A stretch of DNA of 62,462 bases, the filler included, from Hausera hauseri (lineage: Eukaryota), in NCBI GenBank assembly GCA_046269625.1. It is 12 parts of 12 records of this genome, joined end to end, with 100 filler letters (N's around TTAATTAATTAA, not from the genome) between each part and the next. Parts side by side here need not be neighbours in the genome. Positions count along the whole stretch, not along the records: positions 1 to 4,567 come from JBJURY010524681.1; 11 more parts are not named here. One strand, written 5' to 3'. How positions within the stretch are numbered: position 1 is the stretch's first letter; each line of letters begins with the position of its first letter. The position numbers and the translations under genes were made by a program. The notes under the pieces are model-generated. The model ran no database searches, was not told the origin of the DNA, and saw only the letters and a program-made list of their open reading frames with translations. This document shows, one piece after another, positions 1-62,462 of this stretch.

Positions 1-400
1 TCGTGATTAATCCAAAGAGCCCCATTTAAAGCAGGGTTACCTGGAGTTTGTACATCTGTCTGTAAATGTAAACAGACCACAGAGTAGGAAAGCTCTGTAG
101 AGGATCCCTTCACACTCTGTAAAGCTTGTCAGATAGTGTTAATTTGATAGAACCATTTTAGTTCAGTAGGACTTTAACAAAGCTGCTGACAAAAGGAAGC
201 TGGTTACTTCCTTCTAGTGCTCCTTTCCTAAATACTGGCTTATTTTCATCCCCCTTTCCAGGCACGCGGTCCAACTCCAACATACGTCAGACTGTACGTT
301 AGTAGTACTTGTGGAAATTGTCACAACAAGAAAAAAAGCTTTAATGAAGAAAATCTCAGTAATTTATATATGAATTAATAATTTCTTTTAATTAGTATCG

Positions 401-560
401 AAACATCCCCAATTACAAAATACACCTCCAAAAATCATTAAGCCATACCCTGAACAACATAAAATACACCCCCAGAATATCTAAAGCAAAACACCCTGAG
501 ATTTAAGAAAAGTAAAAACACCCTCAGATAAAATTAAATTAGTACCAAGAACACCCCCGG
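401..560. repeat. Cluster of about 7 short AAA(T)ACACCC-like motifs with variable spacers
   Basis: aaacatcccc (401), aaaatacacct (417), ccataccctga (443), aaaatacaccccc (461), aaaacaccctgaga (488), aaaaacaccctcaga (514), agaacacccccgg (548). Confidence 0.55.
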
Positions 561-1129
561 TTATACCAAAACTTCCTCATAAGTAAAATTGGTATAAAAG
601 CATATGTTTAGATTAGTTTAATAGCCCTCAAAAAATTTAAAGTTTAATTTGAGTTTGCTATTGGCCATCAAAATCCAAAGTTATTCTGATGATTGCCAAA
701 TTAGACAATTTGTATTTCTCTTCAAATAAGGTATAAAGACCTAATTTTCGTTATCAAAGTCAGCAAGGAAGTAATTCCTTTGAAGCCATACATCTCATTT
801 GTATCGTTTGCCAGTACAAAAGCTAATTTTCACTATGTACAATTCATTCAAATAAAGATTTCTGAAGGTTTTGAGTCCCTTCCAATATTTGGGAAAGGTA
901 ACATTTTAATATAATTGTGTGTTTATTCTCTTCGCAGCCGAATAGCACAGTAGGCTGCGCGAAACACCAAAAAATAAAATTAACTATTAAGTTTATCACA
1001 CTAAATACTGACTATAAATATAATGTTTGTGTCTTCAATCATTGCATAAATCGTAAGAAAACAATAGTTTTCACTACTTTACGCTTTTTCCGAAATACTT
1101 TGTATCAGCACTGTACTCAAGCTGAAGAC

Positions 1130-1243
1130 GACGAAAAGGCTGAATGTACTAACCTTAAGCAGTCCCTGGAAGAAAGGTTCTTAGTAGAACCATCAGAAAA
1201 GGTTGGACTGGAGAATTCAACAGGTGACGTCACAGAAAGGTGA
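1130..1243 (+). pseudogene. gag: Frameshifted 5' remnant of gag (capsid-like helix)
   Basis: NLKQSLEERF resembles the retrotransposon Gag 'LK..L..RF' helix. It lies in a different frame from the downstream QKGETVQEY motif. Confidence 0.55.
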
Positions 1244-4200
1244 AACCGTGCAGGAGTATGCATGCGCCCTTCAAAAACTGGCTCAGAGAGCCTACGCAGA
1301 TGATGATATAAGGGAAGACGCCCTCCTAGCTCAGTTCTGTTACGGAGTCAATAAGGAAATCCAAAATTACATTATTGTCGCTGATCCGGATACCTATAAA
1401 GAAGCTGTTAGTAAAGCTAGGAAAATCGAAGTGAATTATGAGAGACTTGAAAATGCAAAAAAGTCTTTTAAGAATGATGAAAAGAAACAGAAAAATTTTC
1501 AACAAAAGAAAAGCTTCTCAAAACCATTTCAGAAGCACCAGAATCAACCTGAGCAACAGACTCAGAAGAAAGTTACGTGGCAAAAGCCACTTCAAAATAA
1601 TTGGCAGAATCAACCTCAAAAGTCCGCAATGAGAAAACCCCCAATCAACCAAGACGGACAACCGTTGTGTTTCGCGTGCCAAAGATACGGACATATGGCT
1701 CGTACTTGCCCCAATCAAGGACAGTCAAGCCAGAAGAAAAAGAATGTTGATATAGTAGGCAATATATCAGATACAGATAACGAACATGAAACCACTGACA
1801 CAGAAACCGAAGAGACAATTGAAAAATTACAACAGAAGATTAGAGCAAAGCTAAAAGAAAGTAAAACCAATACAGTAGAAGAAGAAGACAAGATAGCTGA
1901 ATTAAAACAGCTGTATCTCGAATTAAAGGAGCAACAAATTTGCGAGAAAAGACAGAAAATGAATGACGAAAGTTCAATTATTGCCCCTGTTCGTAGACCC
2001 AAAAAGACTCCTTCATCAGAATCCGATACCGAAAAGAAAAGGGTTAAGAAAAAGGATAAACCCTTGATACAAGAGGAGGAACTGAAGACTCCTGAACTAA
2101 ACCTACCTTCTGGAAGTGAAAGTGGAAAAAGTGAATCAGGTGGAGAAGCTGAACCTAAAGAAAAGATAAAGAGAGTGAGGAAAAAGAAAACAAAGGAAAA
2201 ATCTCCAAGTTACGAGCCCTCATCTGTGGATTTAGACCAGGATGGTATAGAAATAGTTCGGAAGATATCCAACTATGCTAATCAAGAACTTATTGATGAT
2301 AATCGGTTTAGACAAGATTTGTCTATGTTACTTTCACCAACGATTAGTCATCAACAATTTATTAATTTATTGGACTTATTATTAACATATGCTGCTGGCA
2401 CAAGCCCATATCAGAATATTGTACGGTATATAATTTATCGGTACGCCAACAGAGTAAGGACCATAGGAGAAGATCCAGAAGTAATGGTCACTCTTCAACA
2501 ATATAACCAAGATTTCCAAATGTTTAGAATGAAATCATCAGATACGATAGCTATGTTAAAACATCGGATTAACGAAATAAAACAATCTCAAGGCGAATTA
2601 GAATTACGATTCTATGGGAGAACATTAATGGATTACGAAACCTTATATGAAGTAGGTATCTGGGAGAACAGATATAATCCAGTATCTATTACTTATAGAC
2701 AAACTGAACAAGAAGTAATAGACGAGATTATAACGGATGTTAGGCGAAAAGAAATACAAGAAGCTGAACATCAATATACGACTCAACAAGTAGAGGCTCC
2801 GCTGAATATGCCTATATCGGAACAAATGCAAACCGATAAGAGGAACCGTGGAAGACCAAAAGGAACCACGAAACTCTATCAGTTAAAAGGCAGAAAGGCC
2901 AGGGATGATGAAGTGGTCCGAAGACTGTTGACAACAGAAGATGAATACGATGTAGACAATGTATCGCTAACTACATTATTACAAACACTATTAGCACGAA
3001 TACATAATGCTTTTGTTGAATTCAATACAAATTTACAAATACCAGACTCATTAATGCAGAATATTAGGAATGAAATTGCAAAGATCAGTGAACAGTTCGC
3101 AGATATTCCTACGGACGAAAGAATAAATGAAATACAAGAGAGAGACATTCTTTCAAGAATGATGGGAAGTGGAATATCCCGAAATAAAATCATAACAGCT
3201 ATGTCCTATCTTTTGTATAAGATAATGGTAATGAATGGTATAAATCCAAACCAAGAGGAAATTGAAAGAAACATAGAAATTGCTACAAGAGCACTAAAAG
3301 CCAATGTAGAAGGATGGGTAAAATGTAGAGGTGGATGGATTACTAGTCTAGTTCATACAACAGTTCATGAATCAGCACCGACTACGCAAGAACGAGTAGA
3401 ATATCCTCCGCCTCAACAAACTGAGAGACAACGAAATCAACAACCAGATCTTGATTTATCATGGTTAACTAAAGTTATACCCATACTTCTTCTATTTAGT
3501 CTGATTCCAAAAGCACTCTCAATTATTGCTTATGACTGCAGTCAAGCCAAGGAAGGCCCAATATATTCTTTATTGGATTTAGAAAAATGTCCATTCGCCA
3601 ATCCAGCATCATTAACTACGGTATCCGAAAAAGACTATCACGTGTATCAGGAATCGGAATTTGCGAAAACTAAGGTGAAGGAATGCTTTGTTCGAAAAAA
3701 TCATTTTCACTTTATTTGCGGATATTGGTACCGAAATTCAGCTGTAGTAGAACCAACCACCCCATTTGAACCACTTTCGATAAGTAAGCGAATGTGCATA
3801 GAAGCCTTCGTAACGAAACAAATAACCATTGGAAATATTCGACTCAAAGCTCAAAAAGGAAAAATCATAAACAAGAGAATCTTTATGGCAGGAACTATCG
3901 ACAAAACAGGCTACTGTAAAGGCGAATCGTACAACATTAATGGTGAAATTCTCGATAATGTTGTAGCTATCGAGGATTACCAAGTCGAGCTAAGGGAATA
4001 TGATGCTCTTTTTGAGTTATCGTCTGGAAAAATGATGATATTTCCAGAATGTGATTATTACAATAAAGAATGCGAAACTGGTGAATCAATTATGTCATAC
4101 GAAGTCGACAAGGATCAATGTCAACTAGCCCTGTTACGAAGCGGGAAGTTTAATGAGACAAAAGGGAAAATGTACAAGGAAGAGATATCGAAGAGTCGAT

Positions 4201-4567
4201 TAGATCGAGCATCAGATACTATCGAGACACCAACTATAGTGTACTCAGCAGACCCCAGCGAAGGAATGAGATTTAAAATAGAAGGCGAGACAAAAAAATG
4301 TAATGAAGTAGTCTATAGAACGAATTACAAAGGCATATTCTTGTCACCAAATAAAATAAAGGAAGCAAAAAGAAATATACATAAATCGGAGGTGAAACCT
4401 CACTTGTATTTCGATAATAAAATTGATTTTATCTACCATTTCCAACAGGAGAATATTTACGCGATGTATCGAGAAATAATATTAAACGACTGCAAATTAA
4501 ATAGAGAAATAATTAGAAATCGGATATACTTATCAGCAATAACGGATGGTATAATGAAAGACCCAGC
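1203..4567 (+). CDS. gag-env: LTR-retroelement polyprotein: Gag capsid C-term + CCHC zinc knuckle + ubiquitin-like domain + AT-hook + internal signal peptide + chuvirus/gB-like (class III) envelope glycoprotein. Runs off the contig end.
   Basis: More than 1100 codons without a stop. Motifs in order: QKGETVQEYACALQKLAQRAY..LLAQFCYGV (Gag); CFACQRYGHMARTC; SSDTIAMLKHRI..LRFYGRTLMDYETLYEVGI; RGRPK; VIPILLLFSLIPKALS|IIAYDC..YSLLDLEKC. No protease DTG, RT YxDD or integrase motif. Confidence 0.85.
1668..1709 (+). other. CCHC zinc knuckle (nucleocapsid)
   Basis: C-x2-C-x4-H-x4-C: CFACQRYGHMARTC. Confidence 0.95.
2481..2699 (+). other. Internal ubiquitin-like (beta-grasp) domain, no C-terminal GG
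   Basis: SDTIAMLKHRINE matches ubiquitin SDTIENVKAKIQD; LRFYGRTLMDYETLYEVGI matches LIFAGKQLEDGRTLSDYNI. About 73 aa. Confidence 0.8.
3462..4567 (+). other. env: Signal-peptide-like hydrophobic segment followed by the ectodomain of a chuvirus-like/gB-like fusion glycoprotein
   Basis: Hydrophobic WLTKVIPILLLFSLIPKALS, then AYDC-x-SLLD-x-C, YQ, EC..CG and a regular Cys pattern typical of this glycoprotein family. Confidence 0.8.
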
Positions 4568-4667
4568 NNNNNNNNNNNNNNNNNNNNNNNNNNNNNNNNN
4601 NNNNNNNNNNNTTAATTAATTAANNNNNNNNNNNNNNNNNNNNNNNNNNNNNNNNNNNNNNNNNNNN
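4568..4667. other. Artificial contig spacer 1 of 11
   Basis: 44 N + TTAATTAATTAA (stops in all six frames) + 44 N. Confidence 0.99.
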
Positions 4668-4720
4668 AAATAACAAAAGAAAGCACGATCTCTTTAGACA
4701 CAACATTACCCCCCCCCCTT
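4668..4720 (-). promoter_or_regulatory. Polypurine tract (4706-4720) and start of 3' LTR (TG at 4705)
   Basis: Minus strand reads AA-G run-TAA|TGTTGTGTC downstream of integrase. Confidence 0.8.
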
Positions 4721-4959
4721 GACAGAGTATGGATTATACAGATAAGATGAAATGCGGACTGAAAATTACGAAGTAGATGGTTTCTATTTGATTATTTAGT
4801 TTTGGTATGGACCACACGTTGGATACCTTCATTATTTTTTTCTTTACTATACTTACTGAAAGTAACAGTTTTGTGCAATCTCTTTGCTTTTGTCTCAAAT
4901 TGCTGAAATTCTTTGGAAGGAAAGATATTACAATATATCGCCTTAAATGTTGTGTCTTT

Positions 4960-6234
4960 TTAAAACAAACTCGGAGAAGGAAAAGTAGTTGTTGGTAAGA
5001 AGGCGGGAGGAGAAAATGGAGGAGTGGTAGGAGTATGAATGGGAGGTGGAGTGGATGTGTGAACAGAAACAGGAACCGGAGAAAATGTAGTAGGAGTAGA
5101 GTTAGAAAAAGAAACAGAATGAAATGTAGGATTCAGAAAATTTGTCCAAGTTTCAGTTGGAGAGGTGTCATTCACAAAAAAGGCAGGTTTCACATTATTT
5201 ATATGGACTGCTAATTCCTTTCCGGCCTTAAGAATTATCGCGTTGTGGGAGTGCAATTGAATTAGCTTATAGGGTCCTAGATACTGCGGTTGAAACCCAC
5301 AAGGTGTTTGATTACGTAACCAAACGAACTTTTCAGAATACAAATTGTTGGGCAAATACGTTTTATTGTTGTGTAGTATTCTACAGAACGAGTCTTTACT
5401 GACTTCAATGAAATGGTCCTGTGCTGCTTTGATCTTATCATCTGTAGGCGTATTATCTAGTGCGGCTAACTCGAACAAGGAGCGAACAGGTGTTCCAAAT
5501 AGTGCTTTGGTAGTTGAGCATCCTGTGGAAGTGGATGGCGTGTTCCACCAACCGAGCAGAACCAAAGGAAGAAGAGCAGTCCAACTACTGTTGGATTCAG
5601 CGAGAATTTTTAGCGACGTTTTCAGGGTTCTGTGGAATCTTTCAATAAGGCCATTAGATTGGGGATGATAAGGTGTAGTGTGTATGTGACGGATTCCCAA
5701 TCTATTGACGAGTGATTTGAATAGGTTGGACTCGAATTGGGGGCTTTGGTCCGAAATGATAAATCTAGGAGATCCGAACCTGCTGATCCAAGCGCGGATG
5801 AAAACTTCGGCTATAGTATCCGTGTTAGTGCTTCGTAGAGGGACAGCTTCTGGCCAACGTGAGGCGCGATCCATCATGGTCAAAATGAATTGATGACCGT
5901 TGTCAAGAGGGAGAGGACCGACGATATCTATATGTACAGACTCGAAGCGTGATGTGCAAGGGAAATGATATAGTGGTGGCTTTAGATGTTTTGTGATTTT
6001 AAATTTCTGGCAAGCCACGCACTCCTTAACCCATGCTTGCACATCGGAGCGCATGGTTGGCCAAACTACTTGCCATTGAAGTAGACGAAAGGTTGCTTTA
6101 GCACAAGGATGATGTAACAAATGTACATTATGAAATGCCTGTTTGTGTAAAGATGGAGCAAGGATTATCTTGGACTGCCCTGGTTTAGAGGTATCTAAGG
6201 TCACGCCATCGACTATCTGATGAGATCTAAACAA
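4960..6234 (-). CDS. pol: Gypsy integrase (HHCC + DDE core + GPY/F) with S/P/T-rich tail
   Basis: HLLHHP..CVACQK; VHIDIVGPLP; MDRASRWPEAVP; SDQSPQFES; YHPQSNGLIERFHRTLK; YLGPYK. Confidence 0.95.
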   Translation of the reverse strand: MFRSHQIVDGVTLDTSKPGQSKIILAPSLHKQAFHNVHLLHHPCAKATFRLLQWQVVWPTMRSDVQAWVKECVACQKFKITKHLKPPLYHFPCTSRFESVHIDIVGPLPLDNGHQFILTMMDRASRWPEAVPLRSTNTDTIAEVFIRAWISRFGSPRFIISDQSPQFESNLFKSLVNRLGIRHIHTTPYHPQSNGLIERFHRTLKTSLKILAESNSSWTALLPLVLLGWWNTPSTSTGCSTTKALFGTPVRSLFELAALDNTPTDDKIKAAQDHFIEVSKDSFCRILHNNKTYLPNNLYSEKFVWLRNQTPCGFQPQYLGPYKLIQLHSHNAIILKAGKELAVHINNVKPAFFVNDTSPTETWTNFLNPTFHSVSFSNSTPTTFSPVPVSVHTSTPPPIHTPTTPPFSPPAFLPTTTFPSPSLF

Positions 6235-6239
6235 TTTGA

Positions 6240-6870
6240 AAATATCTTGCGATGGATGATTTTCCTGCAGTTTTGCATGGGTGAAAATTGGCGAAAAGTT
6301 GATCGAACCGACAGATCTGGATAAGAAATTATCAACTAGGTTGTCTACACCCTCGATATGTTTGATGTCAAAGTTAAAAGTTGATAAATATGAAATTTAC
6401 CGTTCTTGTCGAGTGGAAGGATGTTTCATTGTCATTATATTAATCAACGGTTTGTGATCATTCTGTATAACAAAATGGCGTGCCGTAAGTAAATGCAAAA
6501 AATGTCTTAAAGCGAGGACTATTGCCAACAGTTTCGGATCAAAAGTTGAATATCTAGTTTCTGGTGGAGTTAATTTTCTAGAAAAGAATTCTAGAGTCTG
6601 ATTTTCGCCTTTGTATAGCTGGTGTAGTACAGCCCCTATTATGATGTTTGATGCATCTGTAGTTAAAATTAACTCAGCGTCAGGTTTAGGGAATGTAAGT
6701 ATTTCCACAGTCTTTAATCCTTTACGTAACCTGTCAAAATCATTAACTAATTGTGGCGTCCACATAATTTTCTGATGTTTCTTTCCTCCACTTAAGTGAG
6801 GAAAAGTTGCTATGAGTTCCGAACAATACGGGATATACTTGTGGACAAAATTTAAAGTACCAAGGAAACT
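6240..6870 (-). pseudogene. pol: Gypsy RT thumb + RNase H, disrupted
   Basis: SFLGTLNFVHKYIP; LTTDASNIIIGAVLHQ; FFSRKLTPPETRYSTFD; NDHKPL; premature stop at 6397. Confidence 0.92.
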
Positions 6871-8060
6871 ATTCAGTTTTATATGAATGTTCTTTGCAAC
6901 TTTGCTGATAATGTTTATGCAGTAAATACCCGGTTTCTTGGTTAATTGAATGTCGTATGTATTTTGTGAAAATTTTGGTACTTCATCTGAATCGATAACC
7001 AGAAGAAAATAAGTATAATTTTTGGATTCAAGAACTGGTTGGATGTGCCCTTTCCTCTGAATTAAAATGATTTGTAGGCCCAATTAGCAGGATATTTTCA
7101 TAGAATCCCATTAAGGCCTTAACAAATTCCATTTCATCCGTATTCCACTGAGACCAATAAAATGGGTAAATTGATTTACTCATTATAAATCGCACAAACA
7201 TTAAAATATCATCTGGAACACCATAATACGTATATTTATTTTTTGATACTCGAGGAAACAAAATTTTTATCGTCGGATACCTAATTACGTTTTCGTCATT
7301 GCATTCATCATTGTATTGGTTGCAATCCAGTCTGATCAACTGAATATCACAAAGATCAACATTCATTAGACTTTTGAAATTAGAATCTGAATTTGAGTTT
7401 AGAAATTCTTCGAAAATTGCTAAGCCACGAAGGGATGCAATACTCCATGATTGATAATAAAATTTGATGATGCTATCATTTTGATATTTATAATACTCTT
7501 CAGTCTCCTTAGAATCTTTGGCCAAGTAGTACATTTGATGAAATGAATATTTTGCAAAACCATGACAATCACCAGCAATACCAAAACAGTTAACTGTGAA
7601 AGACAAGTCACTCCGTTTTCCATCACACCTGTGGATACTATTTAATTGATGTAATAAGTCAACTGTAATTTTTCGTTTCAAGGAAAATTCCTTCAAAGAA
7701 TCCACATTCTCGGATATCACAACACAACTCTGTTTATGACTAGAACACAAAAGTATTGAATGATTGTCCGAAAGACTTTCGTAATTATCCATCCAATCTT
7801 TGTAAACTCTTACGAAATCAGTTTTAAACAACTTAACAGCAATTCTAAATGGATCAACCAAACGGAGTTCGTTCAAAAATTTGTCTGTGAGCTTCCGAAG
7901 AGTTGTTATTGTTATTTTTGGGGAATAGTATAACCAGAGATTCACAGAAATAAATAATATATTTGTAGACAATTCTCTGCTTCGTTTCATCAGCAATATG
8001 TCTCATGTCCAGCAGCTGAAAAATAATATTTATTAACCAGATCTTTTGACGAAATATCAA
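6871..8060 (-). pseudogene. Thioredoxin-fold/PDI-family host gene fragment, TXNDC16(ERp90)-like, frameshifted
   Basis: DSIIKFYYQSWSIAS..LIRLDCNQYNDECNDENVIRYPTIKIL..TYYG..FVRFI..IYP resembles the non-CxxC thioredoxin domain of TXNDC16. Main ORF is 7028-7996; it continues in another frame down to 6871. Confidence 0.6.
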
Positions 8061-8221
8061 TGTTCATTTTGAAAAATTGGATGACAATTTTATATCGAAA
8101 GCCACATGAAATTAACAAACGGTGAATAGAAAATCAAAGTCGGTCTTATTGATGACGTCTACAAACGCTTAACTTTCCATTTTAGTGAAACAATTTCGCA
8201 ATCTAGTGACAATACAATATA

Positions 8222-8639
8222 TTAGAGGTACCCATATATAATGTCGTTTTTTATAAGAAACAATTTTTGAAACGATCTAACTTTAATAAATAATATAATT
8301 ACCGTAATTATCGACGATCTTCATCCACGTTTCTCTCAAACTTTGAATGCCCTTCTTGAAGAAAAACGGTGGTTTTGATTTAAAATATTCTTCGACTGCA
8401 TTTTCTATGGCTGTTAAATTCGTAAAATTATTTCCATGAAGAAAGTGTCCCATTGACCTGAAAAGATGATAATCCGATGTAGCAACATCAAGAGAGTAGG
8501 GTTAGGGTACGGCAGTACTTCCTAACCTAACTGCTTGATTTTTTCTTGGGCGATTTTAGCACCGTGCGGGCTTGCATTATCATGTTGCAGAATGACATCA
8601 TTTCGATTTACCAATTTTTGTCGTTTTTGATAGTATTTA
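8222..8639 (-). mobile_element. Mariner transposon 3' end: decayed transposase (8283-8639) and TIR (about 8222-8251)
   Basis: VILQHDNASPH..LG*EVLPYP/YSLDVATSDYHLFRSM..FFKKGIQSLRETWMKIVDNYGNYI*; TA + TTAGAGGTACCCATATATAATGTCGTTTTT terminal sequence. Confidence 0.9.
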
Positions 8640-8739
8640 NNNNNNNNNNNNNNNNNNNNNNNNNNNNNNNNNNNNNNNNNNNNTTAATTAATTAANNNNN
8701 NNNNNNNNNNNNNNNNNNNNNNNNNNNNNNNNNNNNNNN
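8640..8739. other. Artificial contig spacer
   Basis: Same 100-bp N/TTAATTAATTAA/N linker. Confidence 0.99.
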
Positions 8740-8935
8740 TGAGACATTCTCTATTTCTTCATTGTCTATGGTGATTTTGGGTTGGCGACTAGTTTTATCA
8801 GTTGACATTATTTTTGATTTCTTTGTGTTCAAGAAAAAGTTCTGTTCTTCGCTGTGATTTTTAACTGCCAGAATCAGTTGCTCTTGACCTTCATGACTAT
8901 TTGGAAGTAGGACTGTATCATCTGCGTATCTGCTT
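8740..8935 (-). pseudogene. RTE-clade LINE reverse transcriptase fragment
   Basis: RYADDTVLL..V..HSEEQNFFLNTKKIK/IM..ITIDNEEIENVS. Confidence 0.8.
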
Positions 8936-9489
8936 TCTGGTAGAGTGTTACCACCGATTGTGAAATGATCATAGTTTGTACCTCCGCTACCTTGCGGGAA
9001 AACCTATATTCAGGAAAGACTTCGGGAGTGAACCCTAAGGAAAAATCCAGAGGGAGGGACCCTAAGGCAGTTGATAGATATGGATGTCCCAACCTATTTT
9101 CTGACATCCCCTGCAGTTCTGTCTGATTCCCAGATGTACCGACTGTGGCTTTCCCCGGGTCAAATCAGTGGAGATGAGAGGGGGGTTGTGCAAGAGGGGA
9201 GGCGTGGCACTTCCTCCATATTATTAGCCCAGGCAAGCAGAAAATGTGTGAATGGAGAGGCAACTCCATCCTTGCTGTACAGAAAGGATAACATCAGGCG
9301 ATGCAGCAGTAAGGAAATAACTCAGAAAGTGACAGTCCTTCCAAACTGGCAAAGGGGAAGCGCCACGATCGCTTCTGACTGTGGGAGCGGCTTTTTAGCT
9401 GTACTGCTCATCTACTGTGGTAGCTTAGGGGCTCAGTGGTCTCAGTTACGACGTCCGCTGCCAGGTTTTATAAACCCACTCCACCAAAG

Positions 9490-9805
9490 GAGGTATAGAA
9501 GATCATGGTTACTAATAGACAGTACGATGACGATCCGCCGCCCAGATATTATAGGCTGGTCCCTCATGTCGCTCAGAATTAGAAGAAGCAATATGCTCCC
9601 CCACTTCCTAAAGTCTCATATGTCAGTTCTCAAAGGTGTCGGAAGGTCTTGGTCACCGACAGACAACAATGATAATCCGCCACATCGATGCTATAGGTCG
9701 ACCCTCTTGTCCTTCAGATTTAGAAGAAGCAATACGCTCCACAGCTCACCCTCCTATAGTCTTAATATTATCTCAGTTCTCAAACATGTCGGAAGGTCTT
9801 AGTTC
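9490..9805. repeat. Degenerate direct repeat, unit about 143 bp, about 2.2 copies
   Basis: Recurring gat(g/a)a.atccgcc..ctatagg..tcaga.ttagaagaagcaata.gctcc..tcagttctcaaa..tgtcggaaggtctt. Confidence 0.85.
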
Positions 9806-9857
9806 AACTAAGCCTATACATGGAACAGCTTGACACTACAGTTACCCTGGTAACTCT

Positions 9858-9942
<85 letters not shown>
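9858..9942. repeat. C-run plus (CT)n microsatellite
   Basis: Perfect CT dinucleotide run. Confidence 0.98.
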
Positions 9943-9946
<4 letters not shown>

Positions 9947-10637
9947 TTCTCTACCATATAACTTAAATTAGGAGAAGGGTTATCTCTGTTTATTATTTCT
10001 TTCTCCTCAGCATCACCTCTGCCGGAAATGAGTAACTAGCAATCTCTCTATGATGCAGTCACACTCTTCACCGATGATAATTTTTATTAAGCAAGCAAAC
10101 CTGTGACAAACTAGCAACAACTACGCAACTGTAAACATCGTTTTAACTGTGACAATGTTGGTTGTCTGAAAATTACAGATATATCACAGCTTGTGGCACA
10201 GACTCCAGACTGCATGTTGATGCGTATAATTAAAACTACATATATTAAATACTGATTGACATGCCACAACAATGAGCATGTGTGCTGACCCCTGCTCACC
10301 TTTAGGTGAACTCAGGTTTCAGTGACTCATAGTCATTTGCCGCATGACAGGGAGAGTTGACTGACAGGTGATAAGACTGCTTAATGACCAAAGGCTAAAA
10401 ATCATTAGTTCTCATCGAGAAGTTGAGAGCACGTGTTGTTGCCCTATGAATCGGCACAAGACGCACTGGACGAAGACTGCTTTGACGGTTTTCAAACCGG
10501 GACACGTGATGATTATGACCAAAGACAGTACTGTCTTAATACCAAATCTCCATGATCCAGGTCACGGAAAGTCCTTAACCCATACAATAAATACCTTGCC
10601 GCTGACTAAACTAAAAGACATAATGTAAAGTGCATAC

Positions 10638-11171
10638 CTGTATGCCCAGCTTCTTCTCCACGGCCAGAGCACCACACAGGTAACCTGCCCTGCCCACAAA
10701 CAGTTCATCGCAGCCTTTTGGCATAAATTTGGTCTTACAGCATTCAGGCGCAAGAGATTGATAGCGTTTGATGTTGTCATCTAAAAGTGTTTCATCTTTC
10801 AACGCGTGCCCTAAAAACATGCCAACTACGTACAAACCACACGGTCCAAGAATGAATGACACCTCTTCTGCTTTAGAACGTGGGTTCTTCTGTAGAATTC
10901 TCATATCACGATCGTACAAATCTTTAGCCAGTCTCAAGTACTCCCGCTTGTGTTCAGAGAATGGCTCGTATAGTGAAGCCCGATACAGCATGTAGGCAAC
11001 GCCAGCAGAGCCGGTATAAAGGCATCGTTCAAAAGGAACGGAATATGCAGCGTCGATAACAGTCTTGATCAGAGCGAGAATACGCATATGCCACATGTCC
11101 TTGTCTATAACAACTTCATCACCAGGAGTGTAGTCCGGGAGGGTATTGACAAAGTACCTTAGTCTCGGCAT
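10638..11171 (-). CDS. LANCL3: LanC-like protein 3, first coding exon
   Basis: RYFVN..DY; LYTGSAGVAYMLY; SFILGPCGLY; GCDELFVGRAGYLCGAL. Ends at splice donor CAG|GTATGC (10638/10637), matching the KQKLAQE|V boundary as I recall it for vertebrate LANCL3. Confidence 0.9.
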
Positions 11172-12949
11172 GGTGACCGGAAACTACAGGGTGATGGCAG
11201 TCAATAAACGCAGTAATTACGCTCCTAAACAGTGCTGTAAAAATGTAGTAGTTAAATAGTAAATTACTGAATAATTATTGAATTTTAAATAATTCACAAT
11301 TCAAATAAGTTTTGCGTTATGAGTTGGATCATTATCACCGAACTCCGGACAAGTCCATAGATGCTCCAATCCTCGCGTCTAATAACAGTAGTGCTAACGT
11401 ACTTTAGCATACATTAGTTCATTTAATGGAATATCATCATGTGCACGTCGAATCAGCTAGTGCTCTGATACGATTATGAACTATTAGAAGCATATCAACG
11501 CATTGTATGATCGAGAATCTACATTTTTTTTCGAATTTTATAATTGAAGTTTTATTTCCCAACAGCTTTTCACAGTACTCTGTTTTTTCTACTTCAATTT
11601 GCAAGCGCCAATGAATCTTTATCACGCAAACATTTCACACGCAATCTCCGAGTTGTCATCCGTTTGCGTCAGAAATAGATGTTTTCAGCCTACCTTTCGT
11701 TGGACCAGAGGCTGGCTTTTGTTTTTTATTTAGTGAACCATCACGTTGTCGAAAACACAGTTTTACTTGTATTTTGAATTATCAATTTGCCTCCCTCCCA
11801 AGACATCCCCGTGTTAAGAGACTGAGCATGGGGAAAACCTGCCTAATTAACGCTGGATATTAAAATACAACAATCTGCATGAAATAAGACTTCGTCAGAA
11901 TTATAAATTGTAAACTGAGAAAGAAATTATATATAAAATTACATATAAATCTTTTAATGAAAAAACAAAAACCACAAGCAAGTCCTGCTTTTTTAAAATA
12001 CCAAGCTGAAACGCAGAAACATTTCTTTTTTTTTTTCTAAATGATTTCTTATTTTTCAAATTTGCTTGTGCACTCGTGAAGAAATAGTGACATTAAAGCC
12101 TCATTATTTTTTCCTCTTATTAAGGCTCGCTTTATCATTTGTCTCCTTCCTCGTTCCATATTTCTTACTGCAGCATACTGTACATTTCATGATATTAACA
12201 ACAAAACACACACACAGCAAAGTGATTATATTAATGTCTTCTAAATAATATCCCAGCATCATAATATAGAAGAGGCAACGATAATGCAGTGGTTAGTTCG
12301 TACTGACCAGTCAGATGCACATCTGAGGCAAGATTTTAATTCCTCCGTATCAGTCCAGAAATAGTTGAATAGTCTTGGATATAACATAGTCATAAAATGG
12401 CCACTGACATCACAAATCCACGTGCCCCACGTTCATGTGAAAAGGGGATCCTGTACATAAGCCAGAAATTTGCTGGCAGCGGTTCTCAAAATGTGTGGAA
12501 TGGATTCTGGGTGTTAATACCATAAACACACGAGGCGATGTTGCAATTCACAGGCGATGTGTGTGTTCATTTTATCTGTTGTGACCGGTTTTAAGCCTGA
12601 GGATGTCATCCTGAGGAGTGCGTCATCTTTGTGATTGTATGAGTCATGATCTTCCCTCCATTTATATTTGCACCTGGGTTTTATTATGGATTTGACTTCA
12701 CGGAAGTTCGAGGACATGGTTTGTTGTCCACCCTGCATGCCAGTTTTGGCCAGTTTTCTACCTCTTCCTTACCTGGAATGCCAAAGTTCCGATAAAATGG
12801 CGGAGCAGAAATTTTAGCTGATGCAATAGAGCTTGTGCATTTGCGTTGATGCCATCCTCCGAAGCTCAGGTAGCTAATTCGACATAAGAACCTAATAACA
12901 TAGTATTTCAAAAAGAGACGTCAAAGAGATGGGGCAAATACTGAGCAAA

Positions 12950-13045
12950 CACGTTCTATGAAGTATCTAGAGGTGAGGTTTGAGAGCAGTCTTAGTTTCA
13001 CCAAGCATATCAACCATACTATATCTAAGGCCCGTGAAAGGGCTC
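12950..13045 (+). pseudogene. Non-LTR retrotransposon RT C-terminal fragment
   Basis: MKYLEVRFESSLSFTKHINHTISKAR resembles KYLGV.FD..L.F..HI..TI.KA. Confidence 0.6.
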
Positions 13046-14049
13046 TCATCCGTCAGGATATTGTAACAGCAGTTTTCAACAAAGAGCTGACCATATTGCT
13101 ATACCAATAGCTTGTTTTGTGAATGCTTGAATACGATTAGCAATTCTCACACCCAGTGAAACATAAACAGAGACAAAGGTATACAATGAAGCAGTGCTTT
13201 TATCTCTGGATATGTAGCACAGACACTCGCTGTAGGCAATAGGTATTTGCTCGACCTTCCCCAAATGCCTAGCAGAATGCAGATAATGTCAAGCATGAGC
13301 TCACGTCTAGATCAACAAACTGGCCAACAACACAGCTGTGGTGAAATGTCGAATGAATCGATCGGATATGAAAGCCATCAAAGACCTTGCTGGGCATGCT
13401 GACTTCAACGACAGTGTAAAACAGCAGCACTCGTCAGGATGAGAGATCTTCGCATCCAGCAAGGAACTAAGATGAACACGCAAGAAACAGTATAAAGACC
13501 ATGAATCGAAATCGAATTGGGGTTGGCAGTAAATGTATACGTAGGTAGATTCTGAGGAGGAGATTCGAGCACGTGTGGATCTGCAGTGACAACAAGCCTT
13601 GTTGAAATGTAGAACTTGTCATGGAGTGCCGGAAGTGTGGTAGTATTATGATCTGTGAAGTGTTTCTCTTAGTTCCCTGCAGGCTAAGCGCTGTAAAGTT
13701 GTTTGTTTTCCATTATAATTGTAGTTATAATGTAAATAATGCAACTGTGTTTAAAACTAATGATTTATATACTAAATTATCATGTTATTACTACTATAAA
13801 CTGAGTAACTAGAAACAACGCAGATAAGCCAGTTCCAAGCTACAGCCACAATATGAACGATACTGCTCTGAGATAGTATGATACACATAATCCATTCTTC
13901 AGTCACTCACAAATAGTTGTGTAATGCTCATGATCTCAGTCAGCATAACGCGTTCCTTTTAAAATACTCCATCTTATATCTAGTTTTATTTTAATTTGTT
14001 GGTGGACCAGTTCCTGTTCAGTACAGACTCAGATACTGATAAAGGATCT

Positions 14050-14360
14050 TTCCGGGCTATGGATCGTAAGCCCTGGCACTGTGTATCAGAGCCGGCTATG
14101 GGTCGCCCCCCCCCCACACACACACACACAAGACATTAATGTCGTTGGTGCATAATGTGTGGCTGTCTTCACACCTGGTTCCATGTATTTTTTCTGAGCA
14201 GGGACTCCGCCACCTTTCTCGCAGATTAACGTTCTCAAGGTAAACGCCGTTACTCATTTCAAGCTTGGTAAACCTAACGTCGATTCGCCACTGCTAGGAA
14301 TCGAACCTGTGCTGCCGGCTGAGTCTGTAACGAAAGGAGTAACGACGCCGCCGTGACCTC
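14050..14360 (-). mobile_element. tRNA-derived SINE (decayed)
   Basis: Pol III B-box GGTTCGATTCC (14297-14307, minus strand), followed by a core-like segment TTACCAAGCTTGAAATGAGTAAC and a simple-repeat region. No full cloverleaf. Confidence 0.55.
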
Positions 14361-15300
14361 TAGTAACGATAACCAAATAGTAGCTTACTACAATGGATAT
14401 TTACAAGCAGAAACCGAACTTTGGGTGTCAGTTCATTTCTTAGACGATAATGGCTCTAGGACAATTTCCAAAGGTCATCATCATAGTTTGTCTTCGTTAA
14501 TATACATCTCTTTTTTGGTTTTAATGTCGATGTAATTTTAAACACATTCAGTTACATTACTAAGCTACTAGTAACACGAATTTTTGTGTCAAAATAACGT
14601 AGATCATACACAGTAAGTCATTAACTAACCACATTTCTGCCCAACGCCAGAACCTACAACATGGGAGATGCTGGATGTCTTCTCATCCGTTGCTCAGGTA
14701 TTTAAAAATGTGTATCTAGTTGAAATGAAACAAAATTCGTGCGTTTTGTGCAGTGTCATTGATATACAGACAGTGGATTACTGGAGCAGTTCTATGCTGG
14801 AACGGAGATCGGAGCAGATATTGGCATGTACCAAATAAGCAGTGGCAAATCGCCCATGTTCACAAAGTTAACGATGCTTATAAAATGAAAAAAAAAAAAA
14901 AAAAGGAATATAATATATAATGTAAAATTTAAAAAAACGAAATTTAAAAATCTTGTAAGCGACGAGAATCTTACAGCCAGTAGCTCTCCATTGCAAAAGA
15001 GAAAAAAGCAATTCTGTTAGCTTTTATTAACATTTTCCCATTCGCCCCTACCTTAACGTTCGCACAAGTTGTCCTTGTTAACGTGGCCGTGTTGGGGCGG
15101 CGGGGTATTGTTGTGCTGATCGGGCATTCCCTTGCGTATTTCTTCTTAAATTTACCGCACACAGTCGATTCCAATGTTCCAATGAAAAATGCAGACAAGG
15201 TAAAAGTTCAGATGAACGGATATGTACTTCGCATTCTTGCCGCGTTTAAAAATTATTTTCAATGGAAAGTGTTGTTTCTATACGGCTTAATAGGAGTTAC

Positions 15301-15400
15301 NNNNNNNNNNNNNNNNNNNNNNNNNNNNNNNNNNNNNNNNNNNNTTAATTAATTAANNNNNNNNNNNNNNNNNNNNNNNNNNNNNNNNNNNNNNNNNNNN
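15301..15400. other. Artificial contig spacer
   Basis: Same linker. Confidence 0.99.
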
Positions 15401-15808
15401 GGCATAATGGATATAAATTCCAGCTTTTATTTTTCAAAACCCAAAATCTCATAGATAGACTTCAAATCTATGTTTATTTTGTGGAATCTAAATCGCTTTA
15501 CCTAACATATGCATGACTGAGGTCCCTCGTTGTCTTTAAAAATGATTAAAAACATGTTTCCAAGTTTGTTGTTGTTTACTAAAATATTTTCTAATTGTTT
15601 TTAGTCTTAGACATTTTTTCCTTATACTAATCTCTAAAAGCCCCAGTCCCCCAGTTTCTATTTTCCCCACTAATGTGTTGTATGCAATTTTTGCAGGTTT
15701 TCCATCCCATATAAAATTCAAAACCATGCTTTTAATGATTAACACCCATAAAGGTACACCAACTACTGCTGGAAACCAAATTTTTGATAAAAATAAAGTT
15801 TTAATAAT
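15401..15808 (-). pseudogene. Tx1/L1-clade LINE ORF2 post-RT fragment
   Basis: IIKTLFLSKIWF..FIWDGKPAKIAYNTLVGKIETGGLGLLE. Confidence 0.85.
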
Positions 15809-16967
15809 CTTCGAAGTTCTTAATCCCACATATCCCGCGTATGCGGCAGGAAGTCGGAGAATGACGAACTGCCACACTGAGGAAATCTTTTTAGGTAAGA
15901 AAATTTGAACCACGGAAGGGTAAATGGATGAGCTGTTAATTGCATTATTGATTTTGATATCATGCTTTTGAGTCATGCAATGTTTTAAGGTTGGATTAGC
16001 ATTTGCTTAGCAAAAGGATGCCAGTAACATTTTAGTAAACTTGCACCATTATATCATTTACAACACATTTGACAGATATTTTGTGAAATGTGGTGCATTT
16101 TATAGTGTTTTAACTTTTCCGTGACATTTATAATGATGTTGTTTGCGGTGCTTTAGTAATCGTATTTCTTAAAATATTGGTGGCTGTCAACTCCATGGCT
16201 ACCGCCTGCAAAATTCATCCGCAGCAAAATTTTGCCATCTTATTTACGCCTGGTGTATTTATGGCATTGTGTTGAAATGTTCGTTTATTTTGCATTTCTT
16301 TGGCAAACAGATGTTAGTAATTAAGCATTGCTTTACAATATTCTATATTTCCGATATAGTTTTTTATTGTAAAATAATCAAGACTTTATGCATATTGAAC
16401 ACTATCCAATTAGCTGGTAACGTGTAGGTACATCTGATAACTGTTTTAGGTTCGAAAATTGTAAAAGTGCATAAACGTGCCAATCGGCGCATAAACCGAG
16501 CATCGTTATTCACTGCTTAGCGCATAGCGTTGCCAAATGGCACTTGACGGCACACCGCTACGACGTCTGTGTATTTCAGCGTGTTGCATAGTGATGCCGA
16601 TCGGCACATAGCTCAATCGACTATAGTTTGATCTGCAGTAGCATCATATATTAAACCCCCTTTTCGACCAAAATAATAACAATATTTTACTGATCATAAC
16701 TATTACTTAATTCATGACAACTTGTTAAGTCTCGCTCACCTTTAAACTTTTGTTCCAACTCATACATACTGACATACAAATATTCAAACGACTGATGCAG
16801 CTCATACCAGCATCCAAAAAGGTAAAACAACGCGAATAACCATATCAAGTGTAATTGAATATACCTTTGTAACACAGAATTTCTTTAAAGCCATCCTTCA
16901 TAACAAATTCCCAAACACGAGTTTCTTTCGAGAAAATGTTCACATAACTTTTCCCACAGTAGTTAAC

Positions 16968-17133
16968 AAGCTTTTCTACATCTCTGCAGATAATATCTTG
17001 AAGTAAATTGTTATGAGAAACCTTCAGTTCATCATTTTCAATATCAAAAAATATCCCAAAGCAATTAAAAGGCTTTTCTGCATCTGCAAATAATATCTGG
17101 AAGTAAATTGTTATCAGAAACCATCAATTCATC
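16968..17133. repeat. Local duplication of about 65 bp
   Basis: gcttttct.catct..gca.ataatatct.gaagtaaattgttat.agaaacc.tca.ttcatc occurs at about 16968 and about 17070. Confidence 0.8.
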
Positions 17134-18322
17134 GTACACCTTCATTTAATTTTGAAATTCTGTTATATATTAGGGTGGCTCTTAACTCACTCCCCTTACA
17201 TATAACTTAGATTACTCTGGAAATTAGATGTTAATATATGCAGACTGGGTTTAACGTTATCGTTAAACGAATGTGCCTGCTATGTCGATATTACGTTTAT
17301 GCGAATGTAATGTATGCAAATCCTGTGCACAATTTAAATGATTCTTGTCACCTATATAATTTACAGTAAAATTTTAACTTATTGTACTTCAATTCAGCCT
17401 TAAGGGCCGATGGCAAACTATAGAGGGATTTTAAAAAAGGAAGCAATAAATATACCACTATAATGATCACCACAAGAAAGATCACAACGTTTCAATAATG
17501 TTTATAGCTCTGGTCGTATGCCACTGATATCGGATCACTGAAATTCTTCTCGAACGCTAATCAACTCAAAAGTCGAAGTAATTTCTGGCTAATCGACGCT
17601 ACAGACGAAGAAGTATGTCCTGATCTCTTGCAACCCATTCTATATATACCTTTCTCGTTTGCCATTCAACATGTTCCACATTCTTTTAATTGAATTTACA
17701 TTTTTTTCTGATTACTCGCTATATTTCAACATGTGGTTCAATTAGCAGAGGATATTCAACACGTTTTTGGTTTTTAATATTTTTCGACTCAACTACAATA
17801 TGCTATAATTTGAATATATTGATTTAATCTCCACCATTAGCAATTCATTTTATTAGAGTCTATGTACAGTTTATAATGTCTCTACACTATATGCAACATT
17901 TCTGCTCCCTGAGCGACATCCTCGGATGTGCCTATTGCGTCAGGAGAGGTGGCGCCATTATTCGGGCGTTGTAAGGCATTTAGCCTCTCGCGTAAGTCAC
18001 TTTAAGAATCGGTTCTTCTACTGGTTTGGGGATTTTGCTCCAAGTAATAAGCAGTGGGTGCTTTTATCTCGACTACCCTATTATTTTCGCCACGAGAAAA
18101 ATACTTTAACTGGGATGCCTCCGCTCGGCATACTGGGCAGGTCGGTTTTCCATTAATCAGGGTTCATTGCTTTAAGCAATCGCGGCAATGTCGATGTCGA
18201 CAATTTCTATTGGCAAGTATCACATATCCTTGCCATAAATTAGCCTCACACAATGGATAAAAACTTTCAGTTTTATTGTCTAAGTCACAATCCGTGACCC
18301 ATGTTATTTCTTGGAAAAGGAG

Positions 18323-19569
18323 TCATCTGGGATTTTTATAGAGATGTCCGTGCAGTTGTTTCTGGTCGGGATCAATTGAACTTTTCCGTGGATCTTCATT
18401 AACAGCGATCAGTGTCCACTTAATTACGGGTTGGGAGTCTATATCTGGGATTCCCATTTTTTTGTACTGTTTCTTTATTTCTATTCTGGTCTGATTGTCG
18501 ACTGGCACTGTTATTCTAATAGTTCCTGTTTTCGATCTGAACACTGGAGTTAGATATCTGCCTAACTTGGGGTCAATTCGTGCATAAGCATTTTCATGTA
18601 ATTCTAATACTGGCACTGTACGAATGTAAAATACTGACTCTTATTTTCCCTCGACTTACATACTATGCCATTATCAGGATGCAAGGTTGTTCTTCCGTGT
18701 GTTTGTGGTCCTCTGTGGTTATTACTTACTTATCTTGTCTCCTTTTTAGAACATTCACTTCCGTAAGTCTCTCTGGTATCTTCTCCGGAGGATGTTTTCT
18801 GATTTGTTCAGTTTGGGATGATCCTTTTACTTTCTTCTTTAAAAATCCGAATATGGATTTCTTTTTCTTTTCTGGAGATGGGTCTCGCAATTTGGGCTTT
18901 TTGGTTGATGTTCCTTGATAGCTGTCTATTTTATTTGTTTTTACGGGTACCTGAAATCCATATGAAGGTTATTGGGTTTATGTTGTGTAACATCTTCTTG
19001 GTTTGAAACTGGTACTGTAATTCGCATGTTATTGTCCCTTTTGGGTTCGACGATTCGCATCGGCAAATACGGATGAAATTGCTTCCGATGGGGGGAATTC
19101 AATTCTATGGGGTTTGTACTGCTTTGAAGGCTATTTTTGGGGTTCAGAGCCGACAATTTATTATCCCATTTGATCGTGGCGCAAATATCGCGCAATTATT
19201 AGGTTCTTTTATTAGCAGACAACTGTCGGTTGATTGTGTACTGGGTTCCGATCATGATTTCTATCATTGCTTTGAAGTGCGTTTCCATGGTCATGGGAGC
19301 GGGTCGATTTACACTATCATTTTTCTCTTTAATCTTGGGGTGAGCCCAGAATTCTCGTATTCCGGCTATATTTTTGGGTTTTATTCCTAGTTTGTCTATT
19401 TGTTCTTGGTCTCGGAATCCCGCGATCATGCAACCGTATAGACAGTGGTTCAGTTCTATCTCTAAAATTTTGACGTCCTTCCCATTTATCAAATCTTCTT
19501 TTCTTATGCCTGTTATTTCCGCAAACGTTTCTTTTACTCTTTTCCGAGGGGCAATCAGCCTAGAATACA
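18323..19569 (-). pseudogene. Decayed long ORF of unknown function with an internal repeat
   Basis: Chain of same-strand ORF pieces (19199-19492, 18941-19195, about 18730-18940, 18323-18616); RITVPV(S/D)NQ occurs twice. Confidence 0.5.
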
Positions 19570-19669
19570 NNNNNNNNNNNNNNNNNNNNNNNNNNNNNNN
19601 NNNNNNNNNNNNNTTAATTAATTAANNNNNNNNNNNNNNNNNNNNNNNNNNNNNNNNNNNNNNNNNNNN
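19570..19669. other. Artificial contig spacer
   Basis: Same linker. Confidence 0.99.
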
Positions 19670-19812
19670 ATATTTTAGATTAGATTCCGAATTGGAAAGT
19701 AATTCTTTCTAACGTAATGTTGTTGAGCTATGTTTTACGTCAGATAGACAAATGACGATGAGTATTAAGATATTGTGGTAATGAAATCGTGATAATGCTC
19801 ATGTCAAACCCT

Positions 19813-19999
19813 TGGTAGTCTGATAAACAGCCCAATAAGAATATTGATTTTATTTGACACTAATATGCACTGTTCGGCTGCCAAACAAACACAGAGCAAA
19901 AGGTAAAAGGGCAGGACGAAAGCCGTGCTAATTTAGCTGTACCAAACGGTGACTGTATTGCCAAAAATGGAGGGCTATATTTTAGACCGTGGCACTACA
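19813..19999 (-). repeat. Putative short 3' LTR (about 187 bp), preceded by PPT GGGGAGTGA (20000-20008)
   Basis: Minus strand reads PPT|TGTAGTG...AATAAA...GACTACCA. Confidence 0.65.
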
Positions 20000-20080
20000 T
20001 CACTCCCCGTGGCAAAAAAGAAACTGTAAAGCAAAACAGAAAGAGGCGAAACGCCAAAAAATGTTTAGTGCCTATTGGGT

Positions 20081-21660
20081 TTAGGTGCGTATGATGCGTT
20101 GTATTCCGTCTACGGATTTTTCCCTGCTATAGGTACAAAATGTCACTCTGCATGCCTTATTTGATTGATTTGTACTTGGCTGTTGAACGATATTTTGTGG
20201 TAGACGTTTTGTAGGGTTTTCTGATTCAATTTGCTGTGTTGTTTGTGTTGAAGACATTAAAGATGGTGAAGAGAATAAATCAAGAAAGAGAGGCAAAGAA
20301 ACTGAAGGTGGTGACGATAGTGAAAGAGGGGGAAGAGAGGCCGACGGAGAAAACGGAATAAGCGATGTAGGTACAGTAGTCGGTGCGGAAAATGAGGATG
20401 ATTTATTACGAGAGAAACGTGGTTGCTGCAGCGGAGCGAATTCGTGGAGAAAGTTTAAGGAAGTAATGGAAGGAGTGAGAGTTGAGATAGAGTTGGAAGT
20501 AGAATCTGCACCGGATTTTCATCAGGGAAGAAAGCGAGTTTAAGATTCGATATGTGGACGTTGTAGAGTTTGTCTCGGCGTAAGATGGTAGCTGTATGAG
20601 ATGAGAGGTGAAGCAGTTTATATGGGCCAACATACTGAGGTCAAAAACCCGAAGGTGATTGATCCTTCATCTATACAAACTTGGCTGAGTATAAATCCTT
20701 CGGAATGTATGATTTGTTATTGTTTAATATGCAGCAGAACTAGTTTGAGCTGACCTCAACAAAGTGAGACTGTGCCGCACGAATGTTTTCGTCTGTCGGA
20801 TTGTCGCTGAAGTCAGAAAGTTCGAACAGAGCCCGTATTGGAGTTCCAAAAAGTGCCTCGGCTGCACCACAACCCGTGGTGATGGAAGGCGTGTTACGCC
20901 ACCCGAGTAGAACAAATGGTAGGATGAACGTCCAATTGCGATGATTGTCTGCCAAGATTTTTAAAGAAATTTTCATTGTTCGATGTAACCTTTCAAGAAG
21001 GCCATTTGATTGTGGATGGTACGGTGTTGTATGGAAATGTGATATCCCCAAGCGTTTAACAAGCGATTTAAAGAGTTCCCATTCGAACTGCGGACCTTGG
21101 TCCATTATGATGTTCCGTGGGGATCCAAAACGACTGATCCAGATTTTAATGAAGGCATCTGCTACTGAATCAGTGTTTGTTGAACGGAGAGGAACGGCTT
21201 CAGGCCAGCGAGAAGCACGATCCATCATAGTGAGAATATGTTGATAAGGTAAGGGTCCAACAAGATCAAGATGGACGGTATGAAAACGTAATGTACATGA
21301 AAAATGGTAAAGCGGCGGTTTAAGATGTTTGTTTACATTGTATTTTTGACAGTCTACGCATTCCTTAACCAAACCCTGTACATCTGTGCGCATTGATGGC
21401 CAAACTACATGACGTCGGAGCAAGCAAAACGTGGCTTTCGAGCCTGGACGATGAAGTGAATGCGTGTGAAGGAAAGCTGGTTTTTGCAAAGAAGGAGCGA
21501 GAATGATTTTTTATTACCGGGGTTAGATGTGTCGTATGCAATGCCATCAATGATTTCGAAGGATTTGAAAGAACGAAGAATATCGGCAGACGGCTGATTG
21601 AGCTTTAGAATTGCGGTAGAAAATATTGGTCCAATCGTAATTGAACCGATCGACTGCGAC
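20081..21660 (-). pseudogene. pol: Gypsy integrase with low-complexity tail
   Basis: HSLHRPG..CVDCQK; VHLDLVGPLP; RWPEAVP; DQGPQFE; YHPQSNGLLERLHRTMK. Confidence 0.93.
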
Positions 21661-22900
21661 AGCAAAATCTGCGACCAAATTCTCAGTATCTGAAATATAC
21701 TTTATGACAAAACTAAATGTAGATAGATACGATATCTGTCGTTCCTGCCTCGGTGATGGCTGTTTTAGTGACATGATGTGCAGCAGAGGCTTGTGATTTA
21801 TTTGGATGATAAGTAGACAAGAGAGGAGGCGATGCTTGAAATGTTTTACTGCCAGAACTATAGCTAGTAGCTCACGATCAAATGTTGAATATCGGTTTTC
21901 TGGTTGCGTGAGTATTCGAGAGTAAAATTCCAAAGGTTCATCGACGCCGTTGGAAATATGGTGTAGTATTGCACCAGTAGCTATGGTAGAGGCATCGGTT
22001 GTAAGTATTAGCTCCGCGTGGGATTTTGGATAGGCCAGTATTTCGACCGTTATTAGGTCTTCACGCAAGTAATCGAATTTGGTGACTAAATCGGGAGTTC
22101 ATTGGATTAACTGTCTTTTCTTTCCAGATGAGAGGTGCGCGAAAGGTGCTGTAAGCTCAGAGCAATGCGGTACGTATTTATGGACGAAATGTAGTGTGCT
22201 AAGAAAACTCCTCATATCTGTAGTGATCGTTGGTAGTATTACATTTTTCAATTGCTGTAGTCGATCAGGTTGTGGAGAGTGGCCGTGAGCAGTGATGATG
22301 TGGCTTAAGAAATTGGCACGTTTCTGAAAGAAGTTGCCCTTAGAGAAGTTAACTTGTAAGTTCCTATGATGTAGTCTGTGAAAAATAATTCGGAGATGTT
22401 CATGGTGTTGTTTGACGGAGTTGGAGGCAACTAACATGTCATCGATGTAAGGATGAGCAAAATCAAGGCCTGAGAGAACGGTGTCGATGTGGTGTTGAAA
22501 AGTTTGGGCTGAATTATGTAAACCGAATGGCATAAACATGTGTTCGTAAAGGCCAAATGGACTGATGAAAGCAGTCTTTGGATTGTCATCGGGTGAAACA
22601 GGAATTTGATGGTAGGCTTTGTACAGATCTAATGTGAAAGAGGTATTGGTGTTGTTAAGACTGCAGGATGTCTTTTATGAGCGGTAATGGGTAATCATCC
22701 ATGATGGTTAGATTGTTTACTAGACGGTAGTCGCCACGTGGTCAAAAAGTACCGTCCTTTTTTGCTACTACATGTAATGGTGAAGCCCGTGGTGATTTAG
22801 ACCTCCAAATGATACCAGATTTTTGGAGTTCGTTAAATTCTAATTCCGCGGCTTTTCGTCTCCGAGGCGATAATGGTCTCACCTTTTGTCTGCTAGGTCT
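21660..22900 (-). pseudogene. pol: Gypsy reverse transcriptase + RNase H
   Basis: ASPLHVVAKKDGT; MPFGLHNSAQTFQ; YIDDMLVAS; LTTDAS; RYSTFDRELLA; NHKPL. Confidence 0.93.
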
Positions 22901-23115
22901 TTGGTGTCGGATGACAATGTGGTGATAAGTTGTTGACAGGGGCTTAAAGCTAGAGTTCTTTTTAAGTATACGAGAACAAGAAGAAATGATGTAGGATTTG
23001 AGATTGGAATCCAGTGATAAAAGTAATTGAGGCTTATTATCAGAGAAGACGGTGACTGTGATTGGCAAAGAACGAAGGACATCGCCGCCGTCAACATTCG
23101 GTTTAACCGATTGTT

Positions 23116-23691
23116 TTAAAATCGACTTCGATATTCGAGGTATATTGAGAAAATAGATAAACTACTAGATTTATCGTTATCAACCGACGAGCAATTTAAC
23201 AACTTCACGTGTGAGTTCGCAGACGATTGGTCTGTTGAGCTGTCTGTTAGACAATTGCTAACGTTTACGACGGAGTCTCCACGTAGTAAACAGCCATACT
23301 TGCAGTCAACTAGTAGGTCGTGTGCGGCCAAAAATTCTGATCCGATTATTAACGATTTAATATTGGCCACGTGGAATTTCCAGACAAACATGCCTGGTAA
23401 GTTTGAAAATGTAAAAACCAGTTCCGTGGTACCTGTGATTCGCAAAGGTTGACCGCTGATGGTGAAAAGCGGAGGAGAAGAAACTGCTGTTAATGTAGGG
23501 ATGAAGGACAAAGGGAGGAGTGAAAAAGCAGCTCCTGAATCGATGAGAAAATCCATATGTGGAGCACTGCTAGAGAACAGTGTAGCTTTTAACAGAAAAA
23601 CCGCGGAGGCGGTGTTATGACGGCCAGAAGACTGAGAAGTATTGCCTATGCCAGAATGTGCCGTAACATCTGGCGGCCTTTTTAGTTTCAT
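23116..23691 (-). pseudogene. pol: Gypsy aspartic protease
   Basis: FLIDSGAAFSLLP..IIGSEFLAAHDLLVD. Confidence 0.9.
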
Positions 23692-24505
23692 GAAGATTGT
23701 GGAGGAAAAGAATATGACTGATAAGAAGAAGTAGGAGAAGAAGATGAAGAAAAACTGAAGTTGTTTTTGTAATGTTTACATCCCGGAACACACGATCTGG
23801 CTAGAGAGTTGAATGTTGTGTGATAAATAGAGATAGGGCTGTCCACCGCAAAACGCTCGTCGTAAAATATACAGCCCAAGATACATTTTTCTGCGTTTCT
23901 ACGAAATTTCTTGTGATAAAAACAAATCATTTGTCCGCCAGGAGATTTAGAACAAAATGTGTGCCTGAAGAGGCTACGCTCACGCGATGCACGAGTCTCA
24001 CCTTGCCGAGACATAAACATATTACTTAGTTGGGCTGTGATGGTGGAAATCGAATGCTGTAGAGTATTGTATTGTTTTTGCATTATTACGTGAGATGAGG
24101 TATGCGTGGTTGCTGCAGCTACGGGTTGTGAGTTGTTAGTTTGCAATATTTCGGAACTTTTATTAGCCAATAGGGCAGGTTTTTTAATCGCCGTCGAGTC
24201 GTCAACGACAGTAAGGAGAGCTCTAATGGAAGTGGTTAAGGAGGAGATAAAATAACGACAAATAAAGTCCTCATTGTTGGTAGGGGTAACGCCAAGAGTA
24301 CTTAGGTGTGAAATAGAGATCTGCAGAAAGTCAGAATGCTTTTGACTGCCTATAGCATGTTCGTTAAAGTACTTGTGTATTATATTATCAATCGATGGAT
24401 GGGTAATATGAAAAACAGATTAATAAAACATGTCATATGGTGTTGGCGAAGTAAGGATATTAGTAAGATTATTGATTTGATGCTTGATATTTGCTGGGAG
24501 AAGAA
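23688..24505 (-). pseudogene. gag: Gag with tandem CHCC (C-x2-H-x9-C-x3-C) motifs
   Basis: CFYHKKFRRNAEKCILGC, then SIYHTTFNSLARSCVPGC. Confidence 0.88.
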
Positions 24506-24605
24506 NNNNNNNNNNNNNNNNNNNNNNNNNNNNNNNNNNNNNNNNNNNNTTAATTAATTAANNNNNNNNNNNNNNNNNNNNNNNNNNNNNNNNNNNNNNN
24601 NNNNN
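24506..24605. other. Artificial contig spacer
   Basis: Same linker. Confidence 0.99.
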
Positions 24606-25215
24606 CACTTTTGTTTATAAACACAAAGTAGAAAAACGACAAAAATATGAATTCATAAAAAAGCTGAAACCTAACGAGAAGGAACTTTCTGTGGCAGAAA
24701 CTATGGAAGGTTTTGTTTCAGGAGCTAATTTGGATTTAACAGAGAACAAAAAGTTTATCTTAGACTTAATTGACAAAGACTAACCTGGTGGGAATATTGT
24801 ATCTGCTGTAAGCGATTTAACAAAAATATACCATTTAGTAAGACACCTGTGTCCCCGTCAATGGAAATCAACAATAGCACCATCTATGATGAACATGTTA
24901 GTTCAGAATGAATTCCTTTTAGGAACGTTGATTTACGGTGGTTGCAACATGCTTACAATTATTGTTGTTATCGTTTTACCTTCTTAAGAGCCAACGATCC
25001 ACGAAAGTGAATAACAAACTGACAGTTACTAAATCGAAAAAGAAGCTTCAGAAAAGGAGTGGAAAGACTAAAGCAGTCAGACTTATGCCAGCAACGAAAA
25101 ATACAAAGCAGAAAAAATTATATCGAATAATGAACAGTATGAAAAAAGTCAAAATAAACCAATAGAAATATCATCTTGTCCAAATATTCCTCGAAGTCAA
25201 GGTCGAATACTTGTT

Positions 25216-25917
25216 ATGTCGAATATCGACAATAGTAGTTCCTATCCGAATTTCAGTTATGAATCGAATAAATCAGTGAAGGATATCATTGTCCTTATCA
25301 CACCTATATGCATATATGCTGCTGAATATTCTAATGTGTACTTATTGATGAATAATCGAATGGCACATTTTCACAAAGATCCAAAATACCCATTGATTAT
25401 GGCAACGGCTAATATTTTGATGAGAAGTCGCACGTCAACTTCATTGAAACAGAATCCATTGTTTGAAGAAATCATAATGAAACACCAATTTTACAATGCG
25501 ATAATACTATTCGACGTGGAAATGCGTAGCGAATTTCTCGTCAAATACGTCAATTTGATTACTGGACAAGTCCTAGTTTATCGCAATACAGTTCCTACAT
25601 TATATCAAACAAATGACGACGAGATAAGCAATTGTAGAAATGTACCGTCGTATATTTCTTACTGACATAAAACACTATCGAGTAGGTTCAGAGACAAAAG
25701 ATTCGAATGCTTTGGCGATGCCGCTATTCAACTAATTACGGGTATTCGTCTGTTTAATATATTTCTCGACCTGTCCGAGGGACATCTCAACGCCCTTTTC
25801 CAGGCTTTTGTTCAGAAACATTATTTAGCTGATTGGTCTGTGAGATTGGGTTTTCATAAATTTTTACTCTACACGCATAATACTGATTTCCTGTACGACT
25901 CACTATTCATCCATGCC
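25216..25917 (+). pseudogene. drosha: Drosha-like RNase III fragment (central domain pieces + RNase IIIa), with in-frame stop at 25663
   Basis: Reading through the TGA gives KRFECFGDAAIQLITGIRLFNIFLDLSEGHLNALFQAFVQKHYLADWSVRLGFHKFLLYTHNTDF..IHA. This matches Drosha ERLEFLGDAVVEFLTSVHLYYLFPSLEEGGLATYRTAIVQNQHLA..L..FMLYAHGPDL..RHA. Upstream DPKY, VEMRSE and ISNC also match. Confidence 0.75.
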
Positions 25918-26152
25918 AGTTTAGACGCTAACAGAAGGTTCCTTGACGCACAAGTTATCGAATCGACCTCAAAATGAACTTTTGGGTCTTGCCACACCTG
26001 AGACCTTATACACTGATGGAATTAAACTTGTTTTGACAATTGGGACCGGTCGAGCTAGAACCACGTTTTCAACGGCTCAACCAATAGCTAAAAGACACGA
26101 GATAAAATATGGAGAGATACCACACTACCCAGCTTGTTGTGTATCAACATCA

Positions 26153-26368
26153 TTTCCCATCTACCTTTTTGCTAATATTAATTTAATACATACCGAACAC
26201 ATAACACAGTGTATCGACACCATACAATTATATGGCCTCATTCGTAAATCTACCTCCTTCATTAACTTCTATCTGACTCACAATGGATTCATTTTAACTG
26301 ACCGCCCACACGTCATGTCCTCACATTACTACCTCTGTATCCACATTCACCCTAGAATCCGAGGCGGT
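26153..26368 (+). other. Ubiquitin-like domain ending in RIRGG, in frame with the Gag Met at 26369
   Basis: 72 aa: FPIYLFANINLIHTEHITQCIDTIQLYGLIRKSTSFINFYLTHNGFILTD..CIHIHPRIRGG|M; the ubiquitin end is LHLVLRLRGG. Confidence 0.7.
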
Positions 26369-27466
26369 ATGATTTCTTCACAAACCAGTGACATCACAGA
26401 TAAGGTGACCACAAAACCCAAATCCATTCTCTACTGTCCCAAATCAAACCATCCACCTACTTCAACCGATACTAATTATTTTCACAAAAATCCTACAATT
26501 ACACCTCCACATTGCTCTGAATACTTTATAGACAATGAAAATTTTAGGGAAAGGTGGCTCCACTTCCATCAACTCTGGTTACAATCCAACGGTATCACAG
26601 ACTCGTTATCCAATGCCCATAATTTAATCTACCTTCTACCAAACTCTATAAAGCCTTAATCCATAACTTATTGGACATCTTTCAACACCCTTACCCTTAT
26701 ACGCAATTGTTCAATGCTGTGCTAAAACTAAAAGAACCACCAATTGATTCGATAATACAACGCTTCTTTAATGAAAACGCAGTGGGAACACAAAAACCTA
26801 GTGATTTCTTACGCACATCGTTGGTCGACTTACGTACCTTGGGTGTCACCAAGGAACACAACCCGGATCTACTTCGCCGATATTTCCATCATGCTTTACC
26901 TATTCAAATAAGGGTATTACTTACTGTTGTTGAGGATTCTACAGCTTTAAATAAACTATCTGAATTGGCCGATAAAGCACATGAATTTTTACAAATACAA
27001 TCACAACCCATCATATCAGCCGCAATTACGACCGATAACAATCAACGACATACATATATCGAGCACCAATTAAACCAATTACGCGTCGAAAATGCGGCAC
27101 TACAACATACAATCTACACCGTCAATGATAAGCTGAATGACATTTCCTTACATCGACGGAAGGCTTCCTCGCCTCATCGAACGCGTTCTCCTTCCAGAAA
27201 TCGAACACCGTCACCAACGCGGTCATTTGTGTTATTACCACAACAAATTTAATAACAAAGCAAATTAATGCTGTTTAGAGTGTAGATATTATTCGCTGAA
27301 TCTACACTCAGATAACATAGTTTGCATCTATTATGCAAAATTTGGATCTAATGCTCGGGATTGTATTTCAAGTTGTAACTATAAAACTAACAATAACTAC
27401 ACCACTGATACACGTTCCAGTTTCTCTAACAGTAACCGTCCTAACTCACCAATACAAAAAAACTGA
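26369..27466 (+). pseudogene. gag: Gag (CsRn1-like), one stop at 26657 and a frameshift near 27230
   Basis: PYTQLFNAVL; GTQKPSDFL; LP..IRVLL; LSELADK; CYYHNKF..C..C and CIYYAKFG..C..C. Confidence 0.85.
27457..27463 (+). promoter_or_regulatory. Putative -1 ribosomal frameshift heptamer at the gag/pol junction
   Basis: A AAA AAC immediately before TGA; copy 2 has TCA TGA AAC TAA at the equivalent position. Confidence 0.6.
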
Positions 27467-30436
27467 TTTCGTCGCCAGTATTCTCGGTAGATTCTGGAAA
27501 AGGCAACTTACTTAATTCCTCTTGCCGACACACTTCTTTTGCAGTCTTTACACTAAAAACTGCTATCTCCACTTCTAACATTCAATCGTTCGACTTCTTC
27601 ATCGACACCGGTGCAGCGATCTCACTACTACCACTTTCTTTTCCGGTCCAGCCTTCTTCACTTAAAACAAAACCTTTATACACGGTCTACGGTCAACCTC
27701 TTCATATTGGCGGAACTTGCAAATTATCTTGTACTTTGCCTAAATTTTCCTCTCCATTTTACTGGACGTTTACAGTCGCTAACTTCCAGACGGCAATACT
27801 TCGCTTTAATTTCCTTTCGCACAATAATTTGCTAGTCGATTGTAACCAACGCTGCTTAAAATCGAATACACCTGTAGACTGTAGCACAGGAATAGACAGC
27901 ACCCCAACGACAACACAGCCAACAGTAAGTAGGTAGTCTATATTAAAACACTCAGTACCTCATTATAATTCCAATAACTATCACGTTTTACATCGTAAGC
28001 TTCCAAAGAATAATGCTGACAGTCAATCACAGCTTAATGTCGACACCCACCATCTGGTATTTTCAGTAAAATCACTGAACAACAACACCTACTCAAATAC
28101 GGTTTCGGACCCGACCATCCTACTTTAAACTCCACCCGATTCCTCATTAACAACCATCCACCATATACCAAGTACTGCTAGCAACCTTGATTCATCGTCA
28201 CTCACAACATTCTAGCAACTACCTATAAGTTTACAACATTTCATCCATATTTCTTGTCCTCGTATACTTTAGAAAGATCGGAACTTCCCCCCAGTAAACG
28301 TCATTTACCATCATATAATTACAAGATATCAAAGACCATTTTGACAAAAGGTCCCTCCATTGTCACCGCGTCGCAGGAAGGCAGTAGAGACGGAATTTAT
28401 GGAACTGGAACAATCAGATATCGTCCGCAAATCTAAATCCCCATGGTGTTCACCTCTCCACGTTGTCAAAAAAGGATGGATCCTTCCGACCATGCGGCGA
28501 TTACCGCCAACTTAATACTTTAACCATAATGGGTGCATATCCACTACCATTAATCAAAGACATTACATCGACTTAATACTACTTCAGTTTATTCAACAAT
28601 TGATTTAGCCAAAGCTTACCACCAAATTCCTGTCGCACCGGAAGATATCGAAAAATCTGCTGTTACCACATCTTTTGGTCTTTATGAGTACTTGTATATG
28701 CCTTTCGGTCTCCGGAATGCTGCACAGACTTTTCAGTGACACATCGATTCAATCCTTTCAGACTTCACTTTGCTCATCCATATTTTGATGATATCTTGGC
28801 TGCTTCTTCTTCTGTTAAACAACACGAGGAACACCTACGATCTATCTTCAAACGACTTAACCAGTTCAATCTATAGATCAATCTTGCGAAATGTAACTTC
28901 TTTCAAAAACGCGTTAATCTCCTCGGACACATTATCTCTTCAAACGGCCATTCACCTCAACCTGATCGAGTCGAGACTCTTAAAAATGTCCAACTATCTA
29001 AGACAACAACAGAAACGCGCAGTTTTCCTGGTACCCTGCATTTCGCCCACAAATATGTTCCATATTGTTCGGAACTCACGGCACCTTTTGCACATTTAAG
29101 CGGAGGAGAAAACACCGGAAAATCGTGTGGACACCACAACTAGTTAATAGTTTTGATAGACTACGAGAAGGAATAAAGACTGTTGAAATACTAGCATTTC
29201 CTAAGTCTGACGCTGAGTTAATTTTAATTACAGATGCATCAAACATCGCAGTAGATGCTGTACTACACCAGTTGTATAAAGGCGAAAATCAGCCTCTAGA
29301 ATTCTTTTCCCGAAAATTAACGCCATCAGAAACTAGATATTCAAATTTCGATCGGGAACTGCTGGCAATAGTTCTTGCTTTAAAACACTTTTTTCACTTA
29401 ATTACGGCTAGTAATTTTGTTATACAGACTGATCACAAACCATTGATTAATATAATAGCAATGAAGCATCCTTAAACTCGACAAGAACGGCAAATTTCAT
29501 ATTTGTCCACATTTAACTTGGACATTAAACATATCGATGGCGTTGTCCATCTAGTTGCCGATTTCCTATCTAGATCAGTCGGTTCAATCAATTTTTCGCC
29601 AATATTTACTCAGACAAAACTCCAAGAAAATCAACAATCCCACGATATTTTCAAATCGTTCAAGTCACACCACATCGTTGACGGCGTGGTTTTAGATACT
29701 TCCAAACCAGGACATTCTAAAATAATTCTTGCCCAATCTTTACACAAACAAGCATTTGATAGTATACATTCATTACATAATCCTGGTGCTAAAGCAACTT
29801 TTCGCTTGCTTCAACGCCAAGTAGTTTGGCCGTCGATGCGTTCCGATGTACACGCATGGGTTAGAGTGCGTGGCTTGTCAGAAGTATAAAACCATAAAAC
29901 ATTTAAAACAGACATTATAACAATTCCCTTGTACTTCACGTTTTGAAACAGTACATTTTGATATCGTTGGTCCTCTTCCAATAGACAACGGCCATAAATT
30001 TATTCTGACCATGATGGACCGTTCGTCACGATGGCCAGAAGCCATTCTACTGCGTAGTACAAACACTGACACAATAGCCGATACTTTCATCCGTACGTGG
30101 ATTAGTAGATTCGGATCTCCTGGTTATATCATCTCAGACCAAGGTCCACAATTCGAGCCAAATCTGTTCAAATCTCTAGTCAACTGATTGGGAATAAGTC
30201 ACATTCATACAACACCTCATCATTCCCAATCAAATGGCCGACTTGAACGTTTCCACCGAACTTTAAAAACATCACTTCGAATCCTCGCACCGTCAAACAC
30301 CAATTGGACTACACTTCTACCGTTCGTCCTTCTTGGCTGGCGAAACATTCCGTCCACATCCACAAGATGTTTACTAACGGAAGCATTATTCGGAACCCCT
30401 GTACGGTCACTGTTTGAACTAACCATTCTTGAAGAT
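27460..30436 (+). pseudogene. pol: Gypsy pol (PR-RT-RH-IN), heavily disrupted
   Basis: FFIDTGAAISLLP (about 27595); SPLHVVKK; MPFGLRNAAQTFQ; YFDD; ITDASN; DRELLA; TDHKPL; DIVGPLP; QSNGRLERFHRTLK. Confidence 0.93.
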
Positions 30437-30701
30437 TGTAGTTTCTATATTGATTATATGCGTTGACCGTTGTTTCTTGTAATTGAATAAAAACGTCAGG
30501 TATAAAATTAATAATCCCACTTCTGACACCATTGTAGTCCATAGTAGGCTGACTAACGCAAGTATAGTAATTCCAACAGTAGAAACAAAGGGTGCGACAA
30601 TTAACAATTTGTATATTTTTTTAAACTTTCTAAATTCCAAATCAATCAATTTCATCAATCTTTACATATATACAGTCCATTGACTTAGTTACGACACTAC
30701 A
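30437..30701. repeat. Solo-LTR-like 265-bp segment at the point where integrase breaks off
   Basis: Begins TGTAGT, ends ACTACA (6-bp terminal inverted repeat) and contains AATAAA. No TSD seen. Confidence 0.55.
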
Positions 30702-31369
30702 CAGCTCCATCTCATTGTCATTTTCTGTTTTTTTTTACCGCAAGCAGATAATTTTGTTGAGGAAAAGAGGCAAACAATGGTAAAATATTGATTTGAGGCT
30801 CTAGGCCAAATATTTGATGAATATTTCATTCTTGCCAGAATAACAAAAAATATTTGGTAGACACTTTGTGGTATTACATTGTTAAGGTAAAATTTGGTTG
30901 ATTAATGTATATAGGTTGATAACACTACATTATATGTCTGCGAAAGTAATTGGTGGATTATTAAAATGTTATCCGATGATGTTGACTGTGAGTCTTATTT
31001 GCCCATTGGTCCGTTCAATGATAACTTTGATGCTAGAAACCATTGACGAAAGAGTCATAAATATAACTGATGAGGTGAAGAACGATTTCATCTGAAAATT
31101 GACAATCTGTGTCTCATGGTGATGACATTACGATGTCGAGGAGCCAATATGGGGAATATTAGCATAAATGAAATACATATTGGCAATAGATTTTCGATTC
31201 TCGACACAATTTGTCAAATAATAAGGATAGGGAATTATTTGTTTGGAATTAGATTGTTTGTCTGACGTTAGAATATGGACGAACTCCCTGAAACATCTTA
31301 GAGATTCTTTAATTCTAGATCACTGTAATTTTGGATTGTTGCGGTACGGATCTGACGGTTGCAGATAAA

Positions 31370-31469
31370 NNNNNNNNNNNNNNNNNNNNNNNNNNNNNNN
31401 NNNNNNNNNNNNNTTAATTAATTAANNNNNNNNNNNNNNNNNNNNNNNNNNNNNNNNNNNNNNNNNNNN
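31370..31469. other. Artificial contig spacer
   Basis: Same linker. Confidence 0.99.
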
Positions 31470-31879
31470 TATTTTGTAATTCTAAGTATATAGATAATGT
31501 CGGAGAATAGAATTAAAAACAAACAATGTGTAGCATAATTTGTTGAAACAACGCCATGCTATTAGCACACCTTTATTTATATGCAACCATCAACATTTAA
31601 ACAAAAATTATTTACCGCGAAATTTAAACAGTGGGGTTGGAATAGTGAAACCACGATCAGTCCAGAAAAGGCTTTATTCAGTGTCAAAATTTAAACAGAA
31701 AATTTTTTTCCCCGCAAATTTAAATTTTTTATACCACCTGAATCCATACAGTACGCGTGCTTGTGTGTAATCACTTTGTGACTGTGTGACTCCTATCGTT
31801 TTCCCTAACCCATGACTTATCCGCGAACCACATCTTTTCTCCTTCCCTGACGGGTCTGTTTTGGTGTGCTTACATCTAC

Positions 31880-34673
31880 CTACTTGCATTGACCGCCTGA
31901 ACTGAACCTTACTGGTGTACGTAACCAGCCGCTTTTCTTTGTTACATAGGCGCGCATTGAGCCGCTTTTTGAGTTTCTCTACTGTTTTGCCGTAGACAGA
32001 TTTATTTTTTAACTTGTAGTAGTCCTTTACGAACTTTGTACAAGCTGCAGCTCGTTCTTTTGAATTTCGTTCAATGTATGGCTTGAATATTGGCTCCTAA
32101 TTGAATTTGATAGCGCGATGCAGCTGTGTGTCGCATACACCGAGCTGCATGTAGAACTATAGCAGACGCCAATGGATCATGTAATTCAACTTCGGTTCAT
32201 GCGCCATGAGGAGTTTGTTCACCTTTATGCCGCCGAGCGTACATTGGCTGATTGGTGCGACAGTCAATTGGTCCAAAGCGTCATGCAACTCATCCGGTAC
32301 GACGAGATCAACTTTCATCAGGTAGCCGAATGAGCTGTTTTCTGCCGTGTCTGCTGTTGGAAAATTTTCCAATATTGCCTCCAGATCTTGCTTGTCAGTT
32401 AACCATTCAAATGAACAGTATGGCAAGGGTTGCGAAAGGGCCCTGTCGTACAGGTAATTAATGTCAATGTGCAACAGTGATGTGGTGTTATCATCACTGG
32501 TTACGTGGTACTTGTTGACAAATATCATGCCGCTACAATTAGCAACAGCTCACTGTCCCGTCTAATGATATCAGAGCCGACGCTCAACTCACTCCTGGTA
32601 TGGAGTAAAAGATGAGCGGCTTCAGCCTATCTTCCGTCAACGCCTTAGTCCGAAATGTCCGAAACACGTCGGCCAGCAAGTACACGTCCAGTTTCAGATA
32701 GTGGAGCATGTAATCCAATAGGCTTCTGCAGCCGAGCTATGACTAAGATTCCTGTGCTGTGTGATATTTATCTTCTGTTATACTGGGCCACTGCGGCAGC
32801 AATTCCTCTGTTGTCTGAAGCTGCTCGTACGATACAGCAAAGTCATACGGGAATATGCCTTTGCTACGTGCAACATGCATCGGAAACTGCGTTGGTGTTA
32901 ACGGCACATCCGTCAAAGCATTTACCAACTTTGCTGGAAACACACTGAGGAACTGTAATGAGTCAAGGAATCGCATCTGGAACTGATTTATGCGTGCCGA
33001 CAGAGATAAGTATTTCTCCATCGTTGTTGGTATTATGGACAATTCCCAGTGTGGAAATCAATTAATGACCCATTTCAGAATATGGTGACAATCAACCCCT
33101 GAAGTGATCACATATCACCGGCAGGAATGGCCGCACACGCCGTGCTAAATTGCACGAATTACATGCTGCTCCCAGGTATCATCCGGTAAAGTGAGCCTGA
33201 TCAGGTACGAGCCGTTCTTGTTTATCGAATAGTGATATTTTGTGTCTCAGGTAGCATTTATCTGTGACTGCAAACGTAAGGCGTTCGTCTTTGTCTGTCC
33301 AGATGAAAGGCTTAGTGCTGTACCACTGTGCGATTTCCGCTTCCACTATTGCCTCAAACTGGTGCAGGAAATCACTTACACAGTTCCATCTGTGGAAAAT
33401 GTAATATTGCGGTTGTCCGGTGGCTTTTATTGGTACCAGCAACATACCGACGGCGATTGGAATGTGCTTTTAATTGTATGCGTTGTTCTACGATAGAAAT
33501 GCTTCAACATCTGCATAGACCACATATGCCGGACTGCCCGTTTTCGACCAGTCATTGAATTTCAGCTCCTTTTCGACGGGTATGACGTACATTGTTTTTT
33601 CCTATACGTTTCGTATGCATAGCGCCATGTGTTTTTCCATTTCGCTTCTGATCTGAAGCCATGCAAATATATAGGGCACCATTTGCAGCGTATATGTTTT
33701 TGTATGAACTGGTCATGGTCCACGTTCAGCAGTATGTCCAGATTTGTTACGGCCACGTAATGAAATTTTTCTGCCTGCTCCAACAGCAACAGGTATATTG
33801 CACGTCCACTCGGGTTTTCACTTCAATAGATTATGTCTACGTGAGGATTTTTGTAAATTTCCTCATCAGCCGGTATCTCTATTACTGAGTTGTACCGGAA
33901 AACGTTGATTGACAGTGTCGGATTACGCCGTTCAAAAGACGGAATGGTTTTGAGGTTTATCGCCATCCAGATTTCATCAAAGTCCAATTCGGAAAAATAC
34001 TGTCGATATTGTTTTGAACGATTTGCACGATTTCTGGGCATTCCTCATATTTTAATATAGCTAAAATACTGTAAAGAAAACAGTATTCTTCGCTATTATT
34101 TTCTACATTGCCTACAGTTTTAGAGTGCTTTAGGGCTGCAGGTGTCGGTATGAATGATCCCCGACAAGTATATCATGTCACTCGACTTTGTAATGATAAA
34201 GCCGAGACTGACAATCTTTACAATTCGCCATCCACTACCCTTTTCTGTGTAGTTGGCGATTTCCTCCTCAAGCTTTTCGCCAATCTCAGCGATAAAATCC
34301 TTGGTATAGGGTACAGCTTGATGTGACAGATACCATTGTTTTCTTTTGCCTCGCACGTTTTCGAATTCTGAAAGTGCATGATACTGCACTTTGCAGTGGT
34401 GGTGGTGTTGGAACTTGTCCACTTTAGATTCCAACCGGTTTCGCACAATGGATAGAAGATGTCTCAGTTGCGTTGTTGTTGTTGCTGACATGTTCACTTT
34501 TATATCCACGTACGATTTTTTCAGATCGTACCTGACAGTTATGTGTGGTTCCTCCCCCTGATGCTTCTGTTCCTGCTGCTTCTGCTGCTCCTTCTGCTGG
34601 TTTTGATTTCTGTTCTTTTGCAAGTATTCGTCAAATCTTGTTGAGGCCTGATGTTTTCTACTTGCTGAAAGAA

Positions 34674-34704
<31 letters not shown>

Positions 34705-34958
34705 ATTACTTTTTTCTGCGTCTATTAATATTTGTTTTCTCGACCGCTTAAACTGGTTTAAGTGGTCATGTGCTGATTATAAAATTGTTCATAGTTGATT
34801 TGATCATTAGCTGTAGAACAACAGAGACATACATGGGCCCATTTACTGTTCATCGTTGTGGTACTATAGTATTGCTTCATTGCACGTGTCAGTGGGCACT
34901 GAATAATATTTGGCCACTTTTTTGTGGAATTGTCCACCCTCATGTATGAGGGAGACAC
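31880..34958 (-). pseudogene. polB: Polinton/Maverick-type protein-primed DNA polymerase B locus (family B), decayed
   Basis: GSGWRI; FERRNPTLSINVF; HYVAVTNL; PDQAHFTG; RFLDSLQFL; KGIFPYDF; DINYLY..SQPLPY; YKLKNKSVYGKT. Confidence 0.88.
34675..34703. repeat. (CTG)n trinucleotide repeat (poly-Gln on the minus strand)
   Basis: ctgctgctg run. Confidence 0.9.
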
Positions 34959-35142
34959 AATACATGGGATATTGAGAACATTTCTGAATTATAAACAAAT
35001 TAAACTAAAAGCAATTAAAAATGTATTAATTATAAATAAATAAAATTAATTACAATACACCATAACTTATTCCCCTTACTGCACACTCAGACGTCGCCTA
35101 AATCAGCTAAAAACCTTTACCAACATTACTACACAAAATCTA

Positions 35143-35418
35143 ATGAAAGAGTATATTCAGAGTGGAGTTCAGAGATTGACCGATGACATTTTAACCGGAC
35201 ATGTATTTGATGTAAAGTTTTTATGTGAGCTCATAGAAGCGAGAATAATGATCAGGCGACAGTATATTGAATTGATAGTCAGATCGCTCTTTGTAAAACG
35301 TATCGAGGATGAAATGAGACGAAAACAACAAGAAAGACAGCGGATTAATTTCCTCATTGAACTTGTATTTTCTGCTTCGCTTTGTATTGTAATGAAAAAG
35401 TTGATTGACCGTATTTAA
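35143..35418 (+). CDS. Hypothetical small protein, divergent from polB
   Basis: ATG-started 91-aa ORF with a charged helical segment, flanked by AT-rich spacers. Confidence 0.4.
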   Translation: MKEYIQSGVQRLTDDILTGHVFDVKFLCELIEARIMIRRQYIELIVRSLFVKRIEDEMRRKQQERQRINFLIELVFSASLCIVMKKLIDRI

Positions 35419-35541
35419 TCACAAATATATGTAGTATTTTGCTATATTTTATTTTGTGAATCAATATAATTTATTTTGCATGTCTTTGTTGTTACATTTC
35501 AGTTTAAATACATGTGCTTCTTTACGGCGTAACATTACGAC

Positions 35542-35948
35542 ATGTTTCATTTAACAGACCTCATTCGTTTATATTACTCGTTCGACGGTCTCCGGAGTCA
35601 CCTTTACAATCTTGATCGACCTTTACATGATGCACGATACTGTTCACCCGGAGAGATATTCCGGCGTGCTGAGGAGAATTTCAGGGCACGAGAACCTATG
35701 CGTTGGATGAAAATTCACGTCAAATGCAGTTTATGGAAGATTTTGTCAAAGACTGTGATCATCATCATCAGATTGGTGATTCCAGCATTCCAGCGTGGAA
35801 GTTAGCGGATCAGATTTGCTTCAAGCAACATTGCAATGTTACTAATTCCAACGGACTCATTCATACTCCTGGTGAATTTGTTAATGCGTGTGGTTTGTGT
35901 GGTTGTGGTGGTGATCCGACTTTAACATTATTGGAAATTGGTATTTAA
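35542..35948 (+). pseudogene. Hypothetical Cys/His-rich protein split by a frameshift near 35705
   Basis: ORFs 35542-35805 and 35703-35948 overlap; CDHHH..CFKQHC..CGLCGC; AATAAA downstream. Confidence 0.4.
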
Positions 35949-36112
35949 TTTCAAATGCAATTAATTTTCCTTCTGTAAGTCAAACAACAGAATAAAGAAG
36001 TAGTCATTTGTTTAATTTAATTAACAACAGCAATAACACAAAAGTGATAATGAATAAAGTTCTATAAAAAGAGCTGACAATCAATAATGCTACGACACAT
36101 ACATACCGAGAG

Positions 36113-36212
36113 NNNNNNNNNNNNNNNNNNNNNNNNNNNNNNNNNNNNNNNNNNNNTTAATTAATTAANNNNNNNNNNNNNNNNNNNNNNNNNNNNNNNN
36201 NNNNNNNNNNNN
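36113..36212. other. Artificial contig spacer
   Basis: Same linker. Confidence 0.99.
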
Positions 36213-39200
36213 AATTAAAGTACAAGCTATAGAATTTTATCACAGTCCAATTCCCTATTAAGCGAGTCCTGTCAATAATTCGAAACCCAATTTCAAAAAC
36301 TCCATAATTTGCATAATTGCATTGCAATCCAAGACCAAATTTTCATAATCGGAAATTGCAGACAACCTCAAGTTACAAAGTCGCGCAATTCGTTAAGTCA
36401 AACAATAGACTAATTTACATTTACTTTTAATTGCCCAAACCAGCCGATTTCGAACTGCATAAATTACAAGTCGAAACAGGCATAGGCCTGCGAAAAATTC
36501 CCTGAGCCAAAGCAGGATTTTCAGTAATTGGACGTTCATGAAACGCCGAAAATCAAATTACAGCCCGTCAAGTTTGGAAATTCCCACAGCTTACATAAAC
36601 CCAGTATCTACATAACTACATTCGGGTTTATTGAAATTCTAATCATTACAAAAACTCCGGACGATACATATGGACGACATATTTTCCGAATCAACTAATT
36701 TCCATAATCCAAGAAGCAAATTTGGAATTTCACTGAGCGATAAAATCATATTTTAAAATTACCACATTTTGCAGCAGTATATAAACTGCCATCAAATCAA
36801 GATAACAAATTTACTATTGATACAATTATTAGAATACGCGATTTTGAAAGTCACATTTCAACGACTATATAAACATGCAATATTACTCTTACTTGTTAAA
36901 ACGTTAATTACGAAATAAGAATTATGAACCTGTTAATGTAACATGATCCAAAGACTTAACATATACAGTTGTGACTAGTCAATTCCGATAATCACGACGA
37001 AGATAACGATCGAGTAATAAGCGTAATATTCTTTGATAAATTATGACGTATTCTTATTGAAGATACGGTTGACCTGTTCCGAAATCAAAACTTAATTACA
37101 ATTGCCAGTTAAGATCCCAAGGACCAGAAACCGTTTTAGACAGCCGACTATTCTAAGAAAACGGAGACTAAGGCAGAATTCCATTGACGAATTACCAAGA
37201 AATTCGAGACTCGAGACTAAGAATTTTAACCTACTGTTTGGGCTTCTACCACTAAAATCTTTGTCAATCTAAGAATGAACGGATTGAATGGGAATATGAG
37301 AAGTACTCAATGAACATAACAATGTGTAAAAATCTGATGTCCGTTGAATAATAGTAATTGATTTTTTAATAACCAGATTATGATGCTAATGCAGTAGTGT
37401 TGGTAAGTCATTTGTGTATGCCTGATGATCACGACAAACATACAAAGAATCTTAACTGAGGTGGTTCCTGTCGTCTGAGTGGCGTGAGATCGGGGACGGT
37501 TAGACTATCGAAGTGGTCTGCATCCAGATTTAAATTACAATTTCGTTAGAAATCCCTTTGGTTCAAAGACTGAGGAATCCAAAATGTCCTGGTCGACTCA
37601 TATAACATTTGTTTGGCATTACTTTCAAGGGCCGTAACGAGCCATTACATGGACCATACTTCGTAATTCAAGCAATCTAACCAGTTATTCGAAATGATGC
37701 GTCACTTACTATATTTACACAACCTCCTCCGAATTTCTAAGTACTCTTTAGTACCCATTATTTACCAGTTGCTCATGTTCGAACCTCGTTCAGTGTATTA
37801 CAACGCCACTGATCTTAGCGATTTCAAAATTAATCAGTTTCTCAAGCTCAAACCTTACCATTGATCTTTGTGATTTCAAAATTAACTATCCCCTTCAGAA
37901 TGCATTGCTGATCTCGTCTAGGTCAATTATGGTTCTTCTAGGAAGTCGATTTTCAATGAAAATTTTCTTTTCTACTTATTTGCATATTAGTACCCTTTAA
38001 GGTGGTATATGGACTCATAAGCAGCGTACCATTTCGTATAGTATACTCATGTTACTGACATTCCTCTTTCATCTCTTAGTGTTTCCTATAACTCGATAAA
38101 AGCAATAATTCCGAAGGATAAGGTTATCGATCTGGTTCCACGATTCTTGATTAGTGGTATAAATTTTAAGCATGCATTATTTAATAGGTATATTTGGATG
38201 GAAATAAGTCGGTCATCAATAAGTCGTTCATGACATCAAGGAAATTGTATGACCTCTTGGATAGTAAAATAATACACCAATTAAACGGATAGCAGAAATA
38301 TTTTACTTCGTCACCTGTGTTTTAGTCCCACGGAGCGTTTTTATTTTCATGAATGTTATTTTAATTTTGTATTCGTAATTCGTGAATGTAACAAGGCTAT
38401 TGTAAGTATATAGTCGGGCAATAGCATAATTGTAAGGTCTGCAGTTGAAGCACTTCACTATACGATAAGGAAGTGTTTGAAACAGGAGAGTCAGTATATT
38501 CTACTAGGGAGTTCAGCAAAGCCATTCTGACTATTCAACTAAATACGAAAAGTTATTGTCGAATAACACATACCGGCTATTTGACTCCAACTTTACTTGT
38601 CATCGCTACTTCACATTGGTACTCAACTTAGTGTCGTCGTGCAAAATAAAATTCACGATTTTTACAAAACGAACGCATTTACAATGATAATGACGATGGT
38701 GATTTTGACTTTTTAACAATACGTTTCGTTTTTCGGTTTCATTTTTCACCCGGATCGGTTGATCTGATCGTGAGGCTGTTATAATATAAAATTTTCTCCA
38801 ACTTATGGGCAATGTATGAAACCAATTTTCATCAACGGCAGACTTGAACAGGGGGAAATTTTACCCGACGGAAATTTTCCCTACCGGTTTTTCCCATGTT
38901 CGCTTGTTCGGACGACGACGAAACCGTGTCCATTCGACTTGCCAACATCAATTTTATTTCTGTACAAAATTTCGGTATACCAGCAACATGTGTTGCGTTA
39001 CCATTTGCACATTGCCCGTTTTTCTTCTTCAGCCTCCTGCGCCGCCGGGTTACATTTTCCGGCTTCGTGGCGTAGTTAACTTTTGTTAGCCTTGTCCGGC
39101 ACACCGATTGGTCTCGGTTCAAAGTCCATTGCTCGGCCTTCTTCTTTCCCTGGGGAGGGCTCTCCAACCTCGAGACATGAAATGCTCCTAATTGCGAGAT

Positions 39201-40002
39201 AGGTGTGCAAAACTAGGTCCGAGGTCGATCTGAGCACTTTTTGGAAAGTGGAGTGGAGCCCACACTTCTACCTACTCAAGGGTTACCAGATTTCCTACAT
39301 TTTCTACATACTTGTACAAGTCACGCAAAAACATATGGCACTTATTCACTTTTTTACCGTGTGAACAACATGCGTAAAATGTGTGGTATGTTTTTACATT
39401 TTTCAAATTTGTTTGCTACTCCCTATGTTGCAGCTAGTGTTCCGTAACTGTTTCTTCAAACTAAACTATTTTACTTCCTTCTTAGGTTTCTAATTTGTTT
39501 TCGCTTGTGAACAAAAAGCATTTGCATCAAAACAATGACCCACCTGGCAACCGATTATTGACTGAGTATGTTGTAGTTGCATTGAACAGTCACAGCGTAC
39601 TATAGATGAAGTTGTTAAAATGTGGCTAGAAAATGGGACGGAACCCATGAAAACTGTAGAAAATTTTGTGCATGCATGTTAGGATTGGAGATAAAGTAAA
39701 TAAGTACCATGAGTTTGCGTGTGATACTGTACAAGTGCATAGATATGTTACCTTATGTTTTCCTTTATATTATGATTTGAGTTGTGAAAGTAAAAGTGGG
39801 CTTTTAGTTATGTTATTTATGTTTTAAACTTGAAAATTGCAATTAATATCTAATCTACAAATATAATCATTCTGAAACATATAGAGACGTCTTAAAAGTT
39901 ATCTCCGAATTTAATTTATTTACGATTATTTTAACGAGACTTCAATTATGGTTCACTACTCGTATGTTCAATACTTGTAACATTAATTTTCTATTTTTTC
40001 AG

Positions 40003-40203
40003 AAAGCCCGAAAAGCTCGAATAATCCTTGCCAAACAATTCAATAGTATCAATTTTATTCAAAACAAAATCGAAGCCGAAAAACGCCGTGATGTTTCGCT
40101 TCACAAACATGACTCAGATAATCCAAATTCCGATACACAGCTTCAAGAAAGTCTTCTCCAAATTCAGCACCATCACTTATTATCATGTCTGGAAAAAGTC
40201 ACT
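40003..40203 (+). CDS. Shal: Internal exon of a Shal/Kv4 voltage-gated K+ channel (cytoplasmic C-terminus)
   Basis: TTTTTTCAG|KARKARIILAK...LLQIQHHHLLSCLEKVT|GTAATT; Kv4 has KARLARIRVAK...QHHHLLHCLEKTT. 201 bp, phase 0-0. Confidence 0.88.
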
Positions 40204-40226
40204 GTAATTATTATTGATTTATATTT

Positions 40227-40326
40227 NNNNNNNNNNNNNNNNNNNNNNNNNNNNNNNNNNNNNNNNNNNNTTAATTAATTAANNNNNNNNNNNNNNNNNN
40301 NNNNNNNNNNNNNNNNNNNNNNNNNN
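40227..40326. other. Artificial contig spacer
   Basis: Same linker. Confidence 0.99.
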
Positions 40327-40339
40327 GGGGGGGGGTTGG

Positions 40340-43300
40340 CTCAGTGCACTCACTTCCCCCTACTACAGGAGATTAAAAACGTACGGCGAGAGGAAATTTG
40401 AAGAATAAAGCACTCCAAGTGGGTCAGAGGAAACGTCCAGAGAACTCGTAAAAAGTGGAAAGACGAACTAAACTCATGGATAAAGCGAAGTAAGAACGTC
40501 CCAAGAGCTATTAAAAACATTAGAAGTAGACCCAAAGTTAAAACGAGTGAAACTTAATTTAGAAAGATTGATTAGTGAAACTGAACATGCGATGGTAATT
40601 CACCCGACACAAAAACTGGTGAATGAAGGAAATACATCGAATTCTAAATATTGGGTATAAACCCAATAGACATTCCTCCTCTGATGGAAATATGCAAAAT
40701 CGCGTTTACCACGCCTAAGAAATATGCAAACATAGAAACTAGCATCGAATCTGAAAACAAGAAACGCTCCGAAATGTATAAGTTGAAGAATAAACTAATG
40801 AAGATGCACAATGAAGAAATGCAGAACGTGATAAAATCGTGTACTCTAGAATTGGACGAATATATGAATAAATTTAATTACGCTAAGTAAATCATGGAGT
40901 TTATAAAAGATCCAGATGACAAATTAAAAGACGTCAATGAGATGTTAGATAACGAGACATATGCTAAACTGATCGTAGCAAATCAACTAAAAGAATGGTC
41001 CGAGTTATTGTCAAGATTAGCCTGATTAATAGACTATTGCCTTAAAGAGCTTTCGGTGAGTGAACCAATATTAAAGCAGCAGTTAAAAGAGATATTACGA
41101 AATATAGATATGATGAAAGCAGAAATATACATTAGGATTCAGTTCGACGCGCTACGGCAACTGAACTTTATGAGTAAAAATCAGGAAGTGACAACATTGA
41201 AAAAGATATACAAGATGATTGAAGAAATAGAATTTATAGTAAAACGAGATATTACTGGTAATTTATACCCGAAACTAAGAAACATTCGTTTAGAAGGAAT
41301 CCGACATTTGACAACTAAACCTATTGATGAAATTTCAATACAACTTCTCGGAACATTAGATATTTTCTCAGATCAGAAAACTGCGTAGACGAAGTGTTGA
41401 AAATTTTGCACAAACCACAAGAATGAATGATAGGATTATATCAGAATTGTCAAGCCGAACTGATAAAAATACGAAATGACCATCAACTCAGTTTTGAAGA
41501 ATTTAAATTCGTAAAGAAATTGATGGAAAAAATAGATCCCGATTCAAAAATCTCAAAGGAAATATACGAACTTACACTATTATTGATGGAAAAGGCAGAG
41601 ATCAATGATGACAAGATGAGACATTTGACAACTTCAAATACGACATGTCGAATAGACGTGATTAAAACAAAACAAATAACAACAGGGTTAGACAAATTTG
41701 CCAAAAAATTTGAAATCTACAGAAAGAGGTCCGCTTTTACCGAGTCAGAAATAAACAAAAAGTCAAAATTCATACAAAGATGGCAGAGACGTAACCTCCG
41801 AATGAACTGATTATCAACAAAAGGGGTTTATCCAAGCCGAAAAAACTAGGCCCATTACTGAAAATAATTCAGCATGCTTGTGGAAACGGAGTGGAATTCC
41901 GAACCACATAAATGAAAGAAATACGACCAAGGTTAAAAGAAATACGAGAAATCGTTCAAAATACAAATACGGCACTTTTAGACTACGGACTTCCAGAGGT
42001 CGTAAACGGACAAGATTGGGATGCGTACTTGGATGATGTATATCATCAAGGTCCAAGGACCCCAATACAACTTAGAGAGACCGACGTATGTCCACCGGAT
42101 CGAAGATTCTACGTGGAAATTCCTCTGACTGAAAATCATTTTATCGAACAAAGTTATGTAAATAAGACTAAGAATAAGTTAAGACAACTAATTTCTACAT
42201 TGACTAAACTCTCAAGTGAAAATGCAATTTATTGTGCAGTGCGAATACTTTTAATAAGGAAATACGCTAAATCTTAAGGGGTAAACCCGAAGAGACGTTT
42301 AAAGTAAAAGTATCGTCTGAATGGATGGATGAAAAAGAAATCGAATGTTCTACATCGACATCAGTTGGAGATATAAAACAGTGGCTGGTGTAAAACGTTG
42401 GTAGAAGCAAAGTAAATTATCGATAGTATTTTAGAGGAAGAATACTGGATGAACTAGAGTTATTAATAAAGGTTGGGATTATTTCCGAAGAAACAAACCG
42501 AATAGTGGCCATTATCACCAATGAACAGACTAAAGATGAGGCTGAAAGAAAAGCCAAGACTGAGCATTGTGTAGGACGAATCATGTGAATTCAAGACGCT
42601 GCGATGTACTTCGAATACTTGCAGACGGACGAAGATAAATAACAATATGATAAAAATCTAGTGCCATCAAGAGGAATAATGCCACCTGCTAGGAAGCAGA
42701 AACGGTTGGTCGGAAGTCCAAGGAAAATGCGTGACAAGGTCGACTGCAATACGGCATAGCAATTACGGTATTTGACTGAGACAAATTCAAACTGTGTCAA
42801 AAATATTCATTAATGGATTTAGAGATGTTAGAAGATGCTAGACCCATAAACTAGAGACCATTGAAAAAAGTACATATTGTTTCAACAACGTGAATTAATC
42901 GCATTAGACGGAATGGAATGTATGTTGCGAAGATCAAGAAGTATTTTCCACTGCGGACAAATGCACGAGCACTCCTCCGTAATTAGGCCGTAATATAAAC
43001 AACAATGCAAACAAGCTCAAGAAACGGGTAAATTGAGATGGGGTGGTATGAAATTGGAAGCGCAATAAGAAAAAATAATTCGAGCATACAGGCCAGCAGT
43101 TGGAAAGCTAGATATGCATACTGAATACTGTAGCGTAGCAGAATACGATACTAGAAGAGGAAAAGAAGGCGGTGTAAGAATAGTCAATTTCTATGAAATT
43201 AAAATGCAAACTCAAAAAGTAATGTTTCATAGTGTTACTAAGGCATACACGGAAAATCATATATGTACTATCCAAAACTGTGCTTGTGCCTTTCTAAGTT

Positions 43301-43500
43301 CAGTGATAATTTGGGATCCACCCTCTAGAAACGATTGTCACTTCATTAAAATTAAAAAAATGAAATTTAACGAAACAACCAGAAAAAATACGTGAACACA
43401 ATAGATACTAACAGCAGATCAAGAAAAGACGTGGCTGAACGTTCCATGACTAGGATATTAATCTCGGAAGCTCACGGCCTGAAATTTCTTAAGAAGCAAA
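40340..43500 (+). pseudogene. env: Decayed relative of the 1203-4567 polyprotein: long helical region + UBL + AT-hook remnant + class III glycoprotein
   Basis: UBL 42298-42516 (YFRGRILDELELLIKVGI); KRLVGSPRK 42700-42726; ITVFD*..YSLMDLE from 42762; EC..FHCG, YC and KFNET align with the contig-1 protein. Confidence 0.8.
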
Positions 43501-43529
43501 TGCTTACAATCGATTGGAGCTAAAAAATG

Positions 43530-43980
43530 AAACATGCTTTATTAAAATATCTTCAATATCCTGAGATTTAACCTTCATAACGAGTGATTCTACCAGTTTT
43601 TTCTCATCATTATTGGTCTCTGCTGACATGTTATATAACCTTCCCTTATTTTCTTGAGTTTCAATTTCTGCTACCTTTTTCAATTGATCCTAATCCCATT
43701 CCAGTATAAATCCCTTTTGTTACTCCTTCATCCATTCGAATTCCAACCCATAATCATCCCTCGCTAACTGTTACTAGTCCACCACTTACTAAAGGATAAC
43801 GTTTTCCCACATTATCCTTATCTCCAATAAATAAAAACAAATCGTTAAGATCATCTTGAGGTAACTTGTTGTCATCCATCGTCAATCCTCTGAAAATATT
43901 CTCAGTTGTCCTGTAACCGCATATCCTCCGACAGTATAAATGTGAAAGACAACAAAGATCCTCGAATCTTACCTTCATAA
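43530..43980 (-). pseudogene. Possible gypsy pol protease-RT spacer fragment
   Basis: PLVSGGLVTVSEG..GMGLGSIEKV..IEDILIKH pattern. Confidence 0.35.
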
Positions 43981-45001
43981 AGATCTACATTGCGGCGCAC
44001 TATTGCAGATGGCATTGGTTTAAAGATGATGGGGATACTATTCGTGACACAAACGGAGCTTCTATACCATTTATACAGGCTGCATTCTTACCCGGTTTGA
44101 CCGAAATTTGGTAATGCTTCATGCTGCTGCTTCCTATAAATACATGGAGCAAATATTACCCAGGACACTAAATGCATGAGTTGTTTTAGTTTGTTATATA
44201 AATACGTCCAATTTAACTTTTCTTACTACCTTTTCTTTGCTTCCGTTTGCACATCTAATTACAGCATTCGAAGGGTTAATTCTTCTCAATTTCGTCAGAA
44301 TTGCATTTCTGATAACATTAAGACCGGCGCCTGTGTCGAACATTGCCTTGATTTTACGATTATCTAATTGGCAAGCAACAATCGGTTTTTTTCCTAGCCG
44401 TTTCTTTCTTTGACGATAAAATCAAAATTGGTTCGCGAGGTTCCACTGAAAACGGATAGTTTTAGAACTAATTGAATAGCATGTTTACATAAATACAGTA
44501 AAAACTCTTTTATTGGGACAGCAACAACCGTCAGCAAAGGGATACAGAAAATATTCGACTACGGGGAACGCCACAAATTATAATTTACGTCAAATTTGAT
44601 GAATACTTAAATAAAAAAGGAACTGATTAAGTTGAACGATCGAGATGAATCAAATAGATACAAAACTGTTACGACAATCGCAAATTGACAAGGTAAACTT
44701 ATTTTTGGAAATACTGCAAATTCTGGGAAATTTTTGCTAATTTTGAGAATCTCGCAAATTATAGAAATTTTTAATAATCGCGTTAGTTATCAAATGTCCA
44801 ATATCAACATATTTAGAATTGACTGGTCCAAGTTGGGAAAAATGTCTGGAATTTTATAGACAGCGGAAGTTGAGTAAAATGTAGAAATAGAGAAATCACC
44901 AATACGATCGCTAATGCCGCAAAAAAGAAAATGCCTAATAAAAAAAGTCCGACAAAACCTCGAATCTTAAAGCAACAAACAATTCTTTTTCTTTCATGGG
45001 G

Positions 45002-46002
45002 TTAATGTAGGCCAATGCGCATCACAGTTCGTACTTGTTTTACTGCATTACCGTTAATGAAATCTACATAATGATTTTCCAAATCTTTCTTCTTAAGCCA
45101 ATTTCTAGTCTTGTTGGATTGTGTTTCTCGTTTATTTTTGCCTTTCACATCAATCCAACAGTCTTTCTCCAAAGTACAGAGATGGTTGGTTTGATCATCC
45201 GTGAGGTATGTGTCAGATTCTGATGTTGCGTCCATTACTTTGTACTGTAAAGGTTCATCCATCAATTCGTTAAAATACCCAAGATTTGATTTCTCAAGAC
45301 AGAAATTTTAAAAAGTGTCACTACCATATTTGAAACATTTTTATTCTTACAATTCCTATCAATTTGATCAATTTTACTGCACGTAAAGCATTTAATATTT
45401 TTTGAATACTTATTAAAATAATCCTTATTAAAAGAAGGAGAATTACTTTTCACCTTCGACTTCAGGATTTCTATTTCCTTTTTTCAAAGCATCTATTTCA
45501 GTGCTGTTGTCTTTGCTGAATTTGAGAACAAGCCTTTCATTGTCCTGGATTATTTCTTCCGATGTGTCTTTCACTAGCTTGACTGTTTCAATCAGTTGTT
45601 TCGGTTTTAGACATTTGAGTGCTTTAGATATTGTTTTGAACGCTTTAATCATCAAATCTTCCTTATTTTCCACGATGGGCATGGCAGCAATGCGTATTTG
45701 GTTTCCGAAATCCACTGGATTTTCGGTCAGTCGTTGATACAAATTCAGAACATCTGACGAGGCCTTTTTTCTTAAGGGGATAGTAATAATTTCCCATCAT
45801 CCGCAATTGAAATCGATTCGCCCGTATATTCTTTGTTAATCTTTGCATGGATTAGTGGATTCGTGACAAAGTCACTTTGAAACATTTTCAATTCCGCATC
45901 CACTGGTAATTCCACCTCCTTGAATAATCTGATAAAATTTTGAAACTTCCCGAACAAAAAAGTGATATCGGTATCCCTTTTTTTAAATATTTGTTTCCGC
46001 CA
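45002..46002 (-). pseudogene. gag: Decayed gag of another LTR element
   Basis: QRLTENPVDFGNQI; degenerate knuckle KCFTCSKIDQIDRNC; lies directly downstream of a PBS. Confidence 0.7.
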
Positions 46003-46031
46003 TTCGTATTGTTGGAAGATGAACTCTTGTT

Positions 46032-46045
46032 CTGTCGTGACGCCA
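46032..46045 (-). promoter_or_regulatory. Primer binding site, tRNA-Ser(CGA)-like
   Basis: Minus strand reads TTTAACA|TGGCGTCACGACAG. Confidence 0.7.
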
Positions 46046-46221
46046 TGTTAAATAAGATTAAACAATCAAAATAAGATAAAATACCTTAACAACAACAACA
46101 CGTAGAATAGATAAAAAATTATAATTTCATTTTATCTAACATTGACTAAAATTAGAAACAGTTAAAATTGAATAAAAAGGGACCTAAATATGGTCGGGTT
46201 CAAACATTAAAACTAATTACA
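46046..46221 (-). repeat. Putative 5' LTR (about 176 bp)
   Basis: Minus strand TGTAATT...TTTAACA, abutting the PBS. Confidence 0.5.
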
Positions 46222-46227
46222 ATCTAG

Positions 46228-46398
46228 ATAGTACCATTTTAAAGTTTTGGAGAACGGAGAAACAGTTAATTCGGAACTCTATACACAGTTCCTTGAAAAA
46301 ATTATCACAAAATTCAGTTCTTATAATCTGATGCAAAAAAAGGACAATGTCTCATGACAGAATTGCTTGCTTCTTTACAATAACGCACCACCACATGT
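46228..46398 (+). pseudogene. Mariner-like transposase fragment
   Basis: FKVLENGETVNSELYTQFLEK..LLLYNNAPPH resembles G.TVN.E.Y..FL..LHDNAPPH. Confidence 0.75.
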
Positions 46399-46498
46399 NN
46401 NNNNNNNNNNNNNNNNNNNNNNNNNNNNNNNNNNNNNNNNNNTTAATTAATTAANNNNNNNNNNNNNNNNNNNNNNNNNNNNNNNNNNNNNNNNNNNN
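46399..46498. other. Artificial contig spacer
   Basis: Same linker. Confidence 0.99.
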
Positions 46499-46744
46499 AA
46501 CTCGATGTGCTCTATCGATTAGCACTTTATCCCGATCGATTCGATCAATACTGCACTGTGCAGCGATCGATTTGTCAAATGTGCAAAAATGCCCTTAGCA
46601 ACGGTGCGTAACGGTACCGTTGCCTAGCACTTTATGGATCGATAGTGCTCCGGGTGCACTATTGATCGGCACATGTGCAAAATCGATTTATCGATTAACC
46701 CCCCCCCCCGGGGTCTGTGCCAGAATGCCCATTTTCTCCCTACT
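46499..46744 (+). repeat. Polinton terminal inverted repeat end (..CTACT)
   Basis: Homologous to 61660-61903; ends ccctact at 46744 and is followed directly by polB coding sequence. Confidence 0.75.
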
Positions 46745-49700
46745 CGTGCCAAAGACCAAGTTGTTGTAAAGTTTGAACTGGTCCTTCTCAAAGTCGTTTT
46801 TGGCATTTGTCCGCAGCTTGGTATTGAGATCTATGTAGGGGTGCAGCCACATGGACTGACTGAACTGGATGATTCTATGGATCTTGGTAATACGAAGTCC
46901 ATGTATAACTGCCTGCTGGAGATTGATGTAGTGGACTACATACCTCTCCTTATTACCCAGATTACAGAGCAGCTTCTTATGCTTTCTGTGGTGCGGAGGC
47001 TTACTGTCAGAGAGGAAAGGCAACTTTTGATGCCTTGAATGGATGGAAGCCGGATATTCCATATCCACCTCCAGTATGTAGCCCGTATCTCCAGTGAGAT
47101 CCAGGTCCAATATAGGGATGTCTTCAGGATTCTCCACCCATTTGAAGTTACAATACGGCAATGGGGTGCTCATTGCATATCCATATAAGTTGTTGGCATC
47201 TAGGTATGATATATATGAGGATTCCTTGGATGGATCATACTGGGTCATATACTTGTTTTTGGCCTTGCTATACCGATGAATGGCCTGGCATATTCCGCCT
47301 CTAAGGCCTCTCTCGATCATAAGGATCATATCATAATCCTTAATGATCTGCAGCCTTATGCCGATATCTCTCAGCATTGCTGCCCAGTTTATCCCTGGAG
47401 ACTTAAATAATTGAGCAGGATCCAAAGCATGGCTCTTCATTGTAACATCCCTGAAACTCTCAAAGACATGTGTCAGCAGCAGCACGTCCGTCTTGAGTAT
47501 ATGTCGCTGTATTCCCCTAAATTTCGGCATTTGAATGCCTGCCAGACGTTCTGAGCATGTTGGTAGTCCGCATCACTGATATAGCAATCAGAGAAAATTT
47601 TGTAAAAGTCCTTTTTGTCCGGCAATGTGCTCTCGTCCAGTGTTTCCTATGAGGTTATGTAGTCATAAGGAAACACGCCTTTCCTCTTGACTAGGTCAAA
47701 TGCAATTGGGACGAATCACTTTGTCTCCTTGAGTTCTTCTGCAGGGAGGTTCTTCACTAAACTATCCAGTGAAGATGACATGAAACGAAAGCTATCTATG
47801 AAACGAAGTCGGATTTTACCAACATGTTTAGTGAAAGTGATATACTTCTCCTCACTGTTGGGGATCACATCAATGTTTCCTTCATTGCTGCCCAGTTCCC
47901 GAACAATGAAATGGGTATCATAGCCACTGAGTTTGTTGAACACCACAGGCACATATCTGCATATTTTGCAGCGTAGATAGCAGTTGTTGCATGCTGCGTC
48001 CCGATGTGCATCTGTAAAATGGCAATGATTCTTGACTTTATAATTTTACTTTATTATGTTTATGCTGCTGAAGCTTATCACCAATCCTATGAGCCATATC
48101 TTTTAATCTCTTCATGAAATGTGCTGCTGCACCTGGACCTCTGAATAGAAATGGTTCACTCTTTAATTCTTTGGCATGCTTCCAATATGATGAAGTTTCT
48201 TGATCTTGGTATGCCGTTGTGTTGCTATGTTGAGGATTGGGAGTGCAGCTGTGAATTGGCCGGAGAATAGCTTCAAAATCGCAATAGATAAATATTGGGA
48301 CCTTGATCTTCTTCTCGAACTCCTTGAATTCAATATAGTCCTTCTTGGGAAATTCTGGTCTTACATAGTAATTGTTGTTGCTGTACATTTTGTGCTCTGC
48401 AAGCTTGTCTACTGCTGTATTACCACTGAAATTGGAAAAGCATCACTGACATATTTCTATTTGTCCATGATGATTCGTAATTTGGGATCTGACTAGACGC
48501 TCAAAATTCTTCATGCAAACATAATTTTTATTCTCCATCGTCTAGTAGGAGCAGATCCCTATGATCTTCCAATTCAACTTCGCATATCCGCAGGGGAAAA
48601 AATTTGTCCTCCTGAAACAATCCAATGATGTTGATGGATATACTGTTGATTTGGCTGAACTTCTTAATTTCCTCTAAGGGTGGAGGGAATGTGATACATT
48701 GGAAGTCCTATTTGTGCTTCAGATCATTATATAGCCAAACTCGATTTGCTGCATGTTTTTGATCCGGTACGAGTTTTGATAGAATGGCATACATGAAACA
48801 CGTTATCATTATTATGGACATTGATGCATGCTTTTTTGTTAACAATACATTCCGGAAGCTGAATATAAGAACTACCCCGCATTGGAGAGTACTTGTGAAC
48901 ATACAGAAGCAATCTCTTGATGGTTGCCAAAGTCCACCCGCTCTTCATGTATCTATTCTGCTATATTGGTGGCTTCAAAAATGGGTCGATTTCTGGTCTT
49001 GAAGGCCCTTTTGGACTCTTCGTCATCAACATTGACGTATGCGGCCTCAAGTATCATATTAGCCGTAATGGCCTTAAGCTCAGCAATGTTATCCCGCAGA
49101 ATCCCCTGTTTTTTCTTTTGTGTACTGCAGGAACTCCTTGATGGTTGTTTGACCAGTTGCATCAATGACATATTTGCGGCATTTCCTCTTTAATGCTGTA
49201 GCATCAGCTAGCCGCTCTCTTAGACTCTTTTATGGAGCCGGTACGTCTGATGCGTCCGATGTCCGTTTTAGTCCTGCATTTGGCTGTACTGCAGGCTATG
49301 ATACTGCAGGCTGTGGAACTGCAACTGGCTGTGTTGTCACAGCAGGCTGTGCTGCTAAAGCAGTATGCTGCTTATTAAATATGACGTTCTTTGGCTTTGA
49401 ATTGAAGTCAGCCAAATGATGTTTGTGATCATCATAAAACTCTGTATTCTCCATCACATACAGCTTCTCATTCTGGGCAAATATAATAGAGGATTCTGTT
49501 GAATTTATGTCCATATTAGTTCCGCATGGCATTGTGACAATTCTGAGGGTTGCGTATTACACATGTGCAATACACATATGAACTGCACCCTCGATTTTCC
49601 TTCTGCACGAAAGTCGTTATTGGCATATTGGTATTGAATATTTGTTTTTTCGACTTGGTGAAGGAAATCAAGTGCTTTTTATGGACATTGTAGAAGTCTT

Positions 49701-49848
49701 CGTAATTGATATGACACACAACCTCAAATGTAAGGCATATATAATACAGAACCGTGTTGTACATATGATCAAAGTATTTCATCATAATACTATGGCAATT
49801 TTCCGGCTCGTGGAATTGAGCCAAGTATTCACTATAAAGTTTGAACAT
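46745..49848 (-). pseudogene. polB: Polinton pPolB polyprotein (family A), decayed, cut at the KxxxNxxFG motif
   Basis: KSGWTL; KKACINVHNND; IYCDFEAIL; LSGYDTHFI; RFIDSFRFMSSSLDSL; RGGIC; YLDANNLYGYAMS; FKLYNNLVFG. Confidence 0.92.
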
Positions 49849-49959
49849 CTAAAATCAACCAATTATTTGAGGATCACAATTAAAAAACTCACCACTCGTT
49901 GAAGTGATTTCGGAAATAGTGAAATATATTTCCATATCACCACGTACTGTCTCGCTTAT

Positions 49960-51005
49960 TGATTGCTTTTAATGCACTTTTGTTATAATGCATGAACTAA
50001 AATAAATACGCGGCGGCGCCAAAATAAAATGGGTTTTCGACCATGGGGAATCGAATGTCGTCATTAGTTTCTTTGAATAATGCATGCTTAACCGAGTTTT
50101 CTAGTTCGAATAGCTAAGTATTCGACTTGTAAGTGAATTCGAATACCTGATGCCATATTCCAATTCAACATTTATGATTTCTTATCCCGTCCCACTATTA
50201 GATTTATTGATTTCCGCTTCACTAGGCTTTAAATGCAGATATTGCTTAATTCGAAATATTTATTTTATGCATACATAGTACATTTTTATGGAATAATTTT
50301 TATGCACAAGGGGGTTTTCGAATATGAGGAATCGACTCTCGATGTTAGATTTTTCGAATATTTCGATATTCGAGCCAAAAAATATTCGAATTTTGAATAT
50401 TTGACTCTAGATTCAAGATCACCATAGTCGATGTCCTATCTGTTCCCGCTCAATGTTATATTGAATTTTGTTTCCTTAGGACATAAAATACCTTTGGGAT
50501 GTCTGGTCCAGTTGCACTTTGGATCGATATTAATTGAAAACTAATCGATAAATTTAAATTCTAACTGCACGTTCATATACTGCACAATGTTTGTGTTCAA
50601 ATGCACCCGGTCACATGTCCCAATCATCAATATTGGAAATATCGGAAATCCGATATCATTGATTTTTGCACACTTGCACACGTGTTTTTGCACTGCACAG
50701 TACATATCAAGGTGCAACTCGAGGTGCTCTATCTATCTGCACTTGACCCCGATCGATTTCATTAATCCTACGCTGCACAATGACCAAAATGAGAAAAGTG
50801 AAAAAGCGCCTTGCAACCGTATCCAAGAGAACACCTCACTCGAGTATTGCACTGATCGAAAGTATATCAAGTACTGCACCTAACAGTACATGTGTCATAT
50901 TGATATTATTGATTTTCAATTTATGCCGTAAACGCCTTTGGGAAATCTGGCCTACTTGGCAATTATTTGAAAACCAATCAATATATCTAAATTTTAACTG
51001 CACTT
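49960..51005. repeat. Polinton subterminal non-coding region
   Basis: Colinear with 60480-61525; rich in TTCGAA, ATCGAT and TGCA palindromes. Confidence 0.8.
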
Positions 51006-51110
51006 GGTGCCGTGCCAAAATAACTAATATTAGTGTGGTGCCAACATTGCCCCACACAGAAGTAGCAGTATTGCTTTTACGTCACGACTTTGTCATACCG
51101 GAGATATACA

Positions 51111-51210
51111 NNNNNNNNNNNNNNNNNNNNNNNNNNNNNNNNNNNNNNNNNNNNTTAATTAATTAANNNNNNNNNNNNNNNNNNNNNNNNNNNNNNNNNN
51201 NNNNNNNNNN
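51111..51210. other. Artificial contig spacer
   Basis: Same linker. Confidence 0.99.
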
Positions 51211-53166
51211 ATATTACTCCTGTTTAAGAAAACATGTTGCCATTATACGCTAGTTAAGGATTTTTCGATATTTTATTTTGTTCCGGAGATATTGCCGGGT
51301 TTATCCGGGAAAATTCCGGATTTTTTGTTCAAAACTTGTCACACGCGGATTTCGAAAACGGTTAAAGATATTTTAACAAATTTAGTGGCGTATAGAAGCC
51401 CTTAGGGTCCCATTAAACGATATTGAACAATTTTTCGATAACTTTCATTGTTCCGGAAATATCCGTAGAACAATCCGGAAAAAAGGAACATTTTTTAAAA
51501 AATTGAAACGCATATATCAATGTAACGACTGAAGATAGAGAAAAAATTTAAGCGCCAAATTAAATGTCTTATAATTGCTGAGTTTATTGTTACTAATTAT
51601 TTTTTTACAGCTTTTATGGTTCCGGAGATATGCGACGATATGTCCCGGAAATATATTTTTTTTAAATTTCTAAATTGTCACACACGGATTTGGAAAACGG
51701 TTACAGCTATCATTACAAAAATGATGTCATTTGAAAGCCCTCAGGCTCCCATTAAACGCTATTAAACATTTTTTTGATATTTTTTACCGTTCCTGAAATA
51801 TCGGTAGAGAAATCCGGAACAAAATAACCATTTTTGAAACATTGAAACCCACAGATCTCTGGAACAAATAAAGTTATATAAAAAATGTTAGTGCCATTTT
51901 ACGGGCCTTAGGATTCCTAACAATGTTGTCATTCAAAAAATTTCAATAGCTTTTACCGTTCCGGATATACGCGACGCTTAGTCCCGGAAATATACTTTTA
52001 TAATTATATAAATTATAACACACGGATTTCGAAAACGGTTAGAGGTATCTTGATAAGTTTTATGTCTCTTGAAAGCTCTTAGGCTCCCATTATATGCTAT
52101 AAAACAATTTTTCGATTACTTTTACCGTTCCGGAAATATCGGATAAAAAGTCCGGAAAAATGAAAAATTTTCTTTTAAGAAATGAAACGCAAAGATCTCT
52201 GCAATGACGAAAGATATAGAATACATTTTAGTATCAGTTTACTGGCCTAGTGAATCCCAACAATGTTGTCATCCAAAAAATTTAAATACTTTTTATCGTT
52301 CCGGAGATATGCGACGATTTGTCCCGGAAATATATTTTTATAATTATCTAAATTGTCACAGAGAGATTTCGAAAATGGTTTTAGATATTATCACATTATT
52401 TATGCCTTTAAAAAATCCCCTTTGCACCTATTAAACACTATTAAATATTTTTTCGATAAATTTTTACCAATCCGGAATTATCAGTAGAGAAATACGGAAA
52501 AAAGTAACATTTTGGTTTGAAAGTTGAAACGCGAATATCTCGGCAACGGCAAGAGATATCGAACTAAATTTAGTGTCATATTAATCCCCTTTTAATTTCT
52601 AACAATGCTGTATCAAATTGTTTTCTATAGCTTTTACCGTTCCGGAGATAATTGAAGATTTGTCCCGGAAAATAGTCACTCGGGAATTTCGAAAATGGCT
52701 AAAGATTTCATCCCAACATTTTATGTTATTTAAAAGCCCTTATGTTTCTATTAAATGATATTAAACAATTTTTCGATAACTTTTACCATTCCGGAATTAT
52801 TTAGAAGACAAATACGGAAAAAAGTAACATTTTGGTTGGAAAGTTGAAACGCAAATATCTCGGCAACAGCATGAGATATCGAACTAAATATAGTGTCCTA
52901 TTAATGCCCTTTTAATTTCTAACAATGTTTTGTCAATTTTTTTTTTCAATAGCTTTTACCGTTTCGTAGAAACGCAACGATTTATCCCCGGTAATGTCCC
53001 GGGAAATAGTCACACACGGATTTCAAAAACTGTTATAGATATCATCAGAATATTTTTGTCGTTTAAAAATTGTAGTCCCGTTCATTTAAGACGAATTCTC
53101 CTGAAATTTTTTATAGTGTGAAAAGTGTAAGAAAGGTTGGATCTCACATTCATGTGGATTAAGTGG
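51211..53166 (+). mobile_element. Non-autonomous Helentron-type element (HINE/DINE-1-like) copy 1, with about 339-bp internal tandem repeats
   Basis: gtcacacacggattt-like anchors at about 51338, 51677, 52016, 52354, 52675 and 53009; 3' subTIR AGTGTAAGAAAGGT (53124-53137), then hairpin ATCTCACATTCATGTGGAT (53141-53159). Confidence 0.75.
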
Positions 53167-53905
53167 TTTTACCTTTCTTACACTAAGTAAGAAAGGTATA
53201 GGAATAGCTCGGAAAACCGACTTTTTAACGGAGGCTCGGAGGACCCCCAAACTTATACAGATCGACTCAGCTCGTCAAACTGAGCAAATGTCTGTGTGTG
53301 TGTGTGTATGTCTGTGTGTGTGTGTGTCCGTGTGTGTGTCCGTCTGTGTGTGTGTGTCAGATAGTGACCAAATTGTCACACACGGATCTCAGTTAAGGTT
53401 CAACCGACTTAAATGAAATATGATTCCTTTTTAAGAAAACAGGTTCCCATTATACGCTATTTAAGGATTTTTCGATATTTTATTTTGTTCCGGAGATATT
53501 ACTGGGTTTATCCGGGAAAATTCCGGATTTTTTGTTCAAAACTTGTCACACACGGATTTCAAAAACGATTAAAGATATCTTAACAAATTTAGTGTCGTTT
53601 TAAAGCCCATAGGCTCCCATTAAACGCTATTAAACAATTTTTTGATAACTTTCATCGTTCCGGAAATATTGGTAGAAAAGTCCGGAAAAAAGGAACATTT
53701 TTCTAAAAATTGAAATGCGAATATCTATGTAACAACTAAGGATAGAGAAAAAATTTAAGCGCCACTTTAAGTGTCTTATTATTGCTGAGTTTATTGTTAT
53801 TAAAAAATTTTTCACGACTTTTATGGTTCCGGAGATATAAGACGATTTGTCCCGGAAAAAGACTTTTTTACATTTCTAAACTGTCAAATATGGATTTTGA
53901 AAACG
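53167..53905 (+). mobile_element. HINE/DINE-1-like copy 2 (5' end), head-to-tail with copy 1
   Basis: 5' subTIR ACCTTTCTTACACT (53171-53184) + inverted copy GTAAGAAAGGTA (53187-53198); GT/GTCY microsatellite 53290-53358; 53420 onward repeats 51211 onward. Confidence 0.75.
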
Positions 53906-54379
53906 CCTATATTTATTCCTTTGGATTTGTGCTTTAGCCTGATTTTTTGAATCGGTTAATCGCAATTTGCTTCAGATTTGATGAACTCGACAAGAGTGAA
54001 CTGAATTTAAATACTTCCTGTTCATGAATTTATGTTAATTGAAGCCCTCCCCACTCCTCGTTTTTCCCCTCCTCCCCACCACCCCCTCCCTTCAGCCCTA
54101 AATCTCAGATGTACCTGATTAAAACCGATGGACACCTTCCAATGCTGAAAGGGTCTGTTTCCTAACTTCCAAATATGTCTGAGGAGTGAGGGCTGATATT
54201 TTCTAAGAATGTCATTCACGACAATCTGACTTTACCTAGTCCCCATGACCCTGCTCCTCCGCAAGATACAAACACAGCTCTTCTGGCTCGTACTATACAG
54301 CTGGCGCAATTGTACACGGCTCATCATAGTGATTAGATCTAGCAATAAATGCCTTTATCTAAAGATAATACGGAAAGAT

Positions 54380-54720
54380 CGCAAACTCAGAATTCATACG
54401 AAACTTCCAATTTTAAACTTCAGGCTAAACTTAGTCTTGTTTTTATGGCTCAAGAAACTTGGAAGAACATAAAAACTGCGAACGCAAACTACACACATTT
54501 GTGAACAAAAGCATAAGACAAATACTGTATCAGATGGCGAGACACCATTTCAAATGAAGAGCTAGTAGTGAGGACAGGATAGGAACAAATTATGGTCAGC
54601 ATCAGAAAGAAGAAATGGAAGTGGATAGGACACACTACGCAGAGAGTAAAGTACGACTGTCAGAAAAAGCTTTGCTATGGAACCCAAGGGATAGAGGAAG
54701 TTCGCAATACCTACAGTAAA
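54380..54720 (+). pseudogene. RTE-clade LINE 3' fragment
   Basis: KLHTFVNKSIRQIL..RWRDTISNEEL..IRKKKWKWIGHT..WNPR. Confidence 0.8.
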
Positions 54721-54959
54721 CCCCGAAAAGGACCCTTGACACAAAGATTAATGTATCGTATACATCATGGAACAAAATAAGTATCGACGATTTGGCTCGT
54801 CAGGGGTGGAGAAAACAGTGATGATCCTACGTTCCGCCAATGGATCAAACAGAATGTCATAGTAGTAGCTGTTGAACTACTGACAATTACTGCCATTATT
54901 TTTATCATAAGTTTAAAAATGATTAACAAAGGCCTAGGCACCGGAAACGGATACACGGG

Positions 54960-55401
54960 GCCAAAGTGCCCCTCACCTGGATCCTAGCGACTTCAAACGA
55001 TTATACACACGCAATATTGGCCGCTCTGTCATCCGACATAATACCAGGGAACGGCATATCACGAAGTCACCTTAATATTTTACAGTCATTTGTCTCGAAC
55101 AAGAACCGTCTAGAACACATTTCTTTGCGATCCGTTACAGGCGATACTGTTCGCCGACGTCTATTCTCTATTTGTTTAGAGACATAGACATTTGACACAT
55201 TTTCTTTTAAATATTTATCGCCCTCGGCGTAAGATTCTACAACTCCCAATTGTAGCGTCACTTCTTTAAAATAGTCATGGCATTTCTTTTTATTCATTTC
55301 CTTATAGCTCCTCACAGTGCATATTTTACAGAAGATTCCCGCCTCTATCTCAACATTCGAACGGAGTAAATAAGATCCGAAAACGAGGAGACGGACATGA
55401 A
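54960..55401 (-). pseudogene. Possible hAT (ZMYM/ZNF862-like) transposase remnant
   Basis: IFCKIC; NVYVSKQIEN; PFPGIMSDD. Weak pattern only. Confidence 0.25.
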
Positions 55402-55501
55402 NNNNNNNNNNNNNNNNNNNNNNNNNNNNNNNNNNNNNNNNNNNNTTAATTAATTAANNNNNNNNNNNNNNNNNNNNNNNNNNNNNNNNNNNNNNNNNNN
55501 N
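55402..55501. other. Artificial contig spacer
   Basis: Same linker. Confidence 0.99.
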
Positions 55502-55503
55502 AT

Positions 55504-55737
55504 GTGATTAACACACATTGTGCTAATATACCAGGGGAACACTGGATAGCAGTATATGTATCACCAGATCATATTCAAGTGTTTGATCCACTTGGGATGT
55601 ATTACCCATGATTGCTAGTGACGAAATTTGAACGTATGCTGCAACCCGTCACATACAATGATATTGTGCATAAAAATCTATTGCCATTTCTATGTGGTAA
55701 TTATTGTGTGGACTGGCTTAGACGCCAATGTACATAA
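55504..55737 (+). pseudogene. Polinton adenain-like cysteine protease, C-terminal part with one stop
   Basis: VINTHCANIPGEHWIAVY..VFDPLG..YN..CGNYC (H-D-C triad motifs). Confidence 0.85.
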
Positions 55738-56068
55738 AATTGTTATAAACGTTGTTGTGTTAAAATTTTTTGTTGAAATAATGTTGTCTTATTTATTGAC
55801 TTTGAGGGATTTGTGGACAATAATAATGTATACGTCATAAAGGAACTATGTATAATGCCAGTGGACAATATATTTCATCCACTACATTATGTATTTGTGT
55901 AAGTGAATTTTAGTATAGTACATGTGATGTATGCTATTTTTTGGCCTACACTACATTGTTGTACAAACAAGGCTCAAGCAACAAATGCTTATTTGGCAAG
56001 CCATCATCATAAACTGACTTAGAAAGAATATAATACTCAGTTTTGCAAAGATTGCCTTATGCGAAATA

Positions 56069-56422
56069 TTGGGAATGTGTTATATAACTGAATCCATGTT
56101 TTATGTCAAAGAACAAGTTGATGGGCGAAAGAAGATATTTAATAACACATTTCCAGAATTGCGATTATGTGAATATGAATGTAGCAAATTGGTAGCTATA
56201 CCAAGGAACATTACATGTATTTATCGCGAACATGGTTCACATTGTGCTTATAAAAAGTGTTTAGCCTTATGCCAAAGTTATATTGTTACTAAACAAATGT
56301 GTGTTATGAAATTAGTTGGTCTTAACCTATATAGTAGTTACTTAGTTTTACTTGGCCTTTTCCTATATCCCACATTACTTAATCAAGAAAACAATACGAT
56401 ATTCCTTTATAACATTTATTAA
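56069..56422 (+). CDS. Cys-rich hypothetical Polinton accessory ORF (probably the 3' part of a decayed gene)
   Basis: Lies between the protease and polB; CEYEC, HCAYKKC..C. Confidence 0.3.
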   Translation: MGMCYITESMFYVKEQVDGRKKIFNNTFPELRLCEYECSKLVAIPRNITCIYREHGSHCAYKKCLALCQSYIVTKQMCVMKLVGLNLYSSYLVLLGLFLYPTLLNQENNTIFLYNIY

Positions 56423-56438
56423 CAATGAATAACAATAT

Positions 56439-59400
56439 TTACAGTGCCACATGACCGTGAAGTAGTGTATGGATTCCATCGCTCAGGATCTGATTCTTGC
56501 CATCCATCCAATCTAGGCTTTTCTTATGCAGTGTTACTGTTTGGATGTTATGATTCCTAGATTGGATCCTTCTCATTTCCGATATTATGTGAGTCTGCTC
56601 ATGAAGAACTCTCACATAGTCTTCAAAACAAATCTTGTTGGTTACGGTAGCCCTCTGAACGCCATTGGCTCTCTTTCTGATCTGGCCACATACGTCTAGA
56701 GCATATATTTTGTACCTGAGAGCCACAAATCTCAAGATGACTGTACAATTAACCTTGTCTTTGAGTTTCCCTAGGACTTTTTTATTGACAATTGAATAGT
56801 TGGGATGATCCTTTGGATAGTCCCAGGTATCCACGTGTTGGGCCAATTGGTTAAAGTCCTTATAAATATCATCTGTATGCATCTGATAGACGAAACTATC
56901 AGAATCCGTATATATCAGCTGCATGACTTGAACTTGGGGACCAAGGTCTTTGACAGATCCAATATTGTCATAACCACATATATGGGCTTGTTGAATTGCA
57001 AGGATATTTTTATCATATGGATGCTTACCACGTTCTCAGTATATATGGTGCTGCTACGGACGTTAGGCTTGGCAATGAGCTTCTTTGCCCGCTTCCAGTC
57101 ACATTCTAGTTCAATGTTGATCCTGTTGCGTATATTCTTCACGGTCTTGCCAAAACACTGTTATTATATAGTTTGAATTGATCCTTCTCAAAGTCGTTCT
57201 TGGCATTTTTCCGCAGCTTCGTATTGAGATCTATGTATGACTGCAACCACATGGACTGGCTGAACTGTAGGGCTCTATGGATCTTAGTAATACGAAGTCC
57301 ATATCTAACTTCTTGCTGGAGATTGATGTAGTGGACTACATACCTAACTCTATTACCCAGATGACAGAGCAGCTTTCTATGCTTTCCATGTGGCGGAGGC
57401 CTGCATTCATGGAGGAGAGGCAGCTGTTGATGCCTTGTGTGGATGGAAGCCGAATATTCCATATCTACCTGCAGTATGTATCTCGTATCTCCAGTGGGAT
57501 CTAGGTCCAGTATAGGGATGTTTTCAGGGTGCTGAACGCAATTAAAGTTATCATAAGGCAATGAGACGCTCATTTCCAATCTATACAAGTTGATGACATC
57601 CAAGTATGATATATATGATGATTCCTTTGTTAAGTCGTATTCGGCCATATACTTGTTGTTGGCCTCCTATCCCGGTGAATGGGTTGGCATATTCCGCCTC
57701 TTATGCCTCTCTCAATCATAAGGATCATATCAGAATCCTTAATGATCTGCAGCATAATACCAGTATAGCGTAGTATTGCTGCCCAACTCATTTCTGGAGC
57801 CGTAAAGAAATGAGCTGGATCCAATGCATAACTCTTTATCGTAACATTCCTGAAACTCTCAAACACATCTGTCAGCAGCAGCGTGTCCGTATTGAGGTAA
57901 ATATCACTATATTCCCCTATTGTCATGCACTGGAATATATGCCAAACGTTCTGAGCATGCTCATAGACCTTATTAGTGATATCACAGTCCGATAGCTGGC
58001 TACAAAAACCATCCTTGGGCGGTAAGGAGGTCTCATCGAGTGTTTCCCATGAGGTTATGTAGTCAAAAGGAAATACGCCTTTCCTCTTGAAGAGGTCAAA
58101 TGTAGTGAGGAAGAATCGCTTCGTCTCCTTGAGTTATTCTGCAGGGAGGTTCTTAACTAAACTATGCAGTGAAGACGACATGCAACAAAAGCTGTCTATG
58201 AAACAAAGTCGGATTTTACCGACATGCTTCGTAAATGTGATATACGTCGCCTCACTTTTTGGGATCACATCCATATTACCATCAATGTTGCCTAATTCTC
58301 GCACTGTAAAATGAGAATCATAGCCACTGGGATTATGGAACACTACAGGCACATATGTGCATATTTTGCAGCGAAGATTGCAGTTTTTGCATGCTGTCCC
58401 TCTATATGCACCTGTAAAATGACAGTGATCCTTGACTTCCCAATTTTCCTTGGTGAAGGACTTCTCGCACAAGTAACATGTTGTTGCCTTGCGCCATTCT
58501 TCTTCTTATTTCCACGACATACGTATTGTATCCTTATGCTGCTGCAACATATCGCCAATCCTATGAGCCATGTCTTCAAGTCTCTTCATGAAATGTGCTG
58601 CTACACCTGGATCCCTGAATCCATATGATTCACTGTCCAGTCCATTAGCATACATGCAATACGATGAGAGTACATGATATTGGTATGCCGTTGTGCTGCT
58701 ATGTTGAGGACTGGGGGTGCATGTGTGAACTGGCATGAGAATAGTTTTTAAGTCTCAACAGACGACAATTTGGACCTTGAGCTTCTTTTCGAACCCCTTG
58801 AATTCAATATAGTCCTTGGGGAATTCTGGACTTACACAATAATTGTTGCTGCAGTACATCTTGTTCTCTTCAAGCCTGCGCACTGCAGTATCACCGCAAA
58901 AATAAGACAGGCATCGCTTACAGATCTCAATTTTTCCATGACGATTCGTAATTTGAGATCTTACTAGACGTTTAAAATTCTTTATCCATATGTAATGTTT
59001 CTTTTCTTCATCGTTTAGTAGGAGCAGATCGCCATGATCTTCAAATTCATTATCATATATTTGCATGGGTTAGAATTTATCCTCCTCATCCGATCCATAG
59101 ATGTTAGTTGGTATGCTCTGATTAGATTGAACTTCTTGATTTCATCTAAAGATGGAGGGAATGTGATACAGTAGAAGTCATAGCTGTGCTTCAGATCATT
59201 ATATAGCCAAACTCGTGAAGCATTATGTTGATCAGGTACGAGTTTTGATAGAAGGGCATAAATGAAACACTTGTTGTCATTATTTTGGACATTAATGCAA
59301 ACGTTTTTCTGATGAATCCATTTTGGGAGTTGTATATATGAATTGCCCCGCATGATGGAGATTCTGTACACATGCACACACAGTTTACTGACAGTTGTCA

Positions 59401-60362
59401 GGGTCCATCCGCTCTTGCTACTCTGGCTCTCATTGGCTTCAGTAATCACCTTTGCATGCTCTTCATGCAGCCATTCTACTATATTGGTGGCTTCAAAAAT
59501 AGGCCTATTTCTGGTCTTGAAGGCCCTTTTGGACTCTTCACCATCAACATTGACGTATGTGGCCTCAAATTTTATATTAACCTTAATGGCCTTGAGCTCA
59601 GCTATGTTGTTCTGGAGAATCCCCATTGTTTCTTTTTCTGTGTACTCCAGGAACGCCTTGATTGTTGGTTGACCAGTTGCATCAATGACATATTTGTGGA
59701 CTTTCCTCTTTAATGCTGATGCATTAACTGACAGCTGTCTTCGGCTTTTTGGTGAAGCCGCTACACCTGATTCGCCTGATGCGTTTGATGGACCTGATGC
59801 GCGCATTAGTCCTGCATCTGGATGTACTGTTGCATCTGGCTGTTTACTGCTGCTGCAAGCTGTGATGTTGCAACTGGCTTATGTTCATTAAAGATGATTT
59901 TCTTTGACTTTGATGTGAAGTCAGTCAAGTGATGTTTGTGATCTTCATAAAACTGTATGTATTCTCAATCACATACAGTCTCACATCCTCATCAAATACA
60001 ATAGAGGATCCTATTGAATTTGTGTCCATAATAACTCCTCATGGTATTGTGGCAATTTTGAGGGTTGTGTATTACACATGTGCAATACACATATGAACGG
60101 CATCTTTGATTTTCCTTTAGCATGAAAGTCGTTATTGGCATATTGGTACTGAATATTTGTTTTCCGACTTGGTAAAGGACATCGAGTGCTGTTTATGAAC
60201 ATTGTAAACGTCTTCATAATTGGTTTGGCACACTATCTTACATGTAGGTCATATATAATACTAAACCCTGTTGTACATATGGCTAAAGTATTTCATCTTA
60301 ATACTGTGGCAATTTTCAGGCTTATGGCTTTGAACCAGGCATTCTTTGTAAAGTTTGCACAT
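56439..60362 (-). pseudogene. polB: Polinton pPolB polyprotein (family A), full span, decayed
   Basis: KSGWTL; NNDNKCF; KHYIWIKNFKRL; DHCHFTG.YRG.AC..CNL; SGYDSHF; DSF; RGGIC; YLDVINLY; FKLYNNSV; IYTDSDSF; NKKVLGKLKD. Confidence 0.93.
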
Positions 60363-60479
60363 CTAAAATCAACCAATTATTCAAGGAGCACAATAAAAAA
60401 CTCGCCATTCGTTGAAGTGATTTTGGAAATAACGAAAAATATAGTCATATCCCTATATACTGCCCCGATTATTGATCGG

Positions 60480-61903
60480 TTTTAATGCACTCTTGTTTTA
60501 ATGCATCAATTAAATTAAATACATCCTGGCGCCAAATTCGATTAGGTTTTCCTATATGAGGATTCGAATGACGTTATTAGATTCTTGAAATAATGCATTC
60601 TTGGCCGAGTTTTCGAGTTCGAATAGATAAATATTTGACTTGAAAGCGAGAATTCGAATATCTAATATCATATTCCAATTCGTCATATATGATTTCCTAT
60701 CTGTGTCTGCTTATAGATTTATTTACTTTTGCTTTACTGAGCTTTAAATGCACATTTTGATTAATTAGAAATATTTATTTTATATCTATATAGTACATTT
60801 TCATGGAACAATTTTTCTGCATGAAGGGGTTCCCATATATGAGGAATCGATTGCCGTTGTTAGATTTTTCGAGTAGTTCGAACTTCGATATTCGAGTTCG
60901 AAAATATTCGAATATCTGACTTGAGATTCGAGATCGCCATATTCGACTTCCTATCTGTACCCGCTAATTATAATATCCTATTTTGATTCCTTAGGACCTA
61001 AAAGACCTATGGTAAGTCTGCCTCAGTTGCTCTTTGGATCGATATCATTTGAAAACTAATCGATATATTTAAATCTTAACTGCACATTCATATACTGTAC
61101 AATGTTCTTGTTTGAATGCACTCGGTCACATGTCCTAGTCATCAACATTAGAATTATCGGAAATCCAACATTATTGATTTTCGCACACTTGCACATGTGT
61201 TTTGCATTGCACAGTATATGTGAATGTGCATCTCAATGTGCTCTCTCTACCTGCACTTGGTTCCATTCGATTCTATCATTCCTACCCTGCACAGTGACAA
61301 ATATGTGAAAAGTGAAAAAGTGCCTTGCCAACCGTATCCAAGAGCACACTTGACTTGATTATTTCAATGAATGATAGTACATCAAGTACTGCATCCGTCA
61401 GTATATGTGCTATATTGACATTATTGATTTTCATTTTATAGCGGAAAGGCCTATGGGAAGTATGCCTCAGTTGGCAATTATTCGAAAACCAATCAATCGA
61501 TTTAAATTCTATCTGCACATTCACATAGCACATCATGTGTGCTACCGATTTCACCCGGTCCAGAGTGCTAATCATCAATATTAGATTTATTGGAAATCCG
61601 ATATTTTTGATTTTTGCACACTTGCACATATGCTGCACATCTGCAATGTGCACTTATCGATGCGCACTGATGTGCACTATGGGTTAACGCACTGTCCCGA
61701 TCGATTCGATCAATAGTGCACTGTTAGGCGATCGATTTTTCAAATGTGCAAAAGTGCCCTTAGCAACGCTGCCTAGACGCACCGGTGCTAGGCACTCTAC
61801 GGATCTATAGTGCTCCGGGTGCTCTCTCGATTGGCACATGTGCAATATCGATTGGCACACCCCCTCGGGGGGGGTGGAACAGAACCGCCATTTCTACACT
61901 ACT
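60480..61903. repeat. Polinton subterminal region and TIR ending in ACTACT
   Basis: Internal direct repeat of about 200 bp (about 61005-61205 vs 61448-61635). Terminus ..ctacACTACT at 61903 reads AGTAGT on the other strand, typical of Polintons. Confidence 0.8.
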
Positions 61904-62462
61904 GTCATGAACTCTCATCGTATTGCATGTATGCCAAAGCATTGGTCAGTGAACCATTTTTCTTCCGAGGTCCAAGTGCAGCAGCACATATCATGAAGAG
62001 ATTAGAAGATATCGCTCATAGGATTAGAGATATACTTCAGTAGCATAAGTATAATATGAGCATGTAATGAAAACAAGAAGAACAATGGCACAAGGCAACT
62101 ACATGTTACTTGTGCGACAAGTCCTTCACCAAGGAAAATCATAAAGTCAAGGATCACTGCCATTTTACAGGTGTATATCGAGGGGCAGCATGCAACAACT
62201 GTAATCTGCGCTGAAAAACATGTACATATGTGCCTGTAGTGTTCCACAATGTCAGTGGCTATGATTCCTACTTCATTATTCGGGAACTGGGCAGCATTGA
62301 AGGAAACATTGATGTGATACCCAACAGTGAGGAGAAGTATATCACTTTCACTAAGTATGTTGGTAAAATCCGACTTCGCTTCATAGACAGCTTTCGTTTC
62401 ATGTCGTCGTCACTGGATAGTTTAGTGAAGAACCTTCCTGCACAAGAACTCAAGGAAACGAA
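61904..62462 (+). pseudogene. polB: Another family-A pPolB fragment, starting exactly at the TIR end
   Basis: HELSSYCMYAK..RGPSAAAHIMKRL..CDK..KDHCHFTG..SGYDSYF..RFIDSFRFM. Confidence 0.92.

Follow-up and report, generated by a model that had tools for sequence, protein, structure and literature searches.

The window analysed here is a stretch of 62,462 nucleotides of the Hausera hauseri assembly GCA_046269625.1, made up of 12 short contigs with N spacers between them. Our analysis indicates that its first contig (JBJURY010524681.1, positions 1 to 4,567), most of which is filled by one polyprotein, is very probably the 5' half of a Burro/GYPSM1-like Ty3/gypsy LTR retrotransposon, that is, an endogenous errantivirus whose single polyprotein would extend through integrase. 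The predicted order of this polyprotein is Gag-CCHC-helical domain-UBL (ubiquitin-like domain)-AT-hook-Bcl-2-signal-Env-TM-protease(s)-RT-RNase H-integrase, which the window carries as far as mid-Env and which is found in full among relatives. The features of the contig are given below, with P0002 denoting a close copy of the window protein (P0001) from another assembly.

1124..1255, + strand: decayed upstream gag, out of frame and interrupted by a stop (tblastn with P0002 residues 76–115, 43% identity, E 2e-6)
1188..4567, + strand: open polyprotein frame of 1126 codons that runs off the end of the contig
1233..1463, + strand: Gag capsid C-terminal domain of the Ty3/gypsy type (matched below the Pfam cutoffs by Ty3_capsid, E 7.5e-4, and by Retrotrans_gag, E 0.04; 84% identical to P0002)
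1668..1709, + strand: CCHC zinc knuckle, nucleocapsid (zf-CCHC exceeds its cutoff, at 22.1 bits, when the knuckle is searched as a piece; motif scan)
2238..2471, + strand: four-helix domain with no assigned family (AF2 helices, model residues 7–81; precedes the UBL in many relatives)
2472..2702, + strand: ubiquitin-like (beta-grasp) domain (Foldseek E 2.9e-5 to ISG15/SUMO/ubiquitin; VIA Z 12.4; 75% identical to P0002)
2838..2861, + strand: AT-hook-like motif KRNRGRPK (motif scan)
2958..3353, + strand: Bcl-2-fold domain with a BH2-like WVKCRGGW (3315) and a diverged BH1, GISRNK (3171)
3462..3527, + strand: internal signal peptide or signal anchor before Env (residues 759–780; cleavage site judged by eye)
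3528..4565, + strand: N-terminal half of Env, a Monjiviricetes/chuvirus-like fusion glycoprotein (PF24664; predicted HSV gB-type, class III)

The open frame at 1188–4567 is real and well supported; the probability of its staying open by chance is ~1e-38 at its base composition. An earlier note on this DNA had described one frame of more than 1100 codons that is cut off at its 3' end, holds no protease, RT or integrase motif and is preceded by a 5' gag frameshifted near 1200–1240, and each of these observations holds. Position 4567 is the contig end, the gag sequence at 1124–1255 lies in a different frame and contains a stop, and motif scans of the open frame returned no D[ST]G protease motif and one YxDD-like match, which is located inside Gag. 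The same note took this to be the only long near-intact ORF among decayed elements; the frame is indeed open, but the comparison was made across unlinked contigs. No repeats of at least 25 bases occur inside the first contig, which lacks the 3' end of the element.

The earlier note had also called for further copies with the same gag-env junction, and P0002, encoded on a 4786-base contig, is such a copy. It has an intact Gag start, keeps every junction and is 74% identical to the window protein. By segment, identity is 91% in the Bcl-2 domain, 84% in Env and capsid, 75% in the UBL and 58–74% in the linkers, which is the pattern that selection on folded domains would produce. Moreover, contigs of four public sequencing runs cover all 22 of 22 bins between 1225 and 4567 and all domains, and the share of family contigs that continue into unlike sequence is 0 to 0.06 in these runs. 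In one of them, run X1, 16,387 contigs fall on this stretch, most at 80–95% identity, where run depth does not equal copy number and the figures are those of the rows shown. The family is thus polymorphic and multicopy. The other three runs, X2–X4, have variant spectra like that of X1 at far lower depth; library carry-over is possible, and the runs are not counted as four independent host species. The 10 sequencing runs listed include no RNA runs.

Upstream of ~1225, family read depth in X1 drops from tens of thousands to at most 414, and this bears on how the contig was assembled. An old diverged 5' copy could have been joined by the assembler to a collapsed high-copy path, in which case the frame need not exist in any one genomic copy. 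The abrupt changes near 1225–1240, where identity to P0002 goes from 43% to 84% and X1 depth from 414 to ~53,000, are consistent with such a mosaic, as is the lack of any listed contig piece that extends across the stretch. However, at many listed sites the window carries a letter that is rare in all four runs, which suits a single genuine copy with private changes better than a majority path, and P0002 is an independent open copy. We consider a mosaic possible but doubtful; it would concern the contig and not the architecture, and it is compatible with the identification of the contig as part of a Burro-like element.

Several of the domains listed above had been proposed in the earlier note from sequence inspection, and the follow-up supports them. 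The CCHC knuckle begins at 1668 as described, and the AT-hook placed at 2838–2864 corresponds to KRNRGRPK at 2838. The ubiquitin-like domain, placed at 2481–2699, was confirmed as a fold by the suggested Foldseek search. In particular, an AlphaFold model of residues 345–510 (pLDDT 79) consists of the four-helix domain and, after it, a ubiquitin fold. The UBL, searched as a piece, matches Pfam weakly at a below-cutoff E of 1.5e-4, while 317 of the 500 counted Foldseek matches have E<=0.001 and the VIA superposition gives an rmsd of 2.0 over 78 aligned residues. The four-helix domain, which was folded jointly with the UBL and gave no usable Atlas match, is kept along with the UBL in P0032, P0061 and P0152 and is found twice by profile in L001. 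The segment bearing the AT-hook (residues 549–590) is 93% identical to P0002, and GRP motifs resembling an AT-hook were seen by eye in P0006, P0007, P0008, P0032 and P0152. The UBL and the AT-hook may serve in processing or DNA binding.

Just before the signal, at ~2958–3353, lies a Bcl-2-fold domain that had been missed in the earlier note. An AF2 model of residues 585–735 (pLDDT 82) is a helical bundle of the Bcl-2 type. In the VIA comparison, Bcl-2-fold proteins occupy each of the top 35 rows, with Z declining from 12.3 to 5.5, and the first unrelated row follows at 5.4. All Foldseek rows shown are likewise Bcl-2 family members; the best E is 4.7e-3, and none reaches E<=0.001. Alignment rows P0013 and P0014 were misaligned; they were used in the fold prediction and left out of the later profile. 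A profile built on 10 family members matches Bcl-xL with an E of 1.1e-5, and Pfam Bcl-2 matches 8 of the 10 members at E up to 1, every one below cutoff. The window sequence WVKCRGGW conforms to the BH2 pattern WIxxxGGW, and GGW is present in 8 of 10 rows, with QGW and GGL in the remaining two. The BH1 signature NWGR is absent, as GISRNK lacks NWG; its Arg position is occupied by K or R in 9 of the 9 rows that cover it. The Bcl-2 segment is the best conserved folded part relative to P0002, its flanking linkers being 58–59% identical. As the profile does not match in L001, P0152, P0007 or P0010, the domain is optional within the Env clade described below.

The hydrophobic stretch that had been noted at 3462–3521 was recovered as the only hydropathy peak of at least 1.4 in the protein (residues 763–781, KD 2.28). 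A similar stretch precedes the AYDC-like motif in all 10 rows shown, and the distance from BH2 to the start of Env is 51–81 residues in 9 of 10 rows, the tenth having been mis-scored by the pattern. The proposal of a chuvirus/gB-like Env in frame also proved well founded: PF24664 (Monjiviricetes_fusion) matches residues 764–1118 with an E of 6e-27, above cutoff, over profile positions 6–354 of 653. A phmmer search of Env against PDB sequences gave 0 matches, and the predicted class III assignment draws on Pfam, the literature and motifs common to the gB-type Schmidtea Env.

Relatives of the window protein show where pol would be expected. A search of all proteins returned 312 at E<=0.001, the best 150 of which were listed; 20 were scanned, chosen by length or rank, together with P0152 and two loci. 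An Env tree was built by a quick method with a midpoint root from 86 of 143 profile hits (those with at least 270 profile positions, plus P0031), and in it P0001 and P0002 nest in a clade of 25 rows with an SH-aLRT of 97. An in-frame protease follows Env in 13 of the 25 (in P0012 only at E 0.0018), seven of which continue to RT and integrase. As for the remaining rows, P0153 is an unscanned cluster-mate of P0025, and 11 of the 25, P0001 and P0002 among them, end inside Env. No RT or integrase lies upstream of Env in the scanned clade members, and the order in relatives is PR-RT-RH-IN. The complete order is provided by L001, a single frame of 3703 residues with Gag, two knuckles, two helical-UBL units, signal, Env, TM (1774–1792), two protease-like domains, RT (2448), RH and IN, where the protease is at 2137 and the integrase core at 2982. 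The end of the window Env corresponds to L001 residue 1577, which is ~200 residues short of the Env anchor and 560 short of the second protease-like domain. A UBL stands upstream of Env and Pol in a single frame in P0152, P0010, L001 and L003; the last, of 3426 residues, carries UBL, Bcl-2, Env and Pol, and the order Bcl-2, Env, protease is found in both P0004 and L003. The closest relatives bearing pol are 34–39% identical in the matched stretch. Within the family of the window itself no join from Env to pol was seen; the ends of P0001 and of P0002 lie within Env.

Searches for related loci with the window protein found none in metagenome or viral contigs. With the family alignment, 3 loci were recovered out of 223 metagenome pattern matches, and none out of 96 from prokaryote genomes. 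One of 10 relatives carries a cluster name, which is that of a hypothetical protein assigned to a Flavobacteriaceae MAG and probably encoded on a misbinned animal contig. Pol fragments occur on other contigs of the window; they are only 26–36% identical to the pol of relatives, and we do not take them as a sign that pol is linked.

The absence of pol from the contig needs no explanation beyond the contig end, because the contig stops within Env and relatives in the clade continue into pol. A downstream pol was one of the options raised in the earlier note, and it is the one that the relatives display. It is unlikely that the family is instead a pol-less, non-autonomous derivative of a Burro-like element, supplying Gag, Bcl-2 and Env and obtaining Pol in trans. 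Neither copy reveals its 3' end, and a search for longer homologues gave two proteins only, both ~37% identical, which is weak evidence for such a family. The two ends inside Env nevertheless fit contig ends (4567 in the window and the end of the 4786-base contig of P0002), and 13 of 13 scanned clade members that extend past Env enter protease. An ordinary gag-pol-env element that lost pol by an in-frame deletion is far less probable still. That order is the usual one in env-bearing gypsy and BEL/Pao elements as described in PMC7642597, and a one-off deletion had been named in the earlier note as the finding that would undo its proposal; yet the junctions recur in P0002 and, in similar form, in the distant relatives P0032/L002, P0013 and L001, no scanned relative has pol before Env, and the linker between knuckle and UBL contains no deep joint or loose end among the run rows shown. 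Finally, a domesticated host gene fusing capsid, Bcl-2 and fusogen, which the earlier note had entertained and which the long open frame and strongly conserved folded domains would suit, is highly improbable because the family is multicopy and polymorphic, as the X1 contigs attest, and the 5' gag is broken in the window copy.

If the contig is the 5' half of a Burro-like element, a route for the processing of its polyprotein can be proposed. The internal signal (residues 759–780) would thread Env into the ER, where signal peptidase would cut Env from Gag. Env would fold in the ER lumen, its anchor would bring the chain back to the cytosol, and there the element protease would free Pol and process Gag. 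The earlier suggestion that Gag and Env are made as one precursor with an internal signal is upheld as regards the single open frame, the hydropathy peak and the PF24664 match; the cut by signal peptidase is a step that we infer. The released Gag-UBL-Bcl-2 piece would retain the signal as a C-terminal membrane anchor, and cellular Bcl-2 proteins have a C-terminal tail anchor at the same position. The Bcl-2 domain probably dampens host-cell death during expression of the element, judging from its fold, its conservation and the precedent of Burro1, which is reported to protect planarian stem cells via a captured IAP (cited in PMC13465017).

A more specific version of this proposal, to which we give only tentative credence, is that a compact, multicopy Burro-like lineage, possibly in a host other than the planarian families known to carry Burro, encodes a working anti-apoptotic Bcl-2 protein that is anchored by the Env signal peptide after signal-peptidase cleavage. 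If true, a single hydrophobic segment would serve twice, inserting the fusogen and holding the capsid and the death inhibitor at the ER. A functional test of the Burro Bcl-2 domain or of a signal-peptide anchor was not found in the literature searched, and subscription papers or supplements may hold one. Regarding the host, a LanCL3 exon on another window contig has its best match in Aplysia (46%), followed by molluscs and a brachiopod (37–39%), with no named flatworm among the 100 best rows. This suggests a divergent spiralian as the source of the exon, and a flatworm would fit; contigs of the window need not share an organism. Should the host not be a triclad, the range of Burro-like elements would widen.

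The finding does not extend the known kinds of retroelement. Its contribution is a compact family with Bcl-2 and ubiquitin-like folds supported by structure prediction, and the relatives reveal that these domains were gained, lost or doubled inside one Env clade. An element that is small and has a Bcl-2 domain but no IAP provides a simple case for asking whether such elements generally tamper with host cell death, and the part that appears most worth following is the Bcl-2 domain together with the possible use of the Env signal as its anchor.

Comparison with known systems shows that the architecture, which the earlier note had considered undescribed, is in print for two sets of elements. An in-frame gag-Ubi/SUMO-like-BCL2-env-pol layout was described in 2019 for the giant planarian Ty3/gypsy LTR retrotransposons Burro/GYPSM1 (Arkhipova and Yushenova, PMC6431247, citing Jurka 2007 and Grohme 2018), and Chary and Hayashi (2026, PMC13524379) describe GAG-ENV-POL errantiviruses from Nematoda, Bryozoa and Platyhelminthes. 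According to the former account, Burro/GYPSM1 elements have in common with the relatives of the window family a single frame with gag, CCHC, Ubi2/SUMO-like domain, BCL2-like domain, env and protease-RT-RH-IN, as well as a multicopy state, and their env matches mononegavirus fusion proteins, as the window Env does through PF24664. In agreement with this layout, the window family has an N-terminal gag with CCHC (its N-terminus intact in P0002), a UBL upstream of Bcl-2 and Env in frame directly after Bcl-2.

The differences are of size and content. The window family has ~890 residues before Env (810 in P0002) and one knuckle, whereas the same account gives Burro1 a frame of 4,873 residues and Burro/GYPSM1 two or three knuckles. 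The AIR1, Smc, MATH, BIR and ankyrin domains that it reports for Burro1 are absent from the Pfam matches of P0001 up to E 1, and between knuckle and Env the window family has no room for them. By these features the window family is not Burro1 itself. The architecture is therefore already known, and the family is a new compact addition to it, placed on sequence features and not by direct comparison with the Repbase Burro entries.

The Env of the window has features in common with the second set. In PMC13524379, Smed_errantivirus_1-6 are of the HSV/gB type, ~14.5–18 kb long and present in 1 to 215 copies, and their ORF order is that of the relatives of the window family. The YQES and TGES motifs of the window Env occur, within the eLife Env alignment file of that study, only in Schmidtea rows. 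P0031, by eye nearly identical to the Env of Smed_errantivirus_1, is 33% identical to the window Env and falls in the same clade, and the window family, judged by eye on sequence, is none of the six. Ubiquitin is not mentioned in the main text of that paper, nor ubiquitin or Bcl in the seven supplements searched as text, with long cells truncated.

Two further systems share single parts with the window element. Anakin, a BEL/Pao element (Dezordi 2020, PMC7642597), carries a related class III glycoprotein as a captured env, but on the BEL/Pao backbone reported there env comes after integrase, whereas the window Env directly follows the Gag-side domains and the protease of relatives comes after Env. 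The viral Bcl-2 homologues canarypox CNP058, EBV BHRF1 and ASFV A179L have their fold in common with the predicted window domain (Z 11.8–12.3 over 124–133 aligned residues, at 11–12% identity); these are stand-alone genes of large DNA viruses, whereas the window domain forms part of a retroelement polyprotein.

The first contig of the window opens with a separate repeat, which is approximately 96% identical to contigs in the public sequencing runs X2 and X4; positions 1-306 have zero depth in runs X1 and X3. Within the Gag-Env polyprotein frame that follows, two further Gag-side features were delimited.

1-336: separate repeat
1464-1649: Q/K/N-rich Gag segment
2238-2471: predicted four-helix domain

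The four-helix domain is conserved and accompanies the ubiquitin-like domain (UBL), and the unit formed by the two is present twice in L001, a related metagenome locus. An Atlas search yielded no usable match from which to place the four-helix domain in a family. The Q/K/N-rich segment is present in the related protein P0003 and missing from the second copy, P0002, and several low-depth contigs of the sequencing runs skip approximately 100 bases of it. This difference reflects either a length polymorphism or an intron introduced by the gene caller.

In the related locus L002 (61-4266), a single in-frame stop (3058-3060) lies between the Gag-UBL-AT-hook-Bcl-2 protein, P0032, and the Env signal, and the Env reading frame past this stop is the same as that of P0032. 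The stop, seen in one copy only, represents either decay or a site of stop-codon read-through.

Elsewhere in the window lie remains of other elements and a host exon.

5521-6900, minus strand: decayed ordinary gypsy pol fragment
10635-11171, minus strand: LanC-like protein 3 exon of a host gene (best match Aplysia, 46%)
20872-22924, minus strand: decayed ordinary gypsy pol fragment
28282-30364, plus strand: decayed ordinary gypsy pol fragment
~31674-33496: decayed Polinton-like, protein-primed DNA polymerase B piece, recognized by eye
42741-43389, plus strand: another Env, decayed, broadly of the type found on the first contig (against P0002, ~24% identity and E 3e-13)
44197-44421, minus strand: protease fragment
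46691-47572, minus strand: decayed Polinton-like, protein-primed DNA polymerase B piece (Pfam DNA_pol_B_2, E 4e-9)
~56439-59878: decayed Polinton-like, protein-primed DNA polymerase B piece, recognized by eye

The three gypsy pol fragments sit on unlinked contigs. The protease fragment shares its contig with the decayed Env, which it faces from the opposite strand.

Downstream of Env, two or more aspartic-protease-like domains are found in P0004, P0006, P0007, P0025, P0152, L001 and L003, the last two being loci whose frames run on through Pol. An Env-Pol polyprotein of the same clade, P0010 (HBK71150.1), is recorded under a Flavobacteriaceae MAG, where it is annotated as a hypothetical protein; it probably derives from a misbinned animal contig. 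Extra pairs of hydrophobic segments and accessory ORFs 3' of pol were also located.

L001 ORF, aa 3305-3609: hydrophobic pair after integrase
L003 ORF, aa 1585-1771 and 3160-3342: hydrophobic pairs between the protease-like domains and after integrase
P0152, aa 2753-3004: hydrophobic pair after integrase
L001, 12085-13473: accessory ORF (RNase_T, E 1.1e-3)
L003, 10617-12107: accessory ORF (RNase_T, E 1.4e-5)

The stretches enclosed by the hydrophobic pairs in L001, L003 and P0152 span 170-290 residues, gave no match in a Pfam scan at E 0.05, and possibly constitute a second small membrane protein within the polyprotein. Both accessory ORFs match DEDDh-type exonucleases, and such a post-pol ORF is common to the two complete relatives.

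Follow-up and report, generated by a model that had tools for sequence, protein, structure and literature searches.

Envelope glycoproteins of the gB type are known from Ty3/gypsy elements, some of them in Gag-Env-Pol order, and the accessible part of the source records Gag before Env in Nematoda, Bryozoa and Platyhelminthes (PMC13524379). The BEL/Pao elements called Anakin carry a chuvirus glycoprotein (PMC12440569, PMC13524379, accessible text of each), and Atlas virus is described in the available text as a belpaovirus with a single Gag-Pol-Env polyprotein and a class II phlebovirus-like Env (PMC9094657). Viral Bcl-2 proteins, so far as the available text goes, have been described for dsDNA viruses, as stand-alone genes of large DNA viruses (PMC11209288).

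The locus considered here lies in a window of 62,462 nucleotides from Hausera hauseri, which is the whole stretch of DNA analysed; it is made of 12 short contigs joined by spacers, mostly mobile-element fragments together with a LanC-like exon, a content in keeping with an animal genome. Contig 1 has an open frame at 1188-4565 on the plus strand, the protein of which we call P0001, and a second copy (copy 2) is found on the contig at 40327-46398. These were compared with P0002, a close relative of P0001 (78% identical), and with L001, a third, distant element that is 23-38% identical to contig 1 and encodes P0003 (23% identical). Our reading, which we put a little short of an even chance when taken as a whole, is that copy 2 at 42200-43400 represents a Ty3/gypsy-like family in a broken form, shortened internally and truncated, and that the better-preserved members of this family join Gag to a helical segment, a ubiquitin-like domain (UBL), an AT-hook, a probable Bcl-2-like domain and a gB-type Env in one frame, and would be likely to restrain host-cell death through the Bcl-2-like domain.

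The closest analogues, the gB-type Ty3/gypsy elements, share with this family a gypsy-type Gag (PF03732, an Arc-like capsid and one CCHC knuckle), a chuvirus-like or gB-type glycoprotein after it and a multiplicity of copies; here, however, a single frame joins Gag and Env, the helix, UBL, AT-hook and Bcl-2-like domain are placed between the two, and pol and LTRs are not seen (compared with the accessible parts of PMC13524379). The main text of that paper is free of the words 'Bcl', 'ubiquitin' and 'AT-hook', and 7 of its supplements of any relevant 'Bcl' or 'ubiquitin'; elements of this kind may still be present, without annotation, in its figures and external sequence files. Atlas virus likewise has an Env within one polyprotein with Gag, but this Env is of the class II phlebovirus-like type and Pol lies between the two (PMC9094657, available text); neither that text nor that of PMC10084718, in the parts available, contains 'Bcl' or 'ubiquitin'. 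The Bcl-2 proteins of dsDNA viruses are comparable in placing a Bcl-2-like domain with a divergent BH1 on a mobile genome, whereas the domain predicted here sits inside a retroelement Gag-Env precursor (PMC11209288, available text). Among the papers listed on Bcl-2, ubiquitin-like or AT-hook sequences in retrotransposons, no title or start of an abstract presented this architecture, most subscription journals and Repbase being outside the scope of that search. Anakin, reportedly described by Dezordi et al. as BEL/Pao elements carrying a chuvirus glycoprotein, resembles the present family in having a chuvirus-like glycoprotein in an LTR retroelement, but the Gag found here scores with PF03732, has one knuckle and directly precedes Env, and no BEL/Pao feature was found.

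Domain architecture of the element family

In contig 1, where all features are on the plus strand, Gag is 5'-truncated (1118..1709); alignment to P0002 and P0003 identifies the C-terminal part of the capsid, with a frame break near 1205, and a single CCHC knuckle at 1668-1709 matches PF00098. Between 1118 and 1235 the frame ahead of the break matches the P0002 Gag, and depth falls upstream. The identity of Gag is supported by PF03732 (E 7e-4 in L001), by the dArc2 capsid (E 5.9e-4) and by the PF00098 matches, and L001, P0002 and contig 1 all qualify as having a Ty3/gypsy-type Gag. Then follow a helical segment (2250-2471) and the UBL (2472-2708), together spanning 2250..2708, and the RGRP core of the AT-hook (2847..2858), which has basic flanks in contig 1, P0002 and L001 alike and is surrounded by residues that are the same in P0001 and P0002 at 27 of 27 positions. 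A domain of about 140 residues lies between hook and signal peptide in all three; in contig 1 it occupies 2940..3353 and is probably Bcl-2-like. Beyond it, an internal hydrophobic segment (3456..3521), recognised by hydropathy, is the predicted signal of the glycoprotein and a possible tail anchor of the Bcl-2-like domain; its mean hydropathy over 15 residues is 2.3 in contig 1, against 2.0 in P0002 and 1.1 in L001. The chuvirus-like or gB-type glycoprotein (3522..4565, PF24664 E 6.1e-27) ends with the contig, and is 38% identical to that of L001 (PF24664 E 7e-43).

The same order is found outside the window. L001 has, in one frame, Gag (PF03732), the CCHC knuckle, a linker, the helix, the UBL, an RGRP hook, the helical domain, an in-frame stop, the hydrophobic segment and a PF24664 glycoprotein, and P0002 repeats this order, its Gag being complete and its frame free of stops up to the glycoprotein, so that contig 1, P0002 and L001 have identical domain order with the domains in the same frame. 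The stop in L001, a single TGA at 3058-3060, separates the part from Gag to the Bcl-2-like domain from the hydrophobic segment and glycoprotein, and no methionine precedes the glycoprotein start; it may be either a mutation or a read-through site, between which one sequence cannot discriminate. The possibility that contig 1 is an assembly chimera was rejected, as P0002 and L001 share its order. To this extent the first-pass annotation, which took the linkage for old rather than chimeric, is borne out, although 'old' is to be understood in a relative sense, part of the divergence being neutral decay.

Relatives are few in the databases. A search with P0001 residues 355-775 among 1.84 billion representatives gave three matches, P0002, P0003 (E 1.4e-10) and a polyubiquitin (P0004), the last rejected as a family member because its match is a generic UBL one. 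Word-based protein searches found P0002 alone, and P0001 by itself had no match in the PDB. A metagenome candidate (L002) was dropped for want of profile support, another metagenome scan was empty, and viral contigs gave no relatives apart from one candidate dropped below (L003). Three independent lineages are on record, with glycoproteins 21-38% identical. Neither pol nor an LTR was seen linked to any of the four sequences, contig 1 and L001 being fragments that stop inside the glycoprotein, and no long direct repeat was present in contig 1 or the contig of copy 2. The small number of lineages and the lack of linked pol or LTRs weigh against the overall reading, as do the stop in L001 and the failure to detect Gag or a Bcl-2-like part in copy 2. 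By sequence criteria this is a gB-type-env, Ty3/gypsy-like Gag-Env precursor with accessory domains, for which Gag and Env suggest a place among Ty3/gypsy elements.

The UBL matches PF00240 in contig 1 (E 5.8e-5) and L001 (E 5.3e-5), both just under the cut-off, and a profile of helix and UBL built from these two elements, with copy 2 excluded (profile A4), has ubiquilin-2 as its best single-domain PDB match (E 9.6e-6); a Rad23 model is matched at E 2e-4. The C-terminal di-glycine is absent from the UBL of contig 1, L001 and copy 2, a likeness to the integral UBLs of ubiquilin and Rad23; the retroelement UBL differs from these in being embedded in a precursor, with no UBA domain seen. For the helical segment before the UBL no named relative was found.

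The decayed second copy

The first-pass annotation had read from copy 2, through stops and frameshifts, a series of peptides in the order of contig 1, and these are present in the plus-strand translations at the expected place and in that order, within 42173-43386. On this strand the recognisable parts are the last two helices of the pre-UBL segment (42173..42271, profile A4 positions 35-67), a stop-broken UBL (42280..42537, profile A4 positions 73-155), the basic motif KRLVGSPRK at the position of the AT-hook with the RGRP core absent (42700..42726), a junction (42727..42758), and a broken N-terminal part of the glycoprotein that ends near 43386 (42759..43386). Decay is extensive: there are about 10 stops in 41840-43386, with segment borders set by eye, and frame changes near 42275, 42754 and 42855, while seven segments chosen by eye over 40330-43386 hold 16 stops in 959 codons.

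Ahead of the module lies an A-rich and decayed reading frame, about 600 codons long (40330..42150, plus strand), evident as one stop-poor frame in most 150-nt bins and as an AT skew of +0.1 to +0.4, and covered by related pieces of run X1. It is not detectably Gag: Pfam gave nothing under E 0.04, and 40327-42150 did not match the Gag and linker of P0001, P0002 or P0003, the contig beginning at 40327 so that Gag may sit outside. Copy 2 therefore shares the module of the contig-1 element but is not simply its second copy, as had been supposed, since its 5' 1.8 kb shows no Gag; either its accessory region is much longer and Gag falls outside the contig, or its front end is of another kind. Two further features of this region are a run of G with which the contig opens, summed depth over 40327-40529 being 1,307 and far above that of the next bins, and a short direct repeat (41302-41323 and 41619-41640), the units 317 bases apart in the upstream frame and each reading RHLTT.

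The most conspicuous difference lies at the junction. The interval between hook and glycoprotein start measures 227 residues in P0001, 225 in P0002 and 210 in L001, but about 15 codons in copy 2, so that spacing and hydropathy place some 200 codons, those of the Bcl-2-like domain and the signal segment, as absent at 42727..42758. No hydrophobic stretch exists in any frame of the copy 2 gap (best mean 0.18, against 2.3, 2.0 and 1.1), and no Bcl-2-like remnant was matched anywhere in 40327-43500. The deletion that had been proposed between AT-hook and the end of the signal peptide is thus a real gap, with the signal lost as well, and what had gone unnamed in that earlier reading is the Bcl-2-like domain of the interval. 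The junction rests on the assembly of the window, because none of the contig pieces listed spans 42727-42758.

A decayed and shortened copy is not the only way to view this gap. Copy 2 might come from a subfamily of its own that never had the Bcl-2-like domain and that begins differently, with a long accessory or an integrase-tail region, for instance; helix, UBL and glycoprotein would then be the old unit and Bcl-2 a gain in the branch of contig 1 and L001. We think this unlikely, but it is the best of the alternatives. It would account for some 600 upstream codons that match neither Gag nor linker, for the missing Bcl-2-like remnant and for the glycoprotein of copy 2 being the most distant, with 21-25% identity where contig 1 and L001 have 38%; yet the signal segment is gone too, so that sequence was lost at the junction in any case, and Gag could lie beyond the start of the contig. 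A separate origin of copy 2 is, moreover, compatible with our best explanation for contig 1 and L001. The most far-reaching reading, put forward tentatively and with rather less confidence than the overall one, is that an old and widespread env-bearing LTR retroelement lineage captured a Bcl-2 gene into one Gag-UBL-AT-hook-Bcl-2-Env precursor, in which the tail anchor would double as the Env signal and the element would have its own functional viral Bcl-2.

A probable Bcl-2-like domain

That the segment is homologous to Bcl-2 seems probable to us from matches that are weak but recur. The best Pfam match of the contig-1 piece is Bcl-2 (PF00452, E 6.9e-4, 20.6 bits), over profile positions 4-100 of 100; the L001 piece, only 23% identical to it, matches the same family at E 0.019 and 15.9 bits, third of five families, and also matches TIGR00865 (E 0.0087), for which the contig-1 piece has no match. 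No Bcl-2 score reaches its curated cut-off, which for PF00452 is 31.4 bits. When a two-sequence profile of the segment (profile A6) was set against the PDB, Bcl-2 or Bcl-xL filled 59 of the best 60 rows (best E 0.048), the top row being a designed repeat protein, and the alignments run without large gaps from the BH1 glycine to the GGW of BH2. A BH2-type RGGW is present in P0001 (3327-3338 in contig 1), P0002 and L001, aligned to the GGW of Bcl-2 and Bcl-xL and at the Bcl-2 spacing from the BH1-like position. The NWGR motif of BH1 is not conserved, SRNK and EDTK standing in its place, but the preceding glycine is kept. The domain also looks constrained, because P0001 and P0002 agree at 124 of its 138 positions (90%), while the adjoining spacers agree at no more than 24 of 41 and 18 of 32; in the BH1-BH2 core it is 66 of 71.

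Even if the fold is truly that of Bcl-2, the domain might have no part in blocking apoptosis by way of a BH3 groove. Its retention could instead be due to membrane binding or innate signalling, or mainly to its having supplied the hydrophobic segment that routes Env; we consider this unlikely, marginally more so than a separate origin of copy 2. Bcl-2-fold proteins without an apoptotic role exist in poxviruses. In favour of it, the domain lies deep within a Gag-Env precursor, and the motif not conserved in it, NWGR, is a frequent BH1 signature (PMC11209288, available text). Against this, the BH1-BH2 core is among the best-conserved parts, and a lack of recognisable BH motifs need not keep viral Bcl-2 proteins from binding Bak, Bax and Bim, as recorded for DPV022 in the accessible text of PMC11209288; F1L is a viral Bcl-2 protein that likewise binds despite unrecognisable motifs.

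A doubt of another kind, and a lesser one, is whether the likeness arose by chance, the trait of helix, UBL and glycoprotein being real but the segment before the signal an unrelated helical bundle, such as a matrix-like domain or a spacer. The sub-threshold scores would agree with this. So would the poor AlphaFold models (pLDDT 39 and 43), even though Foldseek with the second of these returned Mcl-1 or NRZ in all 42 rows listed, with E values no better than 0.02 and an rmsd of 13-17 A, a ranking likely to reflect sequence and helix pattern more than shape. A VIA search had no Bcl-2 protein among its best 50 rows, and a search of the Atlas gave no usable match for either piece. Moreover, a phage gene (L003, 4721-5185, ahead of a terminase-like frame identified by eye) reads WLKCRGGW; it was dropped as a chance match, but since W-x-K-C-R-G-G-W occurs in this unrelated protein, GGW alone proves little. 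What makes coincidence unlikely is that two sequences 23% identical both match Bcl-2 models in register, and that the residues they have in common sit on the BH1 glycine and the BH2 GGW at Bcl-2 spacing. We retain the Bcl-2-like reading, and call the domain a probable rather than an established member of the Bcl-2 family.

Homology of the copy 2 segments

Frameshift-aware alignment of P0001 to copy 2, with scores set against shuffles, gave a clear result for the glycoprotein (149 against 40.8+-4.2, n=25) and a marginal one for the UBL (48, where 60 shuffles reach at most 44-45), with no signal from Gag, linker, helix or hook. Against contig 1 alone, significance is thus almost confined to the glycoprotein, which comes close to the outcome that the first-pass annotation had named as refuting its claim. 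This restriction disappears once the third element is used: the copy 2 UBL scores 73 with P0003 alone (shuffles 39.9+-5.1, 0 of 40 reaching it), though with P0002 alone it scores 36, which 28 of 40 shuffles reach and is not significant. A profile of helix and UBL, as had been suggested, recovers this domain; among the 72 frames of the window, the copy 2 UBL is the first of the non-self matches to profile A4 (E 1.7e-5). The copy 2 helix is not significant on its own. Read through the frame break together with the UBL, however, it brings 21.5 bits up to 28.8, a value that none of 500 full shuffles attained and none of 500 in which the helix alone was shuffled (maximum 27.7), the two other frames contributing nothing. 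The glycoprotein matches PF24664 at E 1.2e-5, below the cut-off, and profile A5 at E 7e-12 and 0.006.

The AT-hook of copy 2 can be called suggestive: alignment was not significant (z 1.3, with the best match elsewhere), and a loose pattern, chosen after the fact, occurs at 2 places in 122,676 residues, which are the hooks of contig 1 and copy 2. The module that had been proposed as a family trait therefore stands for helix, UBL and glycoprotein, on the strength of the third element and the order in L001 and P0002, and is less secure for the hook. That chance produced the matches of copy 2 to UBL and helix, with homology confined to the glycoprotein, is very improbable and already largely refuted. 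Contig 1 alone is marginal, P0002 alone gives nothing and Pfam finds no ubiquitin, or anything else, in the copy 2 UBL; yet the matches stand at the right position, with the profile value, the 500 shuffles and the pairwise P0003 score behind them. A word-based comparison of the copy 2 UBL frame among longer proteins (221 candidates) found no relative. Comparison of the sequences thus establishes helix, UBL and glycoprotein as homologous and collinear across the three lineages, along with the domain order in three lineages and the decay of copy 2.

Copy number and genomic surroundings

The family consists of many diverged copies, and depth is no copy number. In run X1, 16,387 contig pieces fall on contig 1, of which 1,284 are at least 99% alike and 5,441 less than 90%; three other runs have 632-2,298 pieces. 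Among 40 of 1,121 variant places that were listed, 18 of the 29 in frame are at the third codon position. On copy 2 there are 1,342 pieces, and because 1,028 of these are less than 90% alike it appears to be an old copy of a repeated family. Pieces of run X1, possibly the window's own source, match copy 2 with 0-1 differences over 41455-42483 and 42889-43539, so the breaks in these intervals are not errors of one assembly.

Behind 43386 related pieces diverge in all 4 runs, and there a separate decayed gag-protease element faces copy 2 (43387..46050, minus strand), with an aspartyl protease at 44200-44430 (PF13975 E 4.3e-5) and a degenerate knuckle at 45319-45477; the 800 bases after the protease have no reverse transcriptase or other Pfam match. 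Its summed depth is 6-38, whereas much of copy 2 has a depth in the hundreds to thousands. We rejected it as a part of the copy 2 element, given the different depth and the departure of related pieces at 43386; its insertion is the likely cause of the truncation. Elsewhere the window holds other gypsy-like gag/pol fragments (4960-7083, 20740-24419 and 26623-29889; integrase PF00665), unmatched by the Gag profile of this family, Polinton-like fragments of protein-primed DNA polymerase B (46688-47572, PF03175; 56439-58133 and 31674-32549, by eye), and, on the minus strand at 10611-11183, an exon for a LanC-like protein (PF05147 E 1.2e-12), probably of a host gene.

Proposed mechanism and significance

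In proposing how such a precursor might work, we suppose that a single Gag-Env product would be made at the ER, where the glycoprotein would enter the lumen by means of the internal hydrophobic segment and be released by signal peptidase. This segment, which follows the GGW by 30-45 residues, would stay behind in the membrane and anchor the C-terminus of the cytosolic part comprising Gag, UBL, hook and Bcl-2-like domain. Cellular Bcl-2 proteins have a tail anchor at the corresponding C-terminal place. The likeliest task of a Bcl-2-like domain carried by a mobile element would be to restrain host-cell death, that of the glycoprotein would be spread from cell to cell, and the hook may bind AT-rich nucleic acid. 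The UBL is more readily seen as a docking module for proteasome-type receptors than as a modifier, because it lacks the terminal di-glycine and resembles ubiquilin and Rad23.

The decayed copy 2 has no function itself; it matters as a third and distant witness to a linkage of helix, UBL and envelope that predates these lineages. The notable feature belongs to its intact relatives, and is the probable Bcl-2-like domain, of which copy 2 is devoid. Gypsy elements with gB-type envelopes are known across animals and described as Gag, Pol and Env, and the conserved accessory block within the Gag-Env frame indicates that some such elements carry captured host-type domains. The architecture also suggests a route by which an envelope gene may gain an internal signal. 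If the domain is a working Bcl-2, this would be a retrotransposon directly controlling host cell death, which would bear on the survival of the element in gonadal cells and its crossing between them, and the domain is small and testable.
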